Shown here: piece by piece, positions 1 to 64,000 of the stretch
Layout of the letters: every line of letters starts with the position of its first letter
How positions within the stretch are numbered: position 1 is the first letter of the stretch
NCBI GenBank assembly: GCA_963745035.1
Contig: CAVUVW010000015.1
Coordinates: 256,001 to 320,000 of the forward strand
DNA: 64,000 nucleotides
Origin: an uncultured delta proteobacterium
GTDB taxonomy: Bacteria > Desulfobacterota > Binatia > UBA9968
Direction: 5' to 3'
Program-made: the position numbers and the translations under genes
Notes under the pieces: model-generated
The model's database searches: none
Told to the model about the DNA's origin: nothing
What the model saw: the letters and a program-made list of their open reading frames with translations, nothing else

Positions 1-192
1 TTTGAACTGAATGCCCTTGAGCTCGGGAATTTTTTTTATATTGACCAGCGTCTTCGGCTGATAAAGCCCCTGCTTCATCAGAATTGTCATATGCGCGCCG
101 CCGGCGAACACCTTGGCATCGCTGCCGTGCTGCTTGAGCAAGGCGCACGCTTCAGAAACCGAAGTGGGTTCGAGATAATCGAAGTTTTTCAT
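1..192 (-). CDS. Molybdenum hydroxylase (CoxM/XdhB-like) FAD-binding subunit, N-terminal part; runs off the window edge
   Basis: Manual translation from ATG at 192: MKNFDYLEPTSVSEACALLKQHGSDAKVFAGGAHMTILMKQGLYQPKTLVNIKKIPELKGI, matching the FxYxxPxS...AGG pattern of CoxM-type subunits; not in ORF track. Confidence 0.85.
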   Translation of the reverse strand, partial: MKNFDYLEPTSVSEACALLKQHGSDAKVFAGGAHMTILMKQGLYQPKTLVNIKKIPELKGIQFK

Positions 193-219
193 CGTCCCAA
201 GGTTAGAAATAAACAGAGG

Positions 220-298
220 CGTCATTCCGGCCAACCCCGGATCATAGTCCGGGGTAGCGCGAGCCGGAATCCAGGACTCCGAAGAAACACTGGATTCC
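220..298. repeat. Palindromic intergenic element (GTCATTCCGG...CCGGAATCCAG...CTGGATTCC type)
   Basis: Nested inverted repeats ATTCCGGC/GCCGGAAT, ACCCCGGA/TCCGGGGT, GGAATCCAG/CTGGATTCC. Confidence 0.7.
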
Positions 299-346
299 TT
301 GCGCGCCGAGCATCACGGCCTTAGTTCCAGCGAGCTACTCCCCACA

Positions 347-1693
347 TCAGATGTATTTCACCTTATCGACGCCGGGAATTTCGACCTTCTCGAATCTCCA
401 GCGATCTTTCATCGGCGCCGTGGCATCGATGCCCAATCCTGCGGTGACCCGCGCTTCGGGGCACGAAGGATCGAGCGTTGAGCACGCGAGATTGGGAATG
501 ATGATCGCGTCCTTATCCGCCTGAAACCGCGTCGCCATCGCCCAATCGACCTGCATCGGATCGAACGGATCGATGTCCTCATCGACCACGATCACCTGCT
601 TGAGCCCTATGCCCATCGAAAGCAGGGCCAGGATGACGTTGCGTCCTTCATTTTCCGCGCGCTTCTTGATCGACACCACGACGTGATGGCGAAAGGTTCC
701 ACCGGGCGTCATGTTGACCCCGCGCACTTCCGGCACGATCTTTTTTACTTCACGATACACCACCGCGGCGTTGCCGTATTCGATCAAGGTGTGATTCTCC
801 GTCACCGGCATGCCGGTGAGGGCAGTCTGCCAGATCGGATTCTTACGCATCGTGATCGCCGTGACTTTGAGCACCGGCGCTTGCTTGGCTTCGCTGTAGC
901 AGCCGGGATATTCGCCGTAAGGTCCGTCGGCAACCCGCTCGCCGGGAATCGTTATACCTTCGATCACGACTTCGGCGAAGGCCGGCACCTCGACATCGAT
1001 GGTTTCGCACTTGGTCAATTTCACGGGCGCGCCGCGCAGCGCCCCGGCGATGTGAAACTCGTCGATGCCGAACGGCACTCGCGCCTGCGAGCCGACTACG
1101 ATCGCGGGATCGACCCCGATTGCGCTCGCTACCTCCAAGCCCTTTTTCTTCTCCTCCGCCATCAAGATCATGCGGCCCAAATGGTGATCGGCCGGCGCCC
1201 ACAGAGAAAGCCGATCTTTACCGAGCACCAGCATGCGATGGATAGACAGATTGCGAATTCCGGTAGCGGGACTTTTACCGACCTGCACCCCGATCGTCAC
1301 GTAGGCACCGCAGTCTTTGTCCGCGTGCGTGACGATCGGCAGCTTGGACAGATCGACCTGATCGCCGGTCCATCTGATTTCCTTGCACGGCGCCGTCGAA
1401 ACCATCTCCGGCGGGATGTGCTTATCTTCGAGCGTCATGTAGCGCTCGAGCATCTGCTCTTGCGGCACGCCGAGGCCGAGCGCCACGAGTTTTCGGGTCG
1501 CGAAAAGACCGCCCAATACACGCCAGCCCGGATAACCGCGCACGTTTTCAAACAGCAGCGCCGGCCCTCCTATGTCGGAGGTCTTGCGCATGCCCGCGGC
1601 GATCTCGTACTTGACGTCGACTTCGTCTTTGACGCGCAGTAACTGCTTCTGGCTTTCCAGGTGAGTTAGAAAACCTCTGAGATCTTCAAACAT
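347..1693 (-). CDS. UbiD family prFMN-dependent (de)carboxylase
   Basis: DLRGFL..LE, PALLFENV, DGPYGEYPG, VIVVDEDIDP, WAMATR, GIDAT motifs. Confidence 0.93.
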   Translation of the reverse strand: MFEDLRGFLTHLESQKQLLRVKDEVDVKYEIAAGMRKTSDIGGPALLFENVRGYPGWRVLGGLFATRKLVALGLGVPQEQMLERYMTLEDKHIPPEMVSTAPCKEIRWTGDQVDLSKLPIVTHADKDCGAYVTIGVQVGKSPATGIRNLSIHRMLVLGKDRLSLWAPADHHLGRMILMAEEKKKGLEVASAIGVDPAIVVGSQARVPFGIDEFHIAGALRGAPVKLTKCETIDVEVPAFAEVVIEGITIPGERVADGPYGEYPGCYSEAKQAPVLKVTAITMRKNPIWQTALTGMPVTENHTLIEYGNAAVVYREVKKIVPEVRGVNMTPGGTFRHHVVVSIKKRAENEGRNVILALLSMGIGLKQVIVVDEDIDPFDPMQVDWAMATRFQADKDAIIIPNLACSTLDPSCPEARVTAGLGIDATAPMKDRWRFEKVEIPGVDKVKYI

Positions 1694-1713
1694 GGCGAAA
1701 CCTCGAAATCTAA

Positions 1714-1803
1714 TTGGAGTGATGGAGTGTTGGAGTACTGGAACGATGGGTTTCGGAGTCCGAATCCCATTACTCCATCACTCCAGCACTCCAATACTCC
1801 AAT
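1714..1803. repeat. Inverted array of 8-bp tandem repeats (TGGAGTRN x4 / NYACTCCA x4)
   Basis: tggagtga tggagtgt tggagtac tggaacga ... tactccat cactccag cactccaa tactccaa; second copy at 21845-21928. Confidence 0.85.
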
Positions 1804-1824
1804 CTTCTATCAACCCTCCCATCG

Positions 1825-2809
1825 TCAGTTCAACCGCAACAGCGGCAGCACTTCTTCGACAAATCGCTTCACCTGCCCGAGCTGATCCTTGGCCGTAAAG
1901 CGGAGCACAGGAGTGGTGATGCCCATGTCGATCCATTCTTGGATCAAACGCGCGCAGTCCTTCGGCGGGCCGTGCGCGAGCCAGACTTTGATCAAACTTT
2001 CCGGCGGATAAGTCGGACCGTAATAATGATTGAAGTAATCCTTGGCCTGAGCATAGGCGGCATGCTTGTCGTCGTCGATATTGACCATGCCGTGAATCGC
2101 TACTTCGAAGTTGGACAGGTCCTTGCCGATCTCTTTCGCAGTCTGTTCGATGACGGTTAATCGTTTCTCCAAGCTCTTCGGCCGTCACGCCCATGGTGAT
2201 GTAGCCGTCGGCAAGCACACCGACCCGGCGCATCGCTCCATCGACCACTTTGTCGCCCACCTGTTCGCGCTCGGGACTTACGGCGATCCAGATCGGCGGC
2301 GGTTTCTGCACCGGCTTGGGCACGATGTTGTAGCCTTCGAGCGTGTAATACTTGCCGCGATGCACGACTTCGTCGTCGCTCCAGATTTGCCGCAAGAGCT
2401 GGATGCCCTCTTTCATGCGCCCGACCCGCTCTTCGCGCTTGACGCCGAATGCTCTCAGCTCGCCTTCATGCGCGCCGCCGATGCAGACGCCGAGCAACGT
2501 TCGGCCTTGGGAGACTTGATCGAGCGAAGCCCATTGAATGGCGAGCAAGACGGGGTGCCGAACGGGGAACGACGCCATGCAGATCGTGCCAAGGCGCACT
2601 TTGCGGGTGTGAGTCGCCACGGCCGCGAGCATAGTGATCGCTTCGAGGCGCGGCTTGTGGATCAAGCTGTCGCCGAACCAAACCGATTCGAACACGCCGG
2701 ACTGCTCGGCCACTTTGGCGGTTTCGATGAGCTCATCGACGTCGGTGAGACCGAACAGCGCGCCGCGATTTGGCAGGCTGATGCCCCATTTGACCGGCAA
2801 TTTTCGCAT
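1825..2809 (-). CDS. LLM-class flavin-dependent oxidoreductase (one frameshift near 2175)
   Basis: ESVWFGDS, LAAVATHTRKVRLGT, PKPVQKPPPIWIA; C-terminus continues in ORF 1825..2172 (GPPKDC...RFVEEVLPLL). Confidence 0.88.
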
Positions 2810-2826
2810 CGCAATTTGCCCACTGC

Positions 2827-2856
2827 ACTGTAAAGAGAACCCCTCTCGGCTGTCAA
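2827..2856 (-). promoter_or_regulatory. Putative sigma70 promoter for the LLM-UbiD-CoxM unit
   Basis: Minus strand TTGACA-N18-TACAGT shortly upstream of ATG 2809. Confidence 0.45.
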
Positions 2857-2873
2857 GCAAACTGCTATTTTTC

Positions 2874-2956
2874 ACCGCGGAGAATCAGAGGTCGCAGAGT
2901 TCGGAATATTCCTCAACAACACACTCTTATCTCGGCGTACTCCGCGCCTCTGCGGT
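2874..2956. repeat. Inverted-repeat element with degenerate 9-bp units (ACCGCRGAG...CTCTGCGGT)
   Basis: accgcggagaatcagaggtcgcagag ... ctcggcgtactccgcgcctctgcggt. Confidence 0.7.
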
Positions 2957-3004
2957 CAGTTCTTCATATGCCTTGGCCATCGCGAAACACCCGACGAACT
3001 CGGC

Positions 3005-3036
3005 TTGACAGGGGCGCGCGATTGCGCGCATAGAAT
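3005..3036 (+). promoter_or_regulatory. Putative promoter with 20-bp spacer and internal dyad
   Basis: TTGACA-ggggcgcgcgattgcgcgca-TAGAAT upstream of GGAGG RBS and ATG 3100. Confidence 0.45.
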
Positions 3037-3099
3037 GACACAAGAGCAGCGCGGCGCATGGCCGCGGAGAGCGCGAAACTGAGCCGGAGGTAAGTCCAA

Positions 3100-4533
3100 A
3101 TGCCCAAAGATTTTCGTAGTTATCTGGACGAGGTGCTGGAGAAGCGTCCCAAAGATGTCGTGGTCGTCGACAAGGAAGTCGATCCGCGTTATGAAGCCAG
3201 CGCGATCGTCGAGAAATACGAGCGCAAAAACGAATTTCCCCTGGTGTTTTTCAAAAACATCAAGGGCTCGAAGATGCCCCTGGTGATGAATCTCGGGGCC
3301 ACTTACGAGCGCTTGGCTCTGTCCTTGGGCTCGCCCTCGGTGCCGCAGATGGTCAAAGATTTGGCGCACCGGGAGCACAATCCGAGGCCGGTAAAAGAAA
3401 TCCCCGCGCGAGACGCGCCGTGCAAGGAAGTGATCTTGAAGGGCGACGCCGCGGATCTGGATCTTTTACCCGTGCTCACCATCAACGAGGGCGACGCCGG
3501 CGCTTACGTCAACGCCGCGGCGATGATTTGCAAGGAGCGCGACACCGGCTCGGTCAACGTCGGGATTTACCGGCACCAGAAGCAAGGCAAAAGACAGCTC
3601 GGCCTGATGGTCAACCCGGCCAATCACGCCAACTATGTCCGCGCAGAATACGAAGATCACAACGAACCGATGGAAGTCGCGCTGGCTATCGGCCACCATC
3701 CGGCCTTGAACATGGCCGCCGTCAGCAAGCAAGCCGGCGTCGGCTCGGAGCTGGAGATCGCCGGCGCGTTCTTGGGCGAGCCGCTCGAAGTCGTCAAGGC
3801 AGAGACGGTCAATCTCATGGTTCCCGCCCGCGCCGAGATCATCATCGAAGGCATCGTGCCGCCGAACAAGCGCCATTATGAGGGGCCGTTCGGTGAATGG
3901 CCGCACTACTATTATAAGGAGGGCGAACAGCCCTACATCGAAGTGACCGCCATCACCATGCGGAAAAATCCCATCTACCAGTGCATCCACAGCGCGCATT
4001 TCGAGCACAACATCATCGGCGCCGCGCCGCGGCTGGGCAGCCTGCTCAAACGCATCCAGGAAGTCGTGCCCAGCACCACCGGTGTCAACATGCCGATCTC
4101 CGGCGCCGCCCGCTCGCACTGTTACATCTCGGTCAAGAAGCGTGCAGAAGGCGATCCCAAGCAGGCCGCATTAGCAGCGCTCGTCACGGACCCAAACATC
4201 AAGCATGTCATCGTCGTCGACGACGACGTCGATGTGTTCAATGAAACTCAAGTGCTTTGGGCGCTGGCGATGCGGTTCCAGGCCGATCGGGATTTGGTGA
4301 TCATTCCCAATATCATCGGCTCGCATTTGAATCCCACGGCCTACGGTTTCAACCGCATGGAAAAGGGGCCCATGGAAACCAAATTGATCTTCGACGCGAC
4401 CAAGCCGCTGCCGCCCTATCATTTTCCCAAGGAAGCGCAGGCGCCCGACGAGGTGCTCAACAGAATCGATCTCGCGCGCGACACCCGGCCCTACGAGCCG
4501 GGGAAAGATGACAAGGCGATCACGGGCCAATGA
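3100..4533 (+). CDS. UbiD family prFMN-dependent (de)carboxylase (second paralog)
   Basis: DFRSYL, NVGIYR, AEIIIEG, EGPFGEW, VIVVDDDVD, FDATKP; GGAGG RBS. Confidence 0.93.
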   Translation: MPKDFRSYLDEVLEKRPKDVVVVDKEVDPRYEASAIVEKYERKNEFPLVFFKNIKGSKMPLVMNLGATYERLALSLGSPSVPQMVKDLAHREHNPRPVKEIPARDAPCKEVILKGDAADLDLLPVLTINEGDAGAYVNAAAMICKERDTGSVNVGIYRHQKQGKRQLGLMVNPANHANYVRAEYEDHNEPMEVALAIGHHPALNMAAVSKQAGVGSELEIAGAFLGEPLEVVKAETVNLMVPARAEIIIEGIVPPNKRHYEGPFGEWPHYYYKEGEQPYIEVTAITMRKNPIYQCIHSAHFEHNIIGAAPRLGSLLKRIQEVVPSTTGVNMPISGAARSHCYISVKKRAEGDPKQAALAALVTDPNIKHVIVVDDDVDVFNETQVLWALAMRFQADRDLVIIPNIIGSHLNPTAYGFNRMEKGPMETKLIFDATKPLPPYHFPKEAQAPDEVLNRIDLARDTRPYEPGKDDKAITGQ

Positions 4534-4540
4534 AAACAAG

Positions 4541-4649
4541 GTTCAAAAAGTTCAAGCCGTTCAAATCGTTCAAGCCGTCCGAGAACCGCCCGGAGGTCTA
4601 AACGTCTTGAACGGATTGAGCGTTTTGAACGACTTGAACACGTTGAGCC
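4541..4649. repeat. Inverted array of 9-bp tandem repeats (GTTCAANNN / NNNTTGAAC)
   Basis: gttcaaaaa gttcaagcc gttcaaatc gttcaagcc ... gtcttgaac ggattgagc gttttgaac gacttgaac; second copy at 9101-9216. Confidence 0.85.
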
Positions 4650-5437
4650 AAAATCCCTTGGTCGAGATCTGCGGCGTCTCAAAGAGTTTTCACAAAACCG
4701 TCAAAGAACAGACAACGGAGGTCAAGGCATTGGCGGATGTGAGTCTCTCCATCCGCGAGAATGAGTTTATCAGTATCATCGGCCCGAGCGGCTGCGGCAA
4801 AACCACTCTGCTCAAAATGATCGACGGCTTGATCCCGTACGATAGCGGGAAAATTCTCATAGACGGTAAGCAGGTCACCGCGCCGGGCCCCGACCGCGCG
4901 GTCGTATTCCAAGCTTTCGCTTTGTTGCCATGGCGCACGGTGCTCACCAACGTAGAGTTCAGCCTCGAACTGCGCCAAATACCCAAGGAGGAGCGCGCGA
5001 AGACCGCGCGCGATTACTTGAAGCGAGTCGGTCTCGCCGACTTCGAGAATCACTATCCTCACGAGCTTTCCGGCGGCATGCAGCAACGCGCCGGGCTCGC
5101 GCGCGCCCTGGCGGTCAATCCGTCAATCCTGCTGATGGACGAACCCTTCGGCGCCGTCGACGCGCAAACCCGCCAACTTTTGCAGGAAGAGCTTCTGGAG
5201 TTGTGGCAGCGCGAGCGCAAGACGGTGATCTTCATCACGCACAGCATGGATGAAGCGGTCTATCTTTCCGATCGTGTCGTCGTGATGACGCCTCGGCCCG
5301 GAAAAGTGGCGGAAATTCTCGACGTGCCCCTGGCGCGTCCGCGCGTGTCCGAAGAGGTGCGCCGCGACAGCAAATTCGTCGACTTGACGAACTACATTTG
5401 GGAGAGCCTCAAGAAGGCGATGGAGAACCATCATTGA
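4643..5437 (+). CDS. NitT/TauT-family ABC transporter ATP-binding protein (start uncertain)
   Basis: Walker A GPSGCGKT, signature LSGGMQQR, Walker B LLMDEPF, ITH. Confidence 0.92.
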   Translation: MSQNPLVEICGVSKSFHKTVKEQTTEVKALADVSLSIRENEFISIIGPSGCGKTTLLKMIDGLIPYDSGKILIDGKQVTAPGPDRAVVFQAFALLPWRTVLTNVEFSLELRQIPKEERAKTARDYLKRVGLADFENHYPHELSGGMQQRAGLARALAVNPSILLMDEPFGAVDAQTRQLLQEELLELWQRERKTVIFITHSMDEAVYLSDRVVVMTPRPGKVAEILDVPLARPRVSEEVRRDSKFVDLTNYIWESLKKAMENHH

Positions 5438-6189
5438 ATAGTCGCGTCAGCGCGAACTTTCTTTCCTTCCTGTCTCTGGCGATCCTATGGGAAGTCGTGG
5501 GGCGTGCAATGGATTCGACCTTGATTCCGCCATTGTCGCAGATCGGCGCGGCATGGTGGAAGCTCCTCAGCAGCGGCAAACTGCTCTCCAACCTGAGCAT
5601 GAGCCTCATCACCTTGGCCATCGGATTTTGCCTGGCAGTAGTCGTCGGTGTCGTTCTCGGACTTCTCATGGGACGCTTTCGCGCCGTCGAGCATTTTCTG
5701 GACATCTACGTCAACGCGCTGATGTCCGCGCCGAGCACCGCGTTCGTGCCCGTGCTTATCCTGTGGTTCGGTCTCGGAGTGGAATCGCGCATCGCGGTGG
5801 TGTTTCTCTTCGCGGTGTTCGTCATCATCATCAACACCATGACCGGGGTTAAACAGGTCGACAATGTGCTCGTTGAGATGGCGCGCTCCTTCGGCGCGAG
5901 AGAAAAAGAGATCTTTTTCATGATCATCGTCCCCGCTGCCTTGCCGGCAATCATGGCCGGCCTGCGGCTTGGCATCGGCCGCGCGGTCAAAGGCATGGTT
6001 ACTGCGGAAATGTTGCTTACCCTCACCGGCATCGGCGCCATGATCATGCAGTACGGCTCGGCCTTCGCGACCGATTCGCTCTTCGCCGTGATCCTTACCA
6101 TTCTATTGATAGCATTATTGACCATGAAGGCGGTGCAATGGCTCGACCGCCGGTTGACCGGATGGAAGGCCGAGATCGCGATCGAATAA
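5434..6189 (+). CDS. NitT/TauT-family ABC permease
   Basis: Hydrophobic; EMARSFGA EAA-loop, PAALPAIMAGLRLG. Confidence 0.92.
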   Translation: MNSRVSANFLSFLSLAILWEVVGRAMDSTLIPPLSQIGAAWWKLLSSGKLLSNLSMSLITLAIGFCLAVVVGVVLGLLMGRFRAVEHFLDIYVNALMSAPSTAFVPVLILWFGLGVESRIAVVFLFAVFVIIINTMTGVKQVDNVLVEMARSFGAREKEIFFMIIVPAALPAIMAGLRLGIGRAVKGMVTAEMLLTLTGIGAMIMQYGSAFATDSLFAVILTILLIALLTMKAVQWLDRRLTGWKAEIAIE

Positions 6190-6223
6190 GCATAAAAGAA
6201 ATTTGAAACCGGAGGACGTACCC

Positions 6224-7207
6224 ATGACTAATTATCTTGCGAGATTATCGATGGTGCTTTTAGCCGTCGCCGTTGGTTTCACCTGGGGTGCCGAAGCACA
6301 AGCGCAAAAGAAGGTGCGATTCGCCTACCCGTCGTCGGCGGACATGGGCGACATTCCCTCGCTGCTCGCCTGGGAGCAGCTCAAAAAGCAGGGCATCGAA
6401 GTCGTGCCGACATTCTTTCCCAAGACCGATCTTGCCGTCCAAGCTGTCGTTGCCGGGGAAGCTGACATCGGCTCCGCCGCCGGCATTGCCGTTATCAAGG
6501 CCGTCGAAAGCGGCATGAATATTCGCATTATCGGCGAGCAGGTGCGCAATGAATGGCAGCTCGTCACGCCGGTATCGCTCAAAGAGCCCAAACAACTCGA
6601 CGGCAAGCGGATCGGTTATCACGCGCCGATCACGGTGACCGAGGCTCTCGTGAAATGGATGGCGCAGCACTATAAAATCACGCCCAACTGGATGATTGTG
6701 CCGGGCTCGGACGTGCGCGCCGAAGCGTTGATGCGCGGTCAACTCGACGCGACGCCGGCTGAGATCGGCGATGTGCTCAATATTCTCAGCACCAAGCCCG
6801 GCCAGTTTCACGTCATGATCTCTTACGCCAAGACTTTTCCACAGCTCATCGGCTCGATGTATTTCGCGCGCGCCGACTACGTGCAAAAGAACGGCGCGGT
6901 CGTCGAGAGTGTGCTCGAAGCGATCCTCAGAGCGCACCGGAGCGCCGAAGAGCGACCGGCCTCAGTCAAAGAAAATGCTTTGAGGCTGCTGCCCGAAACC
7001 AAGCCGGAGCTGGTCGACGCCATCGCCGGAACTTACAAAGAACTCCGCATCTGGGACATCAACGGCGGCGCCGGCAAGGAGCGCGGCGACGCGAGCATCA
7101 AATTCTTCGAAGAATCGGGCCTGCTCAAGAAAGGCGCCGTAAGCTTCAACCAGTCCTTTGAAACCGGTCCGTTGGACAAAGTGCTGAAAAAGATCGGCCG
7201 CAAGTAA
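6224..7207 (+). CDS. NitT/TauT-family ABC substrate-binding protein
   Basis: Signal peptide (AEAQAQ), AVVAGEADIG, LDGKRIG, ALMRGQLDA. Confidence 0.9.
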   Translation: MTNYLARLSMVLLAVAVGFTWGAEAQAQKKVRFAYPSSADMGDIPSLLAWEQLKKQGIEVVPTFFPKTDLAVQAVVAGEADIGSAAGIAVIKAVESGMNIRIIGEQVRNEWQLVTPVSLKEPKQLDGKRIGYHAPITVTEALVKWMAQHYKITPNWMIVPGSDVRAEALMRGQLDATPAEIGDVLNILSTKPGQFHVMISYAKTFPQLIGSMYFARADYVQKNGAVVESVLEAILRAHRSAEERPASVKENALRLLPETKPELVDAIAGTYKELRIWDINGGAGKERGDASIKFFEESGLLKKGAVSFNQSFETGPLDKVLKKIGRK

Positions 7208-7211
7208 AAGC

Positions 7212-7961
7212 ATGAAGGCGAGCACCATCAGAATCATTTCGCTCTGCACGCTCGCCGCGATTTGGGAGATTGCCGGGCGGACGGGTAATGCGCACCTGCT
7301 TCCGCCGCTTTCCAAAGTCGTTACCGTCTGGGTCGAGCTGCTCGTCTCCGGGCAGCTCCTCCAGGCGATCGCCATCAGCTTTCAAGCTCTCGTCATTGGC
7401 TTTTTTGTCTCGGTGCTGGTCGGCGTGCCGCTCGGGCTAATGATGGGCCGCTACCGCAGGCTTGAGTCGTTTCTGGAAATTTACATGACGGCGCTGCTCG
7501 CGGTGCCGATGATTTCGTTCATTCCATTCCTGGTGATCGCCTTCGGTCTCGGCCTCCATTCCCGGGTTTGGATCGTATTTCTTTTTGCCTTCGTCATTAT
7601 CGTCATCAACACGACAGCGGGTGTGCGCAACGTGGATCCGACCCTGACCGAGATGGCTCGTTCTTTCGGTGCGCGCGAGAGCGAACTCTTTTTGAAAGTC
7701 ATTCTGCCCGCCGCCATGCCGATGATCATGGCCGGCATTCGCCTCGGCATGGGCCGCGCGGTGCTCGGCATGGTGACAGGCGAAATGATACTCGCCGCCG
7801 TCGGTTTCGGCGCCCTGCTGATGACGTTCAGCGCCTCTTTCAATTCCAGCGCGCTCTTCGCGACCATCCTCACGATCGTTTTACTCGCCGTCGCCTTGCT
7901 CGCGTTGATTCAATACTTCGATCGACGGCTGATGCCGTGGCGCGCCGCGTCGAGCCAATAA
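7212..7961 (+). CDS. NitT/TauT-family ABC permease (second)
   Basis: EMARSFGA, PAAMPMIMAGIRLG; paralogous to 5434..6189. Confidence 0.92.
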   Translation: MKASTIRIISLCTLAAIWEIAGRTGNAHLLPPLSKVVTVWVELLVSGQLLQAIAISFQALVIGFFVSVLVGVPLGLMMGRYRRLESFLEIYMTALLAVPMISFIPFLVIAFGLGLHSRVWIVFLFAFVIIVINTTAGVRNVDPTLTEMARSFGARESELFLKVILPAAMPMIMAGIRLGMGRAVLGMVTGEMILAAVGFGALLMTFSASFNSSALFATILTIVLLAVALLALIQYFDRRLMPWRAASSQ

Positions 7962-8090
7962 CTCGAGCTTTCGGCGCCGTCGTTTGCATCACGTTCACAG
8001 CGCGAGCATTGCGGATTGTCCCACAGGTAAAAGCATGTGATATTTGGCCGCCGAGTCCATTACCACGTGAACAAAATCGGAGGAGCACCG

Positions 8091-9094
8091 ATGAGATCGC
8101 GAATCATGCGACGCTTCGTCGCGCTGGCATGTCTTTGGTTGCTGGCAACAACAATTTCACCAGCCAAGGGCGAGGCGCAAGAAAAGCTCCGCGTCGCCTA
8201 CACGGTGATCGCCCCGACCCAGGCGACCTTGTGGACCGCCAAAGAGCTCGGCTTGTTCGCGAAGCATGGGCTGGATGTCGACCTCGTGCTTTTGGTCGGC
8301 GCGCCGCTCGCGGTTACCGCGCTGGTTTCCGGAGAAACTCCCATCGTGCACGCCGGCGCCTCCGCCGTGGTCACCAGCAACCTCCAGGGATCCGGCGCCG
8401 TGCTGGTGGCCGGCGGCGCCAACCGCTTCCCTTACGTGCTTTTCGTCACCGACGACATCAAGCGAGTGGAAGACTTGCGAGGCAAGAAATTCGGCGTGAG
8501 CCGCATCGGCAGCGCCGACAACGCTGCAGCAATCACGGTCCTCAACGGACTCGGCATCAAGGAAACTGAAATAACCTACGTGCAAGCCGGCTCGATTCCC
8601 GCGCGCCTAGCGGCGATGCAAACCAACGCGCTACAGGCGACACTCCTGCAGGCGCCGGAAACTCTCAAAGCCAAAGAGATCGGCATGCGCGCGCTGCTTG
8701 GATTTCACCAAGCTCGATGTCGAATGGCAGCAAAACGGCGTGGCCACTACGCGGGATTACATCAAGAAAAGACCTGACACCGTGCGCCGTTTTATCAGGG
8801 CGTACGTCGAGGGCAGCCACTACAATCTGACGAATCCCAAGGGCGCGCAAAAGGTCTTGCAAAAATATCTCGCGATCAAAGACGACAAATCCGTCCAGGA
8901 ATCCTATAACGAGATCGTCGCCAAGCTGACCCTCAAAGTTCCCTATCCTACCGAGCGCGGCATCCAGCTCTATCTCGACCAGTTGAAGATCAAGAACCCG
9001 AAAGCCGCTCAGGCCAAACCTTCCGACTTCACCGACGTCAGTTTTTTAAAGGAATTGGAGTCGAGCGGGTTTATCGACAAAATTGTACAAATAA
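8091..9094 (+). CDS. NitT/TauT-family substrate-binding protein (frameshifts near 8700 and 9080)
   Basis: GGAG RBS, signal peptide, GLFAKHGLDV, DLRGKKFGVSRIGS; continues in ORF 8698 to ..FLKELESSGFIDKLYK. Confidence 0.85.
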
Positions 9095-9100
9095 AAACAC

Positions 9101-9216
9101 GTTCACAACGTTCAAGCCGTTCAACGCTGCGCTCGAGTTCACAGGCTCCGGTCTTCTTCCGCGACGCGCGGATGAACGGCTTGAACGCTTGAACTTTTGA
9201 ACGATTTGAACACGTT
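9101..9216. repeat. Inverted array of 8-9-bp GTTCAA/TTGAAC repeats
   Basis: gttcacaac gttcaagcc gttcaacgc ... ggcttgaac gcttgaac ttttgaac gatttgaac, between convergent genes. Confidence 0.82.
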
Positions 9217-9850
9217 AGTTTTTATAAATCACTATTCTGAGATCTTTCCCCCGCCCGCCCTCCGGACACGCGCTGATGCCGACCAGGCAATCCATTTCGC
9301 AGCGCAGATCCATCATGTCGCCGCCGGGGCGAGGCCGGGTCATCGAATAGCGCATGCTGCCGGTCTTGGCGTTGATCACCATGGTTTGAAAAATGTTGAG
9401 CGGGCTCGGCACGTCTTCCTTGGCAACTCCGTGCGGCTTCAGCGCCTTGGCGAGGTTTTCCCAGCAGCCGTGCTTCGGCGCAACGACTTTTTTTCTGCCC
9501 AATCTTTTCCAAACGCCGCCGTATATCTTGAAAATCTCATCGCCCCACTTCTTGTAAAAAGACGTGCTGCACATGCCCTTCTCCATGTCGTGGGTGCCGC
9601 GATAGGTGTCTTTCACGATCGTCTGCATGACGTTGTTGTACTTGGAAATCAGCACGTCGCCCGTGGTGACATAAATTTTCCCCTGATCGACTTTGGTGCG
9701 CGCCTGGTCGAAGCGCTCTTTGACGTTATGCAGATTGAAGACGACATAGTCGGCCGTGGACTCGCCGATGACCCGAATGATCTGCCCTTTCTTGACCTCA
9801 AAAGTCTTGCCGCTGTTGCTCTTGACGATGGTCTCGCTGAGAATCTTCAT
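9215..9850 (-). CDS. DUF1989 / urea carboxylase-associated family protein
   Basis: FEVKKGQIIRV, HDM...CS, HGCWENL, PLNIF, SACP; GGAGG RBS before ATG 9850. Confidence 0.88.
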   Translation of the reverse strand: MKILSETIVKSNSGKTFEVKKGQIIRVIGESTADYVVFNLHNVKERFDQARTKVDQGKIYVTTGDVLISKYNNVMQTIVKDTYRGTHDMEKGMCSTSFYKKWGDEIFKIYGGVWKRLGRKKVVAPKHGCWENLAKALKPHGVAKEDVPSPLNIFQTMVINAKTGSMRYSMTRPRPGGDMMDLRCEMDCLVGISACPEGGRGKDLRIVIYKN

Positions 9851-9989
9851 CGCTTCCTCCGAGTGAAATAACCGCCAAGTTATCCATCGAGCGGAGCGAA
9901 TGCAAGAATTCTCGTCATTTTCCGCCGCAGATTGATTCCGAGTGAGCCGGCACGTATAAGCATGGATGTAAAACATCGAGGAGTTCGAA

Positions 9990-11141
9990 ATGTTGAATGG
10001 TTTTAGAGTCTACGACGCCGATGCCCATGCGATCATGAGTCCCGCCATGTGGCAGGACTTGCCGGAGGATTTTATCCGTCGCCGTCCGCGCGCCGTGCGC
10101 ATCATCGACGACAAAGACTTGGGGCGCTGGAACACCGGCTGGCTCATCGAAGGGCGGATGGAGCCCCACGTTTTCGGCCCGGGATCCCACGCCGCCAACA
10201 CGCCCGGCATTGTCATGGATGAACTGGGAACCCGGTCGAATGTCGACAAGGCCCACGGCGCAATCCCCATCGGTTGCCTCGATCTTTCCAATCCGCCCGA
10301 GCGTCTTGCGACTCTCGACAAGCTCGGCATCGACGTGCAGTTTTTGATGCCGAGCACGCTTTACGCCAACATCACCGAAGAGCCCTCCTACGAAGCCGCG
10401 CTCTACCGCACTTACAATCGGTACATGGGACGGCAATGCCGCGCATATTCCGAACGGCTCAAGTGGGCCGGCCTTCTGCCCATGCGCGATGCGCGCCAGG
10501 CCTGCGAGGCGATCGAGGAAATGCAAAAGCTCGGCGCCGCCGCGGCGGTGGTCTACGGCACGGTCGGCAACCGCATGCTCAGCCATTCGAGCTTTGCGCC
10601 GGTTTGGGACGAGTTCGCGCGCTCCGGCTTGCCGCTCTGCGTCCATATGGGGTCGAGTTACGCTCCCTTGAGCGAGCTATGCGAGAACATTCTGGACTCG
10701 AACATGATCAGCAAAGCTCTGCCGGCCAATTTGGCCTTCGTCGCGATCGTCGCTCACGGCATGCTCGACCGATATCCGAATTTAAAAGTCGGCTTTCTCG
10801 AGTTCGGCGCCGAATGGATTTTCTATATGGCCGGCAGGTTGAAGCATTACGCCGTGCTGAATAAGCGGCGCATGCCGTCGAGCAAAGGGCTGCTGGCGCG
10901 CGACGTGGACGATTATTTCAAGTCCGGCCATATCTTTGTCGCGGCGGAAGCCGACGACGCCATGATGGCGCAGGAGATGGAACTGCTGGGCGAGGATCAA
11001 ATTCTTTTTTCCTCGGATTTTCCCCACGACGAAGGGCGCGGCGACGCAATGAAAGAGATTCTCGAGCGCCACGATCTTTCGGAGGTCCAGAAGCGTAAAG
11101 TTCTTTGCGACAACACCTTGCGTTTTTTTGGCGCCGCATAA
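9990..11141 (+). CDS. Amidohydrolase-2 family protein
   Basis: DADAH, YNRY, LPLCVH, FLEFGAEW, FSSDFPHD. Confidence 0.9.
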   Translation: MLNGFRVYDADAHAIMSPAMWQDLPEDFIRRRPRAVRIIDDKDLGRWNTGWLIEGRMEPHVFGPGSHAANTPGIVMDELGTRSNVDKAHGAIPIGCLDLSNPPERLATLDKLGIDVQFLMPSTLYANITEEPSYEAALYRTYNRYMGRQCRAYSERLKWAGLLPMRDARQACEAIEEMQKLGAAAAVVYGTVGNRMLSHSSFAPVWDEFARSGLPLCVHMGSSYAPLSELCENILDSNMISKALPANLAFVAIVAHGMLDRYPNLKVGFLEFGAEWIFYMAGRLKHYAVLNKRRMPSSKGLLARDVDDYFKSGHIFVAAEADDAMMAQEMELLGEDQILFSSDFPHDEGRGDAMKEILERHDLSEVQKRKVLCDNTLRFFGAA

Positions 11142-11153
11142 AGGAAGTCTCCC

Positions 11154-12135
11154 GTGAAGCTCAAACTTTCATTCGCTTGCGCGCTGGCAATCTTTACCGT
11201 GCTCGCCGTTTATGTCTCTGCGACGGCCAAGCCCATCCGCATCGCGATTCCCGGCTACAACATCACCCAAATCGCTTTCTTCGTCGCCAAGAGAGCGAGG
11301 CTTCTTCAAAGATGAAGGCTTGGACGTCGAGCTCATTCAGATGACCGGGACGTTGGCCAATCTCGCGCTCATGTCCGGCGAAGTGCCTTTCACGAGCGTG
11401 CCGACCGCCGCCATGACGGCGAATCTTCGCGGCGCCAATCTGCGCGTGCTTTTTACGACCTTCGAACGGCCTTTGTTCTGGCTCTACAGCAGGCCGCAGA
11501 TCCGCGACGTGAAGGAGCTAAAGAACAAGAAGGTCGGCGTCGGCGGGCTCAATCAAGCGAGTTATACGCTGCTGAGAGAATTGCTAAGCAACTACGGTTT
11601 GGAATCGGGGCGAGATTACACGCTTATTCAGGCCGGCGACAGCGCGCCGCGTTTCATGGCGCTCACCACCGGTTTCATCGATGCGACACTCATGCCGCTG
11701 CCTTGGAATTTCTCCGCCCAAGACGCCGGCATGCACGAGCTCGTGGCGCTTTCCAAGGCCGACGTCACCGCGCCGACCGGAAGCATCGTGCTGCGCGAGG
11801 AGCTGCTGCGCAACGAGCCGCAACTGGTCGAGCAGTTCACCCGCGCGACGTTGAAAGCGCTGCGCTACGCGACCGAACGCCGCGCAGGCGCCATCGCCGC
11901 TCTAACCCAGAGCCTAAAAATCAAGGAAGATCTCGCCGCGAAAGGTTACGACGCGGCCCGGCCCGCGTTGACCACTGACGGAACCATGACCGAAGCGTCG
12001 CAGCGCAAAGCGTTGGACGCGGTGCTCAAAAGCGCCGGCGTGAAAGAAGCGCCGCCGCTGGACAGATTCTTCAATTTCGCGATCGCAAGAAAGGTTGCCG
12101 CGGATTTGCAAGCCAAAGGTTGGAAACCGCAATAA
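11154..12135 (+). CDS. NitT/TauT-family substrate-binding protein (frameshift near 11293)
   Basis: GTG start MKLKLSFACALAIF..AKPIRIAIPG..FFVAK joins ERGFFKDEGLDVELI, LKNKKVGV. Confidence 0.85.
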
Positions 12136-12138
12136 AGA

Positions 12139-12219
12139 AAGGATGAAGGATAAAGGCGAAAGGATAAAAAGGTCGGCGATTTTCCGAAATTATCCTTTAT
12201 CCCTTATCCTTTATCCTTC
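12139..12219. repeat. Inverted array of 7-bp repeats (AAGGATR / TTATCCY)
   Basis: aaggatg aaggata aaggcga aaggata ... ttatcct ttatccc ttatcct ttatcct; between convergent genes, overlaps the stop of the dioxygenase. Confidence 0.8.
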
Positions 12220-13395
12220 AAAGATCATCGTCAGATACCCCGTCCCGTTGCTGCCCTGATAGCAAAGTGAATTGCCTTTGATGTCCTTGCCGAGCGCGCC
12301 GCGCATCATATAGAGGTGCCCCGCTCGTCCCTCCGGATTCCAGGATTCGAAGTCGTCGTCGCTCATGTCGATGAGCCTGCCGTGCTGTCCTTTCTCGAGC
12401 CACTCTTTGGCGAGCCGATCGAATCGTTCGCCTTGAGGCACGACGTACTCGGGCGGTTTGGAAAAATCGAAGGTGTGAGACAAGCCGCCGCTGGCGACGA
12501 AAAACGCTCTCCGCCCGAGCCCTTGCACCGCCTCGCCGATGATCTCGCCGAAACGGCGATGAGCCTCGCGCGGCCCGCGCCACCAGATCGAGCACGGCAC
12601 CAGCGCTGTGCGTCGATCACCGGATAGAAGATGTCCCGGCACCCACACCGCATGCTCCTGCGCGACCCGGTGAATCCGCCTGACCGGCAGCTCGGCGCGG
12701 CGCGCCAGATCGCCGATCAGCGCCGCCAGCTCGGGATCGCCGGGAAAACTGAAGAGCTGCGGCTCGACGCCTTGATACGAAGCATCGCAGCCATCCTCGT
12801 GCTTGTCGCCGTCGTCGATAAAGAACCCGTCCCGCGGCATCCAGTGGGTCGATGCCAGCACAATTACATCCGGCTGTAATTCGTCGAGCCGCTGTCTCAC
12901 CTGGTCGATAGCGGCCAAAGATTTGTTGCGATGATCGGCGGGCCGGTGGCGCGCCTCGTACATCGGAATCGTGTGCGGCAAAACCGCGCCGCCGATGAAT
13001 GCGCCCCGACCGTGCGTGCTGCTTGCGGAGACCGGTTCAGGGTCGACGCCACAAAATTCCTTGGCGCACCAGGCCGCGAAGTCGCTTGAATTCTTCTCCG
13101 GCTCAGCCGCCGACTCGACATCTAGTGAAATCACCCGGATCACCGGAACATTGTCGCGGCTCCAGTCTCCAGGCTGCCCATCGGGAGCGAGCGCGACCGT
13201 GTAGATACAGTCGTATTTCTGGTTGATCGCGGTGCCGTTTTTCTGCCGGCTGATCGTGCGCGGATAACCGAGCACTTCGATGTCGATGACCACCGCCGCT
13301 CGATCACGATAACGCGCCAACCCCGGGGTCCACAGATCGGTCAAGCGCACCAGAGTGCCGCGTTCGTACATGTCGTCTATGGTTCGGTAATCCAT
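12211..13395 (-). CDS. Class III (LigB/HpaD-like) extradiol ring-cleavage dioxygenase with extra ~120-aa N-terminal domain
   Basis: PHTIP, QPDVIVLASTHW, GDPELA, EHAVWVP, ASGGLSH, EG motifs; N-terminal region unrelated to LigB. Confidence 0.82.
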   Translation of the reverse strand: MDYRTIDDMYERGTLVRLTDLWTPGLARYRDRAAVVIDIEVLGYPRTISRQKNGTAINQKYDCIYTVALAPDGQPGDWSRDNVPVIRVISLDVESAAEPEKNSSDFAAWCAKEFCGVDPEPVSASSTHGRGAFIGGAVLPHTIPMYEARHRPADHRNKSLAAIDQVRQRLDELQPDVIVLASTHWMPRDGFFIDDGDKHEDGCDASYQGVEPQLFSFPGDPELAALIGDLARRAELPVRRIHRVAQEHAVWVPGHLLSGDRRTALVPCSIWWRGPREAHRRFGEIIGEAVQGLGRRAFFVASGGLSHTFDFSKPPEYVVPQGERFDRLAKEWLEKGQHGRLIDMSDDDFESWNPEGRAGHLYMMRGALGKDIKGNSLCYQGSNGTGYLTMIFEG

Positions 13396-13545
13396 TGAGT
13401 CATATCTCCGCGATCTGCGCCGCAATAGACCGGCGGCAACACGTCCGCTACTTTAAGCGTTCAGTCCGCAACAGTTGATCTGGCCGTCAGCTTTTCAGAA
13501 ATCCCTTTCTTCTACCCTCGTGCCGCAAAGAGACTTGGGTTAAAT

Positions 13546-13626
13546 TGTCATGCTGAGGCGACGAAGAATCTGCCTTTTTGAAAGTTCGCCAGAAAAGGGA
13601 GCTTTGAGTATAGGTTCAGCATGACA
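13546..13626. repeat. Palindromic element with TGTCATGCTGA/TCAGCATGACA ends
   Basis: 11-bp terminal inverted repeat, internal CGAAGAATCTGC shared with 21289-21363. Confidence 0.75.
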
Positions 13627-13684
13627 GCCGACTGATACTAACATTCCACGATAATTTCGCTGCGAAGAGGCAACCGCCGTATCA

Positions 13685-15469
13685 CTATTTTCGCGCCAGC
13701 GACATCTCCTCGACCACCGTCGGCAGATGGGCAGAGATGATCGCCGGAGATCCTTGTCGAACACACTCGAGACCGCGCCTCAACGCCGGCCCAAGCCTTT
13801 CAGGATCACTGACGGTTTCACCGTAGCCGCCCACCGACTCAGCTAGTTTACCGAAATCCGGAGCCGGATCGAGAAGCCCGCCCTCATAATTTCCGGTGGC
13901 CTGGGCCGCGCCCTGGGGATAGGCTCGTTTCAAGCCCGAAGTTCCGGTGCTGTAAGAACGATTCGTAAAAATAACCGTGAGGAAGGCTGCTTTGTAATGC
14001 GCCGCGCTCCAGAGCGCCGGCAGGGGAGTGCCAAACATGAAGAAGCCGTCGCCGGTGACCAATACAACATCGCTTTCCGGGCTCGCGAGCTTGGCGCCGA
14101 AAGCGGCGCCGCTCCCCCAGCCGCCCGACGAACCACCGCCGCCAAAATATGTGTTCGGCAAGTCGCGGCCATGATACTCCTGGACGTAGCCGGAATTGCT
14201 CAATGCCTCATCGAGAATAATGCTGTTCGGCTCGAGAATCTTGCCCAACTGATACGCCACCCAGCGCGGGTGCATGGGCCGGCGCTGGCCTGCGCGCTGC
14301 GCTGCTTCTTCCGCTTCGCGCACCATCTCGCGCTTGCGCGCGTGCAATCTCTCCTTGCGGTCGGCGATACGGCTCATGTGCGTGTGGGAGAGCATCTGCG
14401 TCGCTGCGTCGTGAATCGCGCGGAGCGCAGTCACTGCGGGCACGGGTAGCCAGAGATCGGCGTGATACTCCATGGTTTTGTAGCGCGACTGCACCGGATC
14501 GACATCAATCCAGGCAATCTTGGCTTCGGCGCGCGGCGATTCCAGCGGCGGCATGAACGGCATCGGATTCTCGATTACCAAGAGCACGTCGGCGTCCTTT
14601 GATTCGGGACCGGTGCCATAAAGCGGATGCGTGGTCGGAAAATTCAAACGATCGACCCGGTCGGTATCCATCACCGGCAACGCGAGCAGCTCGGCCAAAC
14701 GAATCAACTCCGCGACAGATTCGGGATTGCGCCCCGCCTTGCTGGCGAAGACGCATGGATTCTCGGCGTTGACGAGCCATTCGGCGATGCGCCGCGCGTC
14801 CGCGGCGTCGGGCCAGGCCGGCCGCGCGATGCCAAGCTCGTCGCGGGTGGGAAAACGGATTTTGTTCGGCAGCCGCAACATCGCCGTTTCGCGCGGCACT
14901 GCTAAATAGACCGGTCCTTGCGGCTCACTCATAGCGACTTGCAGCATGCGGCTCACGATCAGTCCCGGATTGTCCTGATGCTCGAGGCGGTGATCGAGCT
15001 TGGTGTATTGTCTGACGATCTCCCCTTGGTCGCGCGGCTCCTGCACCCACTGAACCGGCCGGTTGCGGGCGCCCATCATCGAACCCGGATACGCCCGCGG
15101 TCCGGTGCCGGCCGTCATCAAGACCGGATATCCACCGCGCCAGGCGCTGTGCAGCGCCGCGCCATAATTCAATGTTCCGACGTCGACGTGCGCCGCGGTC
15201 ACCGAAGGCTGTCCGGAAATCATCGTGCAGCCGAGCGCCGAGTTCAAAGCGACTCCCTCGTGCGGCACGGTGATCAACTTCGGCGTCGGCCAGCCGCGCA
15301 CCTGCGCTTTCGCCACGCTTTCCTGGTAAAAGGCGATCTCCGCTCCGGAGACGAAAAAAATATGCTCCACACCGCCCAGCTTCATCGACGCCACCAGCGC
15401 ATCCGACCATTCCTCGGCGTCATACTCCTTCCACCTCGGATCGAAAGCCACGGTTTGTCCCTCGAACAT
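13685..15469 (-). CDS. Thiamine diphosphate-dependent enzyme (decarboxylase/acetolactate synthase-like family)
   Basis: PHEG catalytic Glu, HVDVGT, GPVYL..PRE, GDGFFMFG...N TPP motif, PDFGKLAE. Confidence 0.9.
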   Translation of the reverse strand: MFEGQTVAFDPRWKEYDAEEWSDALVASMKLGGVEHIFFVSGAEIAFYQESVAKAQVRGWPTPKLITVPHEGVALNSALGCTMISGQPSVTAAHVDVGTLNYGAALHSAWRGGYPVLMTAGTGPRAYPGSMMGARNRPVQWVQEPRDQGEIVRQYTKLDHRLEHQDNPGLIVSRMLQVAMSEPQGPVYLAVPRETAMLRLPNKIRFPTRDELGIARPAWPDAADARRIAEWLVNAENPCVFASKAGRNPESVAELIRLAELLALPVMDTDRVDRLNFPTTHPLYGTGPESKDADVLLVIENPMPFMPPLESPRAEAKIAWIDVDPVQSRYKTMEYHADLWLPVPAVTALRAIHDAATQMLSHTHMSRIADRKERLHARKREMVREAEEAAQRAGQRRPMHPRWVAYQLGKILEPNSIILDEALSNSGYVQEYHGRDLPNTYFGGGGSSGGWGSGAAFGAKLASPESDVVLVTGDGFFMFGTPLPALWSAAHYKAAFLTVIFTNRSYSTGTSGLKRAYPQGAAQATGNYEGGLLDPAPDFGKLAESVGGYGETVSDPERLGPALRRGLECVRQGSPAIISAHLPTVVEEMSLARK

Positions 15470-15695
15470 TATCTTAGTTCTCCCGTCCAGTCCGATCAGA
15501 ATAAAAATTCATTTAAGCTTAGGCCGTCGACAACTGCCGCCAGCGCAGTTTTTGTTGCGTCCCACACCGGTATAATGCCAACCATAGCAAAATTCGGAAA
15601 TCATTATCCAGGCTCCGTAGTGGTTCAGTTTCACTTTGCTAAGAATCTCGACATTCCGCGAAAGATGCCTTGCTACCGCCAGGCTGTGAAGACTA

Positions 15696-15810
15696 CGTTC
15701 ATGGTTTCCTTCGGCTTCGCTCAGGACAGCGCTCACCACGAACGGGTCCGATGTAGTTTTTCACATGCTCTGACCGCTCGGGATGATAACTCGCTCAGGA
15801 TAAACTCGTG
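15696..15810. repeat. Degenerate palindromic element (CGTTCATGGT..CTTCGGCTTCGCTCAGGAC..ACCACGAACG)
   Basis: cgttcatggt/accacgaacg inverted ends; TCGCTCAGGA occurs twice. Confidence 0.55.
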
Positions 15811-15919
15811 AGAGACCTTTGCTAAAATGAATCACTAATTGACCACGACAAAAGTCGTAGCACGGTTGACACGCTAGGGTTCAAATGGATAAATACCGCT
15901 CCTAGCGAGCAAAGATCTC

Positions 15920-16745
15920 ATGCCGGATCTCGCACAGGCCACGCGCCGAATCGGACTGCGCCGAGCGCGGCAGTCATCAGCGTCGAAAAGGTCAGCAAGT
16001 TTTTCCAGACGCCGAGCCAGGACAACCTGGGCGCGCTCTGGACATCGATTTAGACATCCGTCCCGGCGAGTTCGTCACCGTGGTCGGACCGAGCGGTTGC
16101 GGCAAATCCACTTTGCTCAAGCTGGTCGCCGGTCTTTCGCCGGTGCTCCGCCGGACGGATTCTGTTCCAAGGCGAAGAGGTGCGCGGCCTCAACACCAGG
16201 GTCGGCTACGTGCCGCAAGAGAGCAAGCTCTTTCCCTGGCTCACCGTCGAGGAAAACGTCGGCTTCGGCCTCAATCCCAAACGTTACTCGCGCGCCGACC
16301 GCGAGCGGCAAGTCGATTATTTCATCAAGCTCGCCGGCCTCGCCGGTTTTGAAAAATATTATCCCGCGCAGTTTCGGGCGGTATGGGCAAGCGGGCTTCG
16401 ATCATCCGCGCGCTCGCCTACGAGCCGCCGGTGATCTTGATGGACGAGCCGTTCGGGCCGCTCGACGCACAGACCCGCATGGTGCTGCAAGATGAGCTGT
16501 TAAAAATCTGGGAGCAAAAACGTCAGACCATCGTTTTCGTCACCCATGACTTGGTCGAAGCCGTCGCGCTGGCCGACCGCGTCGTCGTCATGACCCATCG
16601 CCCCGGAAAAATCAAAGACGTCATCAAAGATCCGATGGCGCGGCCGCGCAATATTTTCGAGATTCACCGCCAAGAAGGTTTCGACGAGGCTTATGGCCGC
16701 TTGTGGAATATCTTTCGCCACGAGCTCAATATCGGAGCACCCTAG
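15920..16745 (+). CDS. NitT/TauT-family ABC ATP-binding protein (several frameshifts)
   Basis: [46 protein letters not shown] spread over three ORFs. Confidence 0.85.
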
Positions 16746-16755
16746 AGCTGCTGCG

Positions 16756-17632
16756 ATGGCCGAAATAACAGATCAAGTACGGCCTCAACCTGATGCGTCG
16801 CTGGGCACAACGCCGAACTATGCCAACGACCGCAACGTCAAAGCGGATGTTTTCGCGCGCGTCACCGTGACGTTAGCGTCCGCATTGCGCCATTGTCGGA
16901 GGGCTTTTTTCTCGCTTTGGGAATTCGCCTCCGGCAGATGGATCGAACCGTTTCTGATCAGCAGCCCCAGCCGTATTTTTACGTCTCTGTTCACCGGTTT
17001 CTACTCGGGTGACTTGCTCCAGCATACCTGGGTGACCTTTTTGGAAATTGCCATCGGATTTCCCATCGGGCGCTATTGCGGGCATCGCCTCGGCTACAGT
17101 TTCGGCCGGAGCCGATTCTCGCGGAGATATTTGAGCCGATCATTATCGCGCTCAACGGCATTCCGCGCACCGCGCTGGCGCCGCTTTTCATAGTCTGGCT
17201 CGGCATCGGTCTTTGGTCCAAAGTCGGCGTAGTGTTTCTGCTCACCTTCTTTCTCAATTTTTTTAATACTTACACCGGCATGCGCCAGATGGATCAGGAA
17301 TACGTCGACTTGGCGGAACTCATGGGCGTCAAAGGATGGAAGTTCACTTTCAAGGTGATTTTTCCGGCGATCTCGCCCTATGTTTTCACCGGCATCCGCA
17401 CCAGCATTCCCTTCGCCGTCATCGGCGCTATCGTCGGCGAATTCGTTGCCGCCACCGAAGGAGTCGGATTTTTCATCCGCATGTCGGCGGGGATATTCAG
17501 AACCGCCGACGTGTTTGTCGGCATCATCGTCTTGATGATCATGGTGATCATCATGGACAAAATGGCCGAGCGGTCGAGCGCAGAGCGCTGCGCTGGCAGA
17601 CGCAAACAGAACATATCCAAATCCAGGCCTGA
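16756..17632 (+). CDS. NitT/TauT-family ABC permease (frameshifted)
   Basis: ISSPSRI, NGIPRTALAPLFIVWLGIG, VIGAIVGEF. Confidence 0.85.
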
Positions 17633-17650
17633 AGGAAAGGAGATTCTGCG

Positions 17651-18706
17651 ATGCGAAAACAAGCTAAACTTGTGATCGGAATTGTCGCCTTGACCATGTT
17701 TATGCTCTTGCCGGCGATACCCCACAGGCGCAGCCCAACAGAAAGAAATGCCGGAAATTTCCATGCTGACCGCCGTGCCCAATTTCGCTTTCGCGGCGAT
17801 CTGGGTTGCCGAGCAGCTCAAATATTTCGAGCAGGAGGGCGTGCGGATAAAGATCACGCCCGCGCCGAGCGGCTCGGTCTGTCTGAACGCGGTGGTCGGC
17901 CGCTCGACCAATTTCTGCGCCTCCACATCCGAGGGACTTGTGCTGGCGCGGGTCGAGGGCGCGCCGGCGATCGCGATTCAAGCGCACAATCGTACCATGA
18001 CGTTGGGCGTAACCCTACGTAAAGCGATCGTCGATAAACTCGGCCTGACTCGTGAAAGCCCAATCCAGAGCGCGGCTCAAAGCACTGACCCAGTTGGGCA
18101 CCATCGGCGCGACGGGTCCCGGCGCCGCCTCCGAACAGGTCATAAAATTTCTCGTGAAAAAAGCCGGCGCATCCGCGACCGTGCTTAAGTTCGTTTACAT
18201 CGGCGCGGCCGAGCTTCCCGCTTCGCTGATGAACGACGTGATCGACGCCTATGCGCTCTCTCCGCCATCGGCCGAAATCACCGAGGCTGCCGGCAAGGGC
18301 TACGTCCTGATCCCGCTGGGCAAGGGCGAAATCGCGGAATTGACCGATTACCCTTATGAAGTTCTCATGGTCCGCCCGGACTACGTCGAGGCGAACCCGA
18401 AGATCGCCATAGCGGTCTCGCGCGCGATATCGCGCGGCGGCGCGCTGTTTCGCAACAAACCCGAAGAGGCGAAGAGCCGCGCTGCGCGCCCACCGCCTTT
18501 CTGTCAAATTAACCGACGAAGTCTTCAACCTCTCACACAACATGGTCGCCGGCGCCATGCCTCCCTGGGGAACCATGAGCGCCGCCGGCTGGCAAAAGGT
18601 CATCAACTTCGCCACCGGCGCGGGCATCGTCAAGGATCTCGCGCAAGCGCCTTCGAGCAAAGAGGGCGTGCTGTGGACCAATAAATTTGTCGGCAAGCCG
18701 TCGTGA
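17651..18706 (+). CDS. NitT/TauT-family substrate-binding protein (frameshifted), paralog of downstream gene
   Basis: MPEISMLTAV..AEQLKYFEQEGVR..QAHNRTMTLG..LTQLGTIGAT..GKGYVLIPLG..WTNKFVGK across frames. Confidence 0.82.
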
Positions 18707-18857
18707 TTGTGAACGTAAACGATATTTTTCTCTCAAACGCCCGTGGGTCAATTCCACGGGCGTCTTTGTTTCAGGCTGGACATCGATGATCTTGACTCGA
18801 TTTCATTCGCGCAAAAACAACGGTAAGTCACGTTGCGCTAAATCGACGGGAGGAATC

Positions 18858-19907
18858 ATGCGAGCCATCAGAGACCTCTTCATGCGCAATATCCGCGCTG
18901 CGCTGTTACTTGCGGCCCTTGGCATCCCCATGCCGGCGCTTGCCCAGGAAATGCCGGAAATCACCATCGCCACAGCGGTCGGCAACATGGCCTACTCCGC
19001 CGTCTGGATCGCCGAACAGTTGAAGTATTTCGAGCAAGAGGGCGTCCGCGGCAAGATCACCGTCGCCGGCGGCGGAGCGCCTTGTCAATCCGCCGTTGTC
19101 GGCCGTAGCACCCATTTCTGCGCGTCGAGTTCGGAGGGGCTCATCCTCGCCAATCAGGAGGGTGCCTCGCTGATCGCGGTACAGGCGCACAACCGCAACA
19201 TGACTTTGGGCATCACCGTCCGCAAAGCGATCGTCGACAAATTCAAGCTGACGCGAAAAAGCCCGCTTAACGAACGGCTCAAAGTCCTGACACAACTCGG
19301 CACCATCGGCGCCACCAGCCCCGGCGCTGTATCTGAGCAAATTTTCAAATTTCTGGTAAAAAAAACCGGTGGAGATCCGGCCAAGCTCAAGTTCGCCTAT
19401 CTCGGCGGCAGCGAGCTCGTGGCGGCAATGGCGAACGATATTATCGACGGCCTGGCGCAATCCCCGCCGCAAGCGGAAAGCGCAGAAGCCATGGGAAAAG
19501 GCTACGTGCTTATCCCGCTCGGACTCGGCGAAGTTCCGGAGCTGACCAACTATCCCTACTTGGTTTTGATGAGCCGCGCCGACTGGGCCGAGCAAAATCC
19601 TAAGTTGGTTGCCGCGACGGCGCGTGCGATCTCTCGCGGAGGCGCGCTATTTCATACTGCTCCCGAGCAGGCAAAGGCCGCATTGCGCGCACACCGTTTT
19701 TCCGACTCCAAAAGGTTGGACGACAATCTTTTCAACCTGGCCTACTCACTGGTATCCAACGCGATCCCACCGTGGGGCGACATGAATCAGGAAGGCTGGC
19801 AGAAGGTTCTGGATTTTTCTATCGGCGCGGGCATCGTGAAGGATCGCGCCAAGGCGCCGTCTGCCAAGGAAGGCGCGCTATGGACGAACAAGTATGCGGG
19901 GAAGTGA
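18858..19907 (+). CDS. NitT/TauT-family substrate-binding protein
   Basis: GGAGG RBS, signal peptide (ALA-Q), intact paralog of 17651..18706. Confidence 0.87.
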   Translation: MRAIRDLFMRNIRAALLLAALGIPMPALAQEMPEITIATAVGNMAYSAVWIAEQLKYFEQEGVRGKITVAGGGAPCQSAVVGRSTHFCASSSEGLILANQEGASLIAVQAHNRNMTLGITVRKAIVDKFKLTRKSPLNERLKVLTQLGTIGATSPGAVSEQIFKFLVKKTGGDPAKLKFAYLGGSELVAAMANDIIDGLAQSPPQAESAEAMGKGYVLIPLGLGEVPELTNYPYLVLMSRADWAEQNPKLVAATARAISRGGALFHTAPEQAKAALRAHRFSDSKRLDDNLFNLAYSLVSNAIPPWGDMNQEGWQKVLDFSIGAGIVKDRAKAPSAKEGALWTNKYAGK

Positions 19908-19932
19908 CAGGCTGGCAAGAGTTATCCTAGGC

Positions 19933-20472
19933 TCAGCGACCGACGAGGTGTTTATTGGTGAGCACTATCTCTCTCACGTCATGATTCGACAGGGTCATTT
20001 CTGTTATCAACACACCGCCGTGCCTGGCATTCACTTGGGTCAATACAAACCACTTACCGTCTGGGACTTCCGAAAATGAAAAATTGCCTTGTGCGTCGCA
20101 CTGCGTCCTCCTGATCATGTTCTTCAAATTGGGATAGGTTTTCTCCGGGGGTTCCGGTTCGCTTCCTGCGACCATGTGCCCGATCATTTCTCGGAAGTAA
20201 GAAGTCGCCGGTAGCAACAAAACCCGGTTCCCTGCGCACGTGACGACACTCTCTCCTTGCTGCTTGAGAAAGGCTTGTCCGCTTATACCGTTTTCGCCCG
20301 GTTGCGCGTAGGGTTTATGTTCCGAATAATCTAACTTCGCATGCATCTTCACGAACCGTGGCGCCGGCTTTCTCGCAGCCTCTTGACGAACGAAAGAGCA
20401 TCCGGCAGATACGAGAGGCAAGCCGAGCACCACCGCAACGACTCCAAAGATTTTTGCCCTAAGGATTCTCAT
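19933..20472 (-). CDS. Putative lipoprotein (carboxypeptidase-regulatory-like beta domain)
   Basis: Lipobox-like VSAGC; ISGQAFL, VTCAG, CDAQGNFSFSEVPDGKWFV. Confidence 0.7.
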   Translation of the reverse strand: MRILRAKIFGVVAVVLGLPLVSAGCSFVRQEAARKPAPRFVKMHAKLDYSEHKPYAQPGENGISGQAFLKQQGESVVTCAGNRVLLLPATSYFREMIGHMVAGSEPEPPEKTYPNLKNMIRRTQCDAQGNFSFSEVPDGKWFVLTQVNARHGGVLITEMTLSNHDVREIVLTNKHLVGR

Positions 20473-20585
20473 TGGGTCACGATGGCGAAGGAGCGCCAGA
20501 CCTCATCGCTACAAGCGCCACAAGACGAGAATTTGCCGTTGACTGCAAAGCGGACCGCCGCGCCGGCACATTCACCACAAAGCGC

Positions 20586-21260
20586 TCAGCGATACCCCAT
20601 CGCTCCAAGAAACTGCTTCAACGAAGTGAATTTCAGGTAAGGATTCGTCTTCTTCTGCTCGCCGAGTGTCGCGTGCGGCTTCGCGGCGTAGTTGTGGCCG
20701 GGAAAAAGAATCGTATCGTCTGGCAAAGCCATGAGCTTCTGCGTCAGACTATTGTACATCTGCTCCGGATTGCCGCCGGGGAAATCAACTCGTCCGCAGG
20801 CGTCGATGAACAGCGTATCGCCGGAAACGATTCTGCCATCGATGAGAAAGCATTGGGAGCCCGGCGTGTGTCCCGGTGTGTGCATGAGCTGGATCTCCAC
20901 GCCGCCGACGTCGATCTTGTCGCCGTTGTCACTCTTGATCATGTCCGATGACGAGAGCCCCTTAAGAAACTCCGCTTCCGCTTTGTGCACGACTACCTTG
21001 GCTTTACACTTCTCAAGCAACTCCGTCACACCGTCTATCTCCATGCCCGCAAATCCACCACCAACGTGATCGGGATGGGTGTGCGTCACGAACGCATGGA
21101 TGATTTCCATCTCGTCCTGCGCCGCGATCTTCAGGATCGTGTCGATCTCCCAGGCGGCATCAACAACCGCGACTTTGCGCGTCTCCGTCGAGCCGATGAG
21201 ATAGACATAATTCTGCATCGGCCCCATCTCGATTTGTTTGAAGTACAGTTGATTGCTCAT
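20586..21260 (-). CDS. Metallo-beta-lactamase fold protein (glyoxalase II / persulfide dioxygenase-like)
   Basis: THTHPDH, TPGHTPGS, SGDTLF, CGRVDFPGG, FPGHNY, NPYL. Confidence 0.9.
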   Translation of the reverse strand: MSNQLYFKQIEMGPMQNYVYLIGSTETRKVAVVDAAWEIDTILKIAAQDEMEIIHAFVTHTHPDHVGGGFAGMEIDGVTELLEKCKAKVVVHKAEAEFLKGLSSSDMIKSDNGDKIDVGGVEIQLMHTPGHTPGSQCFLIDGRIVSGDTLFIDACGRVDFPGGNPEQMYNSLTQKLMALPDDTILFPGHNYAAKPHATLGEQKKTNPYLKFTSLKQFLGAMGYR

Positions 21261-21288
21261 TTCGCTTTCCTGCTGAGGCTGATCAAAA

Positions 21289-21363
21289 TGTCATTCTCAG
21301 GCGAAGCCGAAGAATCTGCTTTACATCGTGAAAAACAGATGCTTCGCTTTCGCTCACATGACA
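21289..21363. repeat. Palindromic element TGTCAT...ATGACA family
   Basis: tgtcattctcaggcgaagccgaagaatctg ... cagatgcttcgctttcgctcacatgaca. Confidence 0.72.
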
Positions 21364-21392
21364 CACTCTTAGAAAGAAAACATCGAGAATGC

Positions 21393-21833
21393 TCAGCGAC
21401 CCTTCGCTGACAAAGACTGGTAGCTCACGCCCTCGCCGTTGTCGTTGCTCACCGGCAGTCCCGATGCCGCCCAGCCCGGTGCGCTGACGTTGCCCATTTG
21501 ATCGCGCATGCCGCCGAAGCCGCCGAGCATGTTCGAAACATCCTGAAATCCCGCCTGCTGCAGCATCCCCGCCGCCGCATTGGAGCGCGGTCCGGCCTGG
21601 CAGCCGACGACGATCTTCTTTTCTTTAGGGAAATTCGCTTCTACGACTTTGACAAAGTCGCTGTTCACCATCATCCCACGCGCTGGATCGGGAAAAGCGA
21701 CTGGAATATTCACGGCCCCTTGCGGGTGGCCATTGGCAAATTCCCGTTCCGTGCGCACGTCAATGTAAACGGCATCGGCATTCGCAGCCAGCATTTCGTG
21801 TGCCTGTTGCGGCGTGATTTCTTTGATGGCCAT
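21393..21833 (-). CDS. Cytoplasmic rhodanese-like sulfurtransferase
   Basis: IDVRTEREF..GHP.GAVNIP, VVGCQAGPRS active loop, W..SGLP; GAGG RBS before ATG 21833. Confidence 0.9.
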   Translation of the reverse strand: MAIKEITPQQAHEMLAANADAVYIDVRTEREFANGHPQGAVNIPVAFPDPARGMMVNSDFVKVVEANFPKEKKIVVGCQAGPRSNAAAGMLQQAGFQDVSNMLGGFGGMRDQMGNVSAPGWAASGLPVSNDNGEGVSYQSLSAKGR

Positions 21834-21844
21834 AAAGACCTCAC

Positions 21845-21928
21845 TGGGGTGATGGAGTACTGGAGTATTGGAGTATTGGGCGGTCCGGAGCAGCACTCCA
21901 TTACTCCAACACTCCATTCATCCATTCC
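21845..21928. repeat. Inverted array of 8-bp TGGAGTRN repeats (second copy)
   Basis: tggagtac tggagtat tggagtat ... gcactcca ttactcca acactcca. Confidence 0.85.
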
Positions 21929-21931
21929 CTT

Positions 21932-22702
21932 TTACATCCCCATAATATTATAGCCGGCGTCGACGTGCAGCACCTCACCTGTGACGGCGCTGCCCAGGTC
22001 GCTGCACAAGTACAACGCGGTCTTGCCGACTTCTTCAGCGTCGATGTTGCGCTTGAGCGGCGCGCGCTCGGCGACGTGATGCAGCATGGATTTGAAGTCG
22101 GAAATCCCCGCAGCAGCCAGAGTCCGGATCGGCCCTGCGGAGATCGCGTTCACCCGGATGCTCTTCGGTCCCAGATCATGCGCGAGATAGCGCACGCTCG
22201 CTTCGAGCGCCGCCTTTGCCACTCCCATCACATTATAATTAGGTATGACTTTCTCCGAGCCCATATACGTGAGGGTCACGATGGAACCATTGCGGCCTTC
22301 CATGAGCGGCGCCGCTCGCTGCGCCAAAGCAACGAAGGAATAGGCGCTCACATCCATCGCGAGATGAAATCCGGCTCGGCTTGTCTGCGTATACGGATTG
22401 GACAGGTCTTCTTTATTGGCGAAAGCGATGGCATGGACAAGGATGTCCAAGCCGCCCCACTCTTGCTTGAGCGTTGAGAAGACTTTCTCAATCTCTTCAT
22501 CTTTGGTGACGTCGCAGGGCAGGATAATTTTAGAGCCGATGCCTTCGGCGAGCGGCCGAACCCGCTTCTCCAATATTTCTCCGGCAAAAGTGAAAGCCAG
22601 CTCGGCGCCCTCGGCGTGAAACGCCTCCGAGATCGCCCAGGCGATGCTGCGGTCGTTGGCCACGCCGAAAATCGCCGCTTTCTTCCCGTCCAATAACCCC
22701 AT
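21932..22702 (-). CDS. fabI: Enoyl-ACP reductase
   Basis: [42 protein letters not shown]. Confidence 0.97.
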
Positions 22703-22763
22703 CAGTGAACCTCCGTCATCTCTACGCTGAACCCGAGCGTGCCCTCCGGTCCTTTTTACCTTT

Positions 22764-23375
22764 TTACTTTTTACTTTTGCCCTTTTCGATCAGTCCTCTT
22801 TGCCAAAGATATTCCTGCTCGCCGGTCTGTTTCGCGATCCAACGCGACAGCACGAAGAACAAATCGCTCAAGCGATTGACGTACTTGAGAACGTCGGGAT
22901 TGACTTCCTCCTCGCGCGATAGCCGCAGGATGTCGCGCTCCGCGCGCCGGCAAACCGTTCGGGACTGGTGCAAGTAGGCGCCGACGCGACCGCCGCCGGG
23001 CAGAACAAAGGACTTGAGCGGCTCGAGATCTTCCTGGCATTTGTCCATCAGCTTCTCCAGGCGATCGATCTCGCCTTCGCTTACCCGATACATGCCTTGC
23101 TGAAAAAACTCCGCCGGGGTTGCGAGCTCGCTGCCGATATCGAAAAGCTGGTCCTGAATTTGACAGAGCACCTCGTCAAGAAATTGATGCGCCTCGCCGG
23201 CGTCAAGGCTCTCTTCGTTGAACACCCGCGCCAAGCCAACGATGGAGTTCAACTCATCGATGGCGCCGTAGGCCTCGATACGCAAGGAATCCTTCGGCAC
23301 TCGTTTTCCGCCGACCAGAGCCGTCTCACCGCGGTCGCCGGTGCGCGTGTAAACTTTAGTGATGCGAATCGCCAT
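22764..23375 (-). CDS. ATP:cob(I)alamin adenosyltransferase, PduO type
   Basis: [46 protein letters not shown]. Confidence 0.95.
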
Positions 23376-23385
23376 AACCTAAACT

Positions 23386-23465
23386 AATTGAGAATTGAGA
23401 ATGGAGAAATGATAATACGGCGGCCACTAGTCTTGGTTTTCGTTCCCATTGTCAATTATTCATTC
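23386..23465. repeat. Inverted array of degenerate 7-bp repeats (ATTGAGA / TCAATTA)
   Basis: attgaga attgaga atggaga aatgata ... attgtcaattattcatt. Confidence 0.55.
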
Positions 23466-24834
23466 AGTTCTTTTGTGCCCGGCTTCTCCAGATCAGGTAG
23501 GCAGGAATTCCCAGGCAGACGATGAAGAGCCCGATCAGAGACTCTTTCGGTTTTTCAGTCACCGATCCCCAAACGATCCACAGATGAACCAGTATAAAGA
23601 GCAACGGCACGATAGGATAGCCCCACAGCCGATACGGCCGCTTGATGTCAGGCTTCTTCCAGCGGAGCACGATCACCGAGCCGACGGTGAACGCGGAGAA
23701 GAGCGTGATCACCACGCTCACGTAGGTGAACAACGTGCCCCACGTGTTGGTAAGAATCAGCAGACAACTCCACAGTGCCTGCAGCATGATCGCTTTAGTC
23801 GGCGTGCCGAACGTTGGATGCACGTAGGTCAGGCGCTGAAAGAAGACGCCGTCCTTGGCCATGGCGTAGTAGATTCGCGGCCCGATCATCGTCACCACGT
23901 TGAGTGCGCCGAGAATGGAGACAGTAATGATGGCGGTAATCCACGCGGAGGTCTTGTAGCCGAACAACGCCGTGGTGGCGACTTCGGACATCCGCAGCGC
24001 GCCTTTCATCTCGGTCACGGGCACCGCGTAAATGTAAACCGCGTTGATCGCCAGATAGAGCACCATCACGATCAATACGCCGTAGAGAAGCGCGCGCGGT
24101 AAATTTTCGTCCGGATCTTTTACTTCTCCGGCGATATAGGTTACGGCGTTCCACCCGGAGTACGCGAAGATCACCGGAATGAACGCCGCGCCAAACAAGC
24201 TGAAGTTGCCGATCTTTTCCCAGTCGAAGAGCGGCTCGAAGTGGCTTGTGCTGCCTTTGCCGAAAAAGAACCCCAGAATGATGATTCCCAAGAGCGCGCC
24301 GATCTTCAAGATCGTCAAAATGTTTTGGGTGAGAGTTCCCTGCTTCACGCCCAGACAGTGGAGCCCGGACAAAAGCAGCACCACCGCCATCGAGAAAAAC
24401 ATGCCCACAGTGGCGTTGATCGGAATAAACGGAAGCGGAATCGAAAAAATCACATCTTGAGAGCCCAGCGCGGGGATAAAGAACGACACGAACCCATTCA
24501 AGATAACCGCAAGAAATGCGATGGCGCCGGAGAACGTCACCAGAAACGAAGACCAGCCGGAGAGAAACCCCATCAACCTGCCGTAGGCCTCGCGGATATA
24601 AATGTAGTCGCCGCCGGCGTAGGGGAAGCTCGCAGACAACTCAGCGCAAGTAAGAGCGCCGGCCAGCGCAAGCAGTCCGCCGAACAACCACACGAGCAAG
24701 ACGCCGCCAGGCGTCGGCAAGGTCTCCGCGATCGCACCGGTGGAGATAAAAATTCCGGTGCCGATCATATCGCCGGCGATCACCATCACCGCCGAGAACA
24801 ACCCGATTTGCCGCTTGAGTTCCTGTTGCGCCAT
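23464..24834 (-). CDS. APC-family amino acid permease
   Basis: LKRQIG, IGTGIF, AELSASFPYAGGDY, FAYSGW, GEVKDP..NLPRA, RPYR. Confidence 0.93.
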   Translation of the reverse strand: MAQQELKRQIGLFSAVMVIAGDMIGTGIFISTGAIAETLPTPGGVLLVWLFGGLLALAGALTCAELSASFPYAGGDYIYIREAYGRLMGFLSGWSSFLVTFSGAIAFLAVILNGFVSFFIPALGSQDVIFSIPLPFIPINATVGMFFSMAVVLLLSGLHCLGVKQGTLTQNILTILKIGALLGIIILGFFFGKGSTSHFEPLFDWEKIGNFSLFGAAFIPVIFAYSGWNAVTYIAGEVKDPDENLPRALLYGVLIVMVLYLAINAVYIYAVPVTEMKGALRMSEVATTALFGYKTSAWITAIITVSILGALNVVTMIGPRIYYAMAKDGVFFQRLTYVHPTFGTPTKAIMLQALWSCLLILTNTWGTLFTYVSVVITLFSAFTVGSVIVLRWKKPDIKRPYRLWGYPIVPLLFILVHLWIVWGSVTEKPKESLIGLFIVCLGIPAYLIWRSRAQKN

Positions 24835-24926
24835 AGCGGATAGCATTACAGATAAATCACGGACCAGGCAACTTGATCGCGCGCGTTCCGGTAGTCTTTC
24901 GGATGTAATTGGAACGAGTAAGAAAT

Positions 24927-25646
24927 ATGGTAGCCTTCTACCCAACGGATTCGATACGGCCTACAGGAGAAATCCCGGTGTTGCTGATCATAATCGTCGC
25001 CGCGCTGGCCTTATGGCCGCGAGGTCTCGCCGCCCAGGAAGCCGTCAAGCGCGATTCACACCAGATGCACCGCCTGCACAGCGATCCGAAGGCGTACATC
25101 GGCGCGCTGGAGGATCCCAAGCGCGATGCGTATCAAAAGCCGCACGAAGTGCTGACCGCGCTTAATCTGAAGGCCGGCGAAGTAATCGCCGATATCGGCG
25201 CCGGCTCAGGCTATTTCACATTCCGGATCGCCCATCATCTCGGTCCCAACGGAAAAGTTTTCGCCGTGGATGTGAGCCCGGACATGATCCGCCATATCAA
25301 CCGGCGCATCCGCGACTTGAAAACAGACAACGTCGTTTCGGTCCTCGCCGATCCGGACGATCCCCTGCTGGCCGAGCAATCGATCAACCGGTTTTTCATC
25401 TGCAACGTATGGCACCACGTCGAGAACCCGACGAAGTACCTTTCAATGATGAAGAAGATGCTCAAGCCCGGCGGCGAGATCGTGATGATCGACTTTCACA
25501 AAAAGGAACTACCGTTCGGCCCGCCGCTGGAAATGAAAATCGCCCGAGAAGATCTGATCAGACAGATGGAAGCCAACGGCTTCCGGCTCATCAAAGAGCA
25601 CACTTTTCTGCCGTACCAGTATTTCCTGGTGTTCGCGCCGAAATGA
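24927..25646 (+). CDS. Class I SAM-dependent methyltransferase, probably exported (start uncertain)
   Basis: IADIGAGSGYF, FAVDV, LKPGGEI; hydrophobic N-terminal segment. Confidence 0.85.
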   Translation: MVAFYPTDSIRPTGEIPVLLIIIVAALALWPRGLAAQEAVKRDSHQMHRLHSDPKAYIGALEDPKRDAYQKPHEVLTALNLKAGEVIADIGAGSGYFTFRIAHHLGPNGKVFAVDVSPDMIRHINRRIRDLKTDNVVSVLADPDDPLLAEQSINRFFICNVWHHVENPTKYLSMMKKMLKPGGEIVMIDFHKKELPFGPPLEMKIAREDLIRQMEANGFRLIKEHTFLPYQYFLVFAPK

Positions 25647-25674
25647 TTGTGCTGCGGCGCAACATGCTCAATCC

Positions 25675-26764
25675 CTACAGTCGGTAGAACTCGCTCGCGT
25701 TCCTGTAAAGGATCGCCTCCTTGTCGTCGTCGGACAAGTCTTCATTCTCGATCAACTCATCGAGCTCATGCCGGCAGGTCTCGCTGTTCACTTCGTGCGG
25801 GAAAGTCCGACGAATACATAAACGGTTCGGCACCGACCATTTTAACCGCAGTGGCAAGCAGCGGCTCCCCGCCTTCGCAGCCGACGAAGATGCGCCGCGC
25901 TTTGATATGTCGAATGATGTATTCGCTGACTTTCTCGCCTGGCTGAAGCTTTAAATAGCCGCCCCGTAGATCGCGCATCACGTGCGATTCGTAGGAGCTG
26001 TCGAAACGCTCGAGGCAAAACAGCAGCCACGCCACCCCGCCTTCGAGAAAACCGAATTTGATCCGCGGAAATTTTTCCAGCAGGCCGTTAAAAACAATCG
26101 ACGCCAAGGAAATCATCTGCCCCAACGGATGCGCGATCGCATGCACCGCGGCGTACGGGTCGAGCCCGTCCATGCCCATGCCGCCGTGCACGCCGCCGTG
26201 GATCGCAACGCAGCAGCCGAAATTGTTGGCGACCTCATATATCGAATGATGGATCTGCGACCCCAGCGGCGGGGCGTGCAGGCTGTTTGAGGGTAATACC
26301 GCGCCGCACATCCCGAGTTTGGTAACCGCACGGTCAAGCTCTTCCGCCGCGGCCGTTGGATTCAACACGGGCTGCGGCAGCAACGCCAAGCCGCGAAAAC
26401 GCGGGCTCTGCTGTAGATATGTTTCGTGCAGCCAGTCGTTGTATGCGCGCGCAGCGTCGATGGCCCAATCGGGATTGACGATGTTCGACGAACCAACGCC
26501 TGCGGTGGGGTAAAGCACCGTGCTCTCGAGACCTACGTCGTCCAAAAACCCCAGCCACTCCTTCGGTCCCACTTTCCGATTGAAGGCGCCCTCGGGCATG
26601 TCCACCAGATGCGCAGCATGCAGATGATCGAAGGGTGGGAACGGATGGAACGGTTGCACACGAGCCTTCGCGCGATAGGCTTCGGGCATGCGGGCGATGA
26701 TCGCCTGCCCATCTTCCGCGACATGTCCGTCGGCATCGATGATTCGTCGAGTTTTTGCCGCCAT
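25675..26764 (-). CDS. Amidohydrolase-2 family protein (frameshift near 25800)
   Basis: IIDADGHV, VLYPT, AYNDWL, VAIHGG, FLEGGVAW, YSSDFP(HE). Confidence 0.9.
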
Positions 26765-26915
26765 TTTCGCGCCTCCTTTTCTCCGACGTCTTTCCCCTCA
26801 AGGAAGGACTGAGAAAGGAATAGCAAAGATGACAATTCACAAGCAATGGATTTCGTGATTGCATCGATCAGTTACGCCATCATATAGAACGAGAAACGGA
26901 TCCGAGGATAAATTT

Positions 26916-27848
26916 ATGAAAATCATGGTCGTGGGTGGCAGCGGCTACATCGGCCGCCACGTGGTGAAAACTTTGGCGGCCCGGGGCGTTGATGTCGTCG
27001 CCTTCGACGTTGCGCCTGCGCCGGCGAATTGGACGCAGCCTCGCGTGCCGTTCATCCAAGGCAACATGGCCAATCTCGAAGAAGTCATGGCCGCCGTCGT
27101 CGACCACGGCGTGCAGCGGATGGTTGCACTCGGCTATTTCATGACGCCGCTGCTCGCGCCCGAGTGCCGCGACCTTCTCAATGCCGCGCGCGTGAATATC
27201 ATCGGCGTGACGAATCTTTTCGAAGCCGCGCGCCTCGCCCGGCTCGATCGGGTCATCTTCGCCAGCACCGTGGGAACGTTTGGCTACCAAGATGGTTATG
27301 GGTCGGAACCGATCAACGAAAACACCGAAGCCCGCGCGCCGAAAAGCCTCTACGGTCTGATGAAGCTGCTCAACAACGGATTGGCGGAGCGCTACGCGAA
27401 AACCTTCGGCATCCAGATCGTCAAAGTTCACTCCACGGCGGTCATCGGCCCCGGCAACACGGCCTTCTCGCGCCAGATGATTCAACAGCCCGCGCTGGGC
27501 AAACCGGGCTATGCTAACTGGCCCTCTGCCGCGCCGCGCAATATCGTCGGCGTCGCCGACATCGCCGAGCTCTACGCCAAGATCGCCCTCGCCGATCAGG
27601 TGAAGCACGACGCGTACATGGGCACCGGCCCTGCACCCACCGGCCGCGAAATCGCGGACATCGTGATCAAATACTTGCCCGGCGCCGAAATCAGCTTCGA
27701 CGAGAAGGCGCGGATTCCTGCCTGGAACTTCGACAACTCGCGTGCGGTGAAAGAATTCGCCTGGAAGATTCAATCGGTGGAAGAAATGATTTTGGATGAG
27801 ATCAACGGAACGCGAGCAGCCGCGGGGCTTGCGCCTGTGAGTGGATGA
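26916..27848 (+). CDS. NAD-dependent epimerase/dehydratase (extended SDR)
   Basis: VGGSGYIG, FAST, YGLMK. Confidence 0.9.
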   Translation: MKIMVVGGSGYIGRHVVKTLAARGVDVVAFDVAPAPANWTQPRVPFIQGNMANLEEVMAAVVDHGVQRMVALGYFMTPLLAPECRDLLNAARVNIIGVTNLFEAARLARLDRVIFASTVGTFGYQDGYGSEPINENTEARAPKSLYGLMKLLNNGLAERYAKTFGIQIVKVHSTAVIGPGNTAFSRQMIQQPALGKPGYANWPSAAPRNIVGVADIAELYAKIALADQVKHDAYMGTGPAPTGREIADIVIKYLPGAEISFDEKARIPAWNFDNSRAVKEFAWKIQSVEEMILDEINGTRAAAGLAPVSG

Positions 27849-27960
27849 TAACGGCTGCGCTATCAAGCTTGACCATCAGCCGACCGCGGATACGAGCCGA
27901 TATGATGGACATTTCGCTTCGGCTATCGTATGGGAGTTGAGACCCGAGAGAAAAGGAACC

Positions 27961-28638
27961 ATGAGTCTCGACGACATCAAACAAGACATCGTCACCGCCA
28001 GCCATATTCTCCACCGGCAAGGCATCGCCGCGGCCTTCGGCCACGTCAGCGCGCGCATTCCCGGCACCGACACTTTCATTTTTCCGCCGCGCATGAGTCC
28101 GGCGCTGGTGCGCAAAGACAACCTGCTCGTGCTCGACGTCGACGGCAATCAGCTTTCCGGCGACGGCCGGCCGAACACCGAATTTTGGATTCATGCGAGG
28201 ATTTACAAAGCCCGGCCCGATGTCCAATCCGTCTGCCACGTTCATCCGCCGAGCTGCGTCGTCTTAGGCTCGCTTGGTGAAACTATCCGCCCGCTGCACG
28301 CCTCCGGCGCAATCTTCAGAAACGACGTGCAGGTTTTCGATGCGATCACCTTGATTCGCACGCGCGAGCTCGGCGACCAAGTCGCATCGACCCTCGGCCG
28401 GCACGGCGCCATGCTCCTGCGCGGCCACGGCGTCAACGTCGCGGACAAAGATGTCCGGCGGGTGTGCGTGATGACGCTGTGGATGGAGGAGGCGGCCAAT
28501 TATCAACTGCGCGCGATGGCGGCGGGAAAACCGCGTTACTTTTCGCCGGCGGAGTTGGAAGTCATCTATCCTCAGGTCGCCGGCGAAGAGGTGTCGAACC
28601 GCGCCTGGGATTATTTCAGCAGCCGGCTGGATGACTGA
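27961..28638 (+). CDS. Class II aldolase/adducin family protein
   Basis: GHVSAR, EFWIH..IY..RPDV, HVHPP, LLRGHG. Confidence 0.92.
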   Translation: MSLDDIKQDIVTASHILHRQGIAAAFGHVSARIPGTDTFIFPPRMSPALVRKDNLLVLDVDGNQLSGDGRPNTEFWIHARIYKARPDVQSVCHVHPPSCVVLGSLGETIRPLHASGAIFRNDVQVFDAITLIRTRELGDQVASTLGRHGAMLLRGHGVNVADKDVRRVCVMTLWMEEAANYQLRAMAAGKPRYFSPAELEVIYPQVAGEEVSNRAWDYFSSRLDD

Positions 28639-28674
28639 ACGTAAGTTGAACAAGTCGCAATCTCGGGAGGAACT

Positions 28675-29358
28675 ATGACCCTGAACCACGCAGCGCTCCG
28701 CCAGGCCGTGATCGACAGCGCAAATTTTTTAGTTCGAATCGGCGCCATTTCCATGAGTCACCACGGCAACTTCAGCGTGCGGGTGCCGAACACCGACACG
28801 ATACTTCTCACCGCAACCAGCTCGTTCGATAACCTGAAACCGGAGAATCTTGCGCTGCTTGACCTCGACGGCCGCCTGATCGAAGGAGAGATCAATCCGA
28901 CCAACGCCGAGATCGTGCATATGCACGCGATCGTATACAAGGAACGGCCGGCCACCGGCGCAGTGGTGCACACGCACTCCACCTACGCGACCAGCTTCGC
29001 GCTGGCAAGCCGCGCGCTCGGGTGTTCCTATGAGGCTTTGGTGCGCCAGGACATGACCGACGGCGTCCCGCTGGCGAAGTACGGCCCGCGCGGCTCCAGC
29101 GAATCGATCGCCAATATCGCCGACGCCCTGCGCGCCACGAAAAACACCAAAGCGGTGCTCTTGGAAAACCACGGCGTGCTCGCCTTCGGTAATGATCCCG
29201 CCGCCGCGGCGCGGGCGAATCTGATCGTCGAAGAAGCGGCGCAGATGGCGATCTTCGCCGAAGTGCTCGGCGGTGCGAAACCGATTCCGTCGGAGCTGCT
29301 CAAAGCGACGGTCGGTCGCAGAGACGAATTCGCCCGCGAAGGTATTCGGCGGGCGTAG
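28675..29358 (+). CDS. Class II aldolase/adducin family protein (second)
   Basis: GNFSVR, E..HMH..Y, VVHTHS, LLENHG. Confidence 0.92.
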   Translation: MTLNHAALRQAVIDSANFLVRIGAISMSHHGNFSVRVPNTDTILLTATSSFDNLKPENLALLDLDGRLIEGEINPTNAEIVHMHAIVYKERPATGAVVHTHSTYATSFALASRALGCSYEALVRQDMTDGVPLAKYGPRGSSESIANIADALRATKNTKAVLLENHGVLAFGNDPAAAARANLIVEEAAQMAIFAEVLGGAKPIPSELLKATVGRRDEFAREGIRRA

Positions 29359-29365
29359 TAATAAC

Positions 29366-29393
29366 GTAGGGGCGACCGGCCGGTCGCCCCTAC
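29366..29393. repeat. GTAG-type REP-like perfect palindrome (28 bp)
   Basis: GTAGGGGCGACCGG-CCGGTCGCCCCTAC. Confidence 0.85.
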
Positions 29394-29432
29394 CGCGACA
29401 AATACTGACTACTATTCGAAAGGAACGTAACG

Positions 29433-30297
29433 ATGGAACTCAACTCGACAGAAAAACGCAAAGCGCTCCGCGCCATGATGCAGGAATCTGTTTGCCACCT
29501 GGCGCCGAGCTGCAACGATGGCATTCAAGCCCGTTTGGTTGAATGGCTCGGCTTTCCACTCGTGCATATTTCCGGCAGCGGGCAGCACCGCGCTCTCGGC
29601 TTTGCCGACGCCGGCTTGCTCACCTTGACGGAGATGGTCAACCGCGCCCGCGAGATCTCCGATGCCGTAAATATTCCCATCGTCAGCGATGCCGAAACCG
29701 GCTACGGCAACGCCGTCAATGTGGCGCGCGCGGTTCGCGAATTCGAAAACACCGGCGTCGCCGCGCTGCACATCGAAGACCAGATGACGCCCAAACGCGC
29801 GGGCCACGAAGGATTCGACGTCGGTCTGGTGTCCAAGGCGGAGTTCGTCAACAAGATCAAAGCGGCCGTCGATACCCGGCGCGATGAAAACTTGGTGATC
29901 ATCGCGCGCTCCGAAGCCAAGGATTCCTTGCAGGAACGGCTCGACCGCGACCGCTGCGTGCATCGAGGCGGGCGCCGACGCCGCTTGGGTGAGCGCGCGA
30001 TCGGAAGACGACGTCAAAGCCTATGCCAAGCTGGGCAAACCGATGGTCGGCGTGCCGCCGCGGCAAGCGATGCCGGTACAGCGCTGGGGTGAGCTCGGCG
30101 GCCGGGTCGGTTGCATTCCGACCGTCCTGCAGGTCGCGGCGCTGCACGGCATGCGCCAGTGTTTGGAGGAATTGAAACGAAGCGGCACCGAAGCCGCCTA
30201 TTTCAAAAACACGGCGGGTATCGAAGATACTCGTAAATGGTACGCCAACATGGGCAACGAGGAGCTGAAAGCGTTGGAAAAAAAGTACGGCTATTAA
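29433..30297 (+). CDS. Isocitrate lyase/PEP mutase superfamily protein (frameshift near 29950)
   Basis: GFADAGLLT, IVSDAETGYG, HIEDQ..PKRAGH, IIARSE. Confidence 0.9.
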
Positions 30298-30300
30298 ACC

Positions 30301-30328
30301 GTAAGGGCGGGTTTCAAACCCGCCCTAC
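30301..30328. repeat. REP-like palindrome
   Basis: GTAAGGGCGGGTTT-C-AAACCCGCCCTAC. Confidence 0.8.
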
Positions 30329-30339
30329 TGGAATACCCG

Positions 30340-31419
30340 ATGAAGTTCGCCCACTTTTCTCACGTCTGGAACAAGCCGGGCATGACTGCGGCGGCGCGCT
30401 ATGACCAGCTCTGGCGCGAGCTGGCGCTTGCCGACGAATCAGACTTCGACTTTGCGTTTTGTGTCGAGCACCACTTCAATCCCAACGAGAGCTGGATGCC
30501 GTCGCCGTCGATCTACTGCGCCGCAGCGGCGGCGCGCACCAAACGGCTGCGCATCGGCACAATGGGCAATGTCGTGCCGCTCTACGATCCTCTAAGGATC
30601 GTAGAGGATGCGGCGGTGCTGGACAACTTAGCGAACGGCCGGTTCGAGCTCGGTCTGGTTTCGGGCATCGTGCCGGACTTTTTCGGACCCTACCGCGCCG
30701 ATTTCCAAAATCGCCGCGCACTCACTCATGAAGCGCTGCTGTTCATCAAAAAGGCGCTCTCCAGTGACGCGGCGTTTAGCTTCACAGGGGAATCGCGCCA
30801 GTATGAAAACGTCACCCTCGGAGTGAAGCCGCTACAAAAACCCCATCCGCCGATCTGGATGCACTCGCGCGACGCCGACACGCTCGCATTGCTCGCGCGT
30901 GAAGGCGTCCACACAGGTTATCTGTTCTTGGTGCCGCGCGGCGAGGTCGCGCCGCGCTATCGGGAATATTTGCGTCTGTGGAAAGAAGCGGGTCACACAT
31001 ATTCCCCGGACATCGGCTACTGGATTCTCGTCTATGTCGACGAGACCGACGCCAAAGCGATAGAAAAGGCGAAGTCGCAATTCGAATATTGCTTCACCCA
31101 CGTCTTCGGCACCCGTGCCGACGGCGGAGTCGGCTACAAAAGGCTGGCGGAGAATCATCTCAAACGCGGTAATCCAGGCGGCGCCGAGATTGCGCTGCAC
31201 TCCATCGATGTGGAATATCTCACTGCGCGCAAGCTGGCCTTCGTTGGCTCGCCGGCAAGCGTGGTCGAGCAAATCAAGAGCGCCGCGGAAGAAGGCGTGT
31301 TTAATACGGTTCTGGGCGAGTTCAATTTCGGCGCCATGGCCGAGGAAGATGTGATGCGCTCGATCCGACTTTTTAGCAGTGAAGTCATACCTGCTCTTAG
31401 AAATTTCCAGCCGTATTAG
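30340..31419 (+). CDS. LLM-class flavin-dependent oxidoreductase (luciferase-like)
   Basis: EHHF, RTKRLRIGT, DPLRIVED...LD....GR, KPLQKPHPPIW, LFSSEVIP. Confidence 0.93.
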   Translation: MKFAHFSHVWNKPGMTAAARYDQLWRELALADESDFDFAFCVEHHFNPNESWMPSPSIYCAAAAARTKRLRIGTMGNVVPLYDPLRIVEDAAVLDNLANGRFELGLVSGIVPDFFGPYRADFQNRRALTHEALLFIKKALSSDAAFSFTGESRQYENVTLGVKPLQKPHPPIWMHSRDADTLALLAREGVHTGYLFLVPRGEVAPRYREYLRLWKEAGHTYSPDIGYWILVYVDETDAKAIEKAKSQFEYCFTHVFGTRADGGVGYKRLAENHLKRGNPGGAEIALHSIDVEYLTARKLAFVGSPASVVEQIKSAAEEGVFNTVLGEFNFGAMAEEDVMRSIRLFSSEVIPALRNFQPY

Positions 31420-31464
31420 CATAGCGTGTCTGAACTCAATAATGGCTGTGCGATGCTAGACGAC

Positions 31465-31560
31465 AAATCTCCCCTGCCCCTCTTTTCAAAAGAGGGGTTC
31501 GAGAAATTCGCCCCATGATTGACATCCCCCTTTTTTGCTAAAGGGGGATTGAGGGGATTT
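31465..31560. repeat. Double-hairpin palindromic element (CCCCTCTTTT/AAAAGAGGGG; TCCCCCTTT/AAAGGGGGA)
   Basis: Two hairpins enclosed by AAATCTCCC/GGGGATTT ends, between convergent genes; may also terminate transcription. Confidence 0.75.
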
Positions 31561-31612
31561 GCGACCTTAATGAGTACAAAACCGGCGAAGGCTCGTTTCG
31601 AAACAACGAGCA

Positions 31613-32593
31613 TCATCTGCGAGCAAGATTCTTAATAAACCCTGAGGTCTCCAGTTCTTTCACAAGCGAGTTGTCGATGTACTTTTCCGGCGTGACGTCT
31701 TTCACTTGCTCTTTGGGCAAGAAGTCGAGAATCGCCTGCACGGCGTCCGTCCGCACGTAGGGAACCTCCTCCCAGACATTGGCGAATGATCGGTAGGCAC
31801 CGCGCGCAACGTCCGGCGATATGCGGAGGTGCTTCACCAATGAGGCGATAACTAGGTCCGGTTTTTCGCGCGCGAGCTTCATCGCCTCGACAAACGCCTT
31901 CATGAAGCTCAGCACTAGCGGCCGCTCCTTTTGAAGATAGCCGCGGCCGACGATGATTGCGCCCTGCAGGAAAGGAATTCGTTGGGTTGCCAAGTCGACC
32001 AGTTCACGAAACGCCGGCCTGGGAGCCGATGCGACACCGGCGTCGACTAGACCTCGATCCAAGGAGACGAAGATTTCCGGCAGCGCGCCGTGATGGACGA
32101 ATTTCGTGTCCTTTTCAGCGACGCCTGCCTTTCTCAACGCCGCTCTGGTGGTGGTGTGAGTCGCCGAGCCCGGAGCGCTGACGCCGATGTTTTTTCCCGC
32201 CAGATCGGCCATGCTTCTTATCGGCGAATCCTTCCGCGTCCAGATCGAAAGAACGACGTAGTTGCTCTGCGCGCCGACGAAGACCAGATCGCTGCCGCTG
32301 AGATTGGCGGAGATCACCGAAGGCCCGGCGAAATGTCCAAGCTCGACGGTGCCGCCGGCTAGCGCCTGGATCGGCGATGCGCCCCGGCCATGAACGATCT
32401 GAACGTCGAGGCCGTATTTTTCGTAAAGTCCGTGATCGCCGGCCAGCCAAACCGGTCCGTTCGAGGCCGTCAACGCGCTGTAAATGATTTTGATCGAGGC
32501 TTTCTTGCTCGCAGCGGGCTGAGCCTGCGCATAGCACACCAGCGCCTGCGACAGAAGAAGGTTGATCGCGAGAGCGAGCAGAACAGCTCTCAC
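31613..32593 (-). CDS. NitT/TauT-family substrate-binding protein
   Basis: GTG start overlapping the VOC stop; signal peptide; GLYEKYGLDV, DLAGKNIGV, YIDNSLVKELE.SGF. Confidence 0.88.
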   Translation of the reverse strand: MRAVLLALAINLLLSQALVCYAQAQPAASKKASIKIIYSALTASNGPVWLAGDHGLYEKYGLDVQIVHGRGASPIQALAGGTVELGHFAGPSVISANLSGSDLVFVGAQSNYVVLSIWTRKDSPIRSMADLAGKNIGVSAPGSATHTTTRAALRKAGVAEKDTKFVHHGALPEIFVSLDRGLVDAGVASAPRPAFRELVDLATQRIPFLQGAIIVGRGYLQKERPLVLSFMKAFVEAMKLAREKPDLVIASLVKHLRISPDVARGAYRSFANVWEEVPYVRTDAVQAILDFLPKEQVKDVTPEKYIDNSLVKELETSGFIKNLARR

Positions 32594-33009
32594 GGGTAGG
32601 GCCTGTAGATTTCCGACTCCGGCGGTATCTCCATGAGCTCGATGCTGTTGCCGTCCGGATCGGAGATGAACGCGATGCGTTGCTTGGCGCGGCCGATGAA
32701 TTTTCTCTCCGGCTTGACGTTCATCTTCTCCAGATGTTCGAGGGCTTGTTCCAGATCGTCCAAAACTACGCAGAAGTGTATGTAGCCGATCGGATCCGGC
32801 GGCGACGGCAGCATGTTTTTCCCGCCGGTAAATAGCTCTATGCATTGGCCCGTGGAAAACTCCAAAAACATGAGCTCGGGCCGATCCCCCTGCGCCTCGG
32901 CGTGATATATTTTTTTGGCGCCGAAGGCATCGGCGTACCAGCGCACGCTGCGCTCGGCATCGGCTACTTTGAAAGCCACGTGTCCAAAACGAAGCCCTGC
33001 AATCGACAT
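32590..33009 (-). CDS. VOC (glyoxalase/bleomycin resistance) family protein
   Basis: GHVAFKV.D..RS..WY, IELF, HFC..DD, FISDPDGNSIELME. Confidence 0.92.
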   Translation of the reverse strand: MSIAGLRFGHVAFKVADAERSVRWYADAFGAKKIYHAEAQGDRPELMFLEFSTGQCIELFTGGKNMLPSPPDPIGYIHFCVVLDDLEQALEHLEKMNVKPERKFIGRAKQRIAFISDPDGNSIELMEIPPESEIYRPYP

Positions 33010-33027
33010 AGCTCTTTCTCCCTATCG

Positions 33028-34065
33028 CTAGTTTTGATCCTTCAACGAATAAAACTCGACGCAATTATCCCGCAGGATACGCCTTTTGACTGGCTCCGAG
33101 AGGTCTTCTCGCGCCTGGAAGCGCGGGATGTCTTTCAAAAATTCCTCGAGGGTCGGCCGCTCGTGCGGATAGTCCGATGGATAGAGAAGCTTCTTTTCCA
33201 AACCCAAGCCGACGACGTAGGGAATCAGCCTCTCCTCGAGCTCGCATGAAAAATAGATCGGACAGTTGAGAACATAGTAACTCGGCTCTTTGCTGAGCAG
33301 CGGCGCCTGCTGCGAAAGTTTCTCGAATTTTTCGTCGAGCCGTTCCATGAGATAGGGCACCCAGCCGACACCCGCCTCGAGAAATGCCATCTTCAAAGTC
33401 GGAAAGCGTACCGGCGCGCCGTCGAGAATATAGCTGGTGAAATGAATCTGCTGCGCGACCGCATGTTCCATCACCAAAATCTTGATGAATGAATCATAGA
33501 GGTCGAGCCCCAGTCCCTGACTCGAGCCGCCGTGAACCGCCAGCGGCACGTTGAGCCGTACCGCGGCTTGATACAAAGGGTCGTACATGGGATGGCCAAG
33601 TCCGCGCGACAAGCCCGCTGCGGGAATCACGCCGCCGACCATGCCTAACTCGCTGACACAGCGCTCGAGCTCTTCCGCCGCCGCCGCGATATCCTGAATC
33701 GGCAGCAACGCTACTCCCCACAGTCGTTTCGGCTCCTGCTTCAGATACTCGCCATAAAGATAGTCGTTGTAACAGCGCGCCATCACCGACGCCCATTTCG
33801 TGTCCTTGATGTGCGCCATAGCCAAGCCCATGGTCGGATAGAGCACCGAGCCGGCCACACCGGAACCATCCAAGAACGTGCGCCACTTTTGCAGACAAGG
33901 CGTAGAGTCCGGCGCTTTTCTCGTACTGCGCGGCCAGCCATCGAGCGACGGAAACAACGCGGTCAGCGCGCGCCGCCCTTCGAACGGCGGCGGCAAGTAG
34001 CGGCGCAATTCTTCGTCGGTTTCCATGACATGCCCGTCGGCATCGATGGGAGCGTAGTCGGCCAT
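33028..34065 (-). CDS. Amidohydrolase-2 family protein
   Basis: IDADGHVME, VLYPT, CYNDYL, LAVHGG, FLEAGVGW, SDYPHE. Confidence 0.92.
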   Translation of the reverse strand: MADYAPIDADGHVMETDEELRRYLPPPFEGRRALTALFPSLDGWPRSTRKAPDSTPCLQKWRTFLDGSGVAGSVLYPTMGLAMAHIKDTKWASVMARCYNDYLYGEYLKQEPKRLWGVALLPIQDIAAAAEELERCVSELGMVGGVIPAAGLSRGLGHPMYDPLYQAAVRLNVPLAVHGGSSQGLGLDLYDSFIKILVMEHAVAQQIHFTSYILDGAPVRFPTLKMAFLEAGVGWVPYLMERLDEKFEKLSQQAPLLSKEPSYYVLNCPIYFSCELEERLIPYVVGLGLEKKLLYPSDYPHERPTLEEFLKDIPRFQAREDLSEPVKRRILRDNCVEFYSLKDQN

Positions 34066-34079
34066 TTTTTCAACTCCTG

Positions 34080-35087
34080 TCACTTGCCCCAGAGGGATTT
34101 GTAAAAACCCTCGCTGATCAGCTCTTGCACGAGGCTGTTGTCATAGAACTGCTCGGCGGCGAGGTCTTTGGCTTTCGGATTCTTGACCGCTTCCTGTTCG
34201 AGCACAACCTGCACGCCCTCGCGTCTGACCAACGGGATCTTCTCGGTGAAATCCTGGGCGTATTTCAAGCTGCCTTCGAGCATGCCCGGGTCCTCGACTT
34301 TGGTATACTTAGCGAGAATCGTCTTCGCCGCATCACGCTGTTGAAACATCGCGTGGGTGGCTCGACCGAAGGCACGCAAGAATGCTTTGGCATCGCGGCG
34401 ATTCTCCTTCAGATAACGGCGCGACGTCGTCAGTCCGGCGATGACAAAATAGATTCCTTCATTCGCGAGATTGGCCAAAACCCGATTGCCGCGTTGTTCG
34501 GCAACGTAGGACATGGGCGAGGAGAGCGGCGCGGCGCTGATCGCGCCGCTGCTGAGAGCCGCCGCCAGTTCCGGCATGCCGCCGGATTGAATCACCGTAA
34601 CATCGCGGCCCGGTTGGAGCTTGTTTTTCTGGAGATACTCGCGGACAGCGAAGTCGGAAGACGAGCCGAGGCGGGTCACGCCGACGCGTTTCCCTTTGAG
34701 ATCTTGGACACCCGCGATCTCCGGCCGCGCAATGATGTAAAAAGCCGTCGTGTTGATCACGGCGCCCATCAAGACCAAGTCGCCGCCTTGCAGGCCGCTG
34801 CTCACGACACTCGAGCTGTTGGCGGTCGAGATCACGACCTCGCGCGCGAACATCGACTGCGCCATCGTCGTGGAGCTCGGAATGTAAACGAGTTGGACGT
34901 CCAATCCTTCCTTCTTGTAGAAGCCCATCTCCTTGCCGATCCAAAACGGCAGAAACACCGACGTGACAGAGGAATAACCAACAACGGTCGTCTGCGCGGC
35001 AACGAAGTTACACGGCAACGAGCACAGCGTTACAATGAGCAGCGCGATTCTTAGGAAATGCGCCCGTCCTTTTTGTGCGCTCATCAT
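34080..35087 (-). CDS. NitT/TauT-family substrate-binding protein
   Basis: Signal peptide, GFYKKEGLDV, DLKGKRVGVTRLGSSSD, FYDNSLV. Confidence 0.9.
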   Translation of the reverse strand: MMSAQKGRAHFLRIALLIVTLCSLPCNFVAAQTTVVGYSSVTSVFLPFWIGKEMGFYKKEGLDVQLVYIPSSTTMAQSMFAREVVISTANSSSVVSSGLQGGDLVLMGAVINTTAFYIIARPEIAGVQDLKGKRVGVTRLGSSSDFAVREYLQKNKLQPGRDVTVIQSGGMPELAAALSSGAISAAPLSSPMSYVAEQRGNRVLANLANEGIYFVIAGLTTSRRYLKENRRDAKAFLRAFGRATHAMFQQRDAAKTILAKYTKVEDPGMLEGSLKYAQDFTEKIPLVRREGVQVVLEQEAVKNPKAKDLAAEQFYDNSLVQELISEGFYKSLWGK

Positions 35088-35281
35088 CGCTTTTCCTTAC
35101 TCTGGAGCAAAGAGATTGTCCAGGTATCCCGCGCCGCTGATCGCTTGGCTTCGGGACTTCGCCCGAATCAACGAACAAATCTTCTTTGACAGCTAATTCG
35201 TTCTGGACTATCTACGGAACAACATCGACCGTGGTGTACGAGATCGATCTAGTCATACACTGCCCGAAGGAGGATACTGAA

Positions 35282-36686
35282 ATGAATCATCTCGCAAACT
35301 TCCACCGTTCTTTAATCGGTGCATTCTTATTGCTTCTCCTTTGCACGGTGCCCGAAGTCTCCGGCCAATCGTCGATTCTCGGTGGCGCCCAAGGACGGCA
35401 ACCAAGTTATGGCGAACTGGAGAATTTTACGATTCTCTCCTACACCGATCTCGATGGCTGGGACCAAGCGGCCGAGTTTCGCATCAGCAAAGACGGCAAG
35501 CACGCCTATATTTCGAATTATCAAGGCTTCAGCATCGTCGACGTCAGCGATCCAGCTAAACCGCGCGATTATCTCCAAGGTCAAGAACCATCCCAGCGTG
35601 CAGAGCCAGTATATCGATGTGCTGGGAAATCTCTTAGTCATCAATCAGGACGGAGTGCGTGACCAAAAGACCTGGGAAGGCGGCATCCGCCTCTATGATA
35701 TCAGCGATCCGGCCAAGCCGCGTGAGACTGCATTTTTCAAAACCGACGTGTCGCCGCGCCGAGGCGTCCATGGATTTTGGCTGCACGAAGATCCCAAAGC
35801 AAGGAAAGTTCGCTTTCATTGCCACCACCAAGGAAGGCTACTACGATAATATTTTGATGATCATCGACATCAACGATCCCGCCAATCCGAAAGAAGTCGC
35901 GCGCTGGTGGTTTCCCGGGCAATGGACCGCCGGAGGCGAAAAACCGGGAGAAGATTGGGTCGAGCCGGACGGCGGCCTGCGTCAAGGGCTGCCGAAAATC
36001 TGGGTCGCGCTGCACGACATCACGACTTACAAAGACCGCGCCTACCTCGCCTATCGCGACCAAGGCGTGATCATTCTGGATATCAGCGACGTGCGCAAGC
36101 CGACCATGATCAGCCAGATCAAATGGTCGCCGCCCGAAGAGGGAAACACGCACAGCATCGGCATCGTAGTTCCGTCGCACGGCGGCAGGCCCGATATCAT
36201 TGTCGCCGGGGACGAGATTAGTCCGTCCCGAAAATTGTCCCTTCGGGTACATGCACATGATCGACGTCCGCAACGAGAAAAATCCGGTGCAGATTTCGAC
36301 ATTCAGGCTGCCCTTGAACAAGTTCTGTCCTCCTGATCGTCCCGGCCGCCGCTTTGGCATCCACGATGTCGACCGGATGATCAAAGGGGAATATCGTTTT
36401 CAGCGCCTGGGAGAATTCCGGCTTTTGGGCCGTCGACATTTCCGATCCTCACGCGCCTAAGGCCGTCGGCCATTTCGTGCCGCCGGTGTTTCGCCGAGTG
36501 AATTCGGACGCCGGCCACGCCGACGATGTTTTCGTGCACGACAACGGCTTGGTTTTCTTCAGCTCGTCCGATCCCGGCGGCGGCTTCTGGATTACGCGCT
36601 ACACGCCCGGCGTAAAAGGGACGGTGTCGTGGACGCCGGATAATAAAAATGTCACCGTGAAGTATGAGAAGCGGCAGGAGAATTGA
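35282..36686 (+). CDS. Secreted LVIVD-repeat beta-propeller protein (about four frameshifts)
   Basis: GGAGG RBS, signal peptide; repeated SIVDVSDPAKP / RLYDISDPAKP / MIIDINDPANP / IILDISDVRKP / MIDVRNEKNP / AVDISDPHAP. Confidence 0.85.
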
Positions 36687-37094
36687 TTCAAGGCGGACTG
36701 CTTCCACTACTGTCGTTCGTCTCTCTTGCTCCCAGTCGCGGCTCTTGCCGGTCATGGAATTGAAGACACCATCGACATGCTTCCCGCGGAAAGGGTGAAG
36801 CAGCTCATGGATGCCGGCGAGAAGCTTGTCTTTATCGACATGCGCCCGGCGAAGGAGTATCAGCAGAATCGATTGCCGGGAGCGCGCTCGCTGCCGATCG
36901 CCGAAGTGGCGAACCGCTTTAGTGAGATCCCGAAAAGCGGCCGCGTGGTTCTCTACTGCGACTGCAAGACCTACGACATCGCCGATCGCGCCGTGTTCCT
37001 GGAGTATCGCGGCTATCGAAATATTTTCGTCATGCCGGAAGGTTATTCGGGCTGGGTGAAGCGCGGCTATCCGATCGAAACCAAATCTCGCTGA
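36683..37094 (+). CDS. Rhodanese-like protein with signal peptide and CxC active loop (5' frameshift likely)
   Basis: FIDMRP..EY...LPGA.SLP, VVLYCDC, GY.GW...GYPIE. Confidence 0.85.
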
Positions 37095-37450
37095 TGATTC
37101 GGTGGAGCGCCGCTCTATTCTTGTCGTTGCTAGCGCCGTCGCCGCTTTCGGCTCACGCCTATCTGGTCAAATCCGTCCCCGCCCAGCGCGCCGTGTTGTT
37201 CCGCGCGCCGGATAAGATCCAACTCTGGTTCAACGAACGCCTAGAGCCGCGCTATTCCTCGATCACGGTGAGCGACGCCGAGGGCAGGCCGGTGGACGCC
37301 GGCAAAGCCGAGGTCAACGCGCAAGATCCTAAGCAGCTCTCCGCGTCGATCAAATCCCTGCCTGCCGGCCGCTATTTCGTCAAATATCGCGTGCTCTCGG
37401 TCGACGGTCACATCGTTCAAGATCAATTTCCCTTCACCGTCAAACAATGA
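37094..37450 (+). CDS. copC: CopC copper-binding periplasmic protein
   Basis: Signal peptide then H1 (SA-HAYLVKSVP), FNE, GRY.V.YRVLSVDGH. Confidence 0.93.
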   Translation: MIRWSAALFLSLLAPSPLSAHAYLVKSVPAQRAVLFRAPDKIQLWFNERLEPRYSSITVSDAEGRPVDAGKAEVNAQDPKQLSASIKSLPAGRYFVKYRVLSVDGHIVQDQFPFTVKQ

Positions 37451-39460
37451 CCGACCTTGCGGCAGTCGTTCGATTTGTTCATGTGACGGCTGCCGTGCTT
37501 TTAGCCGGTGCTTTCAGCTTCACCTTGCTCATCGCGCGGCCGGCCTTTCGGCGTGCTGGCCGATGAATCGCGCGCTGAATTCGCGGCGTTCTTGCATATT
37601 CAGTTGCGCATCGCCCGCTGGTGCTGGCTCGCGCTCGTCGCATCCGCTTTGCTTGGGCTCTGGCTGCAAACCGCCGCAGTCAGCGAGTCCGCCGATTTTC
37701 GCGGAATTCTTACTCTCCTCCGGGAAACGCAGTACGGCAACGTCTGGTCGGCGCGGCTGATCCTAGCGCTCATCTTGCCACTTATATTTCGGTTCGAGTC
37801 GAAGCGCCGCGGAAACGATGCCGGCATTCTTACCGTGGTCGGATTTATTCTAAGCGCTGCTTTGCTCGCATCGCTGGCGCTCGCAGGCCACGCCGCCGCT
37901 GCCGAAGGTAGAGCGCTGATCGCCCAGGTCTCAGTCGATGCTCTGCACCTTCTGGCCGCGGGAATCTGGCTCGGCGGTCTTCTGCCGCTTGCCCTCATGC
38001 TGCGCGAATGCAACCGCAAAAGCGCTGCTGTGACACTTGCCGTCGCCGGGGCAGCGACACAGCGTTTTTCTACTCTCGCGATGGTATGCGTCGGCACCGT
38101 AATGGTGACCGGCGCCTACAACGCGTGGACGTTGGTTGGTGGCTTTCCGCCTTTGTTTGGCACCGCTTATGGCCGGTTGCTGCTGCTGAAACTTGCTTTG
38201 CTCTTGCCACTGCTCGCTGTCGCGGCCGTGAATCGCTTGCGGTTTAAGCCGAAAGTCGTCGAAGCAAGTTCCTATCAAAGCAACTCAACGCTCGTGAGAA
38301 AACTCATCCACAACGTCTTTCTGGAAACAAGTCTCGGCGTCGGCATTTTGCTTATCGTCGGCTATATGGGTGTCACGCCGCCGGCGCGTCACGTCCAAGT
38401 GGACTGGCCGTTTTCAACGCGCTGGGATTGGAGCGTGCTGGACAAAGCGCCCAAGGCCCAAGCAGAAGTCGAGCGCGGTATTGTTTGGGCGGCGATCGGC
38501 GGCGTCGCCCTGATAACCACTCTGGTGCGGCGCCGTCGTCGGATCGTGACGGCTGTCATTGGACTCGGCGCGTTAGCGTACGCCGGCCGCGTGGCGGTCG
38601 ATGCGGTTTCCACCGACGCTTATCCGACCACCTACAAGCGTCCGGCCGTGGCCTATCAAGCGATCTCCGTCGCCAACGGCAAGCAGCTTTACGAGGATAC
38701 CAGCTGCGTCTCCTGCCACGGACCGGCCGGCTATGGCGACGGACCACTGGCGGAGGAGTTGCGCCCCAAACCCGCCGATCTCACCGCGCCTCACGCCAAC
38801 ACGCACACCGCCGGCGATCTTTTTTGGTGGGTCAGCCATGGCGTCAAAAATACCTCGATGCCGGGCTTCGAGCAGAGCCTCGGCGAAGAGGAGCGCTGGG
38901 ATCTGATCAATTTCATGCGCGCGCTATCGACCGGCGACCGCGCGCGCTCCCTCGCGCCGGTCATCGAGAACGAGCCCTGGCTCATCGCGCCGGATTTCAC
39001 TTACGTGACGAATGCCGGTGAAGCCAAGACGCTCCGAGATCACCGGGGCGCCAGAATCGTCCTGCTGATCTTGCTCGATGTGAAAGCAACGGAGCAGCGT
39101 CTGAAGGAGCTCGTTGGCGCCTTACCCGCCCTCCGATCGGGAAATGTCGAGGTGATCGTAATTCCCAATCTCATCGACCTGCAAAACGTAGCCGATCGCC
39201 TGCCGGGACTCATCGTCAGCGAAGGCATCCGGGAAATCTCCGAAACCTACAAGCTGTTCGCTCGCTCCTTCTCCGATGAAGGCCTGGTCAGCGGCACGCG
39301 CCATGTGGAATTTCTGATCGACAAACAAGGCTACATCCGCGCCCGCTGGCTGCCGGCGGAGAACGAAGGCTGGAAGAGGATTGAGATCTTACTCAAGCAA
39401 ATCGATCTGCTGCGCAAGGAAAGACCTCGCGCTCCCGCGCCCGATGAGCATGTGCATTAG
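37447..39460 (+). CDS. copD: CopD fused to cytochrome c and C-terminal redoxin-like domain (frameshift near 37545)
   Basis: LAGHA, HLLAAGIWLGGL, TAYG.LLLLK CopD motifs; CVSCHG heme motif with distal MP; FLIDKQGYIRAR redoxin-like end. Confidence 0.87.
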
Positions 39461-39521
39461 CCTTCGATCGATCTTGATGAGCGAACCCGCGGAGGTAAGA
39501 AGAACGTTTGACAGGCAGCCG

Positions 39522-41498
39522 TCAATCGAGCAGCTTTCTCGTATCCAGGTGAATAAACCGCGCGCCGCGGTCTTTGGCGCGCTCGACCATGTCCTCGGTG
39601 CCGCCCGGCCCGTCACCGGTGGCGCCGTTCCACAATGCGATCAGGGTAAGATGATCCTGCGACAGGGCTAGCGCGTTGTGAAGCATCCACAAATTGGACC
39701 GCTGCCAAATGTTGTAATTCTTTTTCGCTCGCAACCAGCGCGGCAATCGATCCGAATCGGCGAGGATTCTTGGCGTGAGCTTTTCATAGAGCCGGTTGAA
39801 TCGCTCGACCCACTCCGGCCCGCTGTCCGCCACCGAGGCCTTGATGTAGTCTTTTTTCGGCAACACCAGATACATCTCGCTCGGAATCTTCAACTCCTCG
39901 CACACTTCGTGAAAAAGAATATCGCCGCCGGACGCGCCGCCGGTCAGGCCCACCAGCTTGCCATCGGTCTTTTCCTTCTCCCTGCTCACAGCGTCCAAAA
40001 TCATTGCCCTGGCCTGTTTTTCCTTGGCGGCGGGAAAGCGCGGCGTGGAACGGTTCGGTCCGTCGATACGATGTCCCGTAAACAGGATTACCCGCGGCGG
40101 AGGCTCTTTCGAGTAGCCGACGACCGGCGCAATCTGGTCCAGCCCTGCCTGGATATTGTCTTTCAAAACACCGAGACGCTGATAGAGCAGTAGCTGCCGT
40201 CGCACCGCGTCGCGCGCCTGCTCGGAGACGTCCGCCAGCGCCTTTCTATACGCTTGCCCCACGCGATTGGGGCGGCTCGACGTCAAGCAGAGCAGGTCGG
40301 CCGCGCTAATATCCGCCCATGCATCGGTCTTGCCTGTTCGCTGTAGCGCAAACTGCTTAGACTCGACGGCCAATCTGACGCCGGAAGCAAGATCGCCGCG
40401 TAGCTCTTTCAACGCGCGCAGTCTCTGCGCCGCTTCGTCCTTGGAGTCGAAATTGTCTTCCCAGGTCGCCGGCTGGGCTTGAGCCAGCTCCGTCAACATG
40501 GTCACCATCGCCAGGGCGTTTAAACCGGAATAAAAATGATTCCGGTCTTCGATGAAGCCTCGACGGTAAAGTTCCAAAGATTGCTCGACGAAGGGCGATG
40601 TGAGCGCGGCTTTCTGTGCCTCTTCGACCGGCGCGATCGCGGCCCAACTCCGCTCCCAGTGGTTCTTTGCGTTGCGTCCCATCAGAGCGCGGATCTCCGC
40701 CCGTTCGGCGGCTGAGCTTCCCCTGCTCTGCAGCGCGCGCTCCACCGCCTGGTCCGAGCTCACCGAGTCGCCGAGCCTTTGAAAGATCGTGGCGAGCAGC
40801 GTGTTCGCCTCGACGTCCATGTCGTCGTAATCGCGCACGGCTTGCCACGTGACCTTCGCGCCTGCCCAATCTTTCAAGGCAAATTGCCCATGGCCGACCA
40901 GACGCAGGCCGGTGGCGCGCCAATCAAAGTCGTCGATCTCCGCGGCCAAGAGCTGCAGGTCGCCGCCATGGTTCGCCGCCTCGGCCCGCTCGATTTCCTC
41001 GCGAAAATCCGCCGGCACGGCGATCACGGTATCCGGGTCCGCCGGTTGCAGGTTAGGCAGCAATTGATACACCGGGCTGTCGGCGTTTTGGGAATCCAAC
41101 GTCAGTTTGAGCGCCGCCGCCAGAAGGTCCAGAGCCCCGCGCGGGTCGTTGGCATCATAGGCCAGATACCTGTCCGTCTTGAGGTCGAAAGGTACGTCGC
41201 TTTCGTTCGCCGCGCTCGACTTGATCAGAAACGTCCGTTTGTCGCGCAGCGCATGGCGAATGCCCAGCTCATAGAAAACATTGGCGTTGTGAATCGAGAT
41301 ATCGGCAATCACCAGATCGGCGATGAGCAGCTGCTCGAACATGTCGGTGCGGATGTTTCCTTGCTGAAGAAATTCGCCCGTGGTTCCTCCGGTGAGCCCG
41401 GCCTGTTCCATCGCCGGGCGAATCAACTCTCCTTCCACTTTGTCAAAATCGATACCGCCTTTGGCGCCGAAGGGCCGCACGATAAATACGTTCAGCAT
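39522..41498 (-). CDS. Three-domain protein: deoxyribohydrolase-like (ASK/DUF4071-type) + TPR + SLOG-like domain
   Basis: VFIVRPFG..ADLVIADISIHNANVFYELGIRHA..PFD; helical repeats with YSGLNAL; ILFTGHRID..GASGGDILFHE..RSNLW..LIALWNG..GDGPGGT. Confidence 0.8.
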   Translation of the reverse strand: MLNVFIVRPFGAKGGIDFDKVEGELIRPAMEQAGLTGGTTGEFLQQGNIRTDMFEQLLIADLVIADISIHNANVFYELGIRHALRDKRTFLIKSSAANESDVPFDLKTDRYLAYDANDPRGALDLLAAALKLTLDSQNADSPVYQLLPNLQPADPDTVIAVPADFREEIERAEAANHGGDLQLLAAEIDDFDWRATGLRLVGHGQFALKDWAGAKVTWQAVRDYDDMDVEANTLLATIFQRLGDSVSSDQAVERALQSRGSSAAERAEIRALMGRNAKNHWERSWAAIAPVEEAQKAALTSPFVEQSLELYRRGFIEDRNHFYSGLNALAMVTMLTELAQAQPATWEDNFDSKDEAAQRLRALKELRGDLASGVRLAVESKQFALQRTGKTDAWADISAADLLCLTSSRPNRVGQAYRKALADVSEQARDAVRRQLLLYQRLGVLKDNIQAGLDQIAPVVGYSKEPPPRVILFTGHRIDGPNRSTPRFPAAKEKQARAMILDAVSREKEKTDGKLVGLTGGASGGDILFHEVCEELKIPSEMYLVLPKKDYIKASVADSGPEWVERFNRLYEKLTPRILADSDRLPRWLRAKKNYNIWQRSNLWMLHNALALSQDHLTLIALWNGATGDGPGGTEDMVERAKDRGARFIHLDTRKLLD

Positions 41499-41677
41499 GG
41501 ATTTCCCGTCTTGACCGGAACACTTTTCCGCAAGGCTCAAGTCTAGCGTTCTCGGGCGGTGCCCGACAAGCGCAATCTTTGCGATCGCCTTGACGTTGCG
41601 CATCTCGGGCGGCTATAAGCGGCGAGCACAACAAGTAAACCCTGGGTATGAAAGATTCCGGCCACAGGAGGTCGCTT

Positions 41678-43214
41678 ATGCGCTTCAAAGAAGCAACGAT
41701 TGATCGCCGCATGTTTCTGACAAAAAGCGCGGCCTTCGGCCTGGGCCTGTGCGCTCCGCTACCATTCACCGGACAGGCTTCGGCCGCCTCCCGCGACCGC
41801 GTCGTGGTTTTTCAGGGCGTCGGCTTGGATTCGCTCCATCCCTACGCCTACAGCGGCGGCGGCATCAGCGGCATCTGGCAGCACGTCATCGAGCCGCTGA
41901 TCGAGATGGATTTTTCGCGCAACGAGTACGCCGGCGTATTGGCCGAATCGTGGGAGTTTCAAGGTCGCAAATGGATTTTTCGCCTGCGAAAAAACGTGCG
42001 CTTCCACGACGGCTCGCCGTTTACCTCGAAGGATGTGCTGTTCTCGCTCGACCGCATGGTCAACGACAAAAAGAGCCTGCAGGCGTCCAACTTTATAGAA
42101 GTCACCGGCGTCGAGGCGCCGGACGAGCACACCGTGGTGATCTCGACCAAACAACCCAGCGCGGTCCTGCTGGAGCGGTTGAACAACCGTTTTATCGTCA
42201 GCCAGTCGGCGGTCGAGAAGAACAACAACCAGCTCGACAATTATAAAATCGGCACGGGAGCATACAAAATCACGAGCTGGCAAAGAGACGGCCTGTTGGT
42301 GCTGGCACGCAACGACGATTATTGGCGCGCCAAACCGGAGATCAAGGAAGCGATCTTCAAGACCGTAAAGGAAGAGGCGGCGCGCGTCTCCGGCCTGCTC
42401 GCCGGCCAGGCGGATGTCATCAGCAATCTGCCCATCGAAGAGATTCCCCGTGTCGCCAAGCACCCGCGCACGCGCGTGGAAAAAGTTCCCGGCTACCGCA
42501 TGTATTTTTTGGCGATGAACGTCACCCACAAGCCATTCGACAACAAGCTCGTGCGCCAGGCGTTCAACTATTCCATCGACCCGGTCGTGATCCTGAAACA
42601 TATCTATGAAGGCAACGGCTACGTCTTGAACGGCCCGCTGAGCTCCAACATGGTCGGCTACGATCCGGCGATCAAGCGCTACCCGTTCGACCCGAAAAAA
42701 GCCCGCGAGTTGCTCACCCAGGCCGGCTTTCCCAACGGTTTGGAAGTTAAGCTCCACTTGGCCCCCGATCGTCACCTCAAGGGCAAGGAAGTCTGCCAGG
42801 TAATCGCGCGCCAGCTCAACGAGAGCGGCATTAAGGTCGAATTGACGCCCCAGGAGTATCCGATTTACTGGGGCCGGGACGGCGTCAACGGCGGCAAGCT
42901 GCGCTTTCTATTATGCCGGCAGATCAGCTTATGACGCGGACACCTTCTACGATCAGTATTTTCACACCGGCGTCACCAAGCGCACCGGCTACAGCAATCC
43001 CGATCTCGACAAGCTCATCGAGGAAGAACAGCGCACCGGCGATGCGAAAAAGCGCTTGGCGGTCCTGCAGCAGGCGGGGCGGATCATCATGGAGGAGGCG
43101 CCGATCGTGCCGCTCTACACTCTGGCGGAGATTTATGGCGTGGCGCGAAACATCGTCTGGAAGGGCAACCCGAATAACGAGATCATCGTCTCGGATATGA
43201 AGATCAAGGTTTAG
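41678..43214 (+). CDS. Family 5 (peptide/nickel-type) ABC substrate-binding protein with Tat signal (frameshift near 42905-42930)
   Basis: DRRMFL Tat motif, LAESW, LRKNVRFHDG, GTGAY, PFDNKLVRQA, YDP.KAR.LL. Confidence 0.9.
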
Positions 43215-44709
43215 ATCGGCTAAAGAAATATTCGAGCAGCGCGCGGCCGAAGCGCGACGCGTGAATGCCGTGGGCGGCGAAATCATCGGCAAAGGCATCC
43301 AACGCCCAGCGCGCCGCATCTCGATACCGCGCATCGCCCGAAGCACGCCAAAGTCGTAGTAAAGAAGATTGCGGCCGCGCCGTTTTGATCCAAATCGGTC
43401 AGACGGAAATTTCCGTAAGGCCGATCTCTCCGCCGCTGCAAATCGAAATAACCGCCTGCGGGATTTCTTAGCCGCGCGCTGATGAAATCCGCCAGTTCGC
43501 GCGCGCGCTCGAGATATCGCATCGCCGCCGGCGAAATATGCTTGAACCAGCGCGGTGCCCACTTGCGCTTGATCTTCGAGCAGCCCGGGCACCGGGGTGC
43601 GCCATCGTGATAGTGAAACATCCCTTGCGCCGGGCGTGCGGCAGCAACTCCAAAGAAACTCGAGAACGCTTAACGCCCGCTCGTTGCAATCGGGACGACC
43701 CAAAAGCGTCGCGGCGTCGAGATATGCGCTAACCGCCTGAGCGTTGGCGTCGCTGTAAATGCACTCGTCGATGATGGTAAAAAATTCTTCGGTGGAAGAG
43801 CTTCCGGCGCCTTCGCGGCGCAAAAAATCTTCGCAGCCGAAGAAGATGCCGCGCTGGGAGTCAAAAAGTTTGTTATTCAGATAGTCGATGATCTCTTCGG
43901 CCATATGGGCCGTATTCGGCCCGCCCGGTCAGGCGAAACACTTGGAGACAATTCGGCAGCAGGCCCGCATGCTCGCCCAAAAGCTTTTCGCGATGCGGCT
44001 GGCTCCAATCCGCCCCGCTCGTCGTGCGAAAATAGCCGCCTTCCTTCGCATCGTGAATTTGACCTTCGCGCATACCGTCGAGCGTCCGGCAAGCATGCTC
44101 GAGATATGCGACCTCTCGCGTCGCCTCGTAGAGGGCAAGCAAAAAATCGTTTGCGGCCGGATGAATAAATTTTTGACCCTGCCCATAGCCGCCGTGAATG
44201 CCATCGGCCTGGCCCATGATCGAGCGCGTAATCTCAGTCAAGCATTTCCGCATGGGAGCGCTTGCGCTCTCGCGCCGACGTTGCTGGTCGTTGCAGAAGG
44301 CGCTGCCGTCAGACGCTGTTCGAGGTTTTTCGCCTGATAACTCATGTAGACATTGAGCAACAAGTCCTTGAATTCCTCGACGGCAAGGTAGTTTGTCGCG
44401 GCAAGCAGCTCGCCGCCGGGAGTGAAAAACGCGATGTCGGCCAGCCGTTCAGATTATAGCGCGCGTCGATGTCGGGCCGCGTGGCGTTTTCGACTCGAAG
44501 CGCAATGAAGTAAGCATTCAGCAGACGCCATGTTTTCGCGGTCAGAAAGCGCGCCTTCATCCATGCGCTGGCAATAGCGGCACCAAAACGCCGACAAGAA
44601 AAGCATCACCGGCTTGTCTTGCTCGCGCGCGCGCTTTGAGAGCGTCGTCCTCCCATTCGAACCAGCGGATGAGATGAGCAAGATTTGGATTAGGCGAAAA
44701 CCGCAGCAT
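43203..44709 (-). CDS. DUF255/YyaL (SPATA20-like) thioredoxin-domain protein (many frameshifts)
   Basis: MLRFSPNPN.AHLIRW..W, DKPVMLFLSAFWCRYCQRMD, RPDIDARY..GWPT, GG.G..QKF, GGYFR...DWS.PH.EKLL. Confidence 0.8.
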
Positions 44710-44898
44710 GAGTGAATCCGGTACCCTGCATTCTTAATACTCAATATCACCCTTTTGCATCCAGGAAAAACCAGCCCCCACATTTGAACTACAGCAAACT
44801 GCGGCAGGCTCAGAAAAGTAATCGATAACCGGGCCGCTGCCATCTCGAACAAGAGAGAGACTATTCAATACAGCGTGCCGCGCTTCGAACCTCGTGCG

Positions 44899-44928
44899 TT
44901 GACAAGCTTCTCCGCCAAGGCATAAGAT
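44899..44928 (+). promoter_or_regulatory. Putative sigma70 promoter for grdE-like/grdB-like genes
   Basis: TTGACA-N18-TAAGAT, then GGAG RBS before ATG 44967. Confidence 0.55.
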
Positions 44929-44966
44929 TCCGTACTTGGCGGCGCTTCACGCTTTCGGAGAGAATC

Positions 44967-46248
44967 ATGCAACTGACCTTGGCCAATCATCCGATCACAA
45001 ACATGCGCTTCGGCGCGCCGGCGCGCCTCGAAGGCACCGATCTGGTCGTCGATGCCGACGAGCTGCGCCGTATCGTGCTCGACGACGATGCCGTCGTCAG
45101 CGTCGACTTCGAAATCGTTCGTCCGGGCGAGAGCTGCCGCGCCGGGCCGATCTTCGATGTGATTGAACCGCGAGCCAAGGAGCCCGGCTACGGCGCCGAT
45201 TTCCCCGGCATTTTGGGCGCGCCGCTTACGGCGGGAATGGGCACGACACATGTTCTAAGCGGCGCGGCGGTATCGGTGCTCGCGGAAATCTCCCCGATCT
45301 TACGAGAAGCGCCACCGGGCGCGTTCTCGAAATGAGCGGCGCTCCGGCTGAGGCGAGCGCCGTATTCCGCGCTCACGCACCTGCTCGTGATTCCGCACAC
45401 CAAACCAGATTTGCCGCGCCAAGCGATTGAAAAAGCTTATCGCATCGCCGGCATTCGAGTCGCGGTGCGCTGTCGCGCGACTCGCTCTAAGACCGCGCCG
45501 CGGATCGCGGCACCAGTTCGAGCCGGTCGGGCCGGCGCGGCAAGCCGCGCAGGTCTGCCGCGCGTCGCCTACATCGGACAGATTTTTTCCCGCCAGCGCA
45601 AACCCGCCGTCGACGAGCCGATTCTTTACGGCGCCAATACCGACGGCATGCTGCCGATCATGCTCCATCCCGATGAATGGCTCGACGGCGCCATCGTGCC
45701 GTCGCTGCATTCATGGTTCGGCGGCACGGAAACTTATTTCTATCAGAATCATCCGATCATTCTCGATCTCTATCGGCGCCATCAGGCGCGCGAAATAAAT
45801 TTCGTCGGCACGGTCGCCACCATCGCCGGCTCGGACAATTTCGACCGCGAGCGCCACTGCAAGGCGGCCGCCAATCTGGTGAAATGGAATTTGCAAGCCG
45901 ACGGCGCGGTGCTGTCCAAATACGGCGGCGGCTTGCCCCACGCCGATCTGGCGGAAACTGCGCGTCTGCTCGAAGACATGGGCGATAAAAACGGCGGTGA
46001 TGGTTTCCGACGTGTCGCGCGACCGGCGAGTCGAGTCGGCGCTGCTTTTCAATGTCCCGGAAGTCAACGCCATCGTCTACAACGGCGGCAACGGCACGTA
46101 TTGGGAAGTGCCAAAAGTGGATCGCGTCGTCGCCGCGACCGCGGAATTTACCGAACTGCTGGCCGGCCCAATGAAGATCGACGCGGCCAATATCGTCGGC
46201 GTAACCAACCAGCAAGGCGCATCGAAAATGAGAGCATTGGTGTACTAG
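44967..46248 (+). CDS. Glycine/sarcosine/betaine reductase component B alpha/beta-subunit homolog (GrdE/GrdG/GrdI-like; frameshifted)
   Basis: RPGES.R...FDVIEPRAK..FPG...G.THVL.G.AV; LPRVAYI, P.MLHPDE.LDGAIV, QNHPII.DLY.RH...NFVG, ADGA. Confidence 0.85.
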
Positions 46249-46252
46249 AAGG

Positions 46253-46325
46253 CCACGAGGCGAAAGGCGTGAGGCGTGAGTGAGGATTCATACTCATGCC
46301 TCGCGCCTCAAGCCTCATGCCTTGA
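46253..46325. repeat. Inverted array of 7-bp repeats (GAGGCGT / GCCTCAN)
   Basis: gaggcga aaggcgt gaggcgt gag ... ctcat gcctcgc gcctcaa gcctcat gcctt. Confidence 0.78.
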
Positions 46326-46334
46326 GGAGCTTCC

Positions 46335-47625
46335 ATGCGAGTCGCACATTACTTGAATCAGTTCTTCGGCGGCGTCGGCGCTGAGGAGCATGCCGGCAAG
46401 GGTTTGGAGATCCACGACGGCGCGGTCGGGCCCGGCCGGCTGCTGGAACAGTTGCTCGGCGGCAGACGCGCGCGTCGCATTGACTTTTGTCTGCGGCGAT
46501 AATTTCGCGGTCGAAAATCAAGATGAGTTGACCGCCGCCGTGCTGGAAAGGCTCCGCGCCGCGAGCATTGATCTGTTCGTCGCCGGTCCATGCTTCGATG
46601 CCGGACGCTACGGCATGGCGGCCGGCGCGCTTTGCCGCGCCGTGCAAAGCGAACTCAAGATTCCCGTAATCACCGCGATGAGCGAAGAAAATCCCGGCGT
46701 CGATCTCCACCGCGACGCGCTCTACATCATCGACTCGGGAACGAATGCGGCAAAAATGCGCGACGTGCTCGGCAAGATGGCCGAGCTCTCGGCCAGAAAC
46801 TTGTCGCCAACGCGCCGATCGGTTTGCCCGGCCGAGGAAGGCTATTTGCGGCGCGGTTGGCTGCGCGATCAACTGGTCGAAAAAACCGCGGCGACCCGGC
46901 TCGTCGACATGCTGCTTGGCGAAAATGAGCGGCGCGCCGTTCGAATCCGAAATGCCGGCCACGTCGTTCGCGCCCGTGCCGATACCGGCGGCGATGCAGG
47001 ATCTATCGAAAGCCAAGGTGATGTTGATCACCGACGGCGGCCTGGTTCCCAAGGGCAATCCGGATCGGATCGAGGGCACCGCCGCGACGCGTTGGGGCGC
47101 TTACAACATCGAAGGCCGCGACGATCTGCGCGGCGAAGAATACGAAGTTTCCCACGGCGGCTACGACACGCGATTTGTTCAGGAAGATCCCGATCGGCTG
47201 GTTCCGCTCGACGCCATGCGCGAGATGGAAAAGAACGGCGTCATCGGTAAGCTCCACGATGAATTCATTTCCACCTGCGGCCGCTCCAATCCGCTGTCGA
47301 ATACGCGCCGGCTCGGCCGGGAGATCGCCGACAAGATCAAGAAGGACGGCGTCGACGCGGTCATCCTTACGTCGACGTGAGGTACCAGCACTCGCAGCGG
47401 CGCTGCGATCACGACCGAGCTGGAGAAGGCGGGCATTCCCGGTCGTGCAAATCACCTCCGCCCTGCCGATTGCCAAAATGGTCGGCTCCAACCGGGTGGT
47501 TCTCGGCGACCGGCATCGTCCACGTGACCGGCGACGCCAAGCTTCCGCCCGCCGACGAAAAGGACCTGCGGCGAAAGTTCGTCCAGCAAGCGCTCGACGC
47601 GCTGCAGTCCGACAAGACACAGTAG
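46335..47625 (+). CDS. grdB: Glycine/sarcosine/betaine reductase selenoprotein B homolog; Sec at UGA 47378-47380 (also frameshifted)
   Basis: MRVAHYLNQFFGG.G.EE.A, CGDN, AGPCFDAGRYG, EENPG, GGLVPKGNPDRIE, HGGYD, DPDRLVPLD, VDAVILTST-UGA-GTSTRSGA..ELEKAGIPVVQI. Confidence 0.9.
47381..47416 (+). promoter_or_regulatory. Bacterial SECIS-like hairpin in grdB
   Basis: 11 nt after UGA: TCGCAGC-GGC-GCTGCGA stem-loop (47392-47408), G at loop start; GGT/ACC lower pairing. Confidence 0.72.
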
Positions 47626-47783
47626 CCGCTCCTCGTTCTGAACGAGCTTCCCGGGATTGGCGTGAGGCGGGCAACGGGGCTTGCGTCAGCGTCAACCCTT
47701 GATTGCTCGCCTGCAGGTCACGCCGCGCTCTACACAAACGGTGAATTTATCGTTAGAATCTTCTCGGCCTGCAGTTTTTATTT

Positions 47784-48434
47784 ATGGATGCGTCAAAAAC
47801 CAAGTTTCTCTTGCTTGGCCTGGGCGTCGTCGGTCTGGGCATCGTCCTGGGCACCGCCCTTTGGCTCAGAGTCGGGGCGCCGCAGGGACCGTGGGGCCAC
47901 GCTTCGGGCAACTCGGCTGAGAGTCTCGAACAGTATGGCGCGGTGCCCGATTTCGCATTGACGGAAAGAAACGGCAATGCCGTCGGCCTCGACGAGCTGC
48001 GCGGCAAGATTTGGATCGCGGATTTTATCTACACGACCTGCACGGACACCTGCCCATTGCAGACCGCGATGATGGCCAAGCTCCAGCAAGAATATGCCCA
48101 CAAGCCTGAGGTACAGTTCGTTTCGTTTACGGTCGACCCGGAGCGGGACACGCCGGAAGTGCTGACGGCTTACGGCGCCAAACACCAAGCCGACGCCGCG
48201 CGCTGGTATTTCTTGACCGGCCGGCGCGATCGCATCATGCGCTTGATCCAGGATGGGTTTCACCTGGCGGTGGCGGCGCTGCCGGTCGATGCCGCGCCCG
48301 GCGGCATGATCCCGCACAGTCCGCGCTTTGTCTTGGTCGACAAGCAATCCCGCATCCGCGGCTACTATGACAGCCGCGACCTCGAGGCATTCGCGCGCCT
48401 CAAGAACCACATCGATACTTTGTTGAAGGGGTAG
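47784..48434 (+). CDS. SCO/SenC family copper chaperone
   Basis: Membrane anchor, FIYTTCTDTCP (CxxxC), TVDPERDT, HS.RFVLVD. Confidence 0.93.
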   Translation: MDASKTKFLLLGLGVVGLGIVLGTALWLRVGAPQGPWGHASGNSAESLEQYGAVPDFALTERNGNAVGLDELRGKIWIADFIYTTCTDTCPLQTAMMAKLQQEYAHKPEVQFVSFTVDPERDTPEVLTAYGAKHQADAARWYFLTGRRDRIMRLIQDGFHLAVAALPVDAAPGGMIPHSPRFVLVDKQSRIRGYYDSRDLEAFARLKNHIDTLLKG

Positions 48435-48440
48435 ATAGAG

Positions 48441-49313
48441 ATGGCCAACGAGAAAAGCAAGAAAGGCAAGCAACCGGCTGCCGCGGGACTCGTGCGCGAG
48501 GGGCCGAACTGGCCGCTGTTTGTGCTGGCGGTTCTCGGCATGGCCTTGTCGGGATATCTCACGTTTTCCGCGTGGCAAGGAGACCGCGCCGCGTTCTGCG
48601 CCGAAGGAGCCGGCTGTGATGTCGTGCTCAGCAGCCGCTGGGCGACGCTCCTAGGCATGCCGACCTCATTCTGGGGTTTTCTAACTTACGCGCTGCTCGG
48701 CGCCGTCGCGTGGAATCGCGATGCCGCCAATCAATGGCGCTGGGCTTGGGTGATTTCCCTGTTCGGTCTGTTTTTCAGTCTGTATTTAACCGGCGTCTCG
48801 TTTTTGTCATTGCAGGCAGCCTGCCCCTACTGCCTGGGTTCGCTCGGGCTGATGACGGCTATTTTTCTTCTGACGACGTTGCAGCGACCGAAGAACTTGC
48901 CGAAGTTTTCCTGGGGACCGTTCCTGGGAAAAAGCGTCGGTGCCGCGGCGCTCGTCATGATCGCGCTGCATCTGCACTACGCCGGCTACCTGGGCAGCGC
49001 TCCCAAACCCGAGGACCCCTGGATTCGCGCCTTGGCGGAGCATCTGTCCAAGACCGACGTGAAGTTTTACGGCGCCTCGTGGTGCCCTCACTGCACCGAG
49101 CAGAAACACCTCTTTGGCAGCTCGGAAAAGCGCATCCCTTATGTCGAATGCAGCCCGGGTGGATCCAAGGGACCCCAGGCGCCGGCTTGCAAGGAGAAAA
49201 ATATTCAGAGCTATCCGACCTGGATCATCAACGGACAGCGCTATACCGGCATCCAGCCGTTGGATGCGCTCGCGCGGTTCAGCAACTTTCAATATCAAGG
49301 AGACAAACGATGA
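48441..49313 (+). CDS. Vitamin K epoxide reductase (VKOR) fused to thioredoxin-like domain
   Basis: FC....GCDVVLSS, ACPYC, FYGASWCPHC, YVEC, SYPTW. Confidence 0.93.
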   Translation: MANEKSKKGKQPAAAGLVREGPNWPLFVLAVLGMALSGYLTFSAWQGDRAAFCAEGAGCDVVLSSRWATLLGMPTSFWGFLTYALLGAVAWNRDAANQWRWAWVISLFGLFFSLYLTGVSFLSLQAACPYCLGSLGLMTAIFLLTTLQRPKNLPKFSWGPFLGKSVGAAALVMIALHLHYAGYLGSAPKPEDPWIRALAEHLSKTDVKFYGASWCPHCTEQKHLFGSSEKRIPYVECSPGGSKGPQAPACKEKNIQSYPTWIINGQRYTGIQPLDALARFSNFQYQGDKR

Positions 49314-49783
49314 TCGCGCTCCGGATGCAACAAAGCGGTGGCGCCGCTCTCGTGAGCTTGGCGCTGACAATTTTTTCGATCGGACCGGCGCACGCGGATC
49401 CTTCCAAATATCCGGCCTTCGCCCAGCAGTCGCTGCCGCAAGATATCAAGCCGGAATTTATCGGCATCGAGGATCTCGTCAAAGAGATCCAGGCGGGCGC
49501 CAAGCCGGTGATCATCGACGTGCGCACGGTCGAAGAATTTCACGAGGTGCATATTTTGGGCGCGGTTTCCGCCCCGCTCGCGGAGTTCAAGGATTATGTG
49601 AAGAGCATTCCGCGCGATCGCCCGGTCGTGCTCTATTGAGCTTGCCCCCATCACCTGGCCAGTCTGGCCTACGGCATGCTCTACGAAAACGGTTATCGCA
49701 ACATGAAGATCCTCGACGAAGGAATCGTCGGATGGTACCAAAAGCGCTATCCGATGGAAGGGACCAAAACGCCCCGCTCCTGA
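49310..49783 (+). CDS. Exported rhodanese-like selenoprotein; Sec at UGA 49637-49639
   Basis: GGAG RBS, signal peptide (AHA-D), IIDVR..EEF...HILGA, VVLY-UGA-ACPHHLA...GYRNMKILDEGIVGW...RYPME; frame continues to TGA 49781-49783, 3 nt before the queC ATG. Confidence 0.87.
49638..49681 (+). promoter_or_regulatory. Bacterial SECIS-like hairpin in rhodanese gene
   Basis: GGCCA-GTC-TGGCC (49657-49669), loop 22 nt after UGA; lower stem GAGCtTGCC/GGCAtGCTC. Confidence 0.7.
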
Positions 49784-49786
49784 GCT

Positions 49787-50483
49787 ATGGCCGCTAAGAA
49801 CGCCGTGATCCTGCTGAGCGGCGGCATCGACTCCGCCACCGCCGCCGCCGTCGCGAAACGGGACGGCTACGATCTGCATGCGTTGACCTTCCACTACGGC
49901 CAGCGCCACGAGCGGGAGATCGAGTGCGCCGGGAAAATTGCCGCATTCTTGGGGGCAAAAACACAAAAGGTCATGCGCTTCGACTTGCGAGCGATCGGCG
50001 GCTCCGCTCTCACCGACGACATCGCGGTGCCCAAGGAACGGAGCGAGGACGAGATCGCGGCCGGCGTGCCGATGACCTACGTGCCGGCGCGCAACACCAT
50101 CTTTCTGTCGTTCGCATTGGCGCTCGCCGAGCGCATCGGCTCCCAGGATATTTTTTTCGGCGCCAACCAATTGGACTACAGCGGCTATCCGGATTGCCGC
50201 GACGAATACATCCGGGCGTTTGAAAAAATGGCGAATCTGGCCACCAAGGCCGGAGTGGAGGGCAAGAGCCGGATGAGCGTTCACGCGCCGCTACTGCAAA
50301 TGACCAAGGCGGAGATCGTCAAGCTCGGTGATTCCCTCGGTCTTGACTTCGGTTTGACCTGGAGCTGCTACGATCCGCGACCGGGCGGGCGGGCGTGCGG
50401 CCAGTGCGACAGCTGCCGGCTCCGGCTGAAGGGCTTCCGCGAAGCCGGCCGCAGTCGATCCGCTCGCCTACGCCGAAGACTGA
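49787..50483 (+). CDS. queC: 7-cyano-7-deazaguanine synthase (frameshift near 50450)
   Basis: LLSGGIDS, YGQRH, TYVPARNTIFLS, DYSGYPDCR, TWSCY..CGQCDSC.LR; ends VDPLAYAED* after a one-base shift. Confidence 0.95.
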
Positions 50484-50494
50484 AGTGTTTGTCC

Positions 50495-51385
50495 ATGTTG
50501 TCCACTCCGTTCACCGCCGAATTTCTCAGTCAGCTCGAAGCGCTGCGCTTGCGCACGCGAAAGGAATTTCTCGGCAGCCACCCGGGCAGCTACTCTTCAC
50601 CGCGGCGCGGCACGAGCTTGGAGTTTTCCGACTATCGCCGCTACTCTCCCGGCGACGATCTGCGCTACATCGATTGGGGCATCTACGCGCGCAGCGACCG
50701 GCTGTTCATCAAAGTTTTTCGCCAGGAAGTCGATCTCTTCGCCTACGTCTTCATCGACACCAGCGCGTCGATGGCGTTTCCCTCGCGCGCGGAGAAATTC
50801 TTGCCCGCAAGCCATGTCGCGCTGGCGCTTTCCTACGTGGTCCTGGCCAATCACGATCACGTCAAGCTGCATTTGCTCCAAAACACGAGCAACACCGCGT
50901 CCCAGTTCTATCGCGGCCGGCGGCGCATGCGCGATTGCGTGGAATTTGCCACCTCCGCTGCCCCGGGCGGATCGCTGGATCTGGCGTTCGCGTTGAGCGA
51001 ACATCTCCAGCGGGTGCGCCGGCCCGGCAAGGCCATTCTGATTTCCGATTTCCTGATGCCGGCGGCGTCTTACCAGCAGGGACTCAACCTGCTGCGCGCG
51101 TCGAATCTCGATGTGGTGGCGATTCAGGTGCTGTCGCGCCACGAAGTCGATCCGCCCTTTCCCAACGGCAGCGTGGCGTTGATCGACAGCGAAAGTCAAA
51201 ATGAGATCAAGCATCAGTGGAGCGCGGCGGCGCGGCGCGAATACCAGGCGAGGCTCGCCCATCATAACTTGGAGATTCGCAGTTTCTGCCACCAGAGCGG
51301 CATGCACTATTCGCTCTACGTGACCGATCGCGATCTCGGCGATTTTGTCTTCGCCACCTTGCCGGCCATCGGCCTGTTCAAATAG
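50495..51385 (+). CDS. DUF58 domain protein
   Basis: G.SLEFSDYRRYSPGDDLRYIDW..YAR, IDTSASM, LISDFL. Confidence 0.93.
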   Translation: MLSTPFTAEFLSQLEALRLRTRKEFLGSHPGSYSSPRRGTSLEFSDYRRYSPGDDLRYIDWGIYARSDRLFIKVFRQEVDLFAYVFIDTSASMAFPSRAEKFLPASHVALALSYVVLANHDHVKLHLLQNTSNTASQFYRGRRRMRDCVEFATSAAPGGSLDLAFALSEHLQRVRRPGKAILISDFLMPAASYQQGLNLLRASNLDVVAIQVLSRHEVDPPFPNGSVALIDSESQNEIKHQWSAAARREYQARLAHHNLEIRSFCHQSGMHYSLYVTDRDLGDFVFATLPAIGLFK

Positions 51386-51387
51386 TC

Positions 51388-53212
51388 ATGGAGTTTCTCA
51401 ACCCTGCCGCCCTGCTCGGGCTGCTCGCCCTGCCGCTGCTGCTGATTCCTTACCTGGTAAGGCGCAAGCCGCGCCGCATGGTATTTTCAAGTCTCCTGCT
51501 TTTTCTCGAGGGCGGCACCCGCGCCAGCCGCCCTCTCGGACGCATCAATCTGCCGCCGCTGTTTTTTCTCCAGCTGCTGCTGCTGGCGCTGCTGATCTTG
51601 GCGCTGAGCGAGCCGGTCTTTTCGGTCCGGCCGACCAACGTCGCCTTGGTCCTGGACAACTCGGCGAGCATGCAAGCCGTGGAAGACGGCAAAGCCAGAT
51701 TCGATCTCGCCAAAGAAAAACTCGGCGCCGTCGCCGGCGAGCTCAGCCCGTCCGGGTTGATCGATCTCTACCTGACCGTGCCGCAACTGGCGAAATTCAA
51801 TCGCGACCCGTGGAGCCCGGCCCAGGCGCTCGACGCTGTGGGCAAGCTCGGCGCCTATGACCTGGGCGATGCGCCGATCGACTATGATCAGGCCTTGAAC
51901 CAATTGGTCCGCGAGCAAAAGTACCAGCGCGTTTATTTATTCACCGACCATCCCGCGGCCGAGCAAAGCGCGACAATTCGAGTCGTTTCCATCGGCCGGC
52001 CGCGCGCGAATCTCGCCGTCACCGGCTTTGAGGTTCACCGCAGCTCGCTCGTCGACGCGCGCATGGAGGCAAGCGCGGCCGTGGCCAACTTCTCCGGCCG
52101 TGACGAAAAGATTCAGGTTGTGCTCAAGGCCGGCGACGCCACGTTGGCCAGTCGGGAGATCGCCGTTCCCGCCGACAAGACCTCGACGGTGAATTTTGCC
52201 GGGTTTGCGGAGCGGCCGTACTACGAAATCGAGATCGGCGCGCGCGATGCCTTGGCCCTCGACAATCGCCGTTTCGCCGTCGCTCCCAGATCGCGCAGCC
52301 TGCGCATCCTCGCAGTCACTCCGCGTCCCCAGGCCGCCGCGAGCCTCAAGACCATTCAAGGCGTCAGCGTGGACACGGCGGCCCCCGCCGAATACGGCAA
52401 CGTCGTCCGCGGCGGGCATGATCTTGAGATTTTCCATTACTCGTCGCCCGCGCGCCTGCCGGAAAGCCCCGCGCTGTTTATTTTGCCGCCGGAGAACAGC
52501 TCGCTGGTCGATTTGGGCGCGCCGATGTCAAAGCCCCAGATTTCCGGTTGGCGCGAGCCGCACCGGCTCACCCGTTACGTGAATTTCAGCCTGCTCCGAC
52601 CGACTTACGCCCGGCCGTTGCGGCCGCAAACCGCCGGCCAGGTGATCCTCGAAGGTCCGGGCGGCGCGCTCGCCTTCGCCGTCGAGCAGCGCGGCATCCG
52701 CTATCTCACCCTCGGATTCGATCCCCTGCCGTATCTCGGGCCGCGACAATTTGCCGATGTCGATCTTTACCCTCAACCTTCTCGATTGGTTCTTCGAGAG
52801 CGCCGGGGCGCGGGCTCAGGCGACCGGAGAACCGATTCCGCTCGGCTCCGTCGAGCCGGGCGACTCGCTCACGACTCCCGCGGGTCAAGACGTCGGCCTC
52901 AAGCGCGGCGCCGGCTATTTCCAGCCCACCTTTCAGCAGGGAATTTATCGGCGCAGCCGGGCCGGCGTAAGCGACCTATTCGCCCGCAACTTGGGGGCTA
53001 TCGGCGAATCGGACCTGCGCCACACCACGCCCATCGAGTTGCGCGGCCAGGCGGCGGCCGCCGCCAGCGCCTCGACGCTGTTTTCCTTCTGGCCCTACCT
53101 CGTGCTCGCTTCGCTGCTGCTTTTCATGCTTGAATGGTTTCTCTACCCGCGCTCGCCGCCGGCGCTGTCTGGAGCGCGCCGGGGCTGGCGGCAGATGGTG
53201 GCGCGCCGATGA
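51388..53212 (+). CDS. BatA/vWA domain membrane protein (frameshift near 52745)
   Basis: MEFLNPAAL BatA N-terminus, VLDNSASM MIDAS, FTD, C-terminal TM LLLFMLEW. Confidence 0.87.
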
Positions 53213-55761
53213 CTGCGATGTTCGCGGATATCGTTTTCGCCAAACCGGCCTTTCTCTGGCTGCTTGTGCTCCTGCCGCTGCTTTGGCTGCGCGCGCGCCA
53301 GCGCCGTTTCGCGGTGGTGATCGCCCGCACTTTGATCCTCGCCCTGGTGATTCTCACTCTCGCCGATCCGCAGTCGGCGAGCCAACATTCGCGCCGCCAG
53401 GAGCGCGTCTTCGCCTTCGATGCCTCCGACAGTATTCCCGCTTCGGTGCGGCAGTGGATGAAAAACTCACGCAACGGTCTGTCGGCGCCCGGCAGTGGCG
53501 ATCGCGTTTTCATCTTCGGCTCGAGCGCGGCCGAGGTCGCCGATTGGAGCGCACACCTCGACGGCGACCGATCGAAGGCAGTCGCGATCCAACCCGGGAA
53601 AACCAACCTTGAGAGTGTGTTGCAGGCTGTCTTGGCGCTGCCGCCGGCGCCGCGCAATCTTTACCTGTTCACCGACGGGTGGGAAACCGAAGGAAATATC
53701 GAACGGGTGCTGCCGGCGGTGGCCGCGGCGGGGATCAGAATTCATCCGATAGTACCGGCCGGCCGGCCGGCGATTCCAAATATTGCCGTGACCAAGCTGC
53801 TGGCGCCGACCCAGGGCAGCAGCGGCGAGAGCCTGAACCTCAAAGTCGTGGTCGAGAATCAAAGCGACCAGCCGATCGATGGGACATTGGCGCTGGCGCG
53901 CAACGGCCAGACATTCAAGACCGAGACGGTCAAGGTGGATCCGGGAAGCCAGGTTTTTTCCTTTCAGACTACGCCGGCGGAAGGCGCTTTGACTTCTTTT
54001 CAGGCGGCGTTTACTCCGCGCCAAGCCAACCTCGACAGCTACCCGGCCGACAACCGCGCTTTGGCGTGGGTTTCGGTGCGCGCCAAAGCCAAAGTTCTGC
54101 TGATTAACGGTGCGAGCGGCGCCGGCCGCCACTTGGAAGAAATTCTCAAACGGCAGGGTCTCGACGTCACCGTGCGCGCGCCTGAGAACTCGCCGGCTCC
54201 CACCGGTTATAAAGTTGTCATTTTTAATAACGCCGAGCGCGACAAGTTTTCTTCCGCTTATCTCGCGGCGGTGGAAAAGCACGTCGCCGCCGGCAATGGC
54301 TTTATCATGCTCGGCGCCGATGCGAGCTTTGCGCCCACCAGTTACCGCCAGACGCCGATCGAGCGGGTCTTGCCGGTGGAGCCGAGAGAGCCGCCCAAGC
54401 GCGAAGAAAAAAACCGCGCGATCGTTCTGGTCATCGACAAGTCGGGCAGCATGCGCGACGACAACCGGATCGTCTATGCCAAGGAAGCCGCCAAGGCGGT
54501 CGCGCGCCAACTCAGGGACATCGATCTGCTTGGCGTCGTGGGATTCGATGATGCGCCGTTCGTGGTCGTCTATCTGGAAACCATGGCGCGCCTGCGCGGC
54601 GTGATCGAAACCCAGATTGATAGGCTCAAGCCCGGCGGGCAAACCTACTTTCTCCCTGCCATTCTGGAGGCGAGACGGCAGCTCGAACGGGCCAACGCGA
54701 CGCGTAAGCATATTATTCTGTTGAGCGATGGAGTGACCCGTGGCAGTCAGGGCGAGCTCGTCGATCTGGTCAGCTCGATGAAGAATGATTCCAAGATCAC
54801 GGTTTCAGCCGTGGCGATCAGCACCGAGGCCGACGTCCGGATCATGAAGCGGCTGAGCCAATATGGCGGCGGGTTGTTTCACCACACGATCGACCCCTCG
54901 AGCTTGCCCCAAATCGTTTTGGATCAGCTTCAAGACAAGCCCAAAGATGAGCCGCAGAACGAGGGACCCTGGACGCCCATTCCCGACCGCGGCTCGGAAC
55001 TGTTGGCGGGAGTCGCCGCCCGAGCTTATCCGAGCGTTCTCGGATTTATGGAAACTGACCTCAAGAAGGGCGCACGGATGGACTTGGCGGTCCAGCGCCA
55101 GGATCGCCGCCTGCCGCTCTTGGCGTCGTGGCGCTATGGCCAGGGCAAATCGATCGCATTCACCATGGACTTGGAGGGCCGCTGGAGCCGGAACTGGATT
55201 CCGTGGAGCGGCCTGCAAGGTTTTTGGAATCGGCTCTTGGAATGGCTCGCGCCGCCCGAAGAAAATCTGGTTCCGGCCCATGAAGCCCGGGTGACCTTTT
55301 CGGAAAATCAGTCGGTTCTCGACCTCTCGATCTATGAAGAGGTCGCTGCCAACAGCCAGTACCGTTTCACCCTCAGCGGCAAGTCCAAGGCCGAAGGTAC
55401 GCTTACCAAGCTGGCACCGGGACACTATCAAACTGTCCTGCCGGCGACGGAGCCAGGCGACTACCGGATCGACGTCTCGGAGGATCGGGGTGGCCGGCGG
55501 ATCGCCTTTCCGCCGGTCGGCTATAGCCTTGCCTACTCGTTGAATGGCGAATTGCCGCGGCCGGATTTCAACACGCGCCTGCTCGCCCGCATGGCCGAAG
55601 CCACCGGTGGCGAGATCAACCCGGCCTCCAGTCAGACACAGGCGCAGGTCAGCACAACTAAAAGCTATGCACCGCTGAAACAGCCGTTGATTATCCTGGC
55701 GTTTTGCCTGTTCTTGGTCGAAGTGGCGCTGCGGAAGTTTGTCTTTGCCGAGCCCGATTGA
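53209..55761 (+). CDS. Large double-vWA / glutamine amidotransferase-like membrane protein
   Basis: DASDS and DKSGS MIDAS motifs, FTDG, LLSDG, PLLASWRYGQGKSIAFT.D, C-terminal TM. Confidence 0.88.
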   Translation: MTAMFADIVFAKPAFLWLLVLLPLLWLRARQRRFAVVIARTLILALVILTLADPQSASQHSRRQERVFAFDASDSIPASVRQWMKNSRNGLSAPGSGDRVFIFGSSAAEVADWSAHLDGDRSKAVAIQPGKTNLESVLQAVLALPPAPRNLYLFTDGWETEGNIERVLPAVAAAGIRIHPIVPAGRPAIPNIAVTKLLAPTQGSSGESLNLKVVVENQSDQPIDGTLALARNGQTFKTETVKVDPGSQVFSFQTTPAEGALTSFQAAFTPRQANLDSYPADNRALAWVSVRAKAKVLLINGASGAGRHLEEILKRQGLDVTVRAPENSPAPTGYKVVIFNNAERDKFSSAYLAAVEKHVAAGNGFIMLGADASFAPTSYRQTPIERVLPVEPREPPKREEKNRAIVLVIDKSGSMRDDNRIVYAKEAAKAVARQLRDIDLLGVVGFDDAPFVVVYLETMARLRGVIETQIDRLKPGGQTYFLPAILEARRQLERANATRKHIILLSDGVTRGSQGELVDLVSSMKNDSKITVSAVAISTEADVRIMKRLSQYGGGLFHHTIDPSSLPQIVLDQLQDKPKDEPQNEGPWTPIPDRGSELLAGVAARAYPSVLGFMETDLKKGARMDLAVQRQDRRLPLLASWRYGQGKSIAFTMDLEGRWSRNWIPWSGLQGFWNRLLEWLAPPEENLVPAHEARVTFSENQSVLDLSIYEEVAANSQYRFTLSGKSKAEGTLTKLAPGHYQTVLPATEPGDYRIDVSEDRGGRRIAFPPVGYSLAYSLNGELPRPDFNTRLLARMAEATGGEINPASSQTQAQVSTTKSYAPLKQPLIILAFCLFLVEVALRKFVFAEPD

Positions 55762-55868
55762 CACAACATCTTTAGAGTTCCGCCAATCGCCTTAAACCGC
55801 CAGACTCTCTGTTTTTTCGTTTGACACCAAAGCCGAAACCAATTAAAACTCAAAAATCCTTTTTAATT

Positions 55869-57293
55869 ATGCGGCTTAGGTCGACAGCAAGGCAACTCAT
55901 CCCAGTGGCTCTCCAAGCGGAGGCGCGGCGGGATTTTTTTCACGGCCAGATTAACAAACTGGCATGGTTTTTTGCTGTGGCCGCGGCTTTTGCTGTCAAC
56001 GCCCCCGACGCCCACGCTTCCAAGCAACAAGCCGCTCGCAAAGAAGCCGTCAAAAGCAAAACCAACCCAGCGCCCTCGTCGACCGGAAAGATCGCGTCGG
56101 CGCAACCGCGAAAAACCTGGATGCGTTCACCCCTGCCGGAGCCGATTGATCCGTTTGAGACCCGCGAGCACACGCTGCACCGGGTGCGGCAGGGTGAAAC
56201 AGTCTCCGACATGCTCGGTCGCTACGCGCTTCCGGAAGTTGAGAAGCGACTCTGGCTACGCGCCCTCACCCGTGACATTGGCCGGCGGCCCCTGCCGGTG
56301 GGCAGGGAAGTTCATCTTTATTTCGCCAAGCCCACTCTGACCCGGGCTAAACCGGGCTCTCCCGGCCAGCTAAAGGCCCTGGAGTTCGACCAAGACGACG
56401 CCTTCACCCTCGCCTGGGAAAAAGGCATGAGAGGAATTCTTTTTCAGCGCCGGGAAAAGCCCTACGACGTTGAAATCAAATCGATCAGCGCCGAGGTCGA
56501 AACCTCGTTGTTCGAAGACGGCCGCAGGGCCGGGGTGCATCCGGCTTTGCTCTCGCAGCTCGCCGACATCTTTACCTGGGACGTCGACCTGAGCAAAGCC
56601 GTGGGCAAGGGCGATACCTTTAAGATCCTTTACGAGCAGCGCAGCCGAAAGGGCCGGGAGAGCAATCTGGCGATGCGCATCCTCGCTGCCGAGCTCAACA
56701 ATGCCGGCCAAAAGCACACCGCGGTTTATTTCGAGAAGCAAAAGGGCCAGGGTAATTATTACAACTTGGAAGGCCGCAGCCTGGCGCGGGCCTTCCTCCG
56801 CTTTCCGCTTGAGTTCACGAGCATTACTTCGCATTTCACCGAATCTCGCTTTCATCCCATTTTAAAGACTACCTTGCCGCACATGGGGGTGGACTTCGCC
56901 GCTCAAAGAGGCACGCCGGTCCGCGCCGTCGGTGACGGCGTCATCAGCGAAGCGGGCTGGAACGGTCGCTACGGCAAGACAATCGATATCAAGCACGACG
57001 CCACGTACACCAGCCGCTATGCCCATTTGCACGGTTTTGCCCCGGGAATTCAGGCGGGGACAAGCGTCATCAAAGGACAAATTATCGGCTACGTCGGCTC
57101 GACCGGCAGAGCCACTGGCCCGCATCTTCACTTCGAGCTCTACAAAGACCAGCAGTTTATTGACCCCCTGAGCGTCGATTTTCCCGCCGAAGAAAGCATC
57201 GAGCCAGCGTTGCAAAAGATCTTTGAGACTCAAACTCACACGTATCTCGTCGAGCTTTCCGCGCTTCCCCTGGTCTCCTCTCCGCAATCGTAA
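55869..57293 (+). CDS. M23 family peptidoglycan DD-endopeptidase (MepM-like)
   Basis: RFHPIL, HMGVDF, YAHL, GSTGRATGPHLHFE. Confidence 0.92.
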   Translation: MRLRSTARQLIPVALQAEARRDFFHGQINKLAWFFAVAAAFAVNAPDAHASKQQAARKEAVKSKTNPAPSSTGKIASAQPRKTWMRSPLPEPIDPFETREHTLHRVRQGETVSDMLGRYALPEVEKRLWLRALTRDIGRRPLPVGREVHLYFAKPTLTRAKPGSPGQLKALEFDQDDAFTLAWEKGMRGILFQRREKPYDVEIKSISAEVETSLFEDGRRAGVHPALLSQLADIFTWDVDLSKAVGKGDTFKILYEQRSRKGRESNLAMRILAAELNNAGQKHTAVYFEKQKGQGNYYNLEGRSLARAFLRFPLEFTSITSHFTESRFHPILKTTLPHMGVDFAAQRGTPVRAVGDGVISEAGWNGRYGKTIDIKHDATYTSRYAHLHGFAPGIQAGTSVIKGQIIGYVGSTGRATGPHLHFELYKDQQFIDPLSVDFPAEESIEPALQKIFETQTHTYLVELSALPLVSSPQS

Positions 57294-57420
57294 GTCCGTA
57301 CCGGTGGCTAGCCGTCTCGCGGCCGTCCCGGAAACTGTAAAATCATTGCGCCTAATGCTTGCGTGCCTGGGCAGAGAATCGGTTTCGCGACCGCCAGGGT
57401 GCCGTCAATCCTAATTGAGC

Positions 57421-57891
57421 ATGCGTCAAATCATACGTAATTTTATCCTGCTGCTCGCGAGCGGCGCCGGAATCGGTTATTTGCCGCGCATGCCCGGCAC
57501 CTTGGGAACGTTGGTTGGCCTGCCGGTGTCACTCGCCATCAACCGCTTGGAGCAGGCCTACCCGCTGCTTGGCATGGGCGCGCTCGTGGGCCTGGCCGTC
57601 GTCGCGATCGTTGTCGCCGGCCATGCGGCACGTCTTTTGAGCGCGAAAGATCCGCAAATCATCGTCATCGATGAAATCGCCGGCTTCGCCCTGGCCAACT
57701 TTCTCAGCGACACTGCGACGGCGATCGTTGGCGCGTTTGTCTTGTTTCGTCTTTTTGATATTGCCAAAGTATATCCCGCGCGCCGGCTCGAAAGACTGAC
57801 CGGCGGCGCCGGAGTCGTATTGGATGATCTGCTCGCGGGACTTTACGTTTTCGTGATTTTACGCCTGCTTTCCTGGATGGGGCTGCTATGA
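57421..57891 (+). CDS. pgpA: Phosphatidylglycerophosphatase A
   Basis: PGTLGT, DPQIIVIDEIAG, FRLFDIAK, GVVLDDLLAG. Confidence 0.95.
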   Translation: MRQIIRNFILLLASGAGIGYLPRMPGTLGTLVGLPVSLAINRLEQAYPLLGMGALVGLAVVAIVVAGHAARLLSAKDPQIIVIDEIAGFALANFLSDTATAIVGAFVLFRLFDIAKVYPARRLERLTGGAGVVLDDLLAGLYVFVILRLLSWMGLL

Positions 57892-59126
57892 AGACCAGCG
57901 CGGTAATCCTCAGCACCGGCGACGAGCTCACCACCGGCAGGGTCGTGGACACCAACTCGGCCGTAATCGCGGAACGCCTCTACTCGGTCGGGATCAATGT
58001 CGCCGCCGTGCTCAAAGTCGGCGACGACCGGGAAAGACTCGGCTGGGCGTTGGATCAGGCCCGCAACCTGGGCGATGTGATCATCGGCACGGGTGGACTC
58101 GGCCCCACGGCCGATGATTTAAGCGCCGCAGCGGTGGCGGAATTTCTCGGCTGCCGGTTAGTGCAAGACGAGGCGGTGGCACGGGGCCTCAAGGAACGCT
58201 TTAAAGCGCGCGGCATCCCCTGGACGGAAAACAACCTCAAACAGGCGCTTTTCCCGCAAGGCGCGCTCATCATCGCCAACCCCGTCGGCACCGCGCCGGG
58301 ATTTCGCGTGAGCGTGGCGCCCGGCAAAGATCTCGTTTGGCTCTCCGGCGTGCCCGAGGAAATGACCGCCATGTTCGATGCCACGGTCATGCCCTGGCTC
58401 CGCTCAGAGTGCGGAGAGAGAAATGAGATTTACTCCCGCGCATTTAAAATCTATGGACTGACGGAATCGAAGCTCGACAGTCTGGTAAGACCGATCGCCT
58501 TGTCTTCCCGTGAAAAACTTTCCTTTCGCGCCCACTTTCCGGACCTGACCCTGCGCTTGACGGCACTGGGAGAGCGCCGCGACGAGGGGAATTTCGTCAC
58601 GCGCTGCGAGCAAATTCGCGGCGTTCTCGGCTCGCACATCTACGCCGAGGGCGACGTGACGATGGAGGAAGAGGTCGGACGGCTCCTGGCGGAAAAAAAA
58701 TCTACTCTTGCCCTGGCGGAGTCCTGCACCGGCGGTTTGATCAGCCGGCGCATCGCGCGCATCGCCGGCAGCTCGGCCTATTATCTGGGCGGCGTGGTGA
58801 GTTATGCCAACGGCGCCAAGATCGAGTTGCTCGGCGTCAAGCCTGACACTTTGGAAAAATACGGCGCGGTGAGCGAGCAAACGGCTAAGGAAATGGCGCG
58901 GGGCATACGCGAAAGAACCGGCGCGACCGTCGCGCTCAGCGTTACCGGCATCGCCGGCCCCTCGGGCGGAAGCCCGGAAAAGCCGGTGGGAACCGTGTGG
59001 ATGAGCATCGCCCAAGCGGGCGGCGAAGAAGCGCGCCGGTTTCATTTTTTCGGCAACCGCGAGCGCGTCATTCTCGGCGCCTCCCAAGCCGGCCTCAACT
59101 GGCTGCGAGCCGCTCTCCTGACCTAG
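57888..59126 (+). CDS. cinA: Competence/damage-inducible protein A
   Basis: GDEL..G..DTN, GGLGPT.DD, AESCTGG, GAVS, TGIAGP.GG..EKPVGTV. Confidence 0.95.
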   Translation: MKTSAVILSTGDELTTGRVVDTNSAVIAERLYSVGINVAAVLKVGDDRERLGWALDQARNLGDVIIGTGGLGPTADDLSAAAVAEFLGCRLVQDEAVARGLKERFKARGIPWTENNLKQALFPQGALIIANPVGTAPGFRVSVAPGKDLVWLSGVPEEMTAMFDATVMPWLRSECGERNEIYSRAFKIYGLTESKLDSLVRPIALSSREKLSFRAHFPDLTLRLTALGERRDEGNFVTRCEQIRGVLGSHIYAEGDVTMEEEVGRLLAEKKSTLALAESCTGGLISRRIARIAGSSAYYLGGVVSYANGAKIELLGVKPDTLEKYGAVSEQTAKEMARGIRERTGATVALSVTGIAGPSGGSPEKPVGTVWMSIAQAGGEEARRFHFFGNRERVILGASQAGLNWLRAALLT

Positions 59127-59136
59127 CCGTTTTGCC

Positions 59137-59700
59137 GTGATTCGCGCCTTCATTGCAGTCACACTCAACTCCGCGGTCATCGAAAAAATCGCTGGCGCAA
59201 GCACACAGCTTAGAGCGGAAATCCCTGGGGTGCGCTGGGTGGCACCTGCGAATTTTCATTTGACGGTCAAATTTTTGGGTAGCATCGACGAGGCGTTGAT
59301 CGAGCGAATCCAGAAGACCCTCGAGCAGCAACTTCGCCTCTTTCCGCGCTTCACCATTAGTGCTAAAGGACTAGGAGTATTTCCTGGCCCCAAACGACCG
59401 CGTGTGTTATGGGTCGGCTTGAATAGCGACCGTCTGATTTCGTTGGCTTCGCGAGTGGAATCTGCGCTGCAGCCGCTTGGCTTTGCGGCGGAGAGCAGAG
59501 CGTTCACGCCGCATTTAACGATCGGACGCTGGCGTCAGACCGATGTTCCGCCGGAATCATTGGGGCGGCAATTGGAAAACTGGAAGGCGTATGACTTCGG
59601 CGCATCCCGTGTGGAATGCGTGAAGGTCATTCAAAGCCTGCTCAAACCCGACGGCGCAAGTTACGCCGATTTAGCTACGATTCCGCTCAAGGTAGAATGA
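59137..59700 (+). CDS. thpR: RNA 2',3'-cyclic phosphodiesterase (2H)
   Basis: [27 protein letters not shown]. Confidence 0.93.
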
Positions 59701-59725
59701 ACCGGCGCGGCGAAGGAGACGACTG

Positions 59726-60790
59726 ATGGATGTAAATCGAGAAAAGGCAATCGACTTGGCGGTCAGCCAGATCGAGCGGCAGTTCGGCAAAGGCGCCATC
59801 ATGAAGCTCGGCGAGGGCGGCGTGGTCAAAGATGTGCCGGTGGTTTCGACCGGGTCGCTCGGTCTCGATATCGCGCTCGGGATTGGCGGCGTGCCGCGCG
59901 GCCGCGTAGTGGAGATCTATGGCCCTGAGTCGTCGGGCAAGACGACGCTGGCGCTACAAATCGTTGCGGAAGCGCAGAAACTCGGCGGCATGGGCGCATA
60001 CATCGATGCCGAGCACGCGTTGGATCTAGGTTATGCGAAGAAACTCGGCGTCCAGACCGATGACCTGCTCGTCTCACAACCCGATCATGGCGAGCAGGCT
60101 TTAGAGATCGCCGAGACTCTGGTGCGCAGCGGCGCCATCGACGTGCTCGTGATCGATTCCGTGGCCGCTCTCGTCCCCAAAGCGGAAATCGAGGGCGAGA
60201 TGGGCGATTCCCATATGGGCCTGCAAGCGCGGCTCATGTCGCAGGCTTTGCGAAAATTGACCGGAACCATTGCCCGCTCGATGACGGTCGTCATCTTCAT
60301 CAACCAGATTCGCATGAAGATCGGCGTGATGTTCGGCAATCCGGAAACTACAACGGGGGGCAACGCCCTCAAATTCTACGCGTCCGTGCGCATGGACATC
60401 CGACGTATCGGCGCGCTCAAAGACGGCGACAATGTGATCGGCGGACGAACCCGCGTGAAAGTCGTAAAGAACAAAGTGGCGCCGCCGTTCAAGGAAGCCG
60501 AATTCGATATTCTTTACGGCGTGGGCATTTCCCGCGACGGCGAGATTGTCGACCTCGGCAGCGAGAGCGGCATCGTCGAGAAAAGTGGCGCATGGTACTC
60601 CTACGGGAGCGAGAGAATAGGCCAAGGCCGGGAAGCCGCGAAGCAGTTTCTTAAGGACCACCCGGAGACCGCAAGCGAGATCATGGGTAAAGTTATGGAA
60701 AAAACAGGCGTGAAACGGACCGCGCCCGAGGCTCCTGCGGCCAATACTCCCGCTGGAGCGGATAAAAAGGAAAAGGCCAGGGGAAGATAG
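59726..60790 (+). CDS. recA: Recombinase A
   Basis: [45 protein letters not shown]. Confidence 0.99.
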
Positions 60791-60830
60791 TTTTCAACCT
60801 ATTCTGGCTAGAAGAAAAGAGAGAAGCAGC

Positions 60831-61304
60831 TTGGAGCTGCCCGGCTCCGAAGCAGATGCGTTGCGAGTGGCGCTGCGCTACCTAGGATACCGCTCACGCA
60901 GCGAGGCCGAAGTTCGACGGTATCTAAGCCGGCGCGGTTGCGCGCGTGGCGCCGCCGATTCAGTCATCGAAAAACTGCGTTCCCTGCACTATTTGAACGA
61001 CGAGAGTTTCGCGCACGGCTGGGCGCTCGGGCGCGCTCGAGAGCGCGGTTACGGTCCTCATCGGATCGAGCAGGAATTGAGGAGCAAGGGTATCGGCCTA
61101 CCTCTGATCCGGGACGCGCTGCGCGATACCTTCGACCAAGTCGACGAAACGGAGCGCGCCAAAGGGCTCTTGGCCAGACATTTCAAAGGCAGCGATCTTA
61201 CCGAGCCCAGAATATTGCGCCGCGCGGCGGCCTTTTTACACCGCCGCGGCTATGGCAGCAAAGTGATTTTTAATTTGCTACGCTATTCTATAGAAGATGA
61301 TTGA
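60831..61304 (+). CDS. recX: Regulatory protein RecX
   Basis: ALRYLGYR.RSE.E, YLNDE.FA, G..RI.QEL..KG, RRGY; directly after recA. Confidence 0.92.
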   Translation: MELPGSEADALRVALRYLGYRSRSEAEVRRYLSRRGCARGAADSVIEKLRSLHYLNDESFAHGWALGRARERGYGPHRIEQELRSKGIGLPLIRDALRDTFDQVDETERAKGLLARHFKGSDLTEPRILRRAAAFLHRRGYGSKVIFNLLRYSIEDD

Positions 61305-61311
61305 CAGAGCC

Positions 61312-63948
61312 ATGACTACGGGAAACCAAATTCGCAAGTCTTTTTTGGATTTTTTCGCCAGGCAGGGCCATACCGCGGTGCGCAGCTCATCGCTCGTGCC
61401 CGACAAGGACCCGACTCTGCTATTCACCAACGCCGGCATGGTCCAGTTCAAAAATGTTTTTTTGGGCCAGGAGCGGCTTCCCTACGTGCGTGCCACGAGC
61501 GCGCAAAAATGCCTGCGCATCAGCGGCAAGCACAACGACCTCGAGGCCGTCGGGCGCGACACCTATCACCACACGTTTTTTGAAATGCTCGGCAACTGGT
61601 CGTTCGGCGACTACTACAAAGCCGAGGCGATCGAATGGGCTTGGCAACTGTTGACCAAGGAATGGGGGCTGCCCAAGGACAAACTTTACGCCACGATCTA
61701 TGTCGACGACGATGACGCCGAGAAACTCTGGTACAAGATCAGCGGGCTGCCGCCCGAGCGGGTGAGTCGCTTTGGCGAGAAGGAAAATTTTTGGGAGATG
61801 GGCGAAACCGGCCCCTGCGGCCCGTGCAGCGAGATCCATCTCGACCGCGGTCCGGCCGCTTGCGACAAACAGGGCGTCACCGGCCACGTGTGCCGGGTCA
61901 ACGGCGACTGCGCGCGCTACATCGAGCTGTGGAATCTGGTGTTCATTCAGTACAACCGCGAAGAAGACCGAAGTCTTGAAGAGCTGCCGTCCAAACACGT
62001 CGATACCGGCATGGGCATGGAGCGCATCACCGCAGTCTTGCAAAATGTTTTATCCAATTACGACATCGACTACATGCGCGCGCTCACCGCGACCACGGAA
62101 AAGCTCACGGGCAAGAAATACGGCGCCGATCCGGCGGCGGATATTTCCTTTCGCGTCATCGACGACCACGCCCGCGCGGTGAGCTTTCTGATCGCCGACG
62201 GCGTCATGCCGAGCAACGACGGACGCGGCTATGTGCTGCGCCGCCTGCTGCGGCGCGCCGCCCGTCACGGCCGCTTGATCGGCCTCGAACAGCCTTTCTT
62301 GCACGAAGTCGCCAAAACCGTCTCGGCGGTGATGGGCGATGCTTACCCGGAACTCCGCGCCGAAGAGCAGCGCATCCGCGAAGTCATTCGCAGCGAAGAA
62401 GAACGCTTCGGCGAGACCCTGGAAAAAGGATTGGCTCTTCTCGAAGAAGCGACGGCGAAACTCAAGAAAGAAAAGAACCAAGTGCTGTCGGGCGATGTGG
62501 CGTTCCGGCTCTACGACACCTTCGGATTTCCCCTCGATCTCACGGAAGACATCTTGCGCGGTGAATCCATGTCCGTGGACCAAGCGGGCTTTGAAGAGCT
62601 CATGCAGGCGCAGCGCACGCGGGGACGTGAAGCGCGCGAGACGGCCAGCATGGAATCGAAGATTCAGCTGGACCGAGAAGTCCGTTTTATCGGCTACGAT
62701 CGGCTCGAAGGGGAGTCATCCGTTTTGGCCATTTACGCCAACGGCGCGGGCCGAAACGAAGCCGTGGAAGGCGATGAGATCGAGCTGCTCACGGCCGAGA
62801 CGCCTTTTTACGGCGAATCAGGCGGGCAGATCGGCGATCGCGGCACGATCACGACCGCGCGTGGAGATGTGATTGAAGTCATCGACACGCATCATCCTAC
62901 GCCGCAACTTACCGCCCATCGCTCGCGAGTCAAAAAAGGCCGCGTCCAAGTCGGCGACAAAGTTCAATTGGCCGTCGATCCGAAACATCGCCAGAAAACC
63001 AAGCTCAATCACTCCGCCACCCATATTCTCCATTCCGTCTTGCGCCGGGAGTTGGGTCAACATGTCCGTCAGGCCGGCTCGTTGGTCACACCCGAGCGAC
63101 TGCGCTTCGACTTCAACCACGGCGGCGCGATCGCGGATGAACAACTCGCACTCATTGAAACACACGTCAACCAGCACATTCGCGAGGATGCGGACGTCTC
63201 GATTCAGGAAGTGAGCTACGACGAGGCGATCCGCCACGGCGCCCTCGCCTTTTTCGGCGACAAGTACGGCGATCGAGTGCGCGTCGTCAAAATAGGCGAC
63301 ATTTCCACCGAGCTTTGCGGCGGCACCCATGTACGCGCTTCCGGGGAGATCGGCATATTCAAGCTCCACTCCGAAGGCGGCGTGGCCGCCGGGGTGCGGC
63401 GGGTCGAGGCCTTTACCGGCCAGGGCGCGTTGGATTTGATTCACAGCTACGAGCAGCGCCTCAAAGAGATCGGCCAGTTGGTGCGCGGCGGCAGCGACGA
63501 TGCGGTGGATAAAATCAAGAAACTCTTGGAGCGCCAAAAAGAGCTTGAGAAGGAAATCGACAAGCTGCGCGGCCAATTTGAAAAGGACCAGATCCCCGAG
63601 CTGCTGGCGAGGCAAAGGTCCGTCAACGGCACCAAGTTTCTCGTCAGCCAAGTCGACGGCGTCGACGCCAAACAGCTCCGCGATCTCGCCGACCAGCTCA
63701 AAGAGAAACTCGGCGCCGCGGTCATCGTCCTGGCGAGCGCCGGCCAAACGAACGTCAACCTGGTCGCCTCGGTCGGCGGAGAGCTCACTAAGCAATATCA
63801 TGCGGGAAACATCATCAAGGAGCTTGCCGGCATGGTCGGCGGGGGAGGGGGAGGCAGGCCGGATTTTGCTCAGGCCGGCGGCAAGGACCCGACCAAGATC
63901 GACGCGGCGCTCAAGCGCGCAGAAGAGCTGGTTCGCCGCGGAAAATGA
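61312..63948 (+). CDS. alaS: Alanine--tRNA ligase
   Basis: DPTLLFTNAGMVQFK, HHTFFEMLGNWSFGDY, DTGMGMER, HSATH, ELCGGTH, GGGGRPDFAQAGG. Confidence 0.99.
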   Translation: MTTGNQIRKSFLDFFARQGHTAVRSSSLVPDKDPTLLFTNAGMVQFKNVFLGQERLPYVRATSAQKCLRISGKHNDLEAVGRDTYHHTFFEMLGNWSFGDYYKAEAIEWAWQLLTKEWGLPKDKLYATIYVDDDDAEKLWYKISGLPPERVSRFGEKENFWEMGETGPCGPCSEIHLDRGPAACDKQGVTGHVCRVNGDCARYIELWNLVFIQYNREEDRSLEELPSKHVDTGMGMERITAVLQNVLSNYDIDYMRALTATTEKLTGKKYGADPAADISFRVIDDHARAVSFLIADGVMPSNDGRGYVLRRLLRRAARHGRLIGLEQPFLHEVAKTVSAVMGDAYPELRAEEQRIREVIRSEEERFGETLEKGLALLEEATAKLKKEKNQVLSGDVAFRLYDTFGFPLDLTEDILRGESMSVDQAGFEELMQAQRTRGREARETASMESKIQLDREVRFIGYDRLEGESSVLAIYANGAGRNEAVEGDEIELLTAETPFYGESGGQIGDRGTITTARGDVIEVIDTHHPTPQLTAHRSRVKKGRVQVGDKVQLAVDPKHRQKTKLNHSATHILHSVLRRELGQHVRQAGSLVTPERLRFDFNHGGAIADEQLALIETHVNQHIREDADVSIQEVSYDEAIRHGALAFFGDKYGDRVRVVKIGDISTELCGGTHVRASGEIGIFKLHSEGGVAAGVRRVEAFTGQGALDLIHSYEQRLKEIGQLVRGGSDDAVDKIKKLLERQKELEKEIDKLRGQFEKDQIPELLARQRSVNGTKFLVSQVDGVDAKQLRDLADQLKEKLGAAVIVLASAGQTNVNLVASVGGELTKQYHAGNIIKELAGMVGGGGGGRPDFAQAGGKDPTKIDAALKRAEELVRRGK

Positions 63949-64000
63949 CTCCGATCGCCTGTCGCAAAAGCCGCGCACAAAACGGACGTCGGAATCCGGG

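Follow-up and report, generated by a model that had tools for sequence, protein, structure and literature searches.

An orphan GrdE-like/GrdB-like selenoprotein pair of Candidatus Binatia that lacks the pyruvoyl-forming cysteine and the CxxC following selenocysteine

In a stretch of 64,000 nucleotides of DNA (the window) from a soil-type Binatia bacterium, a grdE-like and a grdB-like gene form a pair (44967-47625, + strand) in which two hallmarks of the classical glycine reductase proteins have been lost. The pair can be read, with about an even chance of being right in our judgement, as the two subunits of a Sec-dependent 'protein B-type' reductase from an uncharacterised clade, one that functions without a pyruvoyl group and without hand-over to GrdA. 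Because parts required for the classical glycine reductase reaction are gone and the usual partner genes are not nearby, the orphan pair probably performs a different reductive bond cleavage. GrdB-type selenoproteins are taken to indicate anaerobic Stickland metabolism, and automatic annotation names them glycine/sarcosine/betaine reductase. The orphan clade is abundant in metagenomes, strongly conserved, devoid of both the pyruvoyl site and the CxxC, and found in oxygenase-rich genomes. At the least, the annotation 'glycine/sarcosine/betaine reductase' is wrong for thousands of database entries.

The two-gene unit that the preliminary description had recognised is clearly reflected in the domain matches at these coordinates. 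The grdE-like gene (44967..46248, + strand) matches PF09338 (Gly_reductase) in two pieces (44967-45332 and 45387-45986), and the grdB-like selenoprotein gene (46335..47625, + strand) matches PF07355 (GRDB) in three (46335-46460, 46459-46800 and 46880-47470). Intact homologues of the two proteins have lengths of 426 aa and 427 aa, are very frequent in metagenomes and, where the source is named, derive from Candidatus Binatia. A search with a 140-aa piece of the GrdE-like protein yielded 1342 proteins at E <= 0.001, with an identity of 91-97% for the best 120 of the 1342. A piece of the GrdB-like protein yielded 5869 proteins, and 118 of the best 120 have a length of 346 aa, which implies that these entries stop at the TGA. 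Candidatus Binatia is the typical home of the clade, which has relatives in Chloroflexota. Moreover, the pair is kept as a unit and is under purifying selection (dN/dS 0.066-0.144 over 15 pairs). The proposal that the unit has its own promoter is in line with a sigma-70-like site ahead of the grdE-like gene, TTGACA-18-TAAGAT (44899..44928, + strand; 39 nt 5' of the ATG), which is a consensus match only (10/12) in a region with two such sites versus 0.6 expected. Between the genes lies a hairpin (46249..46325, + strand; MFE -53 kcal/mol, z -7.5), the arms of which consist of tandem AGGCGTG-like heptamers and their inverted complement, with the ribosome-binding site of the grdB-like gene 3' of it. 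An Rfam scan of 44400-47900 revealed no riboswitch or known RNA; the sole match, to a miRNA model on this hairpin (E 0.062), was dismissed as chance.

The window copy of the pair is interrupted by 11 single-base frameshifts in 2.66 kb. Five indels are located in the grdE-like gene (near 45291, 45362, 45468, 45535 and 45981) and six in the grdB-like gene, four before the TGA (near 46464, 46792, 46824 and 46915) and two after it. Upon correction, which the preliminary description had foreseen, the restored frames align with intact homologues: the grdE-like reading is identical to the intact homologue P0018 at 388 of 425 residues, and over the 853 codons of the corrected pair the Sec TGA is the sole stop. 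Since this is the only stop and dN/dS is around 0.1 (0.08-0.14 for the window copy, 0.066-0.116 for the other pairs of relatives), the frameshifts most likely reflect errors of the assembly and not decay. We consider it improbable that they are real and that the pair consists of decaying pseudogenes in this genome, with the family being functional elsewhere. That view could appeal to the density of the indels, in a window that also has intact genes for AlaS (884 aa) and RecA and several intact ORFs of 600-875 aa, and to damaged copies at related loci: L006 is without some 20 nt that include the Sec codon and the GrdB of L012 ends after about 173 residues. Nevertheless, not one stop has been born by substitution, and the dN/dS values of the window copy are near those of the relatives' pairs. 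In addition, unrelated window genes (SBP, DUF255, LVIVD, NMT1, PEP mutase and QueC/DUF58) are split in blocks as well, and single frameshifts occur in the same two genes of other MAG loci (L003, with two, and L010); both patterns fit consensus errors.

The loss of the pyruvoyl site is evident from the segment DGAIVPSLHSWFGGTETYFYQNHP of the GrdE-like protein (45684..45755, + strand), which contains no Cys and is carried by the intact homologues too. Aligned with canonical GrdE, it corresponds to DGAILSGNCVSACDKNPTY but has neither of the two Cys. More specifically, the clade has P-SLHSW at the position of SGNCVxxC in GrdE/GrdG and therefore has no pyruvoyl-forming Cys, as the preliminary description had suspected. 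The Cys of GNC is presumably the cleaved residue of the canonical proprotein. The available parts of two papers describe the pyruvoyl group as cysteine-derived and mention 'two conserved cysteines' in the E subunit (PMC10838667, PMC9908766). The accompanying notion that GrdI of betaine reductase is uncleaved agrees with a GrdI-type protein, the GrdI-like protein of Enterococcus gilvus, which is likewise without the N-C site (SGSFMPC). The idea that a Cys-less GrdE-like protein is an oddity stood only as far as the absence of Cys goes, and not as to rarity: the GNC site is missing in 107 of the 113 family sequences examined, which makes the Cys-less form the rule in the wider family. In fact, most of PF09338 lacks the Cys and is unexplored.

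The same alignment bears on the question whether a cleavage Cys or Ser has been retained. The Cys has not; the clade does conserve a nearby Ser, which lies one to two positions ahead of the Cys column. In principle a pyruvoyl group could be made from this Ser (P-S-L-H-S-W), and an amine such as glycine or sarcosine would then be reduced via a Schiff base. The residue follows P or I in all Binatia-type and Chloroflexota sequences aligned, and Ser is the usual residue of pyruvoyl enzymes according to the accessible text of PMC9908766. However, it is out of register with the Cys column, G or A stands there in the closest outgroups (RGY, RAY), and of the two canonical Cys the second is missing as well. 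We regard a Ser-derived pyruvoyl group as very improbable.

The selenocysteine of the GrdB-like protein is encoded by an in-frame TGA (47378..47380, + strand) in the motif ILTST-U-GTSTRSGAA, which includes the canonical TST-U-G context. Of the 14 related loci that extend as far as this point, 12 have the TGA followed by GTSTRSGAA, as does the window, and in all of these copies the nucleotides CGCAGCGGCGCTGCG are invariant, whereas neighbouring synonymous sites are variable. Starting 13 nt 3' of the UGA there is a SECIS-like 6-bp hairpin, CGCAGC-GGC-GCUGCG (47393..47407, + strand), two base pairs of which have both partners replaced when orphan and canonical genes are compared; by folding energy it does not stand out from shuffled sequence (z 0.60). 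Bacterial SECIS elements are recognised by a hairpin 16-37 nt after the UGA and a G in the apical loop. Both the UGA and the hairpin behind it are conserved in the clade. The 64-kb window itself holds no genes of the Sec machinery and no tRNA was found in it. A second loss, unseen in the preliminary description, affects the UxxCxxC motif, in which both Cys have been replaced by Ser: all four aligned orphan sequences read U-GTS-TRS, versus U-GTC-TRC in GrdB/GrdF/GrdH. The motif likely interacts with GrdA, according to a 2026 review (PMC13188914).

The two proteins form a separate branch of the family, as had been surmised. In a tree of 113 sequences the orphan clade is remote from GrdE/G/I, and both proteins score below the cutoff of every NCBIfam equivalog. 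Only TIGR01918, a generic model of the selenoprotein-B subfamily (glycine/betaine/sarcosine/D-proline; cutoff 65.45 bits), was passed, with 474.1 bits for locus L002, 510.6 bits for L017 and 125 and 205 bits for the GrdB-like pieces of the window. The specific models were not reached: TIGR01917 (GrdB; cutoff 602.2 bits, 436.9 for L002 and 455.4 for L017), NF040795 (betaine reductase GrdH; 436.1 bits for the orphan GrdB-like protein, cutoff 775), the GrdF model (486 bits versus 800), the GrdG model (185 versus 780), NF053623 (fluoroacetate reductase; 141.3 bits for P0018, cutoff 675), TIGR04480 (PrdA; 22.6 bits, cutoff 700) and TIGR04483 (PrdB; 100.2 bits, cutoff 300). A sequence search of the PDB gave no relative of either protein. 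The AlphaFold2 model of the GrdE-like protein is confident (pLDDT 93.1), and a fold search with it gave no match at E <= 0.001 and a query-normalised TM-score of at most 0.22. The model suggests only a part-domain likeness to type II dehydroquinase-like folds. The model of the GrdB-like protein, built with 9 sequences, is poor (pLDDT 56.5). Our literature search returned no report joining Binatota with glycine reductase or Binatia with selenocysteine, and work on soil or metagenome grdE, grdB or grdA, judged by title and abstract, contained nothing on the orphan clade.

The absence of a grdA/C/D/trx system from the window was borne out. A Pfam scan of the 94 window ORFs revealed no GrdA, GrdC, GrdD, TrxB, Trx or GrdX, and no GrdA, GrdC, GrdD or TrxB was present among 74 ORFs of the loci L002, L008, L010, L015 and L017. 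A DUF255 gene for a thioredoxin-fold CxxC protein and a VKOR gene do lie near the pair, which qualifies this result. When canonical proteins were compared by tblastn with 267,000 bases, made up of the window and of 17 related loci with some 10 kb to either side of the pair, the best E values were 0.38 for GrdA, 0.086 for GrdC and 2.1 for GrdD, none of them relevant matches, and GrdX gave short weak matches (E 0.003-0.01). The only match below E = 0.001, for TrxB (1e-7), was rejected, as the ORF concerned, in L008, resembles a flavin monooxygenase. The related neighbourhoods tell the same story as the window: in none of the 17 loci did the roughly 10 kb on either side of the pair yield grdA/C/D or trxB. 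The oxygen-linked neighbours that had been pointed out were also recovered by the Pfam scan of the window: a LigB dioxygenase at 12214-13452 and luciferase-like monooxygenases at 1781-2884 and at 30298-31416. The scan added SCO1/SenC (47757-48431) to these O2-dependent neighbours. Binatota are presented as aerobic methylotrophs in the available text of PMC8262859, and GrdB-type enzymes are regarded as functional only without oxygen in that of bioRxiv 10.1101/2022.07.06.499078, a view that weighs against our reading.

The closest precedent is the pair FarE/FarB of Cloacibacillus porcorum (NF053623), which also consists of a GrdE-like protein and a GrdB-like Sec protein. As described in the accessible sections of PMC10838667, its E subunit lacks the two pyruvoyl Cys and its B subunit lacks the CxxC after Sec. 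In our alignment a FarE-like protein (P0376) has Cys in the GExCR column, as has the orphan GrdE-like protein. Nevertheless, the two are not close kin: P0018 is 30% identical to P0376 and they are not sisters in the tree. Moreover, FarEB belongs to a strictly anaerobic host that has grdA/C/D, whereas the orphan pair is without these genes nearby. Betaine reductase (GrdH/GrdI) resembles the orphan pair in having an E-type subunit without the N-C site and a substrate that cannot form a Schiff base, which we posit for the orphan pair as well. GrdH differs in that it retains U-GTC-TRC where the orphan protein has Ser at both Cys places, and the betaine reductase operon comprises trxB, trx, grdA, grdC, grdD and a BCCT transporter, unlike the surroundings of the orphan pair. 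GrdB-GrdE and GrdF-GrdG share with it both Pfam families, the TST-U-G context and the place of the hairpin after the UGA, but possess the GNC site and the CxxC. Likewise, the grdX-trxB-trxA-grdA-grdC-grdD context of Acetoanaerobium noterae has no counterpart at the orphan loci. A two-protein Sec reductase that dispenses with GrdA and acetyl phosphate does exist in D-proline reductase PrdA/PrdB (PMC13188914, as far as its available text goes); this is the architecture we propose for the orphan pair, although PrdA/PrdB depends on a pyruvoyl group.

Independence of the orphan pair from GrdA is a plausible hypothesis. In its full form, which we put forward as a tentative possibility, the reading is that of a GrdA-independent, non-pyruvoyl enzyme of aerobic or facultative soil Binatia that would break a bond adjacent to a carboxylate (C-N+, C-S+ or C-halogen) with only Sec and a clade Cys or a thioredoxin-fold donor. 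Rather unlikely, in our view, is that the pair serves as a protein-B module for one particular substrate and delivers to a common GrdA/GrdCD/thioredoxin system elsewhere in the genome, under anoxic or micro-oxic conditions and with acetyl phosphate as product. Several B complexes feed one reductase system in many bacteria, and FarEB, with the same two motif losses, has been tied to GrdA and protein C, a connection its authors inferred from the up-regulation of grdA (available part of PMC10838667). Bacteria with several protein-B modules place them away from grdA/CD; in Peptoclostridium acidaminophilum a stretch of about 3 kb with other genes separates grdA from grdGF, and our view around the related copies extends about 10 kb to each side. 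Against such a module stand the failure to find grdA/C/D or trxB around any of the 18 copies (267 kb in total) and the replacement of both Cys of the motif said, in the available portion of PMC13188914, to contact GrdA. The host lineage, moreover, is described as aerobic, and the accessible text of the main Binatota genome paper contains no 'selen' or 'betaine' word (PMC8262859).

The GrdA-independent enzyme could work as follows. The GrdE-like subunit would not be self-cleaved and would carry no pyruvoyl group, so that the substrate would not be held as a Schiff base. The selenolate of the GrdB-like subunit would attack the alpha-carbon of a substrate of the type X-CH2-COO-, as in betaine and fluoroacetate reductases, in which the leaving group would be a good one, i.e. 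an onium group or a halide. The selenoether would then be resolved by a thiol, for which GrdB-like Cys86 (AGPCF) or Cys53 and GrdE-like Cys57 (GExCR) are candidates. Cys86 is invariant in all nine clade sequences and is Ala in canonical proteins, Cys53 is a family-wide Cys, and the Cys57 column contains Cys in 27 of the 107 GNC-less sequences versus none of the six with GNC. No transfer to GrdA/GrdCD would occur and hence no acetyl phosphate would be formed. If the pair is indeed independent of GrdA, it would amount to a new way of cleaving bonds reductively with Se, in a soil lineage that is widespread and uncultured, and would give Binatia a new reason to retain the Sec machinery. If it is aerobic as well, the 'Stickland' selenoprotein B family would leave the strict anaerobes and might serve a detoxifying or scavenging role.

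The resolving thiol could also come from outside, e.g. from a thioredoxin-fold protein with CxxC. A frameshifted DUF255/Thioredoxin_7 gene (42927..44864, - strand; WCRYC) lies divergently just upstream of the pair and has the same place in seven related loci (8 of 18 sources, window included), and we infer a candidate reductant in its product. A family-5 ABC substrate-binding protein gene with one frameshift (41648..43214, + strand) is syntenic in five related loci (6 of 18 sources including the window). The gene neighbours differ between sub-clades and none is common to all; therefore the neighbourhood as such indicates no reductant or substrate. Downstream of the pair a VKOR gene is located (48435-49310).

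The orphan pair encodes a real, conserved, selenocysteine (Sec)-containing enzyme of the protein-B type, and its clade is undescribed. A six-frame reading of 44850-47750 revealed two neighbouring genes on the forward strand, their pieces scattered over all three frames: a grdE-like gene (44967-46248; Pfam PF09338, Gly_reductase, the GrdE/GrdG/GrdI/PrdA family) and a grdB-like gene (46335-47625; PF07355, GRDB). Frameshift-aware alignment to intact homologues placed five single-base indels in the former and six in the latter. After correction, the GrdE-like protein was identical to its homologue P0018 in 388 of 425 residues and the GrdB-like protein to P0180 in 302 of the first 346, and the sole stop among the 853 codons was a TGA (47378-47380) directly after ILTST. 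The unit had been proposed to have its own promoter, and a sigma-70-like site, by consensus match only, is indeed present 39 nt upstream of the first ATG.

It is less likely that the frameshifts are genuine and reflect a very recent decay of the pair. Two related loci do look damaged: in L006 (about 10403) the grdB-like gene is missing about 20 nt, among them the Sec codon, and in L012 (6584-7246) only the first ~173 residues of the GrdB-like protein remain, followed by unrelated PEP-mutase-family, TPP-enzyme and PrpD genes. However, dN/dS between the corrected genes and five relatives (0.08-0.14) is near that of ten pairs among the relatives themselves (0.066-0.116), and no nonsense substitutions have arisen. 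Moreover, unrelated genes of the window (SBP_bac_5, DUF255, LVIVD, NMT1, PEP mutase) are also split in blocks, next to unbroken AlaS and RecA genes and several whole ORFs of 600-875 aa, and the pair is likewise frameshifted in the MAG loci L003 and L010. The window frameshifts are probably not real, and the blocks of split genes beside intact ones suggest an uneven consensus quality of the assembly. Frameshifted or run-together blocks, with long intact genes alongside, were seen at 8031-9189, 17694-18681, 29409-30294, 35638-36683, 41639-43211, 42927-44864 and 49784-51382; QueC is fused in frame to DUF58, and the frameshifted NMT1-like products are binding proteins.

Fourteen related loci extend as far as the TGA position, and three contigs stop short of it. 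In the window and in 12 of these 14 loci (all except L006 and L012), the TGA is followed by GTSTRSGAA, and the next 80 codons are conserved at the protein level. The segment CGCAGCGGCGCTGCG 3' of the TGA is invariant across all orphan copies, with variation at synonymous sites close by. It folds as a 6-bp hairpin in which two pairs differ on both sides (CG and AU in the orphans versus UA and UA in canonical grdB, grdF and grdH), and its folding energy is no better than that of shuffled sequence. No Sec machinery genes or tRNA were found within the window.

The pair was compared with annotated records of grdG/grdF/grdA of Peptoclostridium acidaminophilum, the trxB-trx-grdA-grdC-grdD-grdI-like-grdH operon of Enterococcus gilvus and the grdX-trxB-trxA-grdE-grdA-grdB-grdC-grdD operon of Acetoanaerobium noterae. 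Aligned to canonical GrdE (DGAILSGNCVSACDK) and GrdG (DGAITSGNCVAPCDK), the orphan clade has DGAIVP-SLHSWFGG, in line with the preliminary description, according to which the pyruvoyl-forming Cys seems to be missing; the GrdI-like protein has SGSFMPCSSK and a FarE-like representative NRYW--EF. The motif TST-U-GTCTRCGATM of canonical GrdB, GrdF and GrdH reads TST-U-GTSTRSGAAI in the window and four orphan sequences. According to excerpts of the fluoroacetate-reductase paper (PMC10838667), FarE and FarB have exactly these two losses, and FarE is likened there to GrdI. The Cys of AGPCF in the orphan GrdB-like proteins is invariant (9/9; Ala in canonical proteins), and the orphan GrdE-like protein carries a Cys in GExCR, a column that is Cys in 27 of 107 sequences that lack the cleavage-site motif SGNCVxxC (GNC) and in none of the six that have it.

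When 1.84 billion representatives were searched exhaustively, 911 clusters matched at E <= 0.001; beyond the Binatia group, the closest shares 50% identity and all others 41% or less. GNC is present in only six of 113 aligned sequences, a proportion biased towards non-canonical members since these are neighbours of the Binatia query. In a midpoint-rooted FastTree phylogeny, read without branch supports, the Binatia and Chloroflexota sequences form one clade within a large Cys57-bearing group on the FarE-like side, apart from the small GrdE/GrdG/GrdI group. None of the 112 full-length representatives reached any NCBIfam cutoff. P0018 stayed at 185 bits for GrdG, where 780 are required, and at 141 bits for FarE, where 675 are required; the GrdB-like protein passed the generic TIGR01918 only. 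Tree and models support the suggestion of an undescribed branch, and no description of the clade was found in the literature outside subscription journals. By sequence, neither protein has a solved relative; the GrdE-like model was confident (pLDDT 93.1) and found no fold match in the PDB, and the GrdB-like model was poor.

A 140-residue GrdE-like piece matched 1342 proteins at E <= 0.001 (out of 2160 candidates), the best 120 at 91-97% identity and mostly of 424-426 aa; the sources named among the matches listed were Candidatus Binatia (five rows) and Chloroflexota (one). The GrdB-like piece had 5869 matches; gene callers ended 118 of the best 120 at the TGA, giving proteins of 346 aa. Candidatus Binatota is the commonest phylum in the three nearest ESM Atlas clusters, and a scan of species-representative genomes yielded 17 loci, of which one comes from Chloroflexota and the majority from MAGs of Binatia or 'delta proteobacterium'. 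Among the plasmid-collection hits, H3 is a megaplasmid or chromid of the gammaproteobacterium Photobacterium sp. DA100 with a GrdB-type gene of full length, which aligns over 99% of the query at 42.7% identity.

As noted earlier for the window, no grdA, grdC, grdD or trx accompanies the pair: the GRDA, GrdC/D and TrxB families are absent among 94 window ORFs and 74 ORFs of five loci, and tblastn with canonical GrdA, GrdC, GrdD, TrxB, Trx and GrdX over 267 kb (18 copies) gave no relevant match. Only the pair itself is kept across sub-clades. Two neighbours are shared within the window's sub-clade: a divergent DUF255/thioredoxin-fold gene that encodes WCRYC, present in 8 of 18 sources, and a gene for a family-5 binding protein, present in 6 of the 18. 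In other sub-clades the neighbours are an MFS transporter, NamZ, GNAT, FAD and PNPOx proteins, amidohydrolases or monooxygenases. The oxygenase and cytochrome-oxidase assembly genes in the host DNA agree with the view that the host is not a strict Stickland anaerobe, as does a paper (PMC8262859) that describes Binatota as aerobic methylotrophs able to degrade alkanes and in which no word begins with 'selen' or 'betaine'.

The pair is flanked, at 36687-39457 and 47757-49636, by a set of copper and thiol-redox genes (rhodanese, CopC, a CopD-cytochrome c fusion, SCO1/SenC, VKOR and a second rhodanese-like ORF), the upstream part of which is syntenic in L002, L003, L005 and L006. At 39522-41603 (reverse strand), the window encodes a protein of 693 aa whose only Pfam match is a TPR-S sensor domain; it is conserved upstream in L002 and L005. 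An island resembling aromatic-acid catabolism (350-4530, 9972-13452, 25769-26797, 31616-35096) holds two UbiD-family decarboxylases, a LigB dioxygenase, several Amidohydro_2 proteins, luciferase-like monooxygenases and many NMT1/THI5-like binding proteins.

For the orphan pair, the Cys-derived pyruvoyl route is closed. Judged by analogy to betaine reductase (GrdHI) and FarEB, the substrate attacked should be one that leaves without Schiff-base activation. Because UxxCxxC is lost, grdA, grdC and grdD are not nearby in the 18 copies and the host appears aerobic, we tentatively favour a self-contained reductive cleavage, likened to that of D-proline reductase (PrdAB), in which the resolving thiol would come from a cysteine specific to the clade or from a thioredoxin-fold donor. 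FarEB, however, is a counter-example to such a self-contained reaction.

Between the two genes (46249-46325) lies a long hairpin (MFE -53 kcal/mol, z -7.5), its arms formed by tandem heptamers (AGGCGTG-like, four times) and their inverted complement. The structure occurs in the same place in six of 11 stretches taken from 10 related loci (z between -1.85 and -5.5), for instance in L002 (11276-11362), L001 (1291-1366), L009 (916-1012) and, with different heptamers, L005 (11276-11380); it is absent from L006, L007, L013 and L017. Within the window, five of the six matches to the heptamer pattern fall at the hairpin site.

Follow-up and report, generated by a model that had tools for sequence, protein, structure and literature searches.

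The U-x-x-S-x-x-S (UxxSxxS) motif of a grdB-like selenoprotein gene from a soil bacterium is conserved throughout an uncharacterised branch of its family and is not a sequencing error. The gene is found in the stretch of DNA analysed here (64,000 nucleotides, referred to as the window). It probably encodes a functional Sec-containing, substrate-specific protein B subunit of a glycine-reductase-type system, with its frameshifts introduced during assembly. The features of the locus are collected in Table 1.

Table 1. Features of the grdB-like locus and its neighbours, in window coordinates.
Feature	Position	Strand	Basis or remark
DUF255/Thioredoxin_7 gene, divergent	43361..44724	-	Frameshifted; its place beside window-type grdE/grdB pairs is conserved
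grdE-like partner gene (Gly_reductase, PF09338)	44964..46248	+	About five frameshifts, including ~45985; lacks the pyruvoyl-site Cys
grdB-like selenoprotein B gene	46335..47625	+	~429 codons; Pfam GRDB on pieces, tblastn against intact paralog P0001
TGC, clade-specific Cys86	46591..46593	+	AGP-C-F...GRYG; alignment of representatives
In-frame TGA, read as selenocysteine	47378..47380	+	After VDAVILTST
AGC, Ser at Sec+3 (Cys in classical GrdB)	47387..47389	+	Sequence, alignment A1
SECIS hairpin	47392..47408	+	7-bp stem, 47392-47398 (UCGCAGC) with 47402-47408 (GCUGCGA); loop GGC
AGC, Ser at Sec+6 (Cys in classical GrdB)	47396..47398	+	First base within the SECIS stem
Extra bases	47441 (frameshift 5), 47509 (frameshift 6)	+	Absent from short-read contigs, runs X1 and X4

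The grdB-like gene starts with the ATG at 46335 (MRVAHYLNQFF...) and ends with the TAG at 47623-47625. Its reading frame is made up of seven pieces (46335-46460, 46462-46796, 46800-46829, 46831-46917, 46919-47440, 47442-47507, and 47512-47622). The codons after the TGA, GGT ACC AGC ACT CGC AGC GGC, read G-T-S-T-R-S-G, and every homolog extracted shares the in-frame TGA. Sequence and frame reading thus agree with the original prediction of a UGA followed by a Ser-type motif. The normal GrdB C-terminus that was also predicted is present and aligns to that of an intact paralog, P0001, located on contig C13 of the same genome. In a predicted model, the protein has two domains, and the Sec (residue 347) opens a helix that follows the T-S-T strand. 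Searches for a solved structure of the family gave no matches by sequence and only generic two-domain alpha/beta folds by structure (best TM ~0.2), which leaves the active site without a template.

Membership of the selenoprotein B superfamily is indicated by the profile match, the UGA with its SECIS hairpin, and the Sec machinery of the genome, where SelA, SelB, SelD, and tRNA-Sec are all present. On Pfam GRDB (PF07355, cut-off 22; E 1e-10 to 1e-55), pieces of the window copy reach 41.6, 133.5, and 189.3 bits. On TIGR01918 (various_sel_PB, cut-off 65.45), the piece at 46931-47440 reaches 198.9 bits and P0001 reaches 447.7 bits. As the window copy was scored in pieces, the equivalog scores are those of P0001. 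These are below the equivalog or exception cut-offs for GrdB (TIGR01917, 409.4 vs 602.2), GrdF (NF040794, 458.5 vs 800), and GrdH (NF040795, 409.9 vs 775), and below that for PrdB (TIGR04483, 81.7 bits vs 300; P0001 is 429 aa long). The protein passes the broad selenoprotein-B subfamily model alone, and not the models for GrdB, GrdF, GrdH, or PrdB. It is separated from GrdB/GrdF/GrdH proper by its motif, U-G-T-S-T-R-S-G, and its scores, and from PrdB by its score and long form.

The paralog P0001 carries the identical motif. Of the 29 loci taken from relatives, 25 have it, as do 55 of the 79 named loci (Candidatus Binatia, with a few Dehalococcoidia). The Ser motif is found in 64 distinct sequences that are under purifying selection and come from many assemblies, short-read ones included. 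A homolog tree with the UxxC/UxxS motif mapped onto it had been proposed as a check; on this tree the Ser type is a single clade, made up of 21 representatives (SH-aLRT 100). The window copy, with X at its breaks, groups with the window-type orthologs. Throughout the clade, the Sec+3 codon is AGC, AGT, or TCC, always Ser (alignment A1). Other clades of the family have S, G, or D at Sec+3 and S or G at Sec+6, and the presence of Cys changed on the tree at least four times at +3 and at least five times at +6. UxxCxxC, originally given for the clostridial enzymes, is not universal in the family: it does not hold in these clades or in the PrdB equivalogs, which read U-G-T-C-H-R-S.

The Sec+6 codon is also constrained by RNA structure. 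The SECIS hairpin begins 11 nt after the UGA and overlaps the codons for R-S-G-A-A. Both the predicted 7-bp stem-loop and its covariation were confirmed across 104 distinct homologs: 94.4% of cells are paired, and four of the seven pairs show changes on both sides, values that were reached in 0 of 500 shuffles. Six of the seven stem pairs are conserved, and the outermost forms in 72 of the 104 sequences. The single-sequence fold energy is unremarkable for a G+C-rich stretch (z -0.88). The first base of the Sec+6 codon belongs to stem pair 19-27 of A1, which is AU in 66 sequences, UA in 34, GC in 2, and UG in 2, and is never unpaired. Ser AGC is matched by GCU in the Ala codon, Cys UGC by GCA, and Gly GGC by GCC. 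The Cys-to-Ser change at Sec+6 was therefore matched by a synonymous, compensatory substitution in the Ala codon, and the locus clearly illustrates the joint evolution of a protein-coding change and a constraint on RNA structure.

This covariation excludes a T-to-A miscall. If both AGC codons were miscalled TGC, the protein would be an ordinary UxxCxxC GrdB, and the locus does hold sequence errors in the form of frameshifts. The chance of this is negligible, as the Ser codons recur in the 64 distinct sequences, the opposite side of the stem reads GCU, which all Ser-type sequences share, and not the Cys-type GCA, and positions 47387-47398 show no difference among the contig rows listed (40 of 348), with four runs covering them. 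Two independent miscalls had been judged improbable at the outset because the other errors are indels; this judgement was sound, and both flanking residues are truly Ser.

The grdB-like gene is broken by six frameshifts, at ~46460, ~46797, ~46830, ~46918, 47441, and 47509. These are most likely clustered consensus errors of the assembly and not decay. The other 52 clade members share 117 invariant columns, none of which is changed in the window copy, and the end branch of this copy measures 0.10 vs 0.15 and 0.17 for its sisters. The frameshifts are read as assembly errors because conserved residues have not been lost, and a long-decayed pseudogene is ruled out by the conserved-column test and the short end branch.

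A recent inactivation is harder to separate from assembly error. In this case, the window copy, the grdE-like gene, and the DUF255 gene would be a real pseudogene cluster, and the C13 paralog alone would be functional. The indel load is high: grdB has six within 1.29 kb, the grdE-like gene about five, and the DUF255 gene two or more; some 13 indels over three adjacent genes (~43.4-47.6 kb) are unusually dense for assembly error. The 2.3 kb downstream (47626-49900) is free of gaps in the contig pieces listed, from four runs, and the rest of the window holds many unbroken ORFs of 500-880 codons. However, decay with six indels should bring many substitutions, and none is seen at clade-invariant columns. 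The five indels read closely are each a single extra G or C gained, and the extra bases at frameshifts 5 and 6 are missing from short-read contigs of related strains from other samples (90-97% identical upstream of 47383). Two other named-MAG loci (L082 and L109) also change frame in the same gene. A pseudogene cluster is thus unlikely, and assembly error is the preferred explanation. Frameshifts were also considered at 48441-49797 (VKOR/rhodanese), where ORFs overlap. The listed contig pieces have no gap there, so the overlaps are of the spurious kind common in G+C-rich DNA.

The loss of the flanking cysteines is accompanied by changes elsewhere in the protein. Cys86 is found in 19 of 19 UxxSxxS representatives and in none of the 31 others. 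The reverse is observed for Cys96, which is absent from all 19 and present in 29 of the 31. The original prediction was of a Sec that works without its resolving or protective cysteines. Both flanking Cys are indeed absent, but the wording is perhaps too strong given the gain of an invariant Cys86 and the loss of Cys96. The two helix-borne cysteines would be dispensable in the UxxSxxS clade, and Cys86 may, speculatively, take over protection of the selenol. Judged from sequence, the Sec-flanking cysteines are not essential to the core chemistry of selenoprotein B, since a large clade lacks both and selection on it extends even to the base that compensates in the SECIS stem.

The GrdE-like partner of the clade is likewise distinct. 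Cys at both columns of GN-C-VxxC-DK is found in 0 of 63 clade partner rows vs 8 of 10 classical partners, and the two classical exceptions are partners of GrdH. At the pyruvoyl site, the window's own partner reads ...PSLHSWFGGTETY..., and the missing cleavage-site Cys pair places the system outside the pyruvoyl-dependent GrdB/GrdF type. The GrdE-like subunit is probably not a cleaved proprotein because it lacks the pyruvoyl-generating cysteines. A second Sec at the in-frame TGA at 45333-35 of the grdE-like gene was considered and rejected, as the ortholog alignment places it out of frame between two frameshifts. The C11 grdE-like gene also shows one TGA.

By gene content, the genome has a glycine-reductase-type system, with a GrdA bearing CxxU and a GrdC/D component. 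GrdA has one TGA and the motif C-F-V-U, and the gene adjoining grdA is GrdC-like, with domains DUF5940 and ACP_syn_III. Among 31 related genomes, GrdA is present in 26 and GRDB in 27. In G019 and G023, grdA, grdE, and grdB of the UGTSTRSG type are contiguous.

In the window's genome, grdA is far from all four grdE/grdB pairs. All four of the orthologous loci examined (L070, L085, L092, and L095) have a DUF255/Thioredoxin_7 neighbour. Both observations would suit a clade outside the GrdA/GrdC pathway, i.e., a self-contained reductase like D-proline reductase that is re-reduced by, e.g., the DUF255 thioredoxin-like protein and forms no acetyl phosphate. PrdB works with pyruvoyl-PrdA, not with GrdA, and also lacks the second Cys. 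This arrangement is improbable, as the protein is GrdB-like over its full length (~429 aa) and not of the short PrdB form, and P0001 reaches 82 bits on the PrdB model. The contiguous genes of G019 and G023 and the co-occurrence of GrdA and GRDB in most relatives also argue against it, as do the C13-type pairs, whose neighbours are Amidohydro_2 and HAMP sensors with no DUF255.

Within the favoured GrdA-linked pathway, the GrdB-like protein would work with the adjacent GrdE-like subunit. Its probable substrate is a substituted acetate with a leaving group that can depart without a Schiff base, as proposed here by likeness to GrdH/GrdI and FarB/FarE. By analogy with the family, the selenolate would attack the alpha-carbon and the carboxymethyl group would pass to the Sec of GrdA. 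GrdC/D would then convert the carboxymethyl group to acetyl phosphate. The original prediction allowed for different chemistry or a different substrate. A substrate other than that of GrdB/GrdF/GrdH is likely, because the scores are under the GrdB, GrdF, and GrdH cut-offs and the Cys that forms the pyruvoyl group is missing from the partner.

A tentative extension is that the UxxSxxS/Cys86 clade may be a new substrate class of Se-dependent reductase. Such an enzyme would cleave non-amine or self-activating X-CH2-COO- compounds without a pyruvoyl group, and the role of selenol-protecting or resolving thiol, otherwise filled on the Sec helix (Cys350/353, together with Cys96), would have passed to Cys86 in the N-terminal domain. 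Candidate substrates are halo-, sulfonio-, or other onium-acetates. Genomes of soil Binatia-like bacteria encode several clade members each, and the clade also occurs in some Dehalococcoidia. The motif change, the relocated Cys, and the non-pyruvoyl partner point to unexplored substrates of Se-dependent C-X reduction in abundant uncultured soil bacteria. In the open-access literature, no paper joining Binatota with glycine reductase was found, and Binatia were absent among the matches listed.

These genes are easily misread. Gene callers cut grdB-like genes at the UGA, and in indel-prone assemblies the genes are also fragmented, inviting a false pseudogene call. UxxCxxC has been regarded as a requirement of selenoprotein B. 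The available excerpt of PMC6778437 gives UxxCxxC after Sec as a feature of GrdB-type proteins, citing Wagner et al. 1999, and calls a gene without it a likely pseudogene. If the new-class reading is true, absence of UxxCxxC is no mark of a pseudogene, contrary to what the literature has assumed (PMC6778437).

The clade shares with GrdB/GrdF/GrdH a two-domain protein of ~430 residues, the position of the SECIS hairpin, a GrdE-family partner, and a GrdA in the genome. Against clostridial sequences, identity is 37-46%. All of the full-length clostridial sequences listed read UGTCTRCG, including four above the GrdB or GrdH cut-offs. In contrast, the clade has UxxSxxS in place of UxxCxxC, falls below three equivalog cut-offs, has Cys86 in place of Cys96, and has a partner without the pyruvoyl-site Cys.

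In the homologous Sec domain of D-proline reductase PrdB, the second Cys is already missing, and the motif is given as UXXC (PMC1088965). PrdB differs in having ~240 residues and in keeping Cys at +3, whereas P0001 has 429 aa and the clade has Ser at +3.

FarB, part of a proposed fluoroacetate reductase of Cloacibacillus porcorum, has no CxxC after Sec according to the available excerpt of PMC10838667. There, FarE, like GrdI, is described as lacking the two pyruvoyl Cys and as not being a proprotein, and FarB/FarE are thought to feed GrdA. The clade differs from FarB/FarE in host phylum and habitat. Its GrdE-like partner matches the FarE model NF053623 weakly (138 bits vs a cut-off of 675), and no genes for farA (MFS antiporter) or farC (radical SAM) were seen beside the clade loci examined; this score and neighbourhood place it outside FarB/FarE. 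With FarB compared by its description in the excerpt, the two systems share a GrdB-like subunit without CxxC and a GrdE-like subunit without the pyruvoyl Cys. The loss of CxxC in selenoprotein B already has precedents in FarB, as described there, and in PrdB (UxxC).

A GrdB-like gene of the window is read through an in-frame TGA, taken as a selenocysteine (Sec) codon. The codons on its 3' side are GGT ACC AGC ACT CGC AGC GGC, giving G-T-S-T-R-S-G (motif UGTSTRSG, or UxxSxxS), with Ser at +3 and +6 from Sec. All frame pieces of the gene match Pfam GRDB, and shifts near 46460, 46797, 46830, 46918, 47441, and 47509 break it relative to an intact paralog. The original prediction of a GrdB-type gene with a TGA, two AGC-encoded Ser residues, and a hairpin is borne out by the sequence, the GRDB matches, and the relatives.

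Features of the grdB-like gene, its partners, and the selenocysteine machinery (window coordinates unless a source-genome contig, G000:C, or an extracted locus, L, is named)
Feature	Location	Strand	Remark
grdB-like open reading frame	start ATG 46335; stop 47623-47625	+	MRVAHYLNQFF...; sequence reading
In-frame TGA	47378-47380	+	directly after VDAVILTST
SECIS stem	UCGCAGC 47392-98 with GCUGCGA 47402-08	+	loop GGC; starts eleven bases 3' of TGA
selA, selB, selD cluster	G000:C17:315468-319742		
GrdE-like partners without cleavage-site Cys	L107, L108, L118, L121, L125-L127, L139, and other non-clostridial loci		

In the source genome (7.43 Mb, 28 contigs, 92.6% complete), the window corresponds to G000:C15:256001-320000, and three further GRDB genes lie on contigs C13, C11, and C27. 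The C13 copy is intact, reads VILTST-U-GTSTRSGAAITTELEKAGIP, and is the same as the window copy around Sec. The intact C11 copy and the C27 copy, which has one frameshift, both carry U-GTCSRSG. GRDB matches are present in 26 of 30 related genomes (27 of 31 with the source genome included). The 29 loci returned from the relatives comprise UGTSTRSG (25), UGSCSRGG (two), UGTCSRSG (one), and UGSSTRCG (one, from G005, a genome flagged unpublished). When one genome per species was scanned, 79 named loci were obtained: 55 with UGTSTRSG, 22 with other variants, and 2 with no motif seen. Hosts of the named UGTSTRSG loci are mostly Candidatus Binatia or "uncultured delta proteobacterium"; three are Dehalococcoidia, at ~60% identity. 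These samples overlap, with 16 pairs of relatives' loci identical to named loci; deduplication leaves 114 distinct read-through proteins, 64 of them with UGTSTRSG, window copy counted. The UxxSxxS motif is real.

Frame breaks are also found in the neighboring genes. In the window's grdE-like gene, two stretches are out of frame and a shift lies at ~45985, and the DUF255 gene is spread over three frames, making about 13 indels within ~4.2 kb for the three genes. Each of the five indels read by eye adds one G or C. The stretch 43900-49900 was compared with Logan contigs from four runs, all from other samples. On the 3' side of 47383, these are ~99% identical (32 differences in 2518 bases for X1 record 6; 11 in 1392 for X4 record 12) and have one base fewer at both 47441 and 47509, which are precisely the positions of the final two shifts; among the contig pieces listed, no further gap occurs over 47626-49900. 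On the 5' side, the stretch is covered only by contigs of 90-97% identity, which have gaps near the remaining shift sites. The window protein, with X at the breaks, has 0 changes at the 117 columns that are constant among the other 52 members of the clade, which themselves have 0 to 5 changes by the same measure. Its tree branch is 0.10, versus 0.15 and 0.17 for its sisters. Since natural decay would be expected to bring substitutions besides indels, clustered consensus errors are favored as the origin of the frameshifts, with very recent inactivation of the window copy a less likely cause.

The hairpin was analyzed in a gap-free alignment of 104 distinct 48-nt stretches from the TGA onward. 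Stem columns 15-21 and 25-31 form standard pairs in 94.4% of cells, versus 82.2 ± 0.8 in shuffles; 0 of 500 shuffles reached the observed level, a count that overstates significance because the aligned sequences are related. Sliding the partner strand by 1-3 columns reduces pairing to 15-58%. Both sides change in 4 of the 7 stem pairs. Pair 19-27, which links base one of the +6 codon with base three of an Ala codon, is unpaired in none of the 104 sequences: A-U in 66 (Ser AGC...GCU), U-A in 34 (Cys UGC...GCA), G-C in 2 (Gly GGC...GCC), and U-G in 2. The compensatory classes fall in separate clades of the tree. Pair 18-28 is C-G in 70, U-A in 33, and A-U in 1, and the outermost pair, 15-31, is formed in just 72. 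In the UGTSTRSG clade, the core CGC AGC GGN GCT GCG is near-invariant, synonymous sites included, while flanking third positions are free. The single-sequence fold energy is unremarkable (z -0.88). Pairing, covariation, and synonymous-site conservation of the stem show that the hairpin is functional. The stem partner of the AGC at 47396 is GCT, which rules out a miscalled TGC and upholds for this codon the earlier claim against a T-to-A miscall.

A quick maximum-likelihood tree was built from 62 representatives (437 kept columns, both motif columns left in; LG+G4, SH-aLRT only, PrdB-like outgroup). With the motifs mapped, UxxSxxS forms a single clade containing 21 of 21 UGTSTRSG rows (SH-aLRT 100). 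Its neighbors are L106 (UGTSTRCG) and L043 (UGSSTRCG, from G005), with support of 94 and the fork drawn open; the UGSSTRCG intermediate is the one claim that depends on this unpublished genome. Over the tree, Cys presence changes at least 4 times at +3 and at least 5 times at +6, so both cysteines are labile in the family.

The intact paralog protein (P0001) passes the subfamily model TIGR01918 alone (447.7 bits) and is under the cut-offs of the GrdB, GrdF, GrdH, and PrdB models. An AlphaFold2 model from a 50-row alignment has two alpha/beta domains (mean pLDDT 91.4, pTM 0.55). Sec is modeled after strand 340-345, opening helix 348-363, which would place +3 and +6 on successive helix turns. 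Sequence and fold searches found no solved structure of a relative. In the same alignment, Cys86 (AGP-C-F) occurs in 19/19 UxxSxxS rows versus 0/31 others, Cys96 (GRYGxA-C-G) in 0/19 versus 29/31, and Cys100 in 19/19 versus about 14/31. Positions 86 and 96 both flank the invariant motif G84-P85-F87-G90-R91-Y92-G93. From the Cys86/Cys96 reversal, one thiol seems to have moved (Cys96 to Cys86) while two helix thiols were lost, and Cys86 is a possible replacement thiol.

A single GrdA, containing a TGA (motif C-F-V-U), is encoded in the source genome, adjoined by a GrdC/D-like gene with DUF5940 and ACP_syn_III domains. The genome also has a tRNA-Sec, and its selD contains an in-frame TGA and thus encodes a Sec-containing selenophosphate synthetase. 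GrdA is present in 26 of the 31 genomes of the relatives' sample. G019 and G023 each have an uninterrupted same-strand run of grdA, the grdE-like gene, and the grdB-like gene with UGTSTRSG. A DUF3641 protein lies near this operon in both of these genus g2 genomes (L044 3-491 in G019; L035 3639-4040 in G023).

Gene neighborhoods differ between the two subclades. In 4 of 4 loci examined for window-type pairs, and in the window itself, the pair is accompanied by a divergent DUF255/Thioredoxin_7 gene. Pairs of the C13 type lie between genes for Amidohydro_2 or NMT1 binding proteins on the upstream side and HAMP sensors on the downstream side, and in Dehalococcoidia a luciferase-like monooxygenase is next downstream. 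Two thiol-redox proteins, one a SCO1/SenC thiol-disulfide protein and the other of the VKOR family, are encoded directly 3' of the window grdB (47784-49313); this adjacency may be chance, since orthologous loci have other downstream genes. At 49787-51385, upstream of BatA/VWA genes, a single 532-codon ORF contains complete QueC (residues 6-220) and DUF58 (282-494); either a genuine fusion or a lost stop between two genes could explain it.

Every GRDB gene in the source genome is preceded by a Gly_reductase (GrdE-family) gene. The one beside the C11 copy (G000:C11:123980-125026) has one in-frame TGA, either a frameshift artefact like that in the window's grdE-like gene or a Sec codon. The partner alignment comprised 99 GrdE-like rows from the fetched loci, each 380 residues or longer, including duplicates obtained via two routes. 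Among the 10 partners of UGTCTRCG genes, 8 have the classical Cys pair (SGN-C-VxxC-DK), and the two exceptions are GrdH partners, i.e., GrdI. None of the 63 partners belonging to UGTSTRSG genes (54 of them distinct) has the pair; these have His (51), Tyr (6), Gln (4), or Asn (2) at the first Cys site. The pair is also missing, often with SGNY instead of SGNC, in most other non-clostridial clades (UGTGTRCG, UGTGTRSG, UGTCNRCG, UGSCNRCG, and UGTCSRSG). Following the reasoning published for GrdI and FarE, we infer from the missing pair that partners of UGTSTRSG genes are not pyruvoyl proproteins. As most non-clostridial GrdE-like partners lack the cleavage-site Cys, non-pyruvoyl B components may be the rule outside Firmicutes.

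Classical enzymes were sampled from 150 genomes of the class of an Anaerovorax MAG, 13 with matches, and from a five-genome search. All full-length sequences extracted from these loci read UGTCTRCG. The GrdB cut-off (602) is passed by L146 (771 bits) and L158 (614 bits), and the GrdH cut-off (775) by L159 (834 bits) and L160 (843 bits). The PrdB equivalogs L161 (385 bits) and L164 (427 bits; cut-off 300) read U-G-T-C-H-R-S, so a characterized family member already lacks the second Cys. Two Dehalococcoidia loci (L143 in G034, L145 in G035) encode selenoproteins that resemble PrdB, carry the motif T-P-T-U-P-L-C-T-H, continue for ~240 residues past Sec as a long C-terminal extension, and score just 152 bits on the PrdB model.

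PMC6778437 credits "UxxCxxC in grdBFH" to Wagner 1999 and terms a motif-less gene a likely pseudogene; PMC13188914 restates the motif. FarB of fluoroacetate reductase is described in PMC10838667 as lacking CxxC, and FarE, like GrdI, as lacking the two Cys needed for pyruvoyl formation. Loss of the flanking Cys therefore has precedents in PrdB and FarB. The claim that Sec works without its two flanking cysteines holds at the sequence level and extends to an entire conserved clade; a possible replacement thiol and an apparently non-pyruvoyl partner accompany the loss. PrdB lacks the second Cys only; proteins of the UGTSTRSG clade lack both. GrdI and FarE share with the clade's partners the absence of the pyruvoyl-site Cys.
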